Shown here: positions 1 to 64,000 of the stretch, one piece after another
How positions within the stretch are numbered: the first letter of the stretch is position 1
Layout of the letters: each line of letters starts with the position of its first letter
The notes under the pieces: model-generated
What the model was told of the DNA's origin: nothing
The model's input: only the letters and a program-made list of their open reading frames with translations
Databases searched by the model: none
Origin: Chiloscyllium plagiosum
Taxonomy: Eukaryota
Direction: 5' to 3'
Assembly (NCBI RefSeq): GCF_004010195.1
Contig: NC_057755.1
Coordinates: 1,229,306 to 1,293,305, forward strand
Length of the DNA stretch: 64,000 nucleotides
Translations under genes and position numbers: made by a program

Positions 1-197
1 CCACACATTTTCCTTCCTCATTGCTGGGTCAAAATCATGGAACTTCCAACCAAACAGTTTCATCCCCAATAGCTTTATGAACTGCCTGACGCATACTAAG
101 ACCCGAGTACTTCAAAACTTCCAGTCACATCGGCTAACACTTTGACCAACAATGCAAAGTCATCATTGGTGGTGGACTGCTTTTGTTAATGGGGTTC

Positions 198-880
198 TGG
201 ATGTCGGTTTGCTTACTGAGCTGGAAGGTTTGTTTTCAGACATTTCATCACCATACTAGGTAAGATCATCAGTGAGTCTCCGGATGAAGCATTGGTGATA
301 TGGCCTACCTTTTATTTATGTGTTTAGGTTTCCTTGGGTTGGTGATGTCATTGCATGCAAGGACAGCATGGAGGCTCAGTGGTTAACACTGCTGCTTCAC
401 ATTGCCAGGGACCCAGATTCAATTCTAGCCTTAGGCGACTGTCTGTGTGGAGTTTGCACATTCTCCCCATATCTGCGTGGGTTTCTTCTGGATGCTCCGG
501 TTTCCTCCCACAGTTCAAAGATGGGCAGGTTTGGTGAATTGGCCATGCTAAATTGCTCATTGTGTTCAGGGATGTGGAGGTTAGCTGGACAGTCAGGGGT
601 AAATGTAGGAGAATGGGTCTGGGTGGATTACTCTTCGGAGGGTCGGTGTGGATTTGTTGGGCTGAAGGACCTGTTTCCACATTGTAGGGATTTTAAATCT
701 AATTCTAATTTCCTGTGGTGGTGTCAGCTCCTGTGGTGATCTAATTTCCTGTTCTTTTTCTTAGGGGGTGGTAAATAGGATCCAAGTCAATGTGTTTGTT
801 GATAGAGTTCTGATTGGAATGCCATGCTTCTAGGAATTCTTGTGCATGTCTATTTGGCTTGTCCTAGGATGGATCTGTTG
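198..880 (-). mobile_element. Penelope-like retroelement 3' fragment (GIY-YIG C-terminus + pLTR with hammerhead core), split by an HE1 SINE
   Basis: Minus strand of 770-880 reads ILGQAK*RHAQEFLEAWHSNQNSINKHIDLDPIYHP, a Penelope endonuclease-tail motif; 236-280 reverse-complements to CTGATGA-tcttacctagtatggtgat-GAAA-tgtc; homologous copy at 46238-46589. Confidence 0.8.
358..708 (+). mobile_element. HE1-type tRNA-derived V-SINE
   Basis: tRNA-like head (ggctcagtggttaacactgctgc...gattcaattc), V-domain gtggagtttgcacattctcccc, CR1-like tail gaaggacctgtttccaca and aatct repeats; matches 23488-23812. Confidence 0.85.
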
Positions 881-884
881 TACG

Positions 885-1290
885 ACATCAACTTCTCTCA
901 TGCACACACTTGATCACATTTTCCAAAAATTCTTAGAAATATGTTTGGCATGACCTCCCTCTGACAAATCTATGCTGATTATCCCAATATTAATCTTTGC
1001 CTTCCGAAAGTGGATTCTCTCCTTCAGAACATTTTCCAATAGTTTCCTACTACTGACACGAGACTCAACGGTCTGTAATTTTCAGGTTCGTCTCCACCAC
1101 CCTTCTTGAAAAATGGAACCACAATAGCTGTCCTCCAATCCTCTGGCACCTCCCTGTGGCCAAAGTGGAATTAAAAACATGTCAGAGCCCCTGCAGTTTC
1201 CTGCCTTGCTCCCGCAGGAGCCGGGGACACAATTCATCTAGGTCATGGGACTTGTCTGTTTTTAAGCCTGATGGAGCCTCCAATATCTCA
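885..1290 (-). mobile_element. CR1-clade LINE RT fragment
   Basis: Reverse complement encodes QHRFVRGRSC and VVPFFKKGGG motifs, as in the CR1 copies at 10.3-12.5 kb and 48-51 kb. Confidence 0.7.
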
Positions 1291-1739
1291 CCATTTCCTA
1301 TGTCAAACTATACAGACACTTTTCCTGAGGTCCATACCTATGCTCTCTTTTTCCAGAGTGAGATCAAACATGGTTTCTCACTTCTCCCTTTCTACACCGT
1401 CCATCTTGTTCCCTCTTCCTGTTCTGAGCTGCATGCTCTTCCACAGGTTTAGAGGCTCATTTCAGGACAAAAATGTTATGTTACACCAGGTGGTGAACCT
1501 ACCTGTGTTCATTGTAACACTTTGTGAGTTGTGGGATTTTCTTCTTTGTTTACTCTTTCTGCAATCCTGGTGACAGGTGTTCCCAGATTCTGGAATAAAT
1601 ATGTATCAATAGCAGGGGTTGACAGAGAATATTGCAGTGAGGAAAACATTGCCTAGTTAAACAGGATAGCATTCCCTTCTTTCCTCTATCAGTAAACCAT
1701 TCAAACTTATGATGAACTCTCCAGATCAGAGTTTTATTT

Positions 1740-2165
1740 TTATATTCATCACAGTATGTGGGCATCATCGGTGAGGCCAACATTTATTACCCAGACAGCA
1801 ATTAAGAGTCAACCATATTGCTGTGGGACTGTAGTTACATATAGACCAAACCAGCTAAGTATGACAGTTCCCTTCTCTAAAGGATATCAGTGAAGCAAAT
1901 GGGTCTTTCTGACAAACAATGATGTTTCATGGTCTCCATTACGACTCCTAATTTCAGGTGTTTTTTTATTGAATTCAAATACCACAAACTGCCATTGCAG
2001 CATTCAAACCCAGACACTAGGACCTTATCCGGTGCCTCTGGATTAAGAGTCGACAGTGTGGTGCTGGAAAAGCACAGTAGGTCAGGCAGCATCTGAGGAG
2101 CAGGAGAATCAATATTTCAGGCAAAACAGTCTAGTGATATTGCCACTAGGCCATCACTTCCTCAC
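1740..2165 (-). mobile_element. Old SINE of a second family, with a family A fragment inserted at 2047-2127
   Basis: Shares ttaagagtcaacca/ccttc...aaagga/gtgaa(g/c)ca(a/g)at blocks with 59905-60165 (-) and, reverse-complemented, with 18370-18640 and 63423-63680 (+). Confidence 0.55.
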
Positions 2166-2588
2166 CTGTAAAACTGATAGCTGTCTCGTGAGACCCTGTT
2201 AGTCCCATTGATCTCCACAACCCGGTTCCAGATGGGGTCCCATTAGCCCACTCAAGACTGGGAGCATTCATTGACACACAGTGCAAGGTAAAGCCAGACT
2301 TATTCCTGTCACAGAATATTCTGCAGGGAATTCTAGAGACACAGTAATGTGGGGGATTATTAACTGGCTCTGAAGTGTCTGAACACCACACTCAGTTACA
2401 TGAAACAACTATTCTAGAGTAATTATCAACAAATGTTGAATGGATCACTAGACATCAACTTAGGCACTGGAAATGACAATGACAATACGCTGCCCAGTCA
2501 ACTCTGCACAGTCCTATCCACTCAAACCTAGGAACTGGCAAGTGGAGACAAAGTCCTGCCTTCACTTTGGACAGACCTTGGACAGTCT

Positions 2589-2710
2589 TTCCTGATGAAG
2601 GGCTTATGCCCGAAACATTGATTCTCCTGCTCCTCAGATGCTGCCTGATTTCTTTTCCAGCACTACACTCTCGACTCTGATCTCCATCATCTGCAGTCCT
2701 CACTTTCTCC
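2589..2710 (+). mobile_element. Hammerhead-bearing short element, family A
   Basis: ttcCTGATGAaGGGCttatGCCCGAAAcattg...ctcactttctcc; flanked by a 15-bp direct repeat cactttggaca(g/c)acc at 2563-2577 and 2711-2725. Confidence 0.8.
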
Positions 2711-2844
2711 CACTTTGGACACACCACCATTGTATTGTTGGGCACTGTCGCCATGTTAAGCAAACAAAATCCCAGACAACCAAAAAGGGCTTGTTGTGGG
2801 CCATGAGCATAGAACGATTACACTCAACTGTCATCTATAACCTG

Positions 2845-3068
2845 GGAGAATGTGGGATTGAAGATGCTGGAGATCAGAGACAAGAGAATGTGGTGCTGGT
2901 ACAGCAGGTCAGCGAGGTCAGCGAGCATCCGAGGAGCAAGAAAATCGACATTTCAGGCATAAGCCCTTCCTTAGGAATGACTGAAAGGCTTGTGCCCAAA
3001 ACGTCAATCTTCCTGCTATTGGATGCTGCCTGACCTGCTGTACTTTTCCAGCACCACACTCTCGACTA
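2845..3068. mobile_element. Family A element with inverted halves
   Basis: Minus copy 2845-2977 abuts plus copy 2978-3068; both halves are homologous to 2589-2710. Confidence 0.75.
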
Positions 3069-3367
3069 CAATCAATAATCTTGCAGATCTCAGCTGTGGG
3101 GCTAATACTCATGAAAAGCTGAGACCAGGAGAGCAGGTCAGGAGTGAACAAGGTGCAGGGAGAAATAAGATACAAATCTGGTGAATATGAACCACTCAAC
3201 TCTATATCAAACAACAACGCAGGTCTACACAACCCATATATGTGCATTGGCTGAGCTCTGCCTCAGTCTAATTTACTCCATTCTCTCCAGGGCCACACAC
3301 TGTCTGATCTCACTGGGGATCACCATCCTCCTGAAGAGGGAAGTTCCAGATTTTCTTTTCCTCCAAA

Positions 3368-3620
3368 GTAGATTAGAAGAAGAGAGGAGAATCCCTGCAG
3401 GGTGGAAACAAGTCCACACCGACCCTCCGAGGAATATCCCACCGAGACCCAATCCCCTCAGCTACACATCCCTGGACATTATGGGCAACTTAGCACGGCT
3501 ACTCCACCCTATCCTGCATTGCTTTGGAGTTGAAACGGGAAGCATCGGAGAAAACCCATGGGGAAAATGATCGGCGGTTGGGATCGAACCCGGGTCCCTG
3601 GCGATGCTAACCGCGCTGCG
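3368..3620 (-). mobile_element. Diverged HE1-type SINE
   Basis: caagtccacaccgaccctccga, ggcaacttagcacggc and gggatcgaacccgggtccctggcg match the HE1 reverse complement. Confidence 0.7.
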
Positions 3621-3724
3621 GCAGGACTTCCTAGCCCTGTCTGTGTTTATAATAATATTATAAAATGAACACGTATGCTCACGATAATCTTCTCGTAAAC
3701 ACTATCAGAGAACATAAATCACAA

Positions 3725-3850
3725 TCACCCGATGAAGGAGTGTCGCTCCGAAAGCTAGTGTGCTTCCAATTAAACCTGTTGGACTATAACCTGGTGTTGT
3801 GTGGTTTTTAACTTTGTACACCGCAGTCCAACACCGGCATCTCCGAATCG
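3725..3850 (+). mobile_element. Hammerhead-bearing short element, family B
   Basis: cac-CCGATGA-a-GGAGT-gtc-GCTCC-GAAAGCT-a-gtg followed by aaacctgttggactataacctggtgttgtg; homologues at 15412, 27222, 58342 and 61754. Confidence 0.75.
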
Positions 3851-3859
3851 CAATTCTCA

Positions 3860-4130
3860 CGGTCTTCTCGAAATCTCCCACCGACTGCAGCAAATACGAG
3901 AACTTCCGTGTACGTCACATAGGCGGGACTCTGGTCATGACCTTTTCTGACTCGTCTACTGAGCTGCCAATCATTCAATATTAGCCAATAGAAAGTCGAG
4001 ATGGATCTCGCTCGCGGATACCCATGAGTTCCAATGATACGATTGGTCATCCTTTGAAAGAAGCGGGACGGGGATTGGTTTAAAATGGCATTAAGTGAGA
4101 AAGGAGAGGCTTCCTGGAAGACGTTCTGAG
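3860..4130 (+). promoter_or_regulatory. CpG-rich putative promoter upstream of the NLR pseudogene
   Basis: CpG enrichment in an otherwise CpG-poor window; CCAAT/ATTGG boxes near 3967, 3985, 4031, 4042 and 4074; tacgtca CRE-like site; ggcgggac GC element. Confidence 0.55.
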
Positions 4131-4132
4131 GC

Positions 4133-4245
4133 AGAGTCACTAGGTCTAAAGCGTTTGTCCTGCATTCTCCCTACAGATACTGCCCCACCTGTTGTATTTT
4201 CCCCAGCAAGTTCTGATTTTCAGCGTCTGCAGTTCCTTGTTTGAG
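4133..4245 (+). mobile_element. Degenerate hammerhead-type short element, family C
   Basis: gttctgaggcagagtcactagg...acagatactgccccacctgttgtattttccccagcaa; similar segments at 45800-45900 and 58530-58600. Confidence 0.5.
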
Positions 4246-4451
4246 GTTTCAGTGAAGTCCTGAAGATGGGGTCGGGAGCTAGAGAAAGAAAGAGAGAGAA
4301 GAAGAAAGAGATTGACTTTGAAATGAGAAAGTGGGAGATGGAGGTTTTGAGGGTTTTTTTTTACAGCACACTGTACTCACTGTATATCCATGACTATGTT
4401 ACCAAATACCAGACTAATGCCCCCATTTACAGGTTTGCTGATGACACCAAC

Positions 4452-5315
4452 TAAAGCATCCAGGTAACTCTCCCCCTCCCGGTTGTGCCGCAGTGTTTGA
4501 AGCTCAGATTCCAGATCACCAACTCTGAGCTGGAGTTCTTCCAGCAACCAACACTTGCTGCAGATGTGGTCACTGCCATTCACAATGGGATCAGCCAGCT
4601 CCCACATCATACAGCTACAGCACATCACCTGCCCAGCCATCTCTTCTTAGTTAATTACTTTATTACTCTGTATAAATTTGAGTTAAAATACTTTCTGATA
4701 CCTCTCTGCTATAGTCTTTTTCTAAAAACCAAAACCAATAAATAGATAAACCATAAAAAGTACATTTTTAACCAATCACCGATAAAGAAATAGAAAATCC
4801 TTACCTTAACAAACCAGAGTCCTTTTTTTGGTTGGGGGGGTGGGGGTTCTGTTGGGAGACACAACACGTGTAGTGTCTCGGGTTCAGCCATCACCCAGAT
4901 ATATTACCGGCAGTCCCCTGGTCGTCGCTCCTGCTCTTCTTGCTTATTAAGTAGGTTGGAGTGGGAGGGGGGGGTGGGTAGAGTCTCGGGTTTAGCAGCC
5001 TTGCTGATATCTATGGTCACTGCTTTCCTTCCCAACTGCCCCTCTGGTCTTCGTCACTTCTTCCGCTGCTCCCGCTCCTTCTCCGCTGCTCCTCGCACTC
5101 AAAATGGCCGTTGGCATCAAAGGGTGAGTATTTATGCTCACTGCTTTCCTTCCTGGCTACCCCTCTGGTCCCCGTCACTTCCTCTGCTGCTCCCATTCCT
5201 TCTGTGAAAGAGAAAAACACTGCTGCCCGCTACCGGTAAGTAATTTTAATAAAAACTGTCTTACCTTATCTGCAGTCTTCCGAGTTCGTCCTACCGCCGC
5301 TGCTGCCTCCCCTCA
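4452..5315 (-). mobile_element. CR1 LINE 5' end: 5'UTR plus ORF1 N-terminus
   Basis: ORF 4377-4640 (-) MAGQVMCCSCMMWE...HICSKCWLLEELQLRVGDLESELQTLR is a CxxC..CxxC zinc finger plus leucine zipper typical of CR1 ORF1p; the upstream GC-rich UTR has an internal duplication (5017-5100 / 5135-5200). Confidence 0.75.
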
Positions 5316-5614
5316 AAATGAGTTTGTTGTCAGGAAACAGATCAAACCTCCAATTCCAAATAGACAATCTGATACTGGGAATGACAATGAGTGCTTGGAA
5401 CAGATTTGCTGCTGGCATGTCATGTTTAACAATACTGATACAGCTTTCTGAAACAAAGCTATGTATAGCATCAAGCAGATGACGTAGACAAGTTATTACA
5501 AGGTGCTTGACAATGTGTTTAACAGAAAACTTCAAACATTTGTTATAAAATGGAACAAAACAGTACAGATAGAAATTTGATAATCTGCCTACTTAGTCCC
5601 ATTTGTATTGGCAG

Positions 5615-5778
5615 ATGCAAACACAACACTCACTCAATTCTTGAAGTGTGATGATTACCAACTGCTCAAGTTGTCAAAGTTTCACCGGGACAGATTGGAA
5701 CATGCGATTGAAGAAGGGGTGGATGAAGGCAGCTTATTGTTAACATACAAGATGATTTTCAATGGAGAAGAAGATCAG
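5615..5778 (+). pseudogene. NLR exon: N-terminal death-fold-like domain, part 1
   Basis: ttggcag| acceptor and cag|gtaagt donor; encodes DANTTLTQFLKCDDYQLLKLSKFHRDRLEHAIEEGVDEGSLLLTYKMIFNGEEDQ. Confidence 0.8.
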
Positions 5779-6014
5779 GTAAGTGCAAGAGCCACATAAT
5801 GAATTTGTCTTCAGAACAGCTCAATTAATTGACATTATATTAACATAGACTGTCATAGAACAATAAAAGATGATACAGGACTTAAATAAATAAAGCTAAA
5901 AATATTGTGAATCTGAAACATAATACAAGGAGCGATTTGCAGACAAGTAACATGACAGACTGAAGAGTAACTTGAATTAATTTAACCAATTGCAAGAAGA
6001 TAAAATGATCCTTT

Positions 6015-7060
6015 TTTCATTCAAGAGATTTGGGTGTCGCTGGATGGGGCAGCATTTATTGCTCTGCCTATAGTTGCCCACTTTGAGAAGGTGGTGGTGA
6101 GCTACCTTCTCAAGCAGGGGGCAGTCCAGGTGTTGCAGTTGACCCGCAATGCCCTGAGGGAGGGATAAAGAAGTCATGGGTTTGGAAGGTGCTGTCTGTG
6201 GATCTTTGAGTAATTTCTGCAGTATACCATATGGATGGTACACTGCTGCTACAGTACATTGGTAGTGGAGGGAGTGGATGCTTGTGGATGTGGTGCCAGT
6301 CCAGAGGGGGCTGTTTTATCCTGGATGATGTCAAGCTTCTTGAGTGTTGTTGGAGCTGCGGCCATCCAAGACAAGCATGGAGTATCCCATCACACTCCTG
6401 ACGTGTGCCTTGTAAATGGTGGATAGGCTTTGGGGAGTCAAGAAGTGAGATACTTGCTGAAGTATTCTAAGCCTGTGACTTGTTTTTGTAGCCACTGTGT
6501 TTACGTGGTGAATCCAGTTCAGTTCTAGTCAACATTGACAGAAAGTAGATAATAAGCAATAATAAGTGATGGTAACCTCATGGAATGTCCAGGGGTGGTG
6601 ATTAGTTGTCTCTTATTGAATATGGTCATTGCCTCTGGCATTTGCGTGGCACAAATTTTACTTGCCACTTCTCAGTCCAAGCCTGGACATTGTCCAGGTC
6701 TTGTTGCATTTGGACACAGACTGCTTCAGTATCTTATGATAGAGGGAAGGTCATTAATAAAGTAGCTGAAGATGGTTAGGTGTAGGACACACTCCTGACG
6801 AACTCCTACAAATGTCCTGGTGCTGAGATGACTGACCTCCAACAACCACAGCCATCTTTCTATGTACCAGGTGAGAGTCCAACCAGAGGAGAGTTTGCTC
6901 CTGATACCCATTGATTCCAGTTTTGCCAGGGCTCCTTGATGCCGCATTTGTTTGAATGTGGCCTTAGCGTCAAGGGCTGTCACTCTCCCCTTAGGAAATT
7001 GATGCGATGCTAATTGGCCAGGTTGGATTTATCCTGCTTTTGATGTGCCGAATATATCCC
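6015..7060 (-). mobile_element. CR1/L2-group LINE 3' part (second family)
   Basis: Minus ORF ALDAKATFKQMRHQGALAKLESMGI...TIFSYFINDLPSIIR is RT core; same 3' end at 17706-18242. Confidence 0.8.
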
Positions 7061-7495
7061 TTTGAAGAAGAAGGACTCTCGGAATGGGTTAAATTAACCA
7101 TGGGTAACTAGGGAAGTTAAGGATAGCCTCACATGACCTGAAAGCACATGGTATGGATGTGAGATTGATATAGCATGGTTTGTACAGCAACAACTCCGTC
7201 TTGTTGACTGAAGACTGCTGACAGGAATGGCAAGCTTCCTGCTTTTGTGTCCGTGCTAAAGGCAAGTTAATGCAGGGATGCTGTGAGAGTGCAGGTCAGC
7301 ACAAAGTGAGGGAGCAGCCCTATGATGCACCCTCATCCAAGCCAAAAGTTGGATGTCTGTTCCAGTGAGCAAAGTGCCCTTGCAGCAGCACTATATTGAA
7401 TAGGGGATGTTGTGCTCCAAACTACAGCATTATGGTGCAGAGGCACACATAGTGGAGTGGTGATGTGCCATGATCATGCAATGAGACTGATAAAT

Positions 7496-8032
7496 AGTCA
7501 TAGAGTCACAGAGATATACAGCATGGAAACAGATCCTTCGGTCAAACTCGTCCATGCCAACTAGCTATCCTAACCTAATCTAGCCCCATTTGCCAGCATT
7601 TGGCCCATATCCCTATAAACCCTTCCTATTCATATACCCATCCAGATGCCTTTTAAATGTTGTTATTATACCAATCGCCACCACTTCCTCTGGCAGTTCA
7701 TTCCATACACGCACCACTGTCTGCATGAAAATGTTTTTCCTTCGGTCTCTTTTGTATCTTTGTCCATTCATCCTAAACCGATGCCCTCTACCTCTGGACT
7801 CCCACACTAGGGAAAATACTTTGTCTATTTATCCTATCCATACCTGTCATGATTTTATAAAGTTCTGGAAGGTGACCTCTCAGCCTTCAATGCTCCAGGG
7901 GACACAGCCACAGTCTGTTCAGCCTCTCCCTATAGCTCAAACCCAGCAACCCTAGTAACATTCATGTAAATCTTTTTTGAGCCCTTTTCTAGTTTCACAA
8001 CATCCTTCTGATAGGAAGACCAGAATTGTGAT
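7496..8032 (-). mobile_element. CR1/HER1 LINE 3' end
   Basis: Minus ORF ...VVRVWNELPEEVV...FKRHLDGYMNRKGL; same tail as 12250-12530. Confidence 0.9.
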
Positions 8033-8237
8033 TAGGCAGTAATGAGGGTGATAATAAACAATTTTCCATGTTAGTATGCATTGCACCACCAGAACTATGT
8101 CGGACAATGCATCTATTATTCTAAATGTTAAGGAAGGGTTCATCTAACTTCAAGTGAGATTTTCCCAGATTTCTCGTACTTGTCTTATGTGGCTAATCTT
8201 TCATAAAGTGATATTGCACTGTGTATGCACATCCATC

Positions 8238-8790
8238 TCTAACCTTAACCGTCAAGCTACTCACAATCCCAATCCTGACCCTAACCCTACTCCTAATCCC
8301 AATCCCAATCCTGACCCTAAAACAAACCCTTACCCTATTCCTCATCCTAAACCAAACTCTAATCCTCTTCTACCCTGTAATCCAAATATTGACCCTAAAA
8401 CAAACCTTAACCCTCACCCTAAACCAAACTCTAACCTTACCCCCAATCCTCATGTTGACGCTAAAACAAACCCTAACCCTAATCCTACCCCCAATCCTAA
8501 TACTGACCCTAAAACAATCCCTAACTGTAATCCTGACCCTACTCCCTAATCCTCACCCTGTCCCTAAAACAAATCTTAACCCTGATCCTGATCCTAAACC
8601 AAACTCTAACCTTAATCCCAGCCCCTAATTCTAATCCTAACCCTAAAACAAACTATAACCCTAACCCTACCCCATAATCTAACCAAAATTCTAACTCTGA
8701 CTCCAAGACGACGCCAATCCTAACTCTGACCCTGGCCTTGGCTGTGAACAAAACCCTAACACCAATCCTAATTTTAACTTTAACACTAAG
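8238..8790. repeat. Degenerate interstitial telomere-like (CCCTAA)n tract with higher-order units
   Basis: Hexamer periodicity (cctaac/cctaat/cctgac) with recurring gaccctaaaacaaacc and cctaaaccaaactctaa blocks. Confidence 0.8.
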
Positions 8791-10264
8791 ATTCCTCCTT
8801 GTGTTTCCATAGAAATTACTTGCATGTGTCGTTGACTGACTGTTCATCTCTTTACTCGCATCCCTTGTCCTTCATAAGAACTTAATGCATGGTGCTGGGT
8901 GCCTTCCAAGAAAGGGAGCAAGGGCAACAAAACGCTGCTTTGTGGTTCTGTCTGGAGCTCAATAAGTCATTTGATATGTTTAATGACACGTGTTATGACT
9001 CTTACTTTAATAACATGCAAAATACGAAAGCTGTTGGAGGTAGAAATGGCTTTCATGGGACTAATTTCAAGAGACAGATCATAATACTCCAAAAGGCCAA
9101 TCATCTAATATGACCTCTTCTTTAACAAATTCCTTTTTAAACTTTACTTTTTGACTTGTCCGCAGAGAACAACTCTCCTGTCCCACAGCTTGATACTACT
9201 TCTCCCCCAGTGCCTACTGCCCTCAGGCCTCCTTCAATTTCTTTCAGTCTTGGCCTACATCAGAGCAGTGTGGCCTGCTGCCCTAGCTGTGTGCGTTACC
9301 TTAGAACGTGCTTATCTGAATGCAGTGCCATTCCTGGCAATGTGACAAGATCTTGGGGACTGTGCTAGATATAGGCTCCGGCTTATATTTCAAGTTGAGT
9401 CGTGATACTAAGCTACAGGTTTGAAATAACTGCTCAGATGCCTCTATCCCTATGCCTCTCACACTCTATCCCATCACCACCTCACCTTTATTTCCTTGTG
9501 CATAGCTGTGGCCAACCAGCTTGGAGTCAGTCAACCAAACTGAGAAAATTCTAACCTCCTGGTTATCTTTGCTTTTGTTCAAAAATCCACATAAAGTCAC
9601 AATGTCACAGACACAACACATACGGCAAAGACAGTAATATGGAATGTCTTATAAAAAGACATCTCAGTTTACGATGGTGCAAACGTGACATATGGCAAAA
9701 TAAATAAATCTGTGTAAAAGCACATCGTACTTTAAACAGTAAGTTCAGAGTTCACATACAATTAGTGTCTCAGACATGACCAGTGGCAAAGTCACTATGC
9801 ATCAGACAATTTGTTGAAGGGTAGAGGCATTGACATATAAGATTTGTTTCTATACAATGTTATATCAAGCAAATAAATACACATTCTGTAGGGTTACGGG
9901 CCAGTTTATACACAGGCCAGGCTACTGTCAAGATAGCTATACATGTCACAGAGCCATGGTACACACACAAGACACAGTCTGAATACAAGGGCAAGTCCAC
10001 ACACTAAAGCGGAATCCATACTTGAAGGCGCAGTCCACACACGAAGGCAGAGTCCACACACGGAGCTGTGGTCTACCCACAAGGATACAATCCACTGGAA
10101 AGGCATGACAAACGCTCTGGCTCTGGCTCTCGCGCGCTCGCTCTCTCTGGCGCGCTCTCTCTCGCGCGCGCTCTCGCTCGCTCTCTCATACTCCATGTAC
10201 TAGGAGTTATTCCAGAACCCACATGCTGAAACAGCAGTGCAGAGGCCAAGTCCCTGTCATTAAG

Positions 10265-12530
10265 AAATGAGATAACAAAAATCCAGAGAAAGTATATTCC
10301 TGTCAGGGTGAAAGGGAAGGCTGGTAGGTACAGGGAATGCTCGATGACTAAAGAAATTGAGGGTTTGGTTAAGAAAAAGAAGGAAGCATATGTCAGGTAT
10401 AGATAGGATAGATCGAGTGAATCCTTAGAGTATAAAGAAAGTAGGAGTACACTTGAGGGAAATCAGGTGGGCGAAACAGGGACATGAGATAGCTTTGGCA
10501 AATAGAATTAAGGAGAATCCAAAGGGTTTTTACAAATCTATTAAGGACAAAAGGGTAACTAGGGAGAGAATTCCTGAAGAAGGGCATGTGCCCGAAACGT
10601 CGAATCTTCTGTTCCCTAGATGCTGCCTGACCTGCTGTGCTGTTCCAGCAATAAAGTTTCAGCTTTGATCTCCAGCGTCTGCACACCTCACTTTCTCCCC
10701 TCAAAGATCAGCAAGGTGCCCTTTGTGTGGAGCCACAGAAAATTGGGGGGATACTAAATGAATATTTTGCATCAGTATTTACTGTGGAAAAGGATACGGA
10801 AGATATAGACTGTAGGGAAATAGATGGTGACATCTTGCAAAATGTCCAGATTACAGAGGAGGAAGTGCTGGATGTCTTGAAACGGTTAAAAGTGGATAAA
10901 TCCCCAGGACCTGTTCAGGTGTACCCGAGAACTCGGTGGGAAGCTAGAGAAGTAATTGCTGGGCCTCTTGCTGAGATATTTGTATCATCAATAGTCACAG
11001 GTGAGGTGCTGGAAGACTGGGGGTTGGCAAACATGGTACCACTATTTAAGAAGGGCGGTAAAGACAAGCTAGGACAAATGTTCGGCACGACATCGTGGGC
11101 CGAAGGGCCTGTTCTGTGCTGTATTGTTCTATGTTCTAAGCCAGGGAACTATAGACCAGTGAGCCTGACCTCCGTGGTGGACAAGTTGTTGGTGGGAATC
11201 CTGAGGGACAGGATGTACATGTATTTGGAAAGGAAAGGACTGATTTGGGATAGTCAACATGGCTTTGTGCGTGGGAAATCATGTATCACAAACTTGATTT
11301 AGTGTTTTGAAGAAGTAACAAAGAAGATTGATGAGGGCAGAGCAGTAGATGTGATCTATATGGACTTCAATAAGGCATTCGACAAGGTTCCCCATGGGAG
11401 ACTGATTAGCAAGGTTAGATCTGATGGAATACAGGGAGAACTAACCATTTGGATACAGAACTGGCTCAAAGGTAGAAGACAGAGGGTGATGGTGGAGCGT
11501 TGTTTTTCAGACTGGAGGCCTGTTACCAAGTGAGTGCCACAAGGATAGGTGCTCGCATCCAAAACATAAATGATTTGGATGCGAGCATAAGAGGTACAGT
11601 TAGTAAGTTTGCAGATGACACCAAAATTGGAGGTGTAGTGGACAGCGAAGAGGGTTACCTCCGACTACAACAGGATCTGGAGCAGATGGGCCAATGGGCT
11701 GAGAAGTGGCAGATGGAGATTAATTCAGATAAATGCGAGGTGCTGCAATTTGGGAAAGCAAATCTTAGCTGGACTTATACACTTCATGGCAATGTCCTAC
11801 GGAGTGTTGCTGAACAAAGAGACCTTGTAGTGTAGCTTCATAGCTCCTTGAAAGTGGAGTCACAGGTAGACAGGATAGTGAAGAAGGCGTTTGGTACGCT
11901 TTCCTTTATTGGTCAGAGTATTGATACAGTCGTTGGGAAGTCATGTTGCAGCTGTACAGGACATTGGTTAGGCCATTGTTGCAATATTGTGTGCTGTTCT
12001 TCTCTCCTTCCTAGCGGAAAGATGTTGTGAAACTTGAAAGGGTTCAGAAAATATTTACAAGGATGTTGCCAGGGTTGGAGGATCTGAACTACCGGGAGAG
12101 GCTGAACAGGCTGGGGCTGTTTTCCCTGGAGCGTTGGAGGCTGAGGGGTGACCTTAATAGAGTATTACAAAATTGAGGGGCATGGATAGGATAAATAGAT
12201 AGTCTTTTCCCTGGGGTCGGGGAGTCCAGAACTAGAGGGCATAGGTTTAGGGTGAGAGGGGAAAAATATAAAAGAGACCTAAGTGTCAAGTTTTTCTCAC
12301 ACAGGGTGGTGCATGTATGGAATGAGCTCCCAGAGGAAGTGGTGGAGGCTGGTACAATTTCAACATTTAAGAGGCATTTGGATTGGTATATGAAAAGGAA
12401 GGGTTTGGAGGGATATGGACTGGGTGCTGGCAGGTGGGACTAGATTGGGTTGGGATATCTGGTCAGCATGGACAGGTTGGACTGAAGAGTCTGTTTCCAA
12501 ACTGCACATCTCTGAATCTATGACTCTAAG
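10265..12530 (+). mobile_element. CR1/HER1 LINE, 5'-truncated ORF2 with 3' UTR
   Basis: ORFs give LNEYFASVFT, DKSPGP, GNYRPVSLTS, SQHGFVRGKSC, DFNKAFDKVPH and KFADDTK; stops and frameshifts. Confidence 0.95.
10571..10699 (+). mobile_element. Family A hammerhead element inserted in CR1
   Basis: attc-CTGAAGA-a-GGGCA-tg-TGCCC-GAAACGTC-gaat; interrupts the CR1 between agggagagaa and cctcaaagatcag. Confidence 0.85.
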
Positions 12531-12721
12531 TCATCCTTCAGTTCACTAGCTCACACAGTACACTGGTTGTGGCCAGCCAGCTTAGAGTCAGTCCATCGAA
12601 TTGAGGAGATTGTAATCTCCTGGTGAAGTTAGTCCACGTCGACTTTCCTTGTTAGCTCAGGTTAACAACCCTAATCAAGAATGTGATAGTCAAAGAGGTC
12701 AAACTGGTTCCAATCACTACA
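12530..12721 (-). mobile_element. Probable LTR fragment
   Basis: Ends ...aatcactaca (TGTAGTGATT on minus); 12575-12630 resembles 9505-9565. Confidence 0.4.
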
Positions 12722-13369
12722 AGGTTACAATTGTCTATGTCTGTACACAAAGTGAGCCGGTCTTAAACGTTTGGTAGACTGAACTCTTAGAAAAAATCTG
12801 CATGCCCTCACCTCTTATGCACCTTACACATTCCATTTGTAATATGCACAAGTTGTAAGCCGATGTTATTCATTTCCCACAGTATATTATGGCAAGGTAA
12901 AGTCACTGTAGTCTTACCAGACTATAGGGATGCTGTCCAGTTAGGGAAAGACAACTTGTGGTGGTTTGACCTGAGGGTCACAGTTCCTCAGTGGAGGGGA
13001 GAAATTGAGATGGCGAGTCTTTCGTGGTAACCTCAGCCCGTGTGGGGATTGAAGTCACACTGTTGGTGTCATTCTGCATTGCAAAGCCGTCCAAATTAAG
13101 CAGCCAACTCAAGACCTCATTGTCCTTCTGCTTCTTATCAGACTGACACCAACAGTGTGGCTTCAATCCATCCTTGTTTTTTACCTCTCACTCTGTGGCC
13201 TATTTCTTTGCCAATGTATTTTGAACAAACACTTTTTTATTTTACAACAAATGCTTCTCACTGAATCTGTATTTAATCCTTTCAGCTTTAACCATTTCAA
13301 GATCTATTAAGAAAAAAACAGATTGTGTACAATTGTCAATTCTGCCAGATATTATCAGGAAGGTCATAT

Positions 13370-15030
13370 TGAAGCTGTACAGGACTTTGGTTGGGCCATA
13401 TCTGGAGTACAGTGGCAGTTCTGGCCCCCACACTATAAAAATGATGGTATTGCACTGGAGGGGCTGCAGAGGAGATTAACCAGGGAGTTCCCTGGGATGG
13501 AGCATTTCGGTGGTGAAGAGAAACTGGATAAGCTCAGCTTTTTCTTTACAGCAGCTAAGGCTCCTGATAGAGGTATATGAGAACATGAGCACCATGGACA
13601 GTCATGGAATCATGGAGATGTATAGCACGGAAACAGACCCTTTTGTCCAACTCGTTCATGCTGAACAGATATCCCAACCTAATTTAGTCCCATTTGCCAG
13701 AACTTGGCCCATATCCCGCTATACCCTTCCTATTCATATGCCCATCCAGAAGCCTTTTAAATAATGCAATTGTACCAGAGTCCACCACTTCCTCTGGCAG
13801 CTCATTCCATACACGCACTACCATCTGTGTGAAAAAGTTGCCCCTTAGGTCCTTTTATATCTTTCCCTTCTCACCTTCAATTTATGCTGTCTAGTGTTGG
13901 ACTCCCTCCCCCCTCCCACCCCCCACCCCAGGGAAAAGACTTTGTCTATTTATTCTATCCATGCCTCTCATGAATTTATAAACCTCTGAGGTTACCCCTC
14001 AGCCTCCAACGCTCCAGGGAAGACAGCCCCAGCCTATTTAGCCCCCCTCAGTGTGACGAAGCTGCTCCTTTCGCAACGTTATATTGTCCTTGGCTATTTT
14101 TCGGAGAGATCATATAAGGTGCAGGCTCTGAAAATTCTAAGATGATGGGCTTTAGGGCCAGTTTGATTATACCTAACAGATACGGCATTAAGCAACAGGC
14201 TTTCAAGTTTTTGCAAAAATAAACACTTGCACAATGAAAGGGGAATGGCCGGTTCTCCCAGCTCAGCTAATCACTAGTTTGGTTTGGGTTTTAGCAGTTG
14301 TGTTTAGAAGCTGCTGGACCCAAGGAATCAGGTCCAGGCCGGTACTCTCTTGCTGACTTCTCTCCTGTAAGACCCTGTGTTTGATTTTACCTTTTGTGCC
14401 ATAGGGTGTTTATGGGATTGTTGCAAGTGTGTGGAAAAGCTTCATTTAGTTGGGATGATCTGTTGGGTTTTCAGATAGGTTAAGTTATTCAATGTTCTGT
14501 TCTCTTTTGTTTTATGTTTCATTCGGTAATCTTTTAAAATAAATTCTGTTTTGTTTAAAACTAAGTTGTTTGACCGACTGCATCCCTCCTGGAATATCCA
14601 CATTACGCCTGCTTAAAACAACCAGCAAATGTAGGGTCTGGGCTAACTTCTTGATATGTTTTGAGGGGGTCTGACCTGGTCCATAACAGCATGGTGGATA
14701 GGAAGCGACTGTTTCCCCTTATTTAAAGCTATAATAATGAGAGAATATACTTTTCAAGTGAAAAGCAGGAAGTTGAGAGGGGATTTGAGAAAAATCAATG
14801 TCACCCAGATGGTGGTGGGAGCCTGGAAAGAACGGCCTCGGATGGTAGTTGAGTCAGAAAACAGCACAATCTTTAGAAAGTACTTGGATGAGCACTTGAA
14901 GTATCATAACATTTAACGTTATGGGTCAAGCTCTGGAAATTGGGACTGGTGCAGATGTGGAGCAGTTTTTTTTGTTGGGACAGACTCAATGGGCTGAAGA
15001 TCCTTTCATCTATTGTATGATTCTATGATG
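13370..15030 (+). mobile_element. Old CR1 3' part interrupted by a minus CR1 tail (13601-14047) and a solo LTR
   Basis: QFWPPHYKNDGIALEGLQRRLTR before 13600; the 3' end resumes at 14689. Confidence 0.75.
14052..14688. mobile_element. Solo LTR
   Basis: TGTGACG...CATAACA termini, internal AATAAA; interrupts CR1 sequence; no clean TSD seen. Confidence 0.6.
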
Positions 15031-15411
15031 TGAATTTCTGCTCTTGTAGAGTTGACACAGTGCAAGGTTGGAAGACTTCCTGCTGTATTGTAACATTCCA
15101 TGATTCCTTCATTCAGAATATTCCCTTCCTGACTGTGTTTGAGTTCTGAGTTGTTCTATTTCTGAGTGAATCCCATGTTTTGAAGTGAGTAAGAGAAACA
15201 AGTGGATGTTATTGTCAGTCAACAGTCTGATGTCATCTTGGACACTTGAGCAGAGCAATATGTAGGTAAAACTCATGCAGATTTTCAATAATTCCTTACT
15301 TACCTGAAATAATATTTGATATTTTGCTTCAAATTTAATTTCACTCAATTATAGAACTTTCAGCTCATATTTAGAATTACTCAATCGAATACGGCGCATT
15401 AAACAGCCAAA

Positions 15412-15600
15412 TTTAAAATAACACAACACCAGGTTATAGTCCCAACAGGTTTATTTGAAAGCACTAGCTTTTGGAGTGCTGCTCATTCATCAGGTGGGAA
15501 CGTTCCGAAAGCTTGTGTTTCCAAATAAACCTGTTGGACTATAACTTGGTGTTGTGATTTTTCTTTTAAACTTTGTCCATCCCAGTCTAACACTGGAACC
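15412..15600. mobile_element. Family B hammerhead element with inverted halves
   Basis: Minus half (caggttatagtcccaacaggttta...ttcatcaggtgg) plus a plus half (ccgaaagcttgtg...); 13-bp TSD ttaaacagccaaa at 15399-15411 and 15601-15613. Confidence 0.8.
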
Positions 15601-15703
15601 TTAAACAGCCAAAGAATCCCATTACTGGGCAAATCATTTCCACACATTTTCTGTGGTTATCATGCACTTAGCTACTCAATGTACTTATGACTATTCTTTA
15701 CAG

Positions 15704-15876
15704 GAAATCGCTGAGCTCTCAGAGAAGGGAAACCAGACTGTGAGTTCCAATCTTCTGCTAAACCTGGTGATGGAGAAAAGTTCTCAGGCCCAAAGAGTGA
15801 TGTGGGGATCCTTTTGTGAAAATGCACCATGGGGTCCCAAATTTGGAGAAAATACTGAAAGAAATACAGGAACATG
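15704..15876 (+). pseudogene. NLR exon: death-fold-like domain, part 2 (frameshifted)
   Basis: tctttacag| acceptor; EIAELSEKGNQTVSSNLLLNLVMEKSSQAQRVMWGSF, then a +1 frameshift to VKMHHGVPNLEKILKEIQEHG; g|gtacag donor. Confidence 0.8.
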
Positions 15877-15976
15877 GTACAGTAAAACCTCAGTGAATTT
15901 AATTTCAGATTCAAACACTAGAGAATTGCTATGATAAATAACATATTATTTCATAAAATATAAATTGTTTACATAG

Positions 15977-16040
15977 GTTTCGATTCTTTTGATTCCATGA
16001 ATATTCAGAGATGCATCCGAACTATCTAATCACCTTAAAG
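15977..16040 (+). pseudogene. NLR short linker exon with mutated donor
   Basis: ttacatag| acceptor; GFDSFDSMNIQR/SELSNHLK; followed by aag|ttaagt, apparently gtaagt with G>T. Confidence 0.6.
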
Positions 16041-17705
16041 TTAAGTGATGAAATGCAATCAGTGTGTTCTTTGCAGACGTTTGTTTCAAGTTTCTCACAA
16101 TCTGCAAATCAAAACTACACTGAGGAGAAACTAGGAGTTGGTGTATTTTAGAACAGTCCTTAACTCTCAACAGCTCTGTCTGCAACTACTATTCATATGA
16201 TTTCTGATGTTTGTCCCATGAAAATTTATATACTGCATTATTTAATTTGATCAAGCGCTTGTGAAATAGTCCATGATCGCTATAGAGACTGATGTATTTT
16301 CAGAGAGAAATGAATTTACCAGCCAGCAATAGAAGTGAACCAAAAGTTAAGAATTGCAATTTCAGACTTGCACTGTTACAAACAAAAACTAACATAGATA
16401 GGACATTGCTCAACAGGGAAGTAAACACCAAGTTTTTTTTATTAAACAATCAAATTGTATCTTAAAATTTCTTTTGTGTTTCTGGTATTTCCCTCCATAC
16501 ATTCTGCCTCTCTCGCAGATTTACGGACATGAGAAATCTGAGCAGGAAAAGAGTATTCAGCCCTTTGCCTCTGTCCGAAGGGATCACGCTGATCTTCAAC
16601 TTCATTTCCCTGCATTATTGCGCTATCTCCTGATGTTTTGATTGTGTAGAAATTTACTAGCCTGTGTCTTGACCATAATCAGCAACTGATCCAAAGATTC
16701 ACTACACTCTAAATGAAGAGATTCCTCTGTATCTCACTCCTTTTTCTGAAACTGTGACTCCATGGTGCTAGAAACATTGAAGCTTTTTACTTTGTCCTTC
16801 CCTGGAATTGGCCATTTGGGAGCTGAGAAAGAGAGTTGAGAAAGACCTGACGGGGAAACACATTTGGCTCATTCGAACAAAGTTGGAAGAGTTTTGTCTA
16901 AAGTCTTGTGGATATGGCTATAAGCAGGATACGAGCAAATGTTTAACAGTTCTGTTGTTGAATCCAGAGGAAATGACAGCGGCAGCGCTGATGGAATTTG
17001 AGCAGTGTTCTTATAAATCACTGATTCACACGCTGCTGTCTCATTGCAGTACAGGGGTGTGCGAATGAGCACTCCTCTCTCACTTGGACATTGTTGACCT
17101 GCAGAGATCTCTGCTGACTTTGCTGTAGTTTATAGAAGGCTGGGCTGGAGTAAATGATCTGGTGTTGGATCTCCTCACCCATGGTGCTCTTTTGAGAGAA
17201 GGTGCTGCCAAGTTATCTTTGAATCAGTTGCTGATTATGGTCAAGGTTCAGGCTGGTAAATTTCTACAAATTCAAAACATCAGGAGGTAGAGCAATAATG
17301 CAGGAAATAGGAGGTGCTCAACATATTCCAGAGTATTCCCTTCAACATGCATGGCTGATCAGTTGTGAGTGGATACACTTTTGGGGGGGGGGAGCATTTT
17401 GGGACAGGGCTGGTTTGTTTAAATTTAAATAACTTTTGAATCTAATGTAAAGTCATCAAGGAAATCATAAAATCATTGATTGTTACAGGCCATTCAGCCC
17501 ATTGCATCTGTACTGACTCCTGAAAGAGCTACCCAGCAGTCCCCTACTCCAGCTCTATGTTTGTAATCCTCTAAATTAACCCCTTTCGAATATATATATT
17601 CAGCTCTGTTTTGAAACCTCCAATGGAATTCACCTCCACCACTCTCTCAGGTAGGGCATTCCCTACCCTGTCAAAGTTGTCCGTAATTTTGAACTTTCTA
17701 AAATT

Positions 17706-18242
17706 CATTTGTGGGATGTGGGTGTTGCTGGCTGCATCCAATATTTATTGCCTATCCCTATTTGCCCCTTGAGAAGATGGGGGTGAGCTGCCTTCTTGAA
17801 CCGCTGCAGTCCATGTGCTGTGGGTTGACCCACAATGCCTTTAGGGAGGGAATTCCAGGATTCTGACTGAGCAACAGTAGGAACGGCAATATATTTCCAA
17901 CTCAAGATGGTGAGTGGCTTGGAGGGGAACTTGTAGGGGATGGTGTTCCCACGTCTTTGCTGGCCTTGTCCTTCTAGAACAAAGTAGTCCTGGGTTTGGA
18001 AAGTGCTGTCTGAGAGTCTTTGGTGAATTTCTGCAGTGCATGTTGTAGATAATATACACTGCTGCTAGTGAGCGTCACTGCGGGGAGAGCTGGGCTGGTG
18101 GCGGCAGGGAGTAGATGCTTGTGGATGTGGTGCCAATCAAGCAGAAGCTGCTTTGCCCTGGATGGTGTCAAGCTTCTTGAGTGTTGTTGCAGCTGCACCC
18201 AATCAGGCAAGTGGGGAGTATTCCATCACACTCCTGACTTGT
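17706..18242 (-). mobile_element. CR1/L2-group LINE 3' end (same family as 6015-7060)
   Basis: SWNSLPKGIVG...GLQRFKKAAHPHLLKG on minus; nucleotide match to 6015-6420. Confidence 0.8.
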
Positions 18243-18369
18243 AGAAAGTGAGGATTGCAGATGCTGGAGATCAGAGTCCAGAGTGTGGTGCTGTAAAAAC
18301 CCAGCAGGCCAGGCAGCATCCGAGGAGCAGGAGAATCAACATTTTAGGCATAAGCCCTTCTTCAGGAAT
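18243..18369 (-). mobile_element. Family A element
   Basis: agaaagtgagg...ggcataagcccttcttcaggaa; core partly mutated. Confidence 0.8.
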
Positions 18370-19277
18370 CAGATTCTGATCTTAAAGTTCCATGAATAAA
18401 TCTGAAATTAAGTGTTTGGTAACGATTGTGAAACAATCATTAATTGTCATTTTAAAAAATCCATTGGTCACCCATCCTTTATGAAAGGAAATTTGATTCT
18501 CACTTGTTTTGGTATATATGGGATTCCAAACCTGCAGAACCAGTTTGGTTGATTCTTAACTGACCTTTGGAATACTCAAATAAGTCAATAAGTCTTCTAG
18601 GAAATTAGGATGCTACTGTTGAACATTCCTATGAAAAGAATTTATAATGGGAAACGTTGATATCTTAGGCCAGAGTTGCACATGTATATGTTGACAGTGC
18701 TTCAGTATCTTAGGGGATCACTCCTCAAGTTTTGCTTTCACTTTAGACCCACACTCCTGACATTTGGTCACTGCAAGGCAGACAGTTCAAAGGATCTCCT
18801 TTTTAGCTTGCTCTTAAGCCTGCCCATGGTGCCCATTAATAGGTCCAGACAGTGGGCAGTTGAGAGGGTCTTACCCCTGTTTCCTGCTTCCATCTATACC
18901 CGGTGATGCTGGAGACAGATTGGGAAATGTTCTCCAATACACTTGAGGCCTTCTGCAACCGTTAGAGCACATCATCATCCCTCAAAACAACATTTCAAAT
19001 TAATCTTGTTAAATTTGCTTTCAAGATTTATTTTTGCTACAGTGTCTCTTTAAGGCATTGATCATTTGATGAATTGTCTATTTTATTGCTTAACTTTAGT
19101 GTGCCCTGTCTCTTGAGCAAAAAGTTCCACGCCAGATCATGAGGACCAAACGGACTGCATTCATAGCGTGGCTAAGCAGGTTAATCATTAACCTTTTAAT
19201 TCCTTTCGGTCTTAATTTAGATCCTCATTCCCAATGCAGTCTGTTTGGGACCTGTCTTGTTGTCCTATCCATTGCTG

Positions 19278-19400
19278 GGAGAAAGTGAGGACTGCAGATG
19301 CTGGAGATCAGAGCTGAAAATGTGTTGCTGGAAAAGCGCATCAGGCCAGGCAGCATCCAAGGAGCAGGAGAATCAACGTTTCGGGCATGAGCCCTTCTTC
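19278..19400 (-). mobile_element. Family A element with 13-bp TSD
   Basis: ctatccattgctg at 19265-19277 and 19400-19412. Confidence 0.85.
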
Positions 19401-19749
19401 TATCCATTGCTGAAGCTTGTAGCAGTGTGGGATGAACCCACCCTTAGAAAGAAATCCGAAGATGTACAATGAGACTTTCGGGATACTGAGTGTTTGGAAG
19501 GAAGCAGACATTTGTAATCTTGCAGTGTGTCAATAAATCCAGTAATGGGTTAAAGATTAGCATCTGCTACTTCATTAACTGACTTTGAAACAAAGTAACC
19601 CATTTTCAATAAGTATTGAGTCAAAGAAATATTGTTCAGTCATTGTTCAATTTCAAACATTTAAGAAAATTTTGACATGCACCTGTATTGAAAATGTGAA
19701 TGAAACCTTAAATGATTTTATTAAATCATTAACTCTGCTCTAATTGAAG

Positions 19750-21445
19750 AAACTCAACAGAAACGCAAGGAAACGCTCCGTGTCCAAACTGAAACACTGC
19801 GAGTGAACACTGTTCTAATAAAGGAGAAGGTGAAGATTTTCCGTCTGGGTCTGGTTGTTCAATACACTGAGCTAACAGTTATTTCCACTGTTCGAGATCA
19901 GAAACTTGTAGAACATGAACTGATAGCAAGAGGCCGAGACCATGAACAGTGGCGAAAAACATCTCTGGAGAGAAGTGGAAAAGATCCAAGCTGATCAACT
20001 GTTCTGTCGCAATTTTTCTCCTCGGAAATCTAACACTGGAAGCTCAGCAGTGGTGAGTGGAGTCCCGGGAATTGGAAAATGAACAGTGGTATAAAAATGA
20101 TTTATGACTGGGCCACTGGGAAAATATACCCAGAGTTCCAATTTGTATTCAGTTTTAAATTCCAGGATTTGAACATTTTCAACTGTCAGATAAACCTGAG
20201 GAATCTGGTATTGGATCAGTATCCTTATTTTGGGAGTGTTCTGGGAGAACTCAGGAAGAACCCAGAGGGTTTGCTCTTCATATTTGATGGTTTGGATGAA
20301 TTCAAGGACAGTATTTCTGACAGTGAAGTTCATGTGCACTGATCCTGAGTGCTGGTGTAATGTATCTGACATTGTGTACAGTTTAATCCAGCACAAGCTG
20401 CTCCCTCGATATTCAGTGCTAGTGATCAGCTGTCCCATTGCATTGTATTTATTGGAAAAGACTGAGCTCAGCGTCTGGGCTGAAATCCTGGGCTTTGTTG
20501 AGAATGAGCAGAAGGAATATTTCAGCAGGTTTTTCGAGGATCAGGTTGTGGCAACAGCTGTTTTCAAACACGTGGAGGCGAACAAGATCCTGTACACCAT
20601 GTGCTACAATCCTTCATAGTGTTGGATCCTCAGTCTCTCACTGGGTCCCTTCTTCACACAGAGAAAGGAAATAGCAGCAAGTTCCCAAGACCATCACCCA
20701 ACTATATTCCTACCATATTTACAACATTCTGAAAAACCATGGCTGGGAGATCGGAGACCCCTGTGATCTGTTCCTGAAGCTTGATGAGATTTCTTTCACT
20801 GGTGTGTCTGAGAAGAATATTGTGTTTAGAAATGGAGATTTGATCCAATACAACCTGCATGCTTCGCAGTTCTTATCAGCGCTCCTGATGGAATTTTTTG
20901 GAGATGATTCTGTCCAGGATGTGGTTTACACATTCCCACATCTCACCATCCAAGAGTTTGTAGTTGGACGCACACAATTCCTGATTCCAGTCTCTGGGCA
21001 TTAAGAAGCTCCTCAGTGAAGCCCACAGTAAGGATGATGGGCGATTTGAGATACTTCTCAGTTTTATTGATGGTCTCACCTCCTGACAGGCAGCTGAGCC
21101 CTTGGAGGAGTTCCTGGGTCTACTTGATAAGCAGACAATCCGTCAAGTGATTAACTGGGTGAAGGAGAAGATTAAAGAACAAATTGGATGTGAAAGGAGT
21201 GAAATTTGTAAAAGGAAAATCCTGAACACGTTCCACTACCTGTTCGAGGGTCAGAGTAGAAGCATAGTGAGGCCTACAGAAACATTTACATTTATTCGAC
21301 TGAAATTGACCCATATTGACTGTGCAGTGTTGTCCCATGTCATTGGACTCTGTGATAAAATAAATGAACTAAATTTAGAGGAATGTAATATCGCAGAGGA
21401 AGGATTTCATCGACTGGTATCTGTACTTAACAATTACCTCAACAC
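19750..21445 (+). pseudogene. NLR FISNA-NACHT-HD exon, disrupted
   Basis: YTELTVIS; Walker A GVPGIGK followed by TGA; Walker B LLFIFDGLDEF; MCYNPS*; winged-helix YTFPHLTIQEF; LNTFHYLFE; LRR LNLEECNI; several stops and frameshifts. Confidence 0.92.
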
Positions 21446-23487
21446 CTGGCATTTGTTATCTGTTTTCATGGATTATTGTGCCAGAACAAAATCTCTTCAA
21501 CGAAACCAGATAAAGGAGAGTTAACCCAAGTTATGCAATTAAAATGAAAATTTGGACATAAATTCCGAAGGAGTATGGAATATAAATTTGATTCTTTCCA
21601 AAAAAAAGTGTCGCTAACAACATTTTTGGGCTTGCCACAATAAAGCAACTTTCCGCCCCCTGACCTCAGCCCTATTTTCCTGCCCCTGCATTTTTGCCCA
21701 CCCCTAGATTTTTTGTACCCACCCACCTCTGCACTTTCCTCCAAACATTTCCCCCCCCCCCACCTTTGTCCTGGACTGATTGCCCCTCCCTCAAGCTGCC
21801 CCACTGCCATTTCTCCCTGCACCCCCATACTGGATATTAAAACCCCCTCTGTGCCTCCATTGTGTACAATATACCGCCCTCAATCCCCCCTCAGAGCCCT
21901 AGCTCCTGAGCTGAAGGGGGTGGGGGCCTCAGAGTAGTGCACTGACTAGCTGTGTGACTGTCTCATGCATAGCAAGATCCCAGACCGCCTCCTGCACTGC
22001 TCCCCACCCTCGGCTCAGTGAGAAAGGGGCTTTATCTCCCTCACCCCCACCCACTGTTTGGACGATGGGAGACACAGGAAACAGTAAGATCCCAGTGTGT
22101 TAACAGCATGTGCAGCACCCTACCCCAGGAACAGGAACAGCAGGACAGGGAGGGAGGGGGTATAGATCTAGGAAGGAGGCAGAGAAAAGAACGAGGTGAG
22201 GGACAGACAGACACAGAGACAGAGACAGAGGTAGGAAGAGAGAAAACTGCTTAAAGAAACAGGGGGAAAGGCAGAGTGTGAAACCAGGGAAAGAGAGAGA
22301 GAAAAACACCCAGAAAAAGACGACAATGGACAGAAAGATCCTAGGCAATGAAAGAGGGACATAGACTCTCAGGGACACAATCAAAGTACAAACAAGAGAG
22401 TGTAAAACCCAGAGAAAAGAGAACAGGACAGAGAGAGAGAGAGAGAGAGAGAGAGAATAAAACACTCTGGTGAGGCAAGGGGGGTGACACAGGAGGACAG
22501 AGGAATAGAGAGAGAACTCACTGGGAGAGACAAAGAAAACATCGAGAAAATGACAAAGGGCAGCCAGAGAGATACAACAGACAGCTAGTGAAGCGGGTGG
22601 GGGGAGCGCGCGGGGTGATGCTATTAGGCAGGTAACGTGGGCTCAGGCAGGAACAGCAAGATCCCACAGGGCTGACAGAGACAGAGAAAGGTGGGGGAAG
22701 AGTGAACAATTCCAACAGTTCTAGGAAAGAGGGAGGATCCAGAGAGTTGTAGGAAGGGAATCTACAGGGAAATGTGAACAGGGCAGAGATGGGAAGGATG
22801 GGGATTGAAGGAAAGTTGTGGAACAGACAGAGAATTGGGTACACGGAGGTCGAGATGGGAACTGTAGTGGGTGAGGGAGTCTGTCACATCTGTGGGATCG
22901 GACTGTGCAGCAGCTCCCTTGCCATCTGTTTACCCCTTTATCCTCTCCCAGCCCAGGACTCGCCCCTTGTGGTAAAAATCCCAGAGAAACAGACTGAACG
23001 CCACAACTCTTTTCTCCGAGAGTGTGTAAATGAAAGACAGGGAGACAGGACAGTTTCTGATTATTCTCTCGCTCTGTCTGGTTCTGGCTCTTGTCTGATG
23101 ATTCCTCACAGCAGAATGGATTTGATTCTCTGTCCCTGCACCGTCCCAAGTTTCAGCTCCCGGATCCAATCCCCACTTCAGGGTTTGGCGGCGGTGGTGG
23201 GGAGGAAACCGACAAAGAAATACAAATTGATTTCAAATAAAATTCAGTGGTAGCACCAAAAGCGTAGCAAGATCCCACTGCGCTCTGCCTTCCATAATCT
23301 CACACTTGACCAGTGATACTGGTTCAGTTTAATTATTGCATTGCATAACATCACAGCAACTTTGAATACAAAGTGATCACCATACAGCAGTTGACCAGAG
23401 GTAGAAATATTAATAAACACACACTTCAAAATCCCACAAGCAGCACTGTGATGACAGACAATCATGTGTGTCACTGTGTGTCACAGT

Positions 23488-23812
23488 GGGCGGCACGGTG
23501 GCACAGTGGTTAGCACTGCTGCCTCACAGCGCCAGAGACCCGGGTTCAATTCCCGCCTCAGGCGACTGACTGTGTGGAGTTTGCACGTTCTCCCTGTGTC
23601 TGCGTGGGTTTCCTCTGGGTGCTCCGGTTTCCTCTCACAGTCCAAAGATGTGCAGGTCAGGTGAATTGGCCATGCTAAATTGCCCGTAGTGTTAGGTAAG
23701 GGGTAAATGTAGGGGTATGGGTGGGTTGCGCTTCGGCGGGATGGTGTGGACTTGTTGGGTCGAAGGGCCTGTTTCCACACTGTAAATAATCTAATCTAAT
23801 CTAATCTAATCT
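23488..23812 (+). mobile_element. HE1 V-SINE, young full-length copy
   Basis: A box tggcacagtggttag, B box ggttcaattcc, V domain, CR1-like tail and (taatc)n end. Confidence 0.92.
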
Positions 23813-26800
23813 GATGCTGGTTAAGGGTTTGACTCTGTCTCCAGGATAACAGTGGTATGAAACCTAAATTCCAAACACTTCCTCCTTTCTTTTCCCTCGC
23901 TCTCGCGCTCTCTCTGTTGTCCTTCTCACGCGCTCTCCATTTCTGATATCTCTCGTGCCCTCTCTCTCTGTTGACCCTCTCACTTGCTCTGCATTTCTGA
24001 CATCTCCCTAACCCCCTCTTTCCCTGTCCCCGCTTTGCTCTCTCCCCTCTGTCTCCTCTCTCCGCACACGCCCTCACCAGTTCCTTTTCACTCTCTCTTC
24101 CCCTCTCTGTCAAACCCCCTCCATTCTGATTGAAATGTCCTCTCCTCCCTCCCTCCCATTTAGTGTGTTCCTATCTCCCTGTCCTGTAGACATTAGCCAC
24201 GTCAATATGACATTCTGGAGGAAGGAAGGTTGGGGGGTGGTCTGTGCTGGAGAAAGGGGATGATACACCCCAACCACTGTCAGGCCATCAGCAAACAGAG
24301 CCCGGGCCCTGTACACAGGCTGCTCTGATGTATAAGCGGTGACCCACAGGCCGAGGGGCCACAGCAAGATCCCAGAGGCAGGGTGTGGGACCCTAGGTTA
24401 TTTCCTCTTCTTTGCCCCAAGCAAGAACACCCAGGCCCCCAACGCTAGCAACACCCTCTCCACAAGCACAACCTCTCCATGTAACTTTCACACCGCAAGA
24501 TCCTAATAATTCTAGTACTTGCACAATTCAGTTTCTGACTGTGGGTCACTCTATCGCTCGCTTTTTCTCTCCCTCTGTCTCTCTCCCTCTGTCCAATTTT
24601 TATTTGTTTGAAAACTCAACAAAAGAAAATGAAGAGGGTTCATAAAGGGGACAGAGGGGGAAAGGCAGAGATAGATCCCCCCCTTTCCCAGATACTCAGT
24701 GAATTGAATTGAAATGGCTAGCCTGCATCTTATTTCTGCATTTCTCTCATTTTATCACCCTGGCCTATGCACATCTCACATTAGTCTGACATTAGAATGG
24801 GTCTTTGGAGAGAGTTTCTCATTTAAAGGTTTTAATTCCCTCCTTGGGGAGTCCTCTGTCTGTCAGATTCTCGCTGGGCATTGATGTGTTTTGTGTCAAA
24901 TCCCAAGCCCCCAGTTACTTTAGCCCCTGGCTTCAAACTTGTTTTGAAAATGACAGGACCGCAATCCGACAGGACCCCATTAACCAGAGGTCCCATTAGA
25001 AGCCAGCTCCTTCCCCAGAGAGAGGAGATGAAACCTCAGGGTAATACACAGACAAAACTCACCGGGGCCCCAAAGGGTGCAGCCTGTCAAACAGGCCTCA
25101 GGACCAGGTCCCCATCTGGAGAAAGCTCTTCTTCAAAGGTTTCCTGGTCCCAAACTCTCTCTTTTCAAATCCTCAAGTGGCCGGAAAGATCCCTTTAGGA
25201 GGAAACGAGCAGCTCTATTTGAAAGGTACAGCAAGAAAATCTTTTATAGAGAGAAAGCACAGAAAGATCCCGGGTTTTCCCCTCTGTGAGGCAGACAATC
25301 TGTCAGCAACATCCGAACACAAACATGTGGGGCAATGAGTTGAGTTTTCATGTTGAAAAACTTTTCGAAATGTGTAAGCCTGCAACAATGGCACTGTGGC
25401 GATTGACGCACAGCAAGATCCCACATATGACAATACTGCAGTAGCTTCATAATCTGGTCATTTTTATTTCCCTCTGTGATGCTGGTTCAGTTTAATTATG
25501 TCCTGTCACTCCAGAATCGAACATTACAGGTATTTCACAGTCTCACAATGCCTCTCCCTCTCTCTCTCTTTCCTTCTGTTTCTCCTGCTCTCTCCATTTT
25601 TCACTTCTTTCTCTCACCCTCTTTCTCTCACCCTCTTTCTCTCACCCTCTTTCTCTCCCTGGCGAATTCTTCCATCCTGCCCTCTCTATGAGCTACATTC
25701 CTCTGACAGTGTGATAATTCTTTCTGGACGGCCAGATATTTTTGGCCAGATCCTGGGCGTTAACCTGTTTGTGTCACAATCCCAAAGCCCCGGTTACTTT
25801 AACCCCAGGCTTCAAACCTGTTTTAAAACAACAGGGCTACAATCTGACAGGGCGCAGTTAACCAGAGGCCCTGACAAACTTGGCTTCCACACCCCACCCC
25901 GCCCCCAGAGGAGATGAAACATCGGGGGAATAAACAGACCACCACTCACCTGGGCCCCACGGGCTGCAGTCTGGCCAGCAGGCCTTAGGCCTGTGCTCCC
26001 CCTCTGGAGGTTGTTCTTGTCCAAGGCTTTCCTGGATCTTCACTTCACAGCTTTCCAAATAAAAGTTCCTTGGGATAAAGGAGAGAAAAGATGAGGTGGG
26101 ATGGCTGGGGGAGCAAGAGCAGTTTGATGCCAAATTACACAGCAAGATCCCAGGTAACAGCACAACCCTACCACCCTTTCCCCATCCCTATCCCAAATGC
26201 ATTTCATAACATCACAGCAGCATCAAAATACAAAAAAATCATAAAGCAATTAACCAAAGGCTGGCAACATTATGAAACACATGCACACAAATACAGATAC
26301 TCTCTCTCTCAACCAGAGAGGGAGAGCTGCTCGCTCTCAGTAAGACAGAGAACAAGGTTTGAGAATGAATCTGACCAATTTCTTGTCAACGTTTATTCTG
26401 GGTTTGGGTTTTGTGGACTCCACCCCTGTATTCTCTGACACATTGCACCGTCTGTCAGTTTGCTTCCTGGGGAGGGCTGTGTGATTGAGATGTCAATTTA
26501 CAGGACAGGAGCCTTGTTGGATCTTACTGTCCACTGAGATGTTAATTCTGGGACAGCAAAGCATTACCATTCCCAGTTGGTTCAACTTTTTTTTGAAGCC
26601 ATGTCGATACAGTTTGAAAATATTAAATATTACTCCCGCACTAGTGTCTCAGAGCCTAACTGTAGGAAGACACCCTGAGCCACACACAAGGCTGGGAATA
26701 GAGAGGGGGACATTTGCTGCGGATCTCTTGGGATTTTTCTGCTGTATGTGAGATTCCCAGACTCTAACTCTCGCTATCCCTGTCTCACTCTCGCTCTAGC

Positions 26801-27221
26801 TCTCACTCTGTCCCTGTGTGTCTCTCTTTGGCCTGTCTGTCTCTGCCCCTCTGTCCCTGTCTCTCCTTGCCCTGCTCTATATGCAGTCATTTCTAACTTG
26901 ATTTTTAATCTTTTATTTCCTTTCCACTTCTCAGAAATATCGGCAGAGTTTGGGATTTAAATCATAGATCACTTGCCTGCCCCTCAATACTGACATTTCT
27001 TCCTCTGTGCATCCCCCATCCCCGCCACGTGCACGCACATACTCGGACATGGACGGACACAAACGCATACTCATACAGGACATGGGGACTGTGAACTGGT
27101 TTTGTCTTCGGGGAGAGTCAGTGAACTCAAGTATCATCACAGAAATATCTCAGTGTGTGAGAGAGAGTGAGACCGTGACTGTGTGTGAGAGAAAGAGAGA
27201 GAGAGAGTGAGCCCATGCCTG

Positions 27222-27912
27222 TGTGCAAAGTTAAAAATCTCACAACACCAGGTTATAGTCCAACAGGTTTAGTTGGAAGCACTAACTTTTGGAGTGCTGC
27301 TCCTTTGTGGGATATAAATGAATTAATGTTATTTCTGCAAGCATAAATTCTGATACAGAACAGGAATGAGAAAATACATATTCAGCAAAAAGAAAGGATA
27401 TGTTAGCATGAGACGTGAATACAGAACAATGGTGGATGTGTGGGCAAACAGGAAAACATCTGTTTTCCCCGCTTGCACAGAGACACAGGAACAAACCCTA
27501 ATTAAAGAGGTCAAAGTGGCCTCTGGATGGAAATAGATGCTGATAGAAGAAAATATATGCCTAATCAATAATCTACAATAGACTGACGTCAAACACCCTT
27601 ATGGGACTCAGAGATAAGAGTTTGTCACGGACAAGACAGGATAAACAGAAGTTGTGGGATAAGTCTTAAGGAAATCTGTGACGTAAGCGAAGCAGGGAAC
27701 AGACAATGGAATAAGGAAAACATATGAGAAAAAACAGTATAAATTGCAAGGGTTTTTTGGGATATACTGTGCATTTTATCATTGCCTTACCTGGTAATGA
27801 GACAAAGCACCCACCTATAGGTGTATAAATAAATGGCGGATTCAGATATTTGTCTCGGACTGAAATTATTAAAGTGAGTGAGCTTTTGTTTCTCACACCT
27901 TCATCAGGGGTT
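27222..27912 (-). mobile_element. Family B element split by a solo LTR
   Basis: 27222-27305 and 27898-27912 rejoin to the reverse complement of CTGATGAAGGAGCAGCACTCCAAAAGTTAGTG... Confidence 0.8.
27306..27897 (+). mobile_element. Solo LTR (ERV-like, family L-1) with 4-bp TSD
   Basis: TGTGGG...CTCACA termini; TSD cctt at 27302-27305 and 27898-27901; TATAAATAAA near 27824; end sequences shared with 39547-40215. Confidence 0.85.
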
Positions 27913-27964
27913 GATGTGTGAGAGAATGAGATCATGCCTGTGTGTGTGTGTGTGTGTGTGTGTG

Positions 27965-27996
<32 letters not shown>

Positions 27997-28586
27997 ACGT
28001 GTGTGTCTGTCTGAAAGAGGGAGAGTGAGACCACGTCTGTGTGTGTGAGTGTAAGAGTATGTGAGTTGGTGAATGTGAGTGTGTGTGACTGAGAGTATAT
28101 GGGAGTGCATGTGTGAGAGAGAGTGTGTGTATGAGATTGTGATAGTCTGTGTGGAATTGTTTGAATGTGCATTTGAGAGTGACTGCGTGCAAGCGTGTGC
28201 ACGTCAGTGTGGACGTCTGCATGGGCGTATGTGAGAGTGTATGTGCGTGTAAAGGACTGAATGTGGCATGAGAGGGTGTGTGTGTGTGAAGGACTGAATG
28301 TGGCGTGCGTGGGTGTGTGTGTGTGTGTGAGGACTGAATATGGCACGCGAGGGTGTGTGTTTGTGAAGGACTGAATGTGGAGTGCAAGAGTGTGTGTCTA
28401 CACGCGTGAGAGAATGAGCGAATGAAACTGAGGGACTGTGTATGGTTTGTGGATCATTACTGGGGCAGGGATATAAACACGTGGTTTCCATCGAGTCATG
28501 TTATGGAGTGACAGCATTGGCGCTGAAACTGTGCAGCCAGATGGACGCTCACAGATACACACAGTCATTCATTCTCTTTCTCATAC

Positions 28587-28625
<39 letters not shown>

Positions 28626-29786
28626 CACACACATTCTCTCTCTCTCACTCATGCGCGCACACACACACACAGGCATGGTCTCTCTCACACACATGCATGG
28701 TTTCTCACATGCACGCACACACAGGCATGGTCTCTTTCTCACACACACACAGGCAGTGTCTCTGTCTCACGCGTGCACACATACACACAGGCATGGTCTT
28801 CCTCTCGCGCATATACATACATACAGAGGCGTGGTTTCTCTCTCTCACATGCATGCGCACGCACACACACACACACAGGCATGGTCTCTCTGTCACACAC
28901 ACAGAGGCTTGGTCTTTCTCTATCTCTCACACACACACTCTTGCACACAAACACACACAGACATGGTGTGTTTCTCGCTCTCTCTCACAGACACACACAC
29001 ACACACACAGAGGCATGGTCTCCGTCTCTCCCACACAGAGGCATGATCTCCCTCTCTCTCTCGCACACGCACACACAGAGGCATGGTCTCTTTCTCTCAC
29101 TCACTCACACACACACACACACACAGGCATAGTCTCATTCACTCACATACAGACATGGACTTTGTCTTTCTCTTTCACATACAGACACAGAAGCATGATC
29201 TCTCTCTCACATACACACGTGCGCACACACACACAGGCGCAGTCTCTATCTCTCTCTGTCTCTCTCACATGTGCACACAGAGGCATGGTCTCTCTTTCTC
29301 TCTTACTCACACACACAACACAGAGGCATGGTCTCACTCTCATTCAAACACAGGCATTCTCTCTGTCTCTCTGTCTCTGTCTCTCTGTCTCTCTCTGTCA
29401 CACATACCTTCGCTTTCTCTCTCTGTCACACATACCTTCGCCTTCTCTCACACACTCTAACACATACCTACACTCACAAACATACTCTCTCACATTCATG
29501 CACACACACTGACTCTCTCTTGGGCATGCTCACTCTCTTGCAACACTCCCTTTCTATTGTGCACACACACTTCTATGCACACACACTTCCTTTCATGCAC
29601 ACAATCATTATTTCTCTCACGCAAGCTCATACTGTCTTTTCTTCTCTCGTACATACACACATGCTCTCTCACACACACATACACACACACACACTCTCTC
29701 TCTCTCTGTCACGCACACCTTCGCCTTCTCTCACTCACACACACTGGCAAAGTCTCTTACACACTGTAACACATACCTACACTCAC

Positions 29787-30477
29787 AAACATGCTCACTC
29801 ACGTCAATAATTTCAGTCCAAGACAAGATCTGAATCAGTAGTGTCATTTATTTCACTCTTGCAAGAGGATGTGGTGTCCACTGTCCACAAGGCAGGACAC
29901 ACACACACTGAATTCAACTAGTACACAACATTTATGTAATTTGGTTCCTATTCTTTCATCCCATTGCTCCTTCCCTGCTTACATCTCCCACCTAAGACCA
30001 GTGCCCATTACTCTTGTTTACCTCTTGCCTTATCCGGCCTTGTCTCCGACAAAATGCTTATTCTGGCCTCACAAGGCCGTTTGGCCACATCCTGCTGCAG
30101 TCCATTGTTAGGTATATCCTCCCTCACTTGTTTTGACCTTATGACCTCATGATGTCTTGATTGTGGTTTGTTCTTGTTTTTGCAGAAGCAGGAAATAGAT
30201 GCTTATAACTACTGTTTGTACAGGCATATCTAGCTTAACCCCCTCCCCTCACAGGACCTTATCTATTTGTCTGTAACATTTACCATTGTTGCAGGTACAT
30301 TTCATTCTTGCATGTACATTTTAGCTAATACAAAAACAATTATGTATTTCCTTCACTTAGTTTTCATTCTTGTTGACTCAGCTCTTGGCTGAAACAATTA
30401 TACACTGCTATGAGTTCATTTACCTTGCATAAGTAAATATGATTGCAGAAGTAACACTACTTTACCTATATCCCACA
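29787..30477 (-). mobile_element. Solo LTR, family L-1, reverse orientation
   Basis: Reverse complement closely matches 39547-40215 (tgtggg.tataggtaaagtagtgttacttctgcaatcata; caaccaagagctgagtcaacaagaatgaaaac). Confidence 0.85.
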
Positions 30478-33400
30478 CACTCATGCACGCACACACTGAC
30501 TCTCTCTCTTGGGCATGCTCACTCTCTTGCAACACTCCCCTTCTATTGTGCACACACACTCTTCTTCTCTCCTATGCACATACACACACTTCCTTTCATG
30601 CACACAATCATTATTTCTCTCACGCAAGCTCATACTGTCTTTCCTTCTCTCACACATAGACACACACACAATTTCTCTCTTGCAAACTCTCTCTCTGCAG
30701 GCACACACACAGAAAGTACGTACACACACTCTTCCTCTCACATACAGACACACTTTCACACGCACACACATTCTTTCACGTGTTCACACTTTCTCTCTCG
30801 CACACACACACTCTCTGATGCACACACTCTTCCACATGCATGCACACTCTTTCTCACATGTGCACTTTCTCTTGCACGCGCACACACATTCTCTCTCTCT
30901 TGCGCACATGCGCACACTGTTGCATATGCAGACACTCTCTTTCTCTTGCACATGCACTCTCTGTCATATTCACACACTCACTCTCATTCTCTTGTACACT
31001 CTCTGAGGCACACACACTCGCGTATGCACTCACTCTTTCGCGCATGCACACACTTCTCTCTCGTGCACACTCTCTCACACACGCTCTCCTCATTCGCATC
31101 TGCACACTTTTTCTCTCTCTCACAAGTGCACACACTATCTCATGTGCTCACTTTCTCTGACGCACGCATACATTCTCTGTCTTTTGCACACACGCACTGC
31201 CTTTCTCTTTCACACACACATGCACTCTTTTTAGCACACACACATTCACTCTCTCTCGCATACATGCACTCTTTGTCTCTTGCACACACATTCTCTCTCG
31301 CATGCACACACTCTTTCGCCCACTTCTCACACTCACACATGCATCCCCACCTCTCTCTCTCTCATGCAGGTACACAATCACGCTTTCTCTCTCGTAAGCC
31401 CTCTCTCTCTCTCGCATTTGAATGTGCACACTCTCATGTTCGCACACACTGTCTCTCTCACATTCGCGCACACTCTCAAGTTTGCACACAATCTCATGTT
31501 TGTGCGCTCTCTCTCATGTTTGCACACACTCATGCTCGCACATGCTCTTTCTCTCGCACAGTCACACCCACTCTCTTTCTCTCACATACACACTCTGTCG
31601 CACGTGCACACACACACACTCTCTCCCTCTCTCTCCCGCATGCACTCTCTCTCTCACATGCACACACACTCTTTCTGTCACACGCACACACCTTCTCTCT
31701 TTCCCATGCAGGAACACTCTCTCTCTCTTTCTCTCTCCTCTCTCTCACATGCATGCACAATCTCTGTCTATCATGCACAAACTCTCTTTCTATCACACGT
31801 TCTCTCTTGCAAATATGTAGTCTCTCTTGCTCTCGCATACATGTTCACTCTCTCTCTCGAATGCACCCACTCTGTCACGGATGCACTCTCTCTCTCACTC
31901 GCAAGAACACACTTTCTCTCTCACAGACATTTCCTTTCTTGTATGCACATGGTCTCTTTCCCTCTCTCCTATGTGCATACACTTTCTCTCATGCATGCAC
32001 ACAGAGTCTCTCTCACATGCACACTCTATCTCACAAGCAAACGCTCTCTTGCATGCACATACTCTTTCACCCATGTGCGCACACTCCTTCTATCTGACAT
32101 GAACAATCTCTCTCACAGGTGTGTACTCTCTTCATGCAGACACACATTTTCTCTCTCACATGTGCACATTCTATTTCTCTTGCATACGCACACTTTCTTA
32201 CACACACATGCACTCTCTTTCTCATGCAAGTACACACGCTCTTTCTCTCGTGCATGCACACACTCTCGCGCACACATACACACATGTTTTCTCATTCGTG
32301 CACACTCTTTGTCTCTCACATGTACACACTCTTTCTCTCGCATGTGCACGGTCTCTCACTCATGCACACATGCAATCTCTCTCTTGCTTGTGTCTGCATA
32401 CACTCTTACCCTTGCGCAAGTGCACTCTCTCTCTTTCTCACTCACTTACCACACAGTCTTTCTCTCGCATGCATGCTCTTTCTCTCACACATGCACACAC
32501 TTCCTGTCATGTACACACTCTCTCTTCCTCTCTCACGTGCACACACTTCTCTCTCGCAAGCAGTCTGTCTCGCACACAGTCTCTCTCACACACTCATGCA
32601 TGCTCAACTCTCTTTCTCTTGTGCATGTGCACACTCTTGCACATGACACACTCTCTCTCATATACCCTCTGCCATACACTCACACACACATACTCTCTCT
32701 TTCTTTCTCCTACACACGCCCACACATTATTTCTGTTGAGTAGGTGCACACTCTTCCTCTCATAAACGCACACACTCTGTCTCACAAGCACACACTTTCT
32801 TTCTTTCTCTCTTTTACATACACTCTCTCTTCTCGCACATGCACACCCTATCTCTCGCATGCTCACAGTCTCTCTCTCTCTCTACCACACTCCGCATACA
32901 CACACACTCTCTTTCTCTTGTGCATTGTACGTTCTTGCACATGACACTCTCTCACAAACACGCTCTTCTTCACACATGCACACACTGTCTTCCTATCTTT
33001 CTCTCACATGCACACACCATCTCTCATGCACACACTCTCTCTCATGCACGCACACACACCCTCTTTCTCGCACACGTGCACCCATTCCCTCATGCATGCA
33101 CGCACTCTCTCTTTCACACAAATGCACACTCTCTCGTACGCATGCACTCTTGCTCTCTCTCTCATGCATGCACGCACGCACTCTCTCAGGAAAAGATTCT
33201 CTTTCTCTCTTGTGCACACACAGACTCTTCTTCTCACACATACACATACTGTGTCTTGCAAGCACAGCATTCTCTTGCACACAATCTTTCTCGCAAGCAG
33301 ACACTTTCTTTCTCTCTCGCATGTAAAGACTCTTCTCGCATGCATGCACACTTTCTCTCTAACTTGCGCACATTCTCTTTCTCATGCACAAACTATTACT

Positions 33401-34932
33401 CTTGCACACTTCCTCATTCTTTTTCCCTGTCACATGCGCACATTCTCTCTCACACACTCACGCTGTCTCTTTCACTCATGCATGCACACAGTCTCTCTCA
33501 CATGCACGATCTTTATCTCATGCACAAACACACTTCCTCGCATGTATGCGCACTCTTTCTCTCAGACATGCACACACACTTTTTCTCTGTCGCATGTGCA
33601 TACTCTTTCTCTCTTGCATGTGTATACTCTCTCACTCTCACATGCACACTCTCTCCCACACAGGCACACATTCTCTCTCACACATGCGCACACTCATTCT
33701 CTTGCACATGCACACACTCATTCTCTTGCACATGCACACACTCTATCTCACACTTTCTTCGCGTACACACTTTCTCACTCGTGCACACTCTCATTCTCTC
33801 ACAAACACGAACTGTTTCTCTCTTGCACGCTTACACGATCTTTCTCTCTCTGTCACACATTCACACTCCTCGCATATGTGCAAACTCTCTCACTTGCGCA
33901 CATTCTCTTTCTCTCTCGCACAATCTCTCTCTCACACACAGTCTCACTCTTTTTCTCTCTCATGTGTGCACACTCACACACGTATGCTCTCTCTTTCTCT
34001 CATGCATGCACATGGTCTCTCTCTCTCTCACATGCATGATCTGTATCTTACGTGCAAACACTCTTTCTGACATGCACACTCTCTCTGTCACATGTGCACA
34101 TTCTTTCTTTCTCACATGTGAATACTCTCTCCATCTCTCACGTGCACTCACTCTCACACACAGGCATACATTCTCATTCACCCGTGCACACGCTTTAATT
34201 GTCTTGCACATGCACACTTTCTCCCACATACGCACACACTCTTTCTCTGGCACATGCACACACACTGTCTCTCACATGCACACATTCTCTGTCACGTGCA
34301 CACACTGTTGCACACGCGCGTTCTTTCTCTCATGCACACACATTCTGTCTCACACATGCGCACTCTTTCTCTCACACACGGACTCAAACCATTTCTCTCA
34401 GAACGTTCACTTTGTTTTTCTGTTGCGTCTGCACACTCTTTCTCTCTGACATGTGAATACTCTCTCCCTCTCTCTCACACGCATCCTTCCTCGCATATGC
34501 CCACATTCTCTCACGTGTGTGCACAGTCTAATTCTCTTGCACACGGACATATTCTCTCACTCTCACATGCATACATGCACTCTCTCGCGCATGCATGCAC
34601 TCACATGCAGACATTCTCTCTCATTCATGCACACTCTGTCTCGCACGCACACACTCTCACACACACACACACTCTTGCACATGCGCGCACTGTCTCATGC
34701 ATGCACACACTCTTCCTCTCACAAGGACACAAGCACTCTCTTTCTCTCACACATGCACTCTCTTTCTCTCACACATACACATTCTATCTCTTATAAGCAC
34801 ACACTCTCTCGTGCACGCATACACTCTCTCTTTCGTGTATGCATACACTTTCTCGTGCATGTACACACTAGTAAGCATACACTCTCCTCTCTTGCACGCA
34901 CACTCTCAAAAGCACACACAGACACTCACTCA

Positions 34933-35170
34933 AGGGGCAACTTTTTCACGCTGAGGGTGGTACGTGTATGGAATGAACTGCCAGAGGATATAGTGGAGGC
35001 TGGTACAATTGCAACATTTAAGAGACATTTGGATGGGTATATGAATTGGAAGGGTTTGGAGAGATCTGGGCCGGATGCTGGCAGGTGGGACTAGATTGGG
35101 TTGGGATATCTGGTCGGCATGGACGGGTTGGACTGAAGGGTCTGTTTCCATGCTGTACATCTCTATGACT
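34933..35170 (+). mobile_element. CR1/HER1 3' tail inserted in microsatellite
   Basis: RGNFFTLRVVRVWNELPEDIVEAGTIATFKRHLDGYM plus 3' UTR. Confidence 0.9.
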
Positions 35171-35689
35171 ACATCTCTCGCACACGCACACAGACTCCCT
35201 CTCTTACGCAGGCACATACTCTCTCTCTTGTATGCACACACACATACTCCTGCTCTCATGCATGCACACACACACACTCGCACAAATGCACGTACTCTTT
35301 CTTTCTTGAACATGCGCACACTCCCTCTCTCTCTCAAATGCATACTCCCGCTCTCGCGTACACACACACACATCCTCTCTCGTGCATACACACATTCACA
35401 AGCATGCACTCTCCAACTCTCTCGCACGCACATTCTCTCTCTGGCAAGCACGAGTATTCCTTCTCTCGTGCATGCACACACTCCCTCTCTTGCGCGGACA
35501 CACAATCTCTCTCTCACATACGCACACCTCCCCTTGCGCGGACACACAATCTCTCTCTCACATACGCACACCTCCCTGGCTCTAGCATGCACACACTATT
35601 TAATGGAGCTTGAATATTTGGAAATCCCAATACATTTGGTCATTCCGTGTCCCTGTGTAACTGTGTGAGCAAGTGTGTGTGTGTATATA

Positions 35690-36530
35690 TACCACCAGAG
35701 CCCTGCATTATTGGGTCAAATATGTCTTCACTCCAGCAGTTATACCATATTCAAAAATGTATTCCAGATCCTTGTTCACAAATCACAGAAAGCCAATGTG
35801 ATGGTTTCACCAAATTTGAAATGTGCTTTTAAGAACATGTTCCCCTCTCCTGTGCTGACAGAATTCCTGATCCATAACTGAATCCTTCTCTGTTCCTGTC
35901 CCCCCACCATGTTAACATTGTACCATTTAGTCTGTATTGTCCTTCCTCAGTCTAACATCCAAACGCCATCACTTCCCATCTCACTGTATTCCATCTGCAG
36001 GAGGCTGAGATGATCCTGTACAAACTGTGAGGGGCTGTTTTAATCTTCAAAACCAGGACGAAGGATTCTGAAGGTGTCAGCCATCTTAGTTATGTTGACG
36101 GCAGCCATTTCATGTTAGCCAGGGCTGACATTGACTTTACATATAGGGAGAGGCAAGAAAGAGTGGGGACTTGGGGAGTGCGTGTGTATCTGAGTGCAGT
36201 TTTGATTCACCAGAATGATAGCTGGACAGCAAGGGATCTCTGGGGCGGGAGGGAAATGACCCCTACCCAGGGTTGTGTCTCTTGGATTTAGAAGGATCGG
36301 AGGGAATGAAAGTTTTTGAGACAATAACAGAAATGGCTGGGATAGACAGAGAGAAAGGCTTCTGCTGCTTCTGGGTCTAGGATGAGAATCAACATCTAAA
36401 ACTCGAACAATACTCTTAAACAGTTTCAAGATGAAAATGAAGTTAAAAAGCCTCCCATTTCTCTGTGTGATATTGCACACTATGTCTTACTCACTCACTC
36501 ACTGAATATGTCTAACCCCCTTTCTGTATC
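35690..36530 (+). repeat. Local duplication, copy 1 (copy 2 at ~40730-41578)
   Basis: Long colinear matches, e.g. acaaatcacagaaagccaatgtgatgg and tttagaaggatcggagggaatgaaagtttttgagacaataa. Confidence 0.9.
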
Positions 36531-36784
36531 CTTCTTGCATTGATGATTTTCTAGTTGTTCCCAGGGGATGGGCCACGGGAAGTGTAAAAGCCTTTCTGAG
36601 ATTGTCCAGGGGACATGGACATCATGAACCAACTCAAAAAAGCTAACGGAAAGATGTGACAATTGGAAGATATTTCAGGAGTGGCGAGAGAAACACATAG
36701 ATACACACACACTGACTCAGAGACAGGATTTGAGAGGATCTTTGGATGTGGAGATGTAAGTGAGTGGGAAAACATTGTCTGAGT

Positions 36785-37095
36785 CAGAAATCCAATCGAG
36801 GGGTTCAGCGTGTTTTTAGACAGAATAACAGGCGCCCAGGAATGATTTACAGTCTGGAATCTAATTGAGGGGTTCAGGGTGGTTTATATATGGAATAACA
36901 GATACCCGGGAGTGAGTTACAGACTGGAATCTAATCGAGGGGTTTGGTATGGTTTAAATAATGAATAGCAAATACCTGGGACTGAGTTACAGACTGGATT
37001 CAAAATGAGTAGATTGAGATGCTCAGGATTAAGTTATTGACTGGAAACGAATTGAGAGGAGTAGGCAAATTATATACAGAGCAACCCTGGGATAC
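36785..37095 (+). repeat. ~70-bp minisatellite
   Basis: About 4 degenerate units of acagactggaatctaatcgaggggttcagggtggtttatatatggaataacagatacccgggagtgagtt. Confidence 0.8.
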
Positions 37096-37150
37096 GAGAG
37101 GGGAGAAACCAGAGGATGAAGTACCCATCATGGACCAACTCAAAAATGAG

Positions 37151-37313
37151 AACAGGTCAGGCAGCATCCGAGGAGCAGGAAAATCAATGTTTCGGCAGGA
37201 GCCTTTCATCAGGAATGATATACCTGCTCTTCGAATGCTGCCTGACCTGCTGTGCTTTTCCAGCACCGCTCTAATCTTGACTCTAATCTCCAGCATCTGC
37301 AGTCCTCACTTTC
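37151..37313. mobile_element. Family A element with inverted halves and 17-bp TSD
   Basis: accaactcaaaaatgag at 37134-37150 and 37314-37330; the minus half carries ttcCTGATGAaAGGCtcctGCCGAAAcattg. Confidence 0.85.
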
Positions 37314-38409
37314 ACCAACTCAAAAATGAGCTGAGCAACACACGACTCAACTGCTGTTTGTGGAGGTTTCCATGTGTCCTGAAAGATGCAAGAGAAACAG
37401 GCAGATACTGGAAGTTAACCATTACTCAACATTTAGGAGGACTCAATGTGTTCCCAGATTTTACCAGGGATTGAAGAAGTATCGTGAGGAAAAGGTAATT
37501 CTCAGATTATTGTAAGTCTGCACTGAACAATTAAAATTGACCGGCGATCAATTCCTTTTGCTGAAAGAGTTCCAAATCTTGACTCACCCTTTTATGTGTT
37601 GAAGTCAGAAAATACACTATTTTACTGACTCCCCACTGTCCTACGTTGACGACTATCCTCCTCTGTTTTCCCCTTTCACTGAAGAGATTTCCCCTTTTAT
37701 AATGCACTGCCATACTGGTTACAATGCTGCCTATCTCACACTCAGTTATCTTCAGCCCTGTTTAATGACACTGAAACCAATAGACACACAAAGTTCTATG
37801 AAGAGCTTTGTTTAATTGCAGGTACATTATTTTCATTTATTTGGAGACAACATACAACTTGAACACACAGCAGTTCAGTGTGGGATTTGAGAAACCCTTG
37901 ATTTTGTGACGGGCCTAGCCACATAGGATTCTGATCCAATACTGCAAATCTACAGTTCAGTCGCTGAGGTGTTTCAGTTTTTGAATATTTGAGTCTCTCA
38001 GATATTTGGAGCTTGGAATGTAAGGCAGACGTTGCTGGAATGTGACATTGTCTCTCTGCATTCATTGTAAATAGGTTCTGGAATTTGCATTTTAATCACC
38101 TTCAAAGAGCTTCTCCATTTCCTACCTCTGCTAGGATCTATGAATGGAAATGTATTTTGACACATTTGCTGAAATGAGTCAGGCAGATATTCTTAAGTTT
38201 GTCCACAGCCACCATTTTATATTAGCATCGCACTGACATTGACTTTATAAATAGGGAAATGCAAGAGAGACTGGCAACATCTATGCAGTTTGAAAATATT
38301 GAACATTTGTTCCCTAAAAACAACCAAAATTCTCTGACCCTACCAACAATTACAAAGGGAGAATGATAGACTGGGTGAATGGGCAAAACTGTGTGGGATG
38401 AGGTATTGA

Positions 38410-38612
38410 TTAAATCACCCACCTCCCCCATCCTGTCCTCATCAAACACACTCAGGACAGCTCCATGAATGTCCCTGTCCAATTTCTCCATCTGAATCTC
38501 TCAAAGTCTGGGGAGAATGGAGTTAGATACAGAATAAATATCCCTCTACACTGCCCCATCAAACTCCACCAGGACAGGGATAGCATGGGTTAGATACAGA
38601 GTAAAGATGCCT
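38410..38612 (+). repeat. Degenerate minisatellite (ccctctacactg.cccatcaaacact.ccaggacagggacagca.gggttagatacagagtaaag), resuming at 39490-39546 and 40216-40270
   Basis: The same unit is visible on both sides of the CR1 and LTR inserts. Confidence 0.65.
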
Positions 38613-39490
38613 CTGGAATTTTTTGTGGATGTAACTCTGAAGATGGACGAGGGAGATCCAGTACATGTAGTGTACCTGGACTTTCAGAAAGCTTTTGATA
38701 AAGTCCCACATAGGAGGTTAGTGAGCAAAATTAGGGCGCATGGTATTGGGGGCAAAGTACTAACTTGGATTGAAAGTTGGGGTGTTCTTGTACAGCAGTC
38801 AATGAAGGTAAGCATGCAGGTACAGCAGGTAGTGAAGAAGGCTAATAGCATGCTGGCCTTCATAACAAGAGGGATTGAGTATAGAAGCAAAGAGGTGCTT
38901 CTGCAGCTGTACAGGGCCCTGGTGAGACCACACCTGGAGTATTGTGTGCAGTTCTGGTCTCCAAATTTGAGGAAAGACATTCTGGCTATTGAGGGAGTGC
39001 AGCGTAGGTTCACATGGTCAATTCCTGGAATGGTGGGATTACCTTACACTGAAAGACTGGAGCGTCTAGGCTTGTATACCCTTGAGTTTAGAAGACTGAG
39101 AGGGGATCTGATTGAGACATATAAGATTATTAAAGGATTGGACACTCTGGAGGCAGGAAACATGTTTCCGCTGATGGGTGAGTGCCGAACCAGAGGTCAC
39201 AGCTTAAAAATACGGGGTAGACCATTTAGGACAGAGATGAGGAGAAACTTCTTCACCCAGAGAGTGGTGGCTGTGTGGAATGCTCTGCCCCAGAGGGCAG
39301 TGGAGGCACCAGTCTCTGGATCATTTAAGAAAGAGTTGGATAGAGCTCTCAAGGATTGTGGAATTAAGGGTTATGGAGATAAGGCAGGAACAGGATACTG
39401 ATTAAGGATGATCAGCCATGATCATATTGAATGGTGGTGCAGGCTCGAAGGGCAGAATGGCCTACTCCTGCACCTATTGTCTATTGTCTA
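38613..39490 (+). mobile_element. CR1 LINE 3' part with internal deletion
   Basis: ORF 38607-39401: VVYLDFQKAFDKVPH fused directly to the post-RT region (LVRPHLEYCVQFWSP...TRGH); (ctattgt)n tail. Confidence 0.92.
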
Positions 39491-39546
39491 CACTAAACCC
39501 AATAAACACTTCCAGGGAAGGGACAGCACAGAATTACATACAGAAT

Positions 39547-40215
39547 TGTGGGGTATAGGTAAAGTAGTGTTACTTCTGCAATCATAATTACTTGTGCAAG
39601 GTAAATGCATTCACACCAGTGTATAATTGTTTCAACCAAGAGCTGAGTCAACAAGAATGAAAACTTTGTGGAGGAAATATATAATTGTTGTTGTATTAGC
39701 TAAAATGTGCATACAAGAATGAAACATGCCTGCAAACAATGGTAGATGCTACAGACAAATAGATAAGGTGCTGTGAGGATGTAGGTTAAGCCGGATATGC
39801 TTGTACAAGTAGTAGTTATAAGCATCTGTTTCCCACTTTTGTAAAAACACAAAAACAAATCCCAATTAAAAGGTCATAAGGATCAATATGGTTGGGGAAA
39901 GGGAGGAAATGTCACAGGTGGGGGAAGTAGATAATAGTGAAGAAGGATATACCTAACAATGGCCACAGCAGGATGTGGTGAAATAGCCGAGTAAAACTTG
40001 TACTTTGTTTTGCACAAGGCCGGATAAGGCAAGAGATAAACAATAGTAATGGGCACCGGGTTGGGAGTAGTGAATCCTATATAAGATATGTACTTGCTAA
40101 ACTCTGTGTGCCTTACTTCAGGCACCATGCTTGCAAGCGTATAATAAACATACTGATTGCTTCAGATCTTGTCTCGGACTGAAATTATTGAAGTGAGTCA
40201 GCTTTGTTTCTCACA
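39547..40215 (+). mobile_element. Solo LTR, family L-1, with 4-bp TSD
   Basis: TGTGGG...CTCACA; TSD gaat at 39543-39546 and 40216-40219; AATAAA near 40143. Confidence 0.88.
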
Positions 40216-40729
40216 GAATAAAGATGCCTCTACCCTGTCTCAATCATTCCCTCCCTGGTTAGATAAAGCATTGCGTTTGATACATTGTAAGGCTCCCTCA
40301 ATGATATCACAATCAAAAAATTTAATGGCAGATATAATCTGATGAGAGATGCTGATTTAAATTCACTCGTGACTCTCCCCATTCTTATGTACACACACGC
40401 AGAGACACACAGACAGACAACAAAAATGGAAGAACTCCACAAATTCAAAACCAAATTCTTTGTTTGATTCTCTCTGTTCTGTTCTGATTGCCCATTAGAT
40501 TGCTGGCTTTAAACATCCACATGGACCATCGTCCTAATCCCATGTGCTGTGTCCTGCTCCCAAATACAGCGTCTGACTCCAATCTGGAGAGTGATACAGG
40601 AGCCTCTTAGTGTTGGAGGGAGGTAAGTCTTGAGCCTGACCCAGGTGTGTGAATGCCCTGTGTTCATCTGACACCCAGGCATTCTTTAATGGAGTTTTAT
40701 TTGCGTGAGTGAGAGTGTGCGTGCATGTG

Positions 40730-41578
40730 CGACCAGGGCATTGCATTATTAGGTTTAATATGACTTTACTCCAGGACCTATTAAATATTCAATAATCTTG
40801 TCCAGATCCTAGTATACAAATCACAGAAAGCCAATGTGATGGTGTCACCCAATTTCAGAAGTACTTTTGAGACATATTCCCCTCTCCTGTGCTGACAGAA
40901 TTCCTGATCCATAATTAAATCCTTCTCTGTTCCTGCCATGCAGGTTAACATTTTACCATTTTAGTCTGTATTGTTCCTCCTCAGTTTAACATCCAAACAC
41001 CATCGCTTCCCATCTCACTGTATTCCATCTACGGAGGCTAAGAGATGATCTTGTACAAACTGTGAGGGGCTGTTTTAATCTGCAAAATCAGGACAAAAGA
41101 TTCCGAAGGTATCAGCCATCTTAGGTATGTTGACGGCAGCCATTTCATGTTAGCCAGGGCTGACATTGGCTTTACATATAGGGAGAAGCAAGGAAGAGTG
41201 GGGACTTGGGGAGTGTGTGTGTATCTGAGTGCAGTATAGATTCACCAGAATGATAGCTGGACAGCAAGGAGTCACTGGGGCGGGAGGGAAATGATCCAAA
41301 CGCAGTGTTGTGTCCCTGGGATTTAGAAGGATCGGAGGGAATGAAAGTTTTTGAGACAATAATGGAAACCGCTTGGATGTATAGAGAGAAAGGCTTCGTG
41401 ATTCTTCTAAGTCTTGGATGAGAATCAACGTCTAAAACTTTAACAATACTCTGAAACTGTTTCAAGATTAAAATAAAGTTATGAAGCCTCCCATTTCTCT
41501 GTGTGATATTGCACAGACTATGTCTTACTTACCCGCTCACTGAACCTGTCCAACCCCCTTCCCAGCCTTTCTGTATCT
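40730..41578 (+). repeat. Local duplication, copy 2
   Basis: Colinear with 35690-36530. Confidence 0.9.
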
Positions 41579-41585
41579 TTTTTTT

Positions 41586-41885
41586 AAGATTAGATTACAT
41601 TACAGTGTGGAAACAGGCCCTTCGGCCCAACAAGTCCACACTGACCCGCCAAAGCGCAACCCACCCATACCCCTATATTACACTACAGGCAATTTAGCAT
41701 GGCCAATTCACCTAACCTGCGCATCTTTGGACTATGGGAGGAAACCGGAGCACCCGGAGGAAACCCACGCAGACACGGGGAGAACGTGCAAACTCCACAC
41801 AGTCAGTCGCCTGAGGCGGGAATTGAACCCGGGTCTCTGGCGCTGTGAGGCAGCAGTGCTAACCACTGTGCCACCGTGCCACCCA
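41586..41885 (-). mobile_element. HE1 V-SINE
   Basis: Near-exact reverse complement of 23488-23812. Confidence 0.92.
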
Positions 41886-43067
41886 CACGGCATTTTACTG
41901 TCCCACATCAGTTTGTGTTACCAGCAAATGGAACACAGGATCCCATCATCTCAGTCATTCATAGACACTGTGTCCAGTGTACCATAGATAACAGAGAATG
42001 ATTCACTTCCATCTGCTGCTGTACAGCTCGTGTCTGTCTTAGAGTCAGCTCTGAAACATCTCCAAGACCTTCTGATCCTGTCTCTGTGTGTCTCTGGCTC
42101 TGTAACTCTCTCGCTCTGTCTCTGAATCTAGCTTCCCCATTCCCTCAACCACACTGAGTACATTAAAAAAAACTGCTCCATTCCCTGTTACCCTGTTTCA
42201 GATTACACTGAAGACATGGATGTGTTTTATAAATGTCCATCCCTCAATTACATTTTGGGTTTGCAGTGTTAGGCCATGATTTGGGTTAAATCCAGGCCAG
42301 GCCTCTTCCCCCCAAGTGACCGCTGGGTGACCGTTTTGCTCTTTATGACAAACAGAAATCCCACAGGAATTCTGTGAAATTGGCCAACAACAATAAGGAA
42401 GTTTCTCTGAGTGTTTTACTGAGATGACATCAGCAATCCTGTAGACCATGACAGTAAACATTATCTGCTTGTATTCTCAAGTCTACTGCTCTTCCCTGTT
42501 TACTCCATTGGCAATTTGTGCATCATCTGCACATTCCGATGATATGTCATGTTTAATGGAGGGAGATACAGAGTAAAGCTCTCTCTGCACAGTTTACATT
42601 AATGACTCTCATACACCTCCCTCTCTCCCTCTCCCATACGCCATCTCAGTATTGTTCTTCCCCCACCCCCACCCCTCCACATAGACAATCTTGGTTTGGT
42701 TCTTGTGTCTAAATGAACCACGGTGATCTGAAGGGGAGGATGGGATTAAGGTATTGAGCTGGATGATCAGCATTGATCATATTGAATGACAGAGCATGCT
42801 CGAGGGGTTGAATGGCCTACTCCTGCTCCTATTTTCTATGTTTGTATGTGATGTCTCCAGGGTCACTGACCAGACCCACGTTGGATGGGAGAGAAAGCTG
42901 TGGGGACGACCAAAGAGGCTTTGACCTGATATTTGTGTTAAAATTATTTGATAAGGAATGGAGTTTGTGGACAGAAATGATGACAATGGCTTCCATTTTT
43001 TCTTCCGGAATTTAATCAGGCCAGTAGTTCAGTTCAACATGGTTTATTGAACAACATCCTCAGCACG

Positions 43068-43675
43068 CTTGTCTTTACTGGTCAGTGCATCAAGTCTCAG
43101 AGTTGGGAGGTCATGTTGTGGCTGCACAACATTGGCTAGGACACTATTGGAATATTGTGTGCAATTCTTGTCTCCCTGCTACAAGAAGGATGTTGTGAAA
43201 CTTGAAAGGCTTCAGAAGAGATTTTCACGGATGTTGCCAGGGTTAGTGGGTGTGTGTCTGAGGGTTTGAGCTATCGGGAAAGGCTGACTAGTTTGGGGCT
43301 ACTTTTACTGGAGGGTTAGAGGCTGAGGGGTGACCTTATAGAGGTTTATAAAATCATGAAGAGCATGGATAGGGTAAACAGACAAGGTCTTTTCCCTTGG
43401 GTGGGGGAGTCCAAAACTAGAGTGTAAAAGTTTAAAGTGAAAGGGGAAAAGATTTAAAAGGGACCTCAGGGGAAACTTTTCCTGCGGGGGTGTTGTCTGT
43501 CTGTTAAAATTACAACATGTAAAAGGCATCTGGATGGATATTTGAATAGAAAGGGTTTATAGGGAAATGGGCCAAATGGTGGTTAATGGGACTAGTTTTA
43601 TTTTGGATATCTGGTCAGCATGGACGAGATGGACCGAAGGGTCTGTTTCAATGCTGTATGTTTCTACGACTCTGT
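43068..43675 (+). mobile_element. CR1/HER1 3' fragment
   Basis: LEYCVQFLSPCYKKDVVKLERLQKRFSRMLPGL plus 3' UTR. Confidence 0.88.
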
Positions 43676-44450
43676 GACTTTACAACACGCAGCTCCTGTT
43701 TATTGGTCGCGAAGGTTTTAGCCCCACCCTAGGATGCTGCTTATCATTCACCAGGACCTGATCAATGTCTGGAACATGGTCAACTCGCACTGGGTTCTCC
43801 CTCTTTCCCTTTGGGACCTGGGGTGCAGTGCATTGCGTTGGACACGGCCGTCCCTTACGACTGCAGATTGTAGAAGTTCACAGACCAGACCAACTGTTTA
43901 TTCTGAGACATTGTGGAGTCCAAGGACCATGAAAATATCAGTCGTGGCATTTGCAGTCCAGTTTTAGTTGCTTGAAAAACCTTGTGTTTTAGTTTTAGTT
44001 GAACTTCAGCTGCACGTTCCTGACGTTTGGGCACCCGGTGCAGACAAGTGCATGCAGATTGGAGGAGTTCCTCATGGGTCTGCCTATAAACAGGTCCACC
44101 TGTGGTGGGGTTGCGGTGGGGCAGGGGGCCATCTCTGCTGACTGCCTGCTCCTCTTCTGTGGTTACGTTTAAGCCCAGGATTCCTTGGAGAAGGACAAGC
44201 TGAAGCCCAGCTGGACTTTGAATGTCCACCAATGCTCTTGACGCCTTTAGGAATGGAGTGCTGTATTTCCCCCTCAACTCTATTTTGAATTAATTTTCTC
44301 CTTCTCTCCCTCTTCACTTACTAATGTAAGCATTGTCCCTTTTGGGTTATGCTTATTACTATTTCACTCACCACATGGGTGATTTTCCTGGTGGTGGAAA
44401 ATATAGAATAGAATCTTTGCAAAATGATGTCTTTTTACTGGGTCACTATG

Positions 44451-44502
<52 letters not shown>

Positions 44503-44569
44503 ACAGAGCTATGGGTAATTTGGGGAAAGTAGAAGCACTACAGCTGGACCCCCTCTCGGGGCAGTGGTA

Positions 44570-45760
44570 GCCTGGGAGAATCAGATAAAGAGACACAACA
44601 CTAAACAGGAGTGTCAGAGATTCTGCTCACTCAGAGTCAGCTCTGAGGAAGCTGGATCAGTGTCAAGTACTATGCACATGTAAATAAAGGATGATTTGGT
44701 GGTGGGATACCAGCCTCTGTGGAGTTATTTCATTGGCGATAAGAGCAAAACATGTTGCTGAAGAGATTCTCTCACCACAGTTGAGTTGGAGTAAGATTTC
44801 TGCCATCATGCCACTGTTTGGAAAGCTTGATTCGTTCAATCCTGCTGCCGAAGACTGGACCCAGGATGTGGAAAGAATGCTTTTTTTTCCCCGGGAGAAT
44901 AACTTTGGAGCAGACGAAAAACAATTCTCCTGACAGCTTGTGCACCCACAGCTTTTACACTTATTAGAAGCCTAACTTTCCCTGAGGAACCAGATACTAA
45001 AACCTTTCAAGGATTGATGGACTTAGCTAAGGAATATTTTGACCTCAAGCCTCCTCCAATTCTGTGATGCTAACAGTTTTACTCAGCAGTTCAAAACCAA
45101 GGGAATTCATATCAGGATTTTTGATGAGGTTAAGACAGAGACAGAGGCATGCAATTTTAGTTTAATCCTAATTGAGATGCTGAGAGACCGTTAGTCATGA
45201 GGGATTAGTGATGTGAACATGCAAAAACGCTGACAAGCTGAAGCCCAGCTGGACTTTGAATAGGCACTACAATTGGCTTTGTCACTAGAACATACCACTG
45301 GAGTGAAGGCAATTGTATAGCCTCACTCAGGACCCATCCTGAACAGAGGGACGATAGGTCACCCCTCAACAAAACCCCAAAACAAAGTTAAGCCTTGGCC
45401 AAACGGTTAAAATCTTTGAGATTTCAGGCCAGTGGGCCACTGCAGTTGCTGCAGTATGCTGACTCAAGACAGCAAAAGTGTCCCAGTAGGCCTAAACTGA
45501 GTCAGAGAACCCGTAGGCTGGTTTCCAGGAGAGTGCACACCCTGGAAAATCCATCTTCAGTGGGTTGGATCAGTTAAATTGCTGAGCAACATCCAAATCA
45601 GAACCAATCAAAATAAACATCTGGTTGAATGGTCACCCAATCCTAATGAAGTTTGATACCAGCAGGCTAGATCAGTCATTGCAGAACCAGACTTGAATAA
45701 AATTCACTCTGGGCTCCAACCCTTAAGTTTGCCTAAGACTTGCATTGAAAACTATTTAGA
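44570..45760 (+). mobile_element. Gypsy (Mag-like) LTR retrotransposon 5' part: LTR end, PBS, decayed gag and protease
   Basis: AATAAA...ttattTCA then tTGGCGATAAG PBS at 44734; ATG 44808 MPLFGKLDSFNPAAEDWTQ; LIRSLTFPEEPDTKTF; EMLRDR; protease-like PIKINIWLNGHPILMKFDT near 45600. Confidence 0.8.
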
Positions 45761-46237
45761 AAAGAATCACGAGACTGATTTGTTGTGATGAAAGCAACCT
45801 TCTTGTCAAAGTCCAGAGATACTGGACTAGAAATGTTAACTCTTATCTCTCCACAAATGTTTCCAGACGTGTTGAATTTCTGCAGCAATTTCTGTTGTTC
45901 CATGTTCCAACATATGCGTTCCTCTAATTCTGATTGCTTGCACTTATCCAGTCCCTTGCTGCTTTGGGTGTACATGAATGATTTCAACACAAATGTAGGT
46001 TTGAAGAATAACTTTGCAGGTCATATTAAAATTAGTGTAGTAAACAATGGGAACAAAAGCTTTTGACTACATTGCAGTGGCAAATGCAATTTCATCCTAA
46101 ATGACCCATGTAAGGGGCTGCGTTTTGTGAAGATTAACAAGTGAATGCACAACGAATGGTAAAATTTCGGGGAATACAGAGGAGCAGAGGAACATTGGTG
46201 TGCATGAAGTGGGAGAGTGGGTCATGTCGAGTTGATG

Positions 46238-46589
46238 TTTCACTAGCATCCTTACATACAGATGAGGAAGGTCACCACTTCGACTGGGACAACACATACA
46301 CCTAGGACAAGCCAAACAGAGACACGCACAGGAATTCCTAGAAAAATGGCATTCCAACCGGAACTCTTTCAACAACCACGTAGACTTGGATCACATTTAC
46401 CATACCCTGAGAAAAAGAATAGGAAATTACATCACCACAGGAAATGACATCACCAATCCAAGGAAACCTAAACACAAATAGAAACTGGGCCATACCACCA
46501 GTGCTTCAACCAGAGGCTCACGGATGATGTATGGTTACGAAACATCTGAATACAAACCTTCCAGCTCAACGAGCAGACCTACATCCAGA
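46238..46589 (+). mobile_element. Penelope-like 3' fragment inserted in a CR1
   Basis: HTDEEGHHFDWDNT/LGQAKQRHAQEFLEKWHSNRNSFNNHVDLDHIY; degenerate hammerhead cGGATGAtgtatggttacGAAAcatc near 46520. Confidence 0.8.
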
Positions 46590-47000
46590 TTCACCAAGAT
46601 GTTGCCTAGGCTGGAGTGTTTCAGCTTTGAAGAGAGATGAGATAGGCTGGGGTCGTTTTCCTTAGATCAGAGAAGGCAGAGAGAGAACCAGATTGTGGTC
46701 TACAAAATCATGAGGTGTATACATTGGTTGATAGGAAAAATAAACTTTTCTCCTGAGGGTGCAGGAATTGGTACTGAGAAGCAATTTAAAGTAAGGGATA
46801 GGAAATTTAAAGGCAAAGTCTTTCACCAGAGAGTGGTGGGCATCTGGAATTCACTACCTGAAAGGGTGGTAGAGGCTTGAACCTTCAAAGCCAGTTGAAA
46901 GATGTTTAGACGATCACACAGCATCATAGCGTAGAAAACTACAGGTCAAATGCTGAAAAAGGGATTAAGAGTAGACGGATATTTGACTGGCACGATGGTC
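46590..47000 (+). mobile_element. CR1 3' fragment
   Basis: RFTKMLPRLE...FHQRVVGIWNSLPERVVEA. Confidence 0.8.
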
Positions 47001-47009
47001 ACGTTTCTG

Positions 47010-47785
47010 AATTTAATTGAATTTAATTTCTTGTCACATGTATCAAAGCACAGTGAAAAACTTTGTCTTGCAGGCAATACAGGCAGATCATATAATTAAG
47101 TAGCATAGATAAGTAAACAATAGGTAAATAGCAGCAAAAAGACAGGTAAAGGCAAATGTTAAGAGTTTGACAGTCCATTCAGTATTCTAACAACAGTTGA
47201 GGAGAAACTGTTACAAAACAGTTACAAAACCAGCTGGTGCATGTGTTCAGGCTTCTGTACCTCCTACCTGATGGTAGAGGTTGTAGAAAAACATTGCCAG
47301 GGTGGGATGGATCTTTGAGAATGCTGGCGGCCTTTCCTTGACAGCGGGCCTGGTAGATGGATTCTATAGATGGGAGGTTGGCCTTTGTGATTGTCCGGGC
47401 TGAGTTCACCACTCTCTAACTGTCTCCGATCTTAGATGGTACAGTTGCCATACCAGGCAGAATATTCTCAATGGCTCACCTATAAAAGTTGGCAAGGGTA
47501 TTTGCCATCATGCCAAATTTTCTCATCTGCCTGAGGAAGAGGAGACATTGTTGGGCCTTTGTAACCAATGCGTCTACATGTACAGTCCAAGAAAGCTTGT
47601 GGATGACTACTCCCAAGAACTGGACACTGTCCACTCGTTCCACCTCTGTGCTGTTAATGCGTACGGGGGCATGAGTAACATCCTGCTCAAAATCAATAAA
47701 GAGTTCATTGGTTTTGCCGGCATTGGTTGTTCCACCTCCCGTCCGTAGTCTGTTTCATCGCCAAATGAGATTCACCAACTATGTT
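47010..47785 (-). mobile_element. Rex1/Babar-type LINE 3' fragment
   Basis: Minus ORF ...KAASILKDPSHPGNVFLQPLPSGRRYRSL..., the characteristic Rex1/Babar C-terminal motif. Confidence 0.8.
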
Positions 47786-47866
47786 AAACTACCTTAAACT
47801 TGAGGGGGGCGGGGGGGGTGGGGGAAGGGGGGTGNNNNNNNNNNNNNNNNNNNNNNNNNNNNNNNN

Positions 47867-50800
47867 NGAAAGCGACAGGAAGTATGGAGTTAAATGGAAA
47901 GATAAATAGCAGGATAGCATGTGTGCAGGTGGATTTAAGCTTGCGGCTGACTAGGAATTCAGCAAAAAGCAAGGAAGACTTAGGACATCTTATGACTTCC
48001 AATATCTCTAATGATAAGAAAGTTAGCATTAAGGCACTTACCTGAATGCTCGTAGCATTCCTAACAAAGTAGATGAACTAACGGCACAGATCATCGTGAA
48101 TGATTATGATGTGGTAGGCATCACAGAGACGTGGTTGCAGGGGGTTCAGGACTTGCAGTTAAACATCCAAGGATTTACAACTTATCGAAAAGACAGGGAG
48201 GTGGGCAGAGGGGGCGGGGTTGCCTTGTTAGTTAAGAACAAAATTAAAATCTATGGCACTGAATGACATAGGGGCGGATGATGTGGAGTCTGTGTGGGTG
48301 GAATTGAGGAACCACAAAGGCAAAAAAACCGTAACGGAAGTTATGCACAGACTTCCTAACAGTGGTCAGGACCAGGAGTGCAACATGTACCGGGAAATTG
48401 AGAAGGCATGTCAGAAACGCAAGGTCACAGTGATCATGGGGGACTTCAATATGCAGGTGGACTAGGTAAATAATGTTGCCAGTGGATCCAAAGAAAGGGA
48501 ATTCATGGAATGCTTACAGGATGCCTTATTGGAACAGCTTGTCATGGAGCCCACAAGGGAGCAGGCTATTCTGGACTTAGTGCTATGTAATGAACCAGAC
48601 TTTATAAAAGATCTTAAAGTAAGGGAACACTTAGGAAGCAGCCATCATAATATGGTAGAGTTCAGTCTGCAGTTTGAAAGAGAGAAGGCAAAATCGGATG
48701 TAATGGTGTTACAGTTAAATAAAGGTAATTATGAGGGCATGAGAGAGGAACTGACTAAAATCGACTGGAAACAGAGCCTAGCGGGGAAGACAGTAGAGCA
48801 AAAATGGCAGGAGTTTGTGAATATAATTGAGGACACAATACAGAGGTTCATCCCCAAGAAAAGATAGATTATCCGGGGAGGGCTTAGACAGCCATGGCTG
48901 ACAAAGGAAGTCAGGAAATGTATCAAAGAAAAAGAGAGATCCTATAAAGTAGCCAAGAGCACTGGGAAATCAGAAGACTGGGAAGGCTACAAAAACAAAC
49001 AAACAAACAAACAGAGGATAACAAAGAGAGAAATAAGGAAGGAGGGGATCAAATATGAAGGTAGGCTAGCCAGTAATATTAGAAATGATAGTAAAAGTTT
49101 CTTTCAATACATAAGAAACAAATGACAGGCAAAAGTAGACATTGGGCCACTTCTAACTGATGCTGGAAGGCTAGTGATGGGAGATAAGGAAATAGCTGGA
49201 GAACTTAATAAGTACTTTGCGTCAGTCTTCACAGTGAAAGACATGAGTAATATCCCAACAATTAAAGGGAGTTAGGGGTTGAGTTGAGAATGGTTGCCAT
49301 TACAAAAGAGAAAGTGCTAGAAAAGCTAAAAAGGTCTTAAAATTGATAAATCTCCTGGCCCCGATGGGCTACATCCTAGAGTTCTGAGGGAGGTGTCTGA
49401 GGAAATAGCGGAGGCATTGGTTGAGATCTTTCAAAAGTCACTGGAGTCAGGAGAAAATCCCGGATGATTGGAAGATCGCTGTTGTAACCCCCTTGTTCAA
49501 GAAAGGATCAAGACAAAACAAAAAGGAAAATTATAGGCCAATTAACCTCACCTCAGTTGTTGGTAAAATTCTAGAATCCATCGTTAAGGATGAGGTTTCT
49601 AAATTCTTGGAAGAGCAGGGTCGGATTAGAACAAGTCAACATGGATTTAGTAAGGGGAGGTCGTGCCTGACAAACCTGTTAGAATTCTTTGAAGAGGTGA
49701 CAAGTAGGTTAGACCAGGGAAACCCAGTGGATGTGGTCTATCTAGGCTTCTAAAAGGCCACACGGGAGGCTGCTGAGGAAGGTGAGGGCCCATGGTGTTC
49801 AAGGTGAGCTACTGGCATGGATTGAGGATTGGCTGTCTGACAGAAGGCAGAGAGTTGGGATAAAAGGTTCTTTTTCAGAATGGCAGCCGGTGACAAGCGG
49901 TGTCCCGCAGGGTTCAGTGTTGGGGCCGCAGCTGTTCACATTCCATATTAGTGATCTGGATAAAGGGTCTGGGAGCATTCTAGCGAAGTTTGCCAATGAT
50001 GGGAAGTTAGGTGGACAGACAGGTAGTACTGAGGAAGTGGGGAGGCTGCAGAAGGATCTAGGCAGTTTGGGAGTGGTCCAGGAAATGGCTGATGAAATTC
50101 AATGTGAGCAAATGCGAGGTCTTGCACTTTGGAAAAAAAGAATACAAGCATGGACTACTTTCTAAACGGTGAGAAAATTCATAAAGCCAAAGTACAAAGG
50201 GATCTGGGAGTGCTAGTTGAGGATTCTCTAAAGGTAAACGTGCAGGTTGAGTCCGTGATTAAGAAAGCGAATGCAATGTTGTCATTTATCTCAAGAGGGT
50301 TGGAATATAAAAGCAGCGATGTGCTACTGAGACTTCATAAAGCTCTGGTTCGGCCCCATTTGGAGTAGTGTCCAGTTTTGGGCCCCACACCTCAGAAGGA
50401 CATACTGGCACTGGAGCGTGTCCAGCGGAGATTCACACAGACGATCCCTGGAATGGCAGCTCGAACATAAGAGGAACAGCTAAGGATCCTTGGATTGTAT
50501 TCTTTGGAGTTTAGAAGGTTAAGGGGAGATCTAATAGAAATTTACAAGATAATACATGGCTTGGAAAGGGTGGATGCTAGGGAGTTGTTTCCGTTAGACG
50601 AGGAGACTAGGACCCGTGGGCACAGCCTTAATTAGAGGGGGTCAATTCAGAACAGAAATGCGGAGACATTTCTTCAGCCAGAGAGTTTGGGCCTGTGGAG
50701 TTCATTGCCGCGGAGTGCAATGGTGGCCGGGACGCTAAATCTCTTCAAGGCAGAGATTGATAAATTCTTGACATCACGAGGAATTAAGGGCTACAGGGAG

Positions 50801-50905
50801 AATGCGGGTAAGTGGAATTGAAATACCATCAGCCATGATTAAATGGCGGAGTGGACTCAATGGGCCGAATGGCCTTACTTCTACTCCTACGTCTTATGGT
50901 CTTAT
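47867..50905 (+). mobile_element. CR1 LINE, nearly complete but disrupted ORF2 (APE + RT)
   Basis: YLNARSIPNK, GITETWL, VIMGDFN, ILDLVLCN, SQHGFSKGRSCLTNL, GVPQGSVLGP and KFAND; (tcttatgg) tail. Confidence 0.95.
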
Positions 50906-50989
50906 AGAGACTAAAATAATTGTTATTTACTTAGTTGATCCTCTCTCCGTTCTGTCGAAGATATTCTTCTCATCAACCTGTTCAGAGAT

Positions 50990-51272
50990 GAGATTAGATT
51001 ACCTACAGTGTGGAAACAGGCCCTTTGGCCCAACCAGTCCACACCGACCCTCCGAAGAGTAACCCACCCAGATCCATTTCCCTCTGACTAATGCACCTAA
51101 CACTTATGGGCAATTTAGCATGGGCAATTCACCTGACCTGCACATCTTTAGACTGTGGGAGGAAACTGGAGCACCTGGAGGAAACCCACACAGACATGGG
51201 GAGAATGTGCAAACTCCACACAGACAGTTGCCTGGTGCTATGAGGCAGCAGTGCTAACCACTGAGCCACCCT
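50990..51272 (-). mobile_element. HE1 V-SINE
   Basis: agattagatt tail and body match HE1, with an internal deletion. Confidence 0.88.
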
Positions 51273-51827
51273 GTTATGACACACATTTGGAAGAGGTTAG
51301 ATTTGAACCCAGGCTTCCTGGCTCAGAGGTAGGGACATTATCACTATGTCTCAAGGACCCTTATACTTTCAGCAGCATTATTTAGGCTTCTTCAGTTTAG
51401 CTATGACTCATTGTTTTAAATAAGGATTAAAAATTGTAATCAGAGACCTTACCACATCTCTGACTTATTGTAACAACATGATAGATGTTATTTTGAGGTG
51501 TAATGATTGGTCCAGATTCAAATTCTTCTCTGAAGTGACCTTGAACTATAGCACTGTGATATCATCATTTACCGTGGCCTGTAAAATACATCAAAGAATG
51601 TGCCTTTTCCCTTCCAATTGCTGACCTGTGTAAATGCAGAAGCTGCGTTGGTATTGTTCATTGGAAAAATCTTTACTTTCTAATCTTTCTCTCTCATCCA
51701 TCAGACTCTGTGTAAAACTTATTATTCTGAACTAGGTTTTCCTCATTTGTCTCAATATTTCATGTTTTTTTTCTTGTTTTGGTGACGGATCTCTAAGGAT
51801 GTTCTTCCACATTGATGGTAATAAGAT

Positions 51828-52770
51828 CTTAAGACCATAAGAAGTAGGCATAGAATTAGACCATTCAGCCCATTGAGTCAGCTCCATCATTTGATCATGG
51901 CTTATATGTTTCTCAACGCCATTCTCCTGCCTTCTCCTTGTAACCCTTAATCTCCTTCCCAAACAAGAACCTATCTCGGTCTTAAATACACTCAATGACT
52001 TGCTCTCCACAGCCTTCTTTAGCAATGTGTTCCGCAGATTAACTGACCTCTGGCTGAAGAAATTCCTCCTCATCTCAGTTCTAAGGGTCATCCCTTCACC
52101 CAGACTGTGCCCTGGGACCCTCGTCTGTCCAACTATTGGAAACATCTTCTCCAAGTTCACTCTATTCAGACCTCTCAGTATTCTGTAAGTTTCAATCAGA
52201 TTCCACATCTTCCAAATTCCAGTGAGTACAGCCCCAGAGTCCTCAACTGCTCATGTGATAAAAAACTTTTAGTACCAGGATCTTGTAAACCTCCTCTGGA
52301 CCTTTCCAATGCGAGCACATTCCTGCTTAGATACAGGGCCCAAAACTACTTATGGTATTCCACATCTGACCAAAGCCTCAGCAGCACATCCCTGCTCTTA
52401 TATGCTAGCCCTCTTGAAATGAATGGTAACATTGCATTTGCAACTACAAACTGAAACTGCATGTTTAACAGAACCCTGAAATAGACCTCTCAAGTTCCTT
52501 TGTGCTTCAGATTTCTGCAGCCTTTTACCATTTACAAAATAGTCTGCGCCTTTATTCTTATCAAAGTACATAACCTCACACGTTCCCACACATTGTATTC
52601 TGATATTTCTTTGCCCACTCTCCAAGCCCTTCTGCAGCCTTCCTGAGTCCTCAACAATACTTGCTCCTTTACCTACCTTTCTGTCATCTGCAAATTTAAC
52701 AACAATGCCCTCAGTTCCTTCACCCAGATCATTGAAGTATAACATGAATAGTTCTGGTCCCAACACTTTT
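51828..52770 (-). mobile_element. CR1 LINE 3' fragment
   Basis: LGPELFMLYFNDL...KFADDRK and LIETYRILRGL...RRNFFSQR on minus. Confidence 0.9.
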
Positions 52771-53220
52771 TGTTCCTGTTCTTCATGTGATGCCCTGGAA
52801 TCGTAAATTCCAGGGCATCCAGCTTTGATACCTTCAACTATTTTTCATTTGCTGCTAAGAGATCACACCTTTTTATAATTTTGACTTTCTAATTGGGAGA
52901 GGAAGGTCCCTGAAGCATTCTTGAATTTTATCACTATTCCAATATCTCACGTTTAACTGACTTGCATGAGCTTTTGTTTGATGTGATAACAGAAAGGGTA
53001 AAGTTGTTATTGTGATATACCTAGACTTCCAAAAGGCACTTTGTAAAGAGCAACAAACCTAACTTGCATCGTGGCCACCTTTGCCCCTGCGGTATATGCC
53101 TATCCCTTTCCATCCCTAAAGTAAACATAACCGAATTGTGATTACTATCACCAAAGTGCTCACCTACCTCCAAATCTAACACCTGGCAGGGTTCATTATC
53201 TAGTACCTAGCCTCACCCCT

Positions 53221-55138
53221 TGTTAAAGTACAGATTTGAGACAGCCCAGGGAATCCCTAGTGTACTCAATCTATAAGCCTCTCTTGGTTCGTGCCGGAGA
53301 TCGTACTTTTGGTAGCCTGGAATAAAAAACCTCTTCCAGACAGTTTAGTTTAATTTTAGTCATCCCCTTTATTTACCAATAGAATCACTGTTACAACATA
53401 GCACTGATACCTCTAGGCTAAACTAACTAGGTTCTAATAACCCAGTAGAATAGGACATCAGCTCTTCAACAGCCCTAGTATTTACTCTGCTGAACTATCA
53501 CAAACAGGCTATCTTTATATAAAAAGTTTACAAATGCTCTGGAGTATTGTGTGCAGTTTTGGTCGCCATACTATAGGAAAGATGTGGAGGCACTGGAACG
53601 GGTGCACAGGAGGTTTACCAGGATGTTGCCTGGTATGGCAGAAAGATCGTATGAGGAAAGGCTGAGGCACTTGGGGTTGTTTTCATTGGAGAAAAGAAGG
53701 TTTAGGGGTGACTTGATAGAGGTGTACAAGATGATTNNNNNNNNNNNNNNNNNNNNNNNNNNNNNNNNNNNNNNNNNNNNNNNNNNNNNNNNNNNNNNNN
53801 NNNNNNNNNNNNNNNNNNNNNNNNNNNNNNNNNNNNNNNNNNNNNNNNNNNNNNNNNNNNNNNNNNNNNNNNNNNNNNNNNNNNNNNNNNNNNNNNNNNN
53901 NNNNNNNNNNNNNNNNNNNNNNNNNNNNNNNNNNNNNNNNNNNNNNNNNNNNNNNNNNNNNNNNNNNNNNNNNNNNNNNNNNNNNNNNNNNNNNNNNNNN
54001 NNNNNNNNNNNNNNNNNNNNNNNNNNNNNNNNNNNNNNNNNNNNNNNNNNNNNNNNNNNNNNNNNNNNNNNNNNNNNNNNNNNNNNNNNNNNNNNNNNNN
54101 NNNNNNNNNNNNNNNNNNNNNNNNNNNNNNNNNNNNNNNNNNNNNNNNNNNNNNNNNNNNNNNNNNNNNNNNNNNNNNNNNNNNNNNNNNNNNNNNNNNN
54201 NNNNNNNNNNNNNNNNNNNNNNNNNNNNNNNNNNNNNNNNNNNNNNNNNNNNNNNNNNNNNNNNNNNNNNNNNNNNNNNNNNNNNNNNNNNNNNNNNNNN
54301 NNNNNNNNNNNNNNNNNNNNNNNNNNNNNNNNNNNNNNNNNNNNNNNNNNNNNNNNNNNNNNNNNNNNNNNNNNNNNNNNNNNNNNNNNNNNNNNNNNNN
54401 NNNNNNNNNNNNNNNNNNNNNNNNNNNNNNNNNNNNNNNNNNNNNNNNNNNNCCGCCCTCCCCAACTCAATCCAACACTGACCCCTTCCGCCCCCAATCC
54501 TGTCTGTCCCCGCCCAACATCGCCCCCTGTCCACCCCCAACCCCGTCCAATATCACCCCCATCCGGCCCTCAACCCCTGTCCAACATTGCCCCACTCGTC
54601 TGTTCCCCCAAACTGCGTCCAACACCACCTTTTGGGATGACACACACACACATTTCTGTAAGGTTCCACCTCTGCCCTAGACAGGACAATGTTGGAGAGA
54701 TTATTTGGGGGGGGGAAGGGGTTTTAGGGTACACCCCTGTATAGAACTCCAGGGAAAGTGTGGGGAGAGAGGGCAGGCGGTCAGTCATTTGGAGACGGTG
54801 CCTGGGCTCCCATCGATGTCCAGGATTGTTCTTGGCAGCATTTCAGTAAGCTGGGTTCATTTTTAGTTATTGTAAACAAAAGACACGAGTAGTTTTGGAA
54901 ACACGTCTTTGATGTAATGTTTTTAATCGGGACCTCGAGCTCTTCTTCGGATAATTCAATATTCAGATAATCGAGGTTCATCTGTATACAGATCCACTGA
55001 TATTAAGTCAAGTGTTCTTAATTGCCTTACCCTCCCTGCCTATCTATTTTCCAGTGTACAGTAAGTGTGTTTTATCATTCAACATGACATTTTACTCTAA
55101 ATGTTTAAGGACAAGTTTTAAGGCAAAAGACTTTCTCA
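53221..55138 (-). mobile_element. 3' LTR of an ERV (family L-2), interrupted by a CR1 piece, an assembly gap and unrelated sequence
   Basis: 53221-53535 and 55012-55138 match the two ends of solo LTR 57058-58219; polypurine tract aataggagggaa immediately precedes TGAGAAAG on minus. Confidence 0.7.
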
Positions 55139-55326
55139 TTCCCTCCTATTGTCATTTCCCGACAACTACATAGCTTATACAAGTATAATTAGACCATTTA
55201 GTCAAGTTGTATTCTCAATAAGTCAAGCACCTTCTCTGGCAAGTCATCATCCAGAGGAGCAGAGTCTGAAAGATATTGGATTTCAGCATGAAAGTTCAGA
55301 CACGGAGGTACAAGTGTAGACAAGGG

Positions 55327-56516
55327 TCAGCTAACCAGATTCCTCTTTGGCTTAGGTGAAAAGCAATGTACGGTCCATTTCATGCATACGCAGATGACAA
55401 CGTATATTCCTAGGATGAGACCAAGGACTAACAGTACGTACCACATGATCCATTGCACAGCAACTATAGCCAGCAAGTAACACTCCATCCACATGAATTG
55501 GATGATAGTGGGGCAGGTATCTTCTCTGCATCTTGACCCATTTTGTTTATAAAGTCTGTGTCGTCCGAACGTCCTTTGAGAAATCATCGATGTAGGTGCA
55601 ACATTGCAGGCTAATGACTGAAGAAACGCCTCCTTCTTTAGCAAGGAGAAAATCTAGCACTGGCCAAATCTGAAGCATCATCATCTGGCTCTCCTGTAAC
55701 TCTTTGTTCAGTGGTCAGTTGAGTTGGCAAGTTTTTCGATATATACGCAAGGTCACTTATCTGATCTAGGGCCACCTCAACACCCCAGCCAGAAGTAAGA
55801 TCTCCCAACAACCTGGACCATTAGGTTTGTTGATGGTAGAAGTTGTTTAAGTCCTGTTGTTTCTCCAATAATTTTTGTTCCATACCAATTCACATGTTGG
55901 TGGGCGTTCCATTCATCATCTACTTCAGTTACTTCATGGTGGAGGGTAAAAAGTGATAAGGTGTATACCAGGGCGCAACATCCATACCAGTCATTGGGTA
56001 AATATGGGTAGGCTTTGTTTTTGCATCGCCAATGAAGGCTAAAAGGAGTTTCAAGGGTGCACTTCCGTGAGTGAATGACGAGTCCACTCAAAGCGAGAGC
56101 TGAACATTTAAACAGTGGGTGCTAGCAAACATTCGGTTGTCCAAGTGTATTGATGGATGGGGAGTAGGAGTACGACCAGTGTCTTTGATAATATTTTTGC
56201 ACAGTTTTTGCTTTACTTGCCCTATGTCGTGGGTACCAGAAGGTCTTTCAATGCACCATTCTAACAGCGGAAGAACGTTAACGTTGACTCCTTCAGGTTT
56301 GTTCGTGCACTTCACAGTGACATGCTTCTTCTATTAAATGGGTTTTTCATACAAATAAGGGATTGTATAAGTGGGTGAGTCCTATTTATACACTGCCCAT
56401 CAGAATGGTGGAACACTGAGCCAACAACACGTGGATCAGGGGTTTAGCTTGAATAAAGAAACCATTAGTAACAGAAGGAGGATTGGGAGTGTATAGTATT
56501 TTTGGATTTTCTTCAT
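55327..56516 (-). pseudogene. env: Endogenous retrovirus envelope gene remnant (gamma-type Env)
   Basis: Minus strand gives a signal-peptide-like MKKIQKYYTLPILLLLLMV, CCWLS (CWLC-like), WRCKNKAYPYLPNDWYGCC, ISD-like MLQIWPVLDFLLAKEGGV, CX6CC remnant SSVISLQCCTYI and a TM helix YVLLVLGLILGIYVVICVC; frameshifted. Confidence 0.88.
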
Positions 56517-56674
56517 CTTTCTAGCTTGTCTTGTTAATTACAATAGTGACTGAACACAGGAAACGCGTAAAGGTATTTCTGTCAGTGGCAGTAGGTCAGA
56601 TGGGGAGAGGAATCTGTCAAGAATGTATAGGTGGTCAGTGTCATGGTAATAGGTGCCTTAGAGTTTGGTGATAG

Positions 56675-56960
56675 GGTCTGTTTCCATGCTCTTCGGTCCA
56701 ATTCATCCATGCTAACCAGATATCCTAACCTAATCTAGTCCCATTTGGCAGCACCTGGCCCATAACCCTCTAAACCCTTTCTATTCATATACTCATCCAG
56801 ATGCCTTTTATATACTATAATTGTATCAGGCTCCATCGCTTCCTCTGGCAACTCATTTCCATATACGCAACACCCTCTGCGTGAAAAAGTTGCACCTTAG
56901 GTCCCTTTTAAATCTTTCTCCTCTCACCCTGCAACTATACCCCTCTAGTTCTGAACTCCC
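56675..56960 (-). mobile_element. CR1/HER1 3' tail
   Basis: Matches 7496-7800. Confidence 0.85.
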
Positions 56961-57057
56961 CAGCCAATCCCAGCCCAACCAAGCCCACAGCCCAGGCGCT
57001 TGTCATGACACAGTCTGTTTGAGGCACAGCCAACTCTATTTTCACCTGTAGCCCCAT

Positions 57058-58219
57058 TGATAAAATACAGATTTGAGACTGCCCAGGGAATCCCTTGTGA
57101 ACTCAACCTGTAAGGCTCTCTTGATTCATTCCAGAGATCGTACTTTGGTAGTCTAGAATAAAAAAAAACTCTTACAGACAGTTTAGTTTAATTTTAGTCA
57201 TTTTTGTGGAAAGTGTGTGGGAATGTTGCGTCTGCAGAAGTCATGAGACTCAGCTATCAGGGTGTGCAGGCTACGCAATTGGTCACAAACAGATGTGGTG
57301 AACAGATTAGACTAGATGAGCTTCGGTTGCACAAATGGCTATAAGAAGCTGCAATTGTCATGCACGGTGAGCTTAAGATAAAGATAATCAAATAAGGCAT
57401 GATACAAACATGGGGGGGGGGTGATAAGATTAGAGTAATGGGAGAAGTAAACAGAGGTGGAGCTGAGTTGATGCAAGGCAGAGTGAAGCTGGTGCTTGTG
57501 ATAAACTATGGGAATCAGGTAGATTACCAATAGCGAGAAGGGAGAGTGCTGAGAGACTAAACAAACAGTATATAAAAAAAAACAAGAATGTTCAGCAGGT
57601 GTGCCTACGTATTGGACACCCACTCTTGCAAGAACGGAGGAATAAAGACTGCTTCAGAATTTGACTCGGACAAAAAAATTATTTCATCAGTGAGCTACGT
57701 TTCTCATTCATTCCCTTTATTTACTAACAGCATCACTGTTACAACACAATGCTGATACCTAAAAGCCAAGCTAACTGGATTCTAATAACCCAGGAGAGTA
57801 GGATATTGCTCTTCCTTCAAGAGCCTGTGCAAGCTACTCTGCTGAACTATCACAAACAGGCTTCTTTTATACAAAATGTTTCACAGAAGCTGTACTGTCA
57901 GAAACAGGCTTTCTTTATCCAGAAGTTTACAAAACGCTCTGCATGTTCTGAACTAGACAGCTGACAGTGAAGGGCAATAATTCAGGAGAAAAGTTAATTG
58001 ATACCGAGTTTCGTTTCAAGGTCAGAATCAAACACTTATAAATTTCACAAAGGAACAGCCGTGAATGTGATCACCCGGTGTCCTTTGGCAAATGTTCTTA
58101 ACTACCTTACCCTCCCTGCCTGTCTATTTTCCGGTGTGAAGCAAATGTGTTCTTTAATTCAACATTACATTTTAGTCTAAAATGTTTAAGGACAGGTTAT
58201 AAGGCTATAGACTTTCTCA
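57058..58219 (-). mobile_element. Solo LTR (family L-2) with 4-bp TSD, containing a nested LTR
   Basis: TG...CA termini; ccat at 57054-57057 and 58220-58223; homologous to the 53221/55138 segments. Confidence 0.8.
57205..57706 (+). mobile_element. Nested solo LTR related to family L-1
   Basis: Absent from the homologous LTR at 53350; TATAAAA, AATAAA and a 3' end ttcaga.ttg.ctcggac...gtgagct..gtttctca shared with 27840-27897. Confidence 0.7.
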
Positions 58220-58599
58220 CCATGTTCAGCTTTTTTGTTTTCTCGCTGCCTCACCATTGCCAATCCCTTTAGGCTGCCTGACTGCTCTCCTCCCACTTTC
58301 TGGGGCTCCATCACCATCGACTGCAGCATGAGTGATGGCGTGGAGTCGGACAAAGTTAAAAATCACACCAAAACCAGGTTATCGTCCAACAGGTTTAATT
58401 CGGAAACACAAGTGCTGCTCTGCAAGCTTGAACTGTCCTTCCAAATGAACATGTTGGGCTACACGCTGCAGGAGACAGTCCTCACCCACTACCTGCCTCT
58501 TATACACCATCTTTTTCCGAGCAACTAACAGTTCTGATAAAGGATGACCGAATCCGAAACGTTACTTCCAAACCTACCGAGGTTTCTCCAGCGGTTCCC

Positions 58600-58960
58600 G
58601 CTTCCGTCCACATTCATCTCCCCAGCGACCATCTCCAGGCGGAACCTCGCATCCTAATTGCCAGAATCACCAGATTGACGGGAACGTTGACCAATCGGAG
58701 CTGGGTGGAGAGCACAGGCCCGCCTTGATGGCTCTCGCGGATGCCCGAGGCGCGGCCGTTTAACGGACATCGCGCGAGCTTGGCGAGGTGGCGCGGAGCT
58801 TGGCACTGCGCATGCGGGACATTTAAACTCGCAACCGCGGAAACCCGGGGGATGGTGGTTCATCGTCTCTCGCCGAGTGATAGTTCCTTCTTCATCCTTT
58901 TTCCTTCCAGTGAGGCTGAGAAAGCACCTTCGACGTTAATCGGCAAACTGTTAATGTGCA
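58600..58960 (+). promoter_or_regulatory. CpG-island promoter
   Basis: Dense CpG, CCAAT at ~58691, NRF1-like TGCGCATGCG at ~58807, GC boxes. Confidence 0.7.
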
Positions 58961-59597
58961 GCTATACCGAGGAGGATCTCATCAGATTGTGCGTCTCCCG
59001 GGCAGCGATCGGAAACAGGCCCTTCGGCCGATCTCGTCTATGCTAACCAGGTTTCCTCAACTGAACTAGTCCCGTTGGGCCCACATCCCCCTCTGAACCC
59101 TCAATGTTCATATGCCTGTCCAAAAGACGGTGGCACTTCAGAGTTGACAGGACACCAGGGCAGGATGAGATTCATCCAAGGGTTCTGACTGAAGTGAGAA
59201 GTGTTTGGTATGTTTTCGTGCTGTATATCTCTGCGATTCTAAGATTTGCACAGCGTCTGACCAGAAGCTATGGAGTCCTGTAAGGTAGTGAATGCTGAAC
59301 ACCGCTTCATGATTATTCAACAGTTGCAGTTCGTAGTGCTGAGGTCAATGAGACATTTCATTGTTCTACTTCTGTATTGTTGGCACTGTAACCAATACCA
59401 CAATGCAAGGTGACATACCCCATTCCTAAATGTGATCACAATGGTGTTGATATGAAGGAAAAACTGACTAAAACTGATATTGTAACTAGACTAAGGCTAT
59501 GATAAATAACCAGCTGGTGCATTTTAAAAGATCATGCAGTTGAAAAATACATTCTGTTTATATCAAAAACTGAGTGCACAGATCTGTCTATAGCTCA

Positions 59598-59692
59598 TTC
59601 CTGAAGAAGGGCTTATGCCCGAAACGTCGATTCTCCTGCTCCTTGGATGCTGCCTGACCTGCTGCGCTTTTCCAGCAACACATTTTCAGCTC
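59598..59692 (+). ncRNA. Family A element with intact minimal hammerhead core
   Basis: ttc-CTGAAGA-a-GGGC-ttat-GCCC-GAA-ACGT-C-gattctc. Confidence 0.75.
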
Positions 59693-60604
59693 ACTCAGGA
59701 AATGTCAATCTTTTTCAGGCAGTGACAAATTATGAGCATAGGGAAATGATAGTGACATTGAACAACTAATGTTCTGTCTTTATAGAAGAAGATACAAGAT
59801 GCCTACCAGGAAAAGGTCAATGGACTAATAAGAATGGTGACACTGAATTCACTAAAATTAGCAGGAAGTGAGTTGTAGAGAAAATTTAAGTAACTTTCTT
59901 TGTTCTTTCCTGGGATGTGGTTGTTCAGTCAGCATTTGTTACCCTTGAACTAAATGTTTTGCTTGGCCATTCCAGAGGGTGGTTAAGAGTCAACCACATT
60001 ACAGAGTGTTTGGATTTGCATATAAGCTGGTAGATGGTAGATTTCCTTCCCTAAAGAGCATTAGTGAACCAGATAGATTTTAATGACATTAAAATCAAAT
60101 TTCACGATGGTGGGATTTGAGCCCATGTCCCTAGAATGTTAGCTGGGTATCCTAGAATATTCATACAGTCTGAAATGTTCTTGAGACCTGATGGCCTATA
60201 TTGTAGGATTCTAAATGATACCAATGCAGAAATGGAGACTGTGAGTTTCTGAAATTTTCTTGAGTCCAGATCAGTGTCAGCAGACTTGGGAAAAGTATAG
60301 TCTGATTAGAAAACGTTCCCATGATTTAACAAAAGGGAAAATGTATTTGATAAACTGTTTTCTTTTTGTGCATTGTGTGACTAATCGGGGAGATAAAAGA
60401 ACTTGTTTGTTATACACTTGGACTTTCAAAAGGAATTCTATAAGGAGCCACACGAACAGTGAAAACATAAGATTAAAAACTCAAGGTGGGGCTAATATGA
60501 CTAGAGAACTAATTAATAAATGAGAAGCACAAATGGGCTGATATTTAACAAGGCAACATTCAACTTTCCATTTTTAATATTTGTGTAATCATCTTCTTTT
60601 TTAG

Positions 60605-60695
60605 AATATCAGAATCTGGAATAACTGTGTGACCATCATGGCTGAAAGTTCAAGTGGAGAAGAAGTTCCAGTTGCTTCAAGAAAAATGAAAATGG
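60605..60695 (+). CDS. Probable start-codon exon of a second NLR paralogue
   Basis: Strong acceptor tcttctttttttag|; Kozak atcATGG at 60638; MAESSSGEEVPVASRKMKM(D) resembles elasmobranch NLR N-termini as I recall them; the expected donor reads g|atgcgt and may be mutated. Confidence 0.5.
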
Positions 60696-61753
60696 ATGCG
60701 TGTAGGTTCACAACATTTTTTTTTTAATTCTTTTTTGATAAACATCCTGATCTTGTGGAAGGACCTGTAACGCTCTCAGGAAGAAGCAACAAGTCAGGCT
60801 GAACAGAAATACGAAAAGGAGTGACCATCTCGAGTGACAGTAAAATAATAAGTAGAGGAAGCTCTTGGAATACTGGAACTGTCCAGTATATATTTGATAT
60901 TGAGGTATATAAAGAAGGGGACTTTTAGCAGGGTCTGGAGTATAGGTACAGAGATCAGGAGACCAACTCAAGTGGAATGGTAGCTGGGGCTTAGAGGTCT
61001 TGGCACACAAGAAGAGCAGTACTACATATGGAAGATTGTTTAGTTAGCAGAATTCAGAGACCTTCATACAGACTTGAGTAGTTCCTGTATGATATATGAT
61101 CTGCCTGATGTTTGTTAGATGAATTTCCAGGAAAAAGTGAACCCACTTTTGGGAAGAAAGCGAGAGCAGAAGATATTGGTGTTTGGGGAAATACTCAGAA
61201 AATGTCGGGGAGCGAGCACATTGCTGTGAAAATTTACAAAACACCTGGGAAATTTCAATCACTGGGGCAAATAATGAGAGAAAAGTTATTCCCATAAATG
61301 CAATGGATATAATCTGTGATGCGCAGCTCATCCATTTGCAGATTGCATCTCTTCCAAATCTCTGGACCGATTCGATGTGAGTATATCCGCAGCCGATGTG
61401 GGAGTGAAGCAGTGAGATGGAGAATGCTGGCAGGGAGCAAAGCTGCCAAAGGAAGTCTAGTCAGGGAAAGTTGGTGGGACAGAAAGTGAGGTTTGCGAGG
61501 CTGTCTCCCAGGTATTATACTCCAAAAAATAATTGTTTTCAAATACAACTTATTGCGTCCTTTAGTGTTAGTTCATTACACTCCATAAAACTCACCCTCC
61601 CCATGTTTATATTTCCAATTTACACCTAATTAACTTTTCAATAGTATATTCATCACTTGTTCGTTATTTCATTAGGTCTCGGATATTTCTCCGTATCAGA
61701 TGAATACAGGTTCCCCTTATTCAAAAAATGAAAAGTCGATCTATAATAAAACA

Positions 61754-61969
61754 GAGTCAGAAGTCAGATGACACTACCTTATAGTCCAACAGGTTTATTT
61801 GAAATCACAATCTTTTGGAGCGTTGCCCCTTTATCACTTGCTGCTACACCTGACGAAGGGGCAATACTTTGAAAGTTTGTGATTTAAAATAAACCTGTTG
61901 GACTACAACCTGCCGCTGTCTGACTCCTGACCTTGTCCACCCCAGTCCAACACTGACACCTCCACATCG
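61754..61969. mobile_element. Family B element with inverted halves
   Basis: Minus half plus cacCTGACGAaGGGG...GAAAGTTtgtg plus half; flanking repeat tataata(a/g)aaca at 61742-61753 and 61970-61981. Confidence 0.75.
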
Positions 61970-61981
61970 TATAATAGAACA

Positions 61982-63220
61982 AAACATGTAAAGTGATGCC
62001 TGATTATGTTCTTTTTTTTACCAATTAAAATTTGGAGATCTTTCCATTCTCCAGGATCTGTTAGATCTGCAATGTCGATCCTCAGTTTCTTTTTGTTTCA
62101 CATATTCTGTTAAATGTTCATTATTCTATCATGATTTATTATCGATGTAGTACTCAGTGGTATTGGTGCTAAATCCCTTTTTGGAATTTCTTCCAATATT
62201 TTTTGCTCGGAAACTTGCCATATCTACCTCCTCACTGAGAGTAAGAGTCTATGCTGCAAAGAACGTTTTAGCTTCCTTGCTTCCCTTTACCACAGGAAAA
62301 ACACTAAGCCTTCTTGCAGTAATTTGCATCAGAAACATTGCTTTTCAAAGCAAAGTTTCGTGCATCTGCTATCAATCAGGTAGAAATTTATTTTTAAAAG
62401 GCATTGTACTCTAATTTTTTTCAATTACTTGTCCAAATGATATCTTTCACCTTGGAATATTTCATAGGTGTACTCAACTCTGGGACTTCAAAACTGGCAT
62501 CGGTCTGGTTTGAGTACCCAGACGATTCAGCTGTCCAATTAAATTTCACAATTCCTCCATTTCAGTCTCTTGATAGCTGCTACATCTTTTTTGAAGTCTG
62601 ACTTTGACTAATAGGAATGGAGCAAACACTTACCAATTAATATTGCTGGTGCAAAATGACACTTGATCTATTCTGCCTGATTTCCAATCCAATGTTTTTC
62701 CATACTTAAAGTTTATTATTTTTGATCCTTGCCAAAGCCTTGCTCAGTCTTTTCCATTTAAAAAAAAAATCATTCTCTTTAAAATAAACCATATCTCCCA
62801 GATTGAAACTAGTTTCTCCTGGCCTTGCCTTAGATGTTTCTAATCAATTTATTCAGACATGTTATGACACATCTCTGGAATAGATGGGACCGGAACCTGA
62901 GTCCTTTTGGTCAGTCACAGGGATACCACCGAAGCACCACAAAACTTGCTGAATTCTTTCTTGGGCTTGTCTCTAATGGTAGCCTTAGTGTGTTCAAATT
63001 CTGTTTAAAAAGTAAAAGTGCTTGTAGTCTTCCCAGGCTGGGAGCTGATTATTACTAATGGATCTTTTAGGATTCTTACTAAAATCTAAATGATAGATTT
63101 AGCACACACCACACACCACAATGGATGGTTTTTGAACATTTCATCCACTATTGTACCATTCCTTTGACATACCCACTGCAAAAAGAACTTTCTTTTACCA
63201 TGTTCTGACTTAAGGAGGTA
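61982..63220 (-). mobile_element. Ty1/Copia retrotransposon remnant (integrase, RT and RNase H fragments)
   Basis: Minus strand gives GLEIRQ...LHQ and NLIGQLNRLGTQTRP (Copia RT), then FAA*TLTLSEEVDMA, YIDNKS and KLRIDIADL (Copia RNase H); an integrase-tail-like QLPAWED lies upstream, matching the Copia INT-RT-RH order. Confidence 0.75.
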
Positions 63221-63234
63221 TCACTAGATTATTC

Positions 63235-63408
63235 TGAGCTGAAAATGTGTTGCTGGAAAAGCGCAGCAGGTCAGGCAGCATCCAGGGAACAGGAGAATCG
63301 ACGTTTCGGGCATGAGCCCTTCTTCAGGAAGCCTGTTCCCTGGATGCTGCCTGACCTGCTGCGCTTTTCCAGCTCTGATCTCCAGCATCTGCAGACCTCA
63401 CTTTCTCC
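63235..63408. mobile_element. Family A element with inverted halves, intact hammerhead and 14-bp TSD
   Basis: tcactagattattc at 63221-63234 and 63409-63422; the minus half reads ttcCTGAAGAaGGGCtcatGCCCGAAACGTCgatt. Confidence 0.88.
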
Positions 63409-64000
63409 TCACTAGATTATTCATCAAGCAACTCAGGTAGTTTTTTTGGGGACCTGGGTTTGAATCCTGCCATGCAAGGTGGTGAGATTTGAATCCAATT
63501 TAAACAAAGAAATCTGAAATTTGGAGTCTAATGATGATCCTAAAACCATTGTTGATCATCAGAAAAATCACCTAGTTCACTCATGTCCTTTCGGAAAGAA
63601 AACTGCTCTGATTACCTGGTCTGGCCACATGTGAGTTCACACCCACAGCAATGTGATTGACTCTTAACTCTCTTTAGAATTTAGAAAGTCAAGGATGATC
63701 TGTTTAAAGCCTTCACGAAAGTAATAGTAAAAGACAGGGTTGATTTAAAGATAAATTATTTTCACTGGCTGGGGAATCCTAGAACGAGTTAGTGTAGTCT
63801 AAGAGTTTATGTCCAGACTGTTCACTTCCACACAAGGTGGTAAATGTTTAGAACTCTCATTCCCGAGCAGAGGCGATATATGCTGGGTCAGTTGTTAATT
63901 TTGAACTTGGGGGAGAGAATTTTGTTAACCAGAAGTATTAAGGGATATGGGCCAACGCCAGGTATATGGCATTAGGTATCAAATCAGCCATGATCTCACT

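Follow-up and report, generated by a model that had tools for sequence, protein, structure and literature searches.

Solo pseudo-LTR copies with a minimal hammerhead motif in Chiloscyllium plagiosum and their likely origin in Penelope-like reverse transcription

Short repeats that begin with a minimal type I hammerhead motif are scattered through a 64-kb stretch of Chiloscyllium plagiosum DNA (the window). The surroundings of related copies elsewhere in the genome indicate that the ~128-bp repeat unit, termed family A, consists of the pseudo-LTR (pLTR) and a ~34-bp tail that belong to an autonomous element of ~3.6 kb, a Penelope-like element (PLE) of Neptune type, and that the unit is present at both ends of this element. 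Solo Penelope pLTRs with minimal hammerheads are an already known kind of sequence. We consider it likely, with a probability of roughly 0.7, that the solo copies, or stubs, are dead-end products of the PLE's own reverse transcription and not a self-propagating SINE. Their fixed 5' end, the pairing of tailed with tail-less arms, and junctions that are precise at a single nucleotide (A0) point to run-off of cDNA followed by a template jump. The stubs are a large natural record of PLE replication, and run-off and jump could be probed directly, as the RNA can be defined and an ORF is nearly intact.

The repeat unit and its parent element

Unit positions are counted from the first T of TTCCTGA (position 1), and A0 is the base preceding it. 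The original prediction listed nine family A copies in the window, and all nine loci are present (Table 1), with stem II loops that vary as described (TTAT, TCAT and ATGT). Its statement that copies start at a hammerhead holds for the motif itself, but the core, ACGT and C17 are intact at only three of the nine loci (10571, 59598 and the minus arm of 63235); the remaining six are decayed or truncated in the motif. Three of the four copies credited with TSDs of 13-17 bp do have them (19278, 13 bp; 63235, 14 bp; 37151, 17 bp), whereas the fourth (2589) has 11 bp. The quoted length of ~125 bp suits the ~128-bp unit but not the focal copy, which is the 95-bp tail-less form and is flanked only by a 6-bp repeat that lies inside the null range. 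As had been noted, poly(A) tails are absent from the copies, and ARAGORN found no tRNA in them (0 genes).

In the focal copy, the core CTGAAGA (59601-59607) is followed by an extra A at 59608, a stem II formed by GGGC/GCCC around a TTAT loop (59609-59620), GAAA (59621-59624) and the helix III palindrome ACGT (59624-59627). Stem I is weak, pairing ATTC with GATT around a U-U mismatch. Head-to-head inverted pairs occupy three of the nine loci (2845, 37151 and 63235); in the last of these the tailed plus arm begins at position 38. Insertion of the 10571 copy was accompanied by a ~7-bp target deletion in the LINE that holds it, and 15 of 18 flank matches span the empty site. No PLE coding sequence of family A was found in the 64-kb window.

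Table 1. Family A loci in the window and parts of the focal copy (window positions)
Feature	Position	Strand	Remark
Focal solo pLTR copy, tail-less form	59594..59692	+	unit positions -3 to 95; long TSD absent
Initiator-like TCATTCC	59595..59601	+	A59597 = A0, where 5' ends of copies most often fall; inferred transcription start
Minimal type I hammerhead, focal copy	59597..59632	+	predicted cut after C59628
Remaining pLTR, presumed PLE 5' UTR with short upstream ORF	59633..59692	+	stops at tail-less 3' boundary (unit ~91-97)
Old tail-less copy, 5'-truncated (~16-93), inside another repeat	2046..2126	-	
Old tailed solo copy	2589..2710	+	palindrome decayed to ACAT; 11-bp TSD (2563/2711) with 15 extra bases
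Head-to-head pair	2845..3058	.	minus arm 2977-2845 tailed, plus arm 2983-3058 tail-less; decayed cores
Young tailed solo copy, subfamily with 4-bp stem I	10570..10698	+	inside LINE
Tailed solo copy	18243..18372	-	GAAA mutated
Tailed solo copy	19278..19400	-	begins at position 6 (CTGA lost); 13-bp TSD
Head-to-head pair	37152..37316	.	short minus arm and tailed plus arm; 17-bp TSD
Head-to-head pair	63233..63408	.	tail-less minus arm 63330-63233, hammerhead intact; 14-bp TSD

The parent element was recognized from copies of the unit elsewhere in the genome. A GIY-YIG frame lies upstream of the unit at two loci (L003 and L009), and several genome copies run upstream into a 3'UTR. An RT fragment from one unit-linked locus gave 27,920 first-look candidates in the genome, and many of the 30 RT loci that were fetched have the unit ~1.5 kb downstream (for example, L057). 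Another locus (L059) holds a stop-free stretch of 627 aa with matches to RVT_1 (E=1.2e-8) and GIY-YIG (E=2.7e-4; 21.6 bits, slightly below the Pfam cut-off of 22.6), together with DKG at residue 14, YIDD, and the linker CNRRRCNTC (CX4CxxC) at 475. A CX2-5CxxC linker between RT and EN is described in PMC8557442 as a mark of the Neptune and Nematis groups. The nearest named proteins are from elasmobranchs (Chiloscyllium punctatum, 83%; Rhincodon, 70%). The unit also occurs 5' of the ORF, where the stretch beyond position 128 contains an ATG at 166 and goes on into a Pro-rich region and then the RT. Because the unit both follows the GIY-YIG frame and precedes the ORF, we take it to be pLTR plus tail. 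This architecture was tiled from overlapping loci with many N gaps, no single contiguous full-length copy being seen, and the Neptune-type label is based on the RT, the Cys linker, the C-terminal GIY-YIG, and the tail and inversion features.

To gauge abundance, we used an unselected sample of sixteen arbitrarily placed 100-kb blocks (1,566,367 non-N bases of a 3.56-Gb genome). It contains 239 arms in 180 loci, with 6-17 per block or ~115 per Mb, which extrapolates to ~3.4-4.6x10^5 unit loci per genome; nine loci per 64 kb is therefore close to the genome average. The units cover 1.4% of sampled bases, and this share is what is at stake for annotation, because it would be mislabelled as SINE. 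A single arm is present in 127 of the 180 loci, and 50 have both orientations. Coverage reaches 198 in the unit, compared with at most 27 in the adjacent 3' body and at most 8 in the 5' ORF. The ~7-fold excess of stubs over body reflects a pLTR that is very short and begins almost at the hammerhead.

Solo copies do not form a lineage of their own. A tree built from 162 arms, of which 112 are solo and 50 linked to PLE sequence, requires 42 label changes, compared with a shuffled mean of 42.8, and 214 of 500 shuffles are as low; clustering of the solo label is therefore absent. This tree uses only 90 columns, enters two arms per locus as two rows and has low resolution, and the label "linked" depends in part on a heuristic of pyrimidine content. 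Of the common solo alleles, 181/183 are also seen in linked arms, and linked arms are found in five of six sequence clusters, the sixth having four members.

These data bear on the SINE and retrozyme identities, which were considered and rejected. The repeat is not a recognizable SINE, since ARAGORN found 0 tRNA genes, Rfam gave no tRNA, 7SL or 5S match, and there is no A-rich or simple-repeat tail. A SINE with its own source genes is contradicted by the missing solo lineage (42 versus 42.8) and by the finding that only 2 of 183 alleles are missing from linked arms. A non-LTR retrozyme would be arranged head to tail, but tandems account for 0/9 window loci and are rare elsewhere (one two-monomer tandem occurs in the unselected sample), and copy ends do not lie at the cleavage site. 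The original prediction is thus supported in its minimal type I hammerhead with a palindromic helix III and in its Penelope machinery, as the unit sits on an RT and GIY-YIG element of the same genome. The very high number of copies that it thought possible is supported as well, the 1.566 Mb sampled having 180 loci, or ~4x10^5 per genome by extrapolation. A SINE-like family is not supported: the repeat has no Pol III-type head and no lineage of its own, and its 3' ends lie at set positions of the PLE. Nor do the data support a non-autonomous, retrozyme-like family separate from the PLE, since solo and linked copies are intermixed and the unit is the pLTR plus tail of an autonomous PLE in this genome. 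That the unit might be merely a Penelope pLTR had been named beforehand as an outcome that would count against the prediction, and this is what was found.

Ends and junctions of the copies

The 5' ends of family A copies concentrate at a single point. Among 153 arms that reach +10 and have a locatable core, 50 run on into the pyrimidine-rich 3'UTR, and 35 of the 103 unlinked arms have their 5' end at A0 or T1, which precede the hammerhead core by 3-4 nt. The rate of 5' ends is ~0.11 per nt at A0/T1 and 0.004 within the unit, a difference of ~30 times. Because 72 of the 239 arms start inside the unit, beyond +10, the peak is clear but not exclusive. Only 2/239 arms start at positions 30-34, the cut site, which rules out copy ends defined by cleavage.

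The same nucleotide stands out in sequences that continue past it. TTATCT is present at -32..-27 in 38 of the 50 linked arms, and the majority frequency jumps at A0 from 0.53 (-25..-1) to 0.88 (0..31). At 30 loci chosen for containing 5' ORF sequence, the upstream unit reaches position 4 or less in 12 cases, 11 of which begin there while one continues into 3'UTR; the others are cut by N gaps (6 loci) or truncated within the unit (12 loci). From these observations we infer that A0 is the 5' end of the RNA. TCATTCC fits the Inr consensus. Transcription start within the pLTR is known for Penelope (PMC2377424). A 3' splice site at A0 was considered and rejected, since not all subfamilies retain the upstream AG. 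A cap-templated G might precede A0, and G is found there in 8/52 cases, from an "unlinked" set that included old-subfamily linked copies.

Among indexed runs that contain the unit, none is recorded as RNA. Reads from one poly(A) single-cell run (~2% sampled; species match uncertain) include 2,087 that match the unit on both strands, and a second run gave 0. Because 95% of these reads continue into unrelated sequence, they fit passive transcription inside host RNAs. Read starts or ends do not pile up on the unit in that poly(A) run, whose reach excludes short RNA without poly(A).

The 3' ends fall into two classes, with 102 of the 239 arms ending at 76-100 and 108 at 110-133, and they cluster at two fixed points, ~91-97 (tail-less) and ~128 (tailed). 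The two classes are combined non-randomly in inverted loci. Of the 50 loci with both orientations, 47 are two-arm loci, and every one of these is head-to-head (47/47). Tailed and tail-less arms are joined in 38 pairs, both arms lack the tail in one pair, no pair has two tailed arms, and eight have an unclassed arm. Mixed pairs therefore make up 38/39 of those that can be classified (p=7e-11). A TSD of at least 9 bp surrounds 23/47 pairs. A tail and an inverted copy are known PLE features (PMC3846280, PMC8557442), and the strict pairing observed here fits one priming site per strand.

Some copies have internal PLE sequence directly in front of the unit start. In targeted loci, selected for holding PLE body, this is true of 17/94 young unit starts, and the 17 junctions use 15 donor positions (237-640, 1812 and 1884). 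A0 is exact in 15/17, where the join shows microhomology of 0-3 nt or a few added bases, and one 10-15 bp TSD encloses the whole insert in 6/10 junction loci tested. A strict test found such junctions at 0/53 young starts in the unselected sample; from that census the internal-junction class alone was used, as 3'UTR-linked starts are undercounted where old-subfamily 3'UTRs mismatch the reference. The single right breakpoint shared by the junctions argues for cDNA that ended at A0 and then resumed elsewhere, rather than for independent deletions. At loci chosen for 5' ORF, a second unit follows the ORF piece within ~520 nt in 26/30.

Several loci have further structure. Donor points in L091-L120 cluster at tiled positions 237-290 (~19/26), possibly because a 5' RNA fragment that is short, or shielded by protein, has its 3' end there. 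Inserts of ~0.8-1 kb in L078 and L088 consist of an inverted tailed unit, an internal Pro-rich/RT piece and a tail-less unit that starts at A0. Monomers of ~340 bp, comprising the unit, ~140 nt of 5' ORF and ~70 nt of 3'UTR, occur in L114, L115, L116, L119 (element-strand 1386-1850) and L271 (~2260-2660, minus strand), some of them in tandem or beside N gaps; one junction is common to L116 and L119. These monomers are candidates for a true retrozyme-like derivative that has two hammerheads in cis.

The hammerhead motif and the origin of the solo copies

The motif has the features of a minimal type I hammerhead: a CUGANGA/GAAA/UH core, an extra nucleotide before stem II, G10.1-C11.1 and a palindromic helix III. 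A minimal-hammerhead descriptor detects 96 motifs in the 1.6-Mb sample plus window and 1-2 in each of five shuffles. An Rfam search, put forward with the original prediction as a check, matched no hammerhead family at E<=1 and returned only weak miRNA hairpin matches on inverted pairs. Five motif families share a constant core but differ in stem I, stem II and palindrome (ACGT or AGCT), which vary in concert. Stem I consists of 2 bp, a U-U mismatch and 1 bp in the focal subfamily, and of 4 bp in the youngest subfamily. In dimers, active-like folds (-9.5 to -14.7 kcal/mol) are not the minimum-energy structures, being 10-15 kcal/mol less stable than alternatives at -24 to -27 kcal/mol. Within copies, core positions decay at 0.057 compared with 0.058 outside the core, and CpG sites at ~0.2-0.25. 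The motif is kept across families, yet the cores of individual copies decay neutrally; for this reason the hammerhead is probably functional in the RNA of the master element, where it would be under constraint, and idle in the stubs. The youngest subfamily has also gained AATAAA ~50 nt past the predicted cut (window 10649-10654), in addition to its perfect 4-bp stem I.

The end and junction data suggest the following route from element to stub. RNA would start at A0, an Inr-like site with TTATCT at about -30, and if so the hammerhead would form the first 32 nt of the transcript. The PLE protein would nick both target strands and prime at two internal sites near the 5' end of an uncut template RNA, and each cDNA would run off that 5' end. 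A run-off cDNA joined to the target would give a solo copy, and one joined to the cDNA of the other strand would give an inverted pair. If it jumped instead to another template position, a junction element would result, and a jump to the RNA 3' end would produce a normal long copy. The analogy for these steps is a Poseidon element studied in vitro and not a Neptune element. As the solos lack the downstream ORF sequence that would bind protein, if the anole element is a guide, they probably could not be mobilised again.

Somewhat short of even odds, in our judgement, is the broader proposal that the element replicates in an LTR-like manner. A "strong-stop" cDNA of ~94 or ~128 nt would be made from the RNA 5' end and would then jump to a new template. 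A jump to the RNA 3' end would regenerate the pseudo-LTR, possibly through a ~32-nt redundancy left when the hammerhead of the 3' copy cleaves. The ~4x10^5 stubs might then be failed jumps, and [unit][ORF piece][unit] elements mis-jumps that could seed retrozymes.

Stubs could instead be ordinary 5'-truncated copies that were primed in the 3' pLTR of long PLE RNAs, with RT arrested shortly beyond the core by the hammerhead structure or a bound protein and no 5' run-off. Most PLE insertions are indeed 5'-truncated with a single terminal repeat, according to bioRxiv 10.64898/2026.07.22.740005 and PMC8557442, and in our data 50/153 arms that reach +10 run into 3'UTR while body coverage declines smoothly from the 3' end. 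However, an arrest should occur at the 3' edge of the stem, and the observed stop is a single nucleotide beyond the entire hammerhead. The same nucleotide is where 5'-pLTR copies begin (11/12) and where conservation steps, ~30 nt after TTATCT, and family B behaves similarly with respect to TATAAA. We therefore regard truncation as unlikely. Less probable still is a dedicated non-autonomous short RNA, SINE- or retrozyme-like, that is transcribed from pLTR-derived loci and supplies most solos in trans. Possible sources, such as tandems of ~345 bp or elements of the form [unit][5' ORF piece][unit], do exist: the second unit lies within ~520 nt at 26/30 loci, donors cluster at 237-290, L116 and L119 share a junction, and the unselected sample contains the two-monomer tandem. 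Vertebrate retrozymes also derive from pLTRs (bioRxiv 10.64898/2026.07.22.740005). Yet no solo-specific lineage or alleles are present, junctions are mostly unique (15 donors in 17), ends miss the hammerhead cut site, and 0/9 window loci are tandem.

A further alternative bears on the motif alone and not on the origin of the stubs. The likeness to a hammerhead might be vestigial or coincidental, with the first 32 nt conserved only as promoter or protein-binding sequence. This would account for the missing Rfam hammerhead match, the weak stem I of most subfamilies, active-like dimers that are less stable than alternative dimers, and the absence of cut ends from copies and reads. Nevertheless, it is very improbable given that the core is constant in five motif families of the genome whose stems and palindrome change together, and given that a related PLE hammerhead cleaves with the help of protein (PMC11167929).

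Known systems and other repeats in the window

The closest described motifs are the minimal hammerheads found in the pLTRs of metazoan PLEs (Cervera and de la Pena 2014, PMC4209133), which have the same core, extra nucleotide and G10.1-C11.1, the same palindromic 15.2-16.2 and no real helix III. They too are mostly single motifs on truncated PLEs, with some opposite-strand pairs, and that study describes low activity even as dimers. The shark copies differ in that stem II has only 4 bp and in that the fixed ends of solos are mapped here. Numbers differ as well: ~4x10^5 unit loci, most with decayed cores, compared with ~4,000-9,000 motifs described for coelacanth and Xenopus (PMC4209133).

Among EN+ PLEs, the Neptune clade (PMC8557442, PMC3846280, PMC2377424) shares the RT, the CX2-5CxxC linker and the C-terminal GIY-YIG, a pLTR that holds the 5' UTR, head-to-head inverted copies and a one-ended tail. 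Partial tandems, an inverted 5' copy and a tail of 30-40 bp are described for EN+ PLEs in the same papers. In contrast to published Neptune PLEs, the pLTR here is very short and begins almost at the hammerhead. Those papers invoke self-priming or EN resolution for the inversions, whereas twin priming at two RT start sites fits the shark copies better.

The Poseidon element PAc of Anolis (Frangieh et al. 2024, PMC11167929) also has a hammerhead near the pLTR-ORF junction and two start sites ~34 nt apart that yield the tail, with both strands primed and the RNA uncut. In vitro, priming by the anole PLE takes place on both strands, at two internal sites that bound the tail, and unprocessed RNA is the substrate; its hammerhead needs protein and is dispensable for insertion in vitro (PMC11167929). 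PAc belongs to another clade, and the start sites in the shark element are upstream of the main ATG. The main text of PMC11167929 does not contain "template switch," "strand transfer" or "solo," and the run-off and jump proposed here thus extend its model.

Non-LTR retrozymes are likewise non-coding, hammerhead-bearing, related to pLTRs and dependent on PLE enzymes (Cervera and de la Pena 2020, PMC7229834; Li et al. 2026). However, retrozymes consist of monomers in head-to-tail tandem, give rise to circular RNA and usually contain canonical type I hammerheads, whereas the loci here are scattered single units or inverted head-to-head pairs with ends that do not follow the cut site. Li et al. 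(bioRxiv 10.64898/2026.07.22.740005) tie tandem retrozymes to pLTRs and include one chondrichthyan. Neither the run-off-and-jump model nor a description of the shark element was found in the titles, abstract openings and passages of the openly available papers searched.

Two other hammerhead families have copies in the window. Family B stubs lie at 3729 (+), 15493 (-) and 61837 (-)/61850 (+); they have stem II GGAGC/GCTCC and the palindrome AGCT, and their 58 cores in the sample plus window show the same pattern of solos, inversions and tails. TATAAA is found 37-40 nt before the core in 15/17 linked family B copies, and only 6/41 unlinked arms extend past -9. A tblastn search of the 700 nt upstream of these 17 linked copies gave no match to the family A protein. 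A family D hammerhead at 272 (-), presumably Poseidon-like, has a 6-bp stem II and AC-rich downstream sequence; hammerheads of this family are mostly attached to upstream element sequence.

A long low-complexity tract rich in CA/CT (~27700-35700) shows a strongly negative GC skew and contains numerous spurious stop-free frames. Decayed LINE RT fragments, which we take to be CR1/L2-like, are present at 10511-11299, 38538-39398, 49586-50528 and 51735-52767, and the 10571 copy lies inside the first of these.
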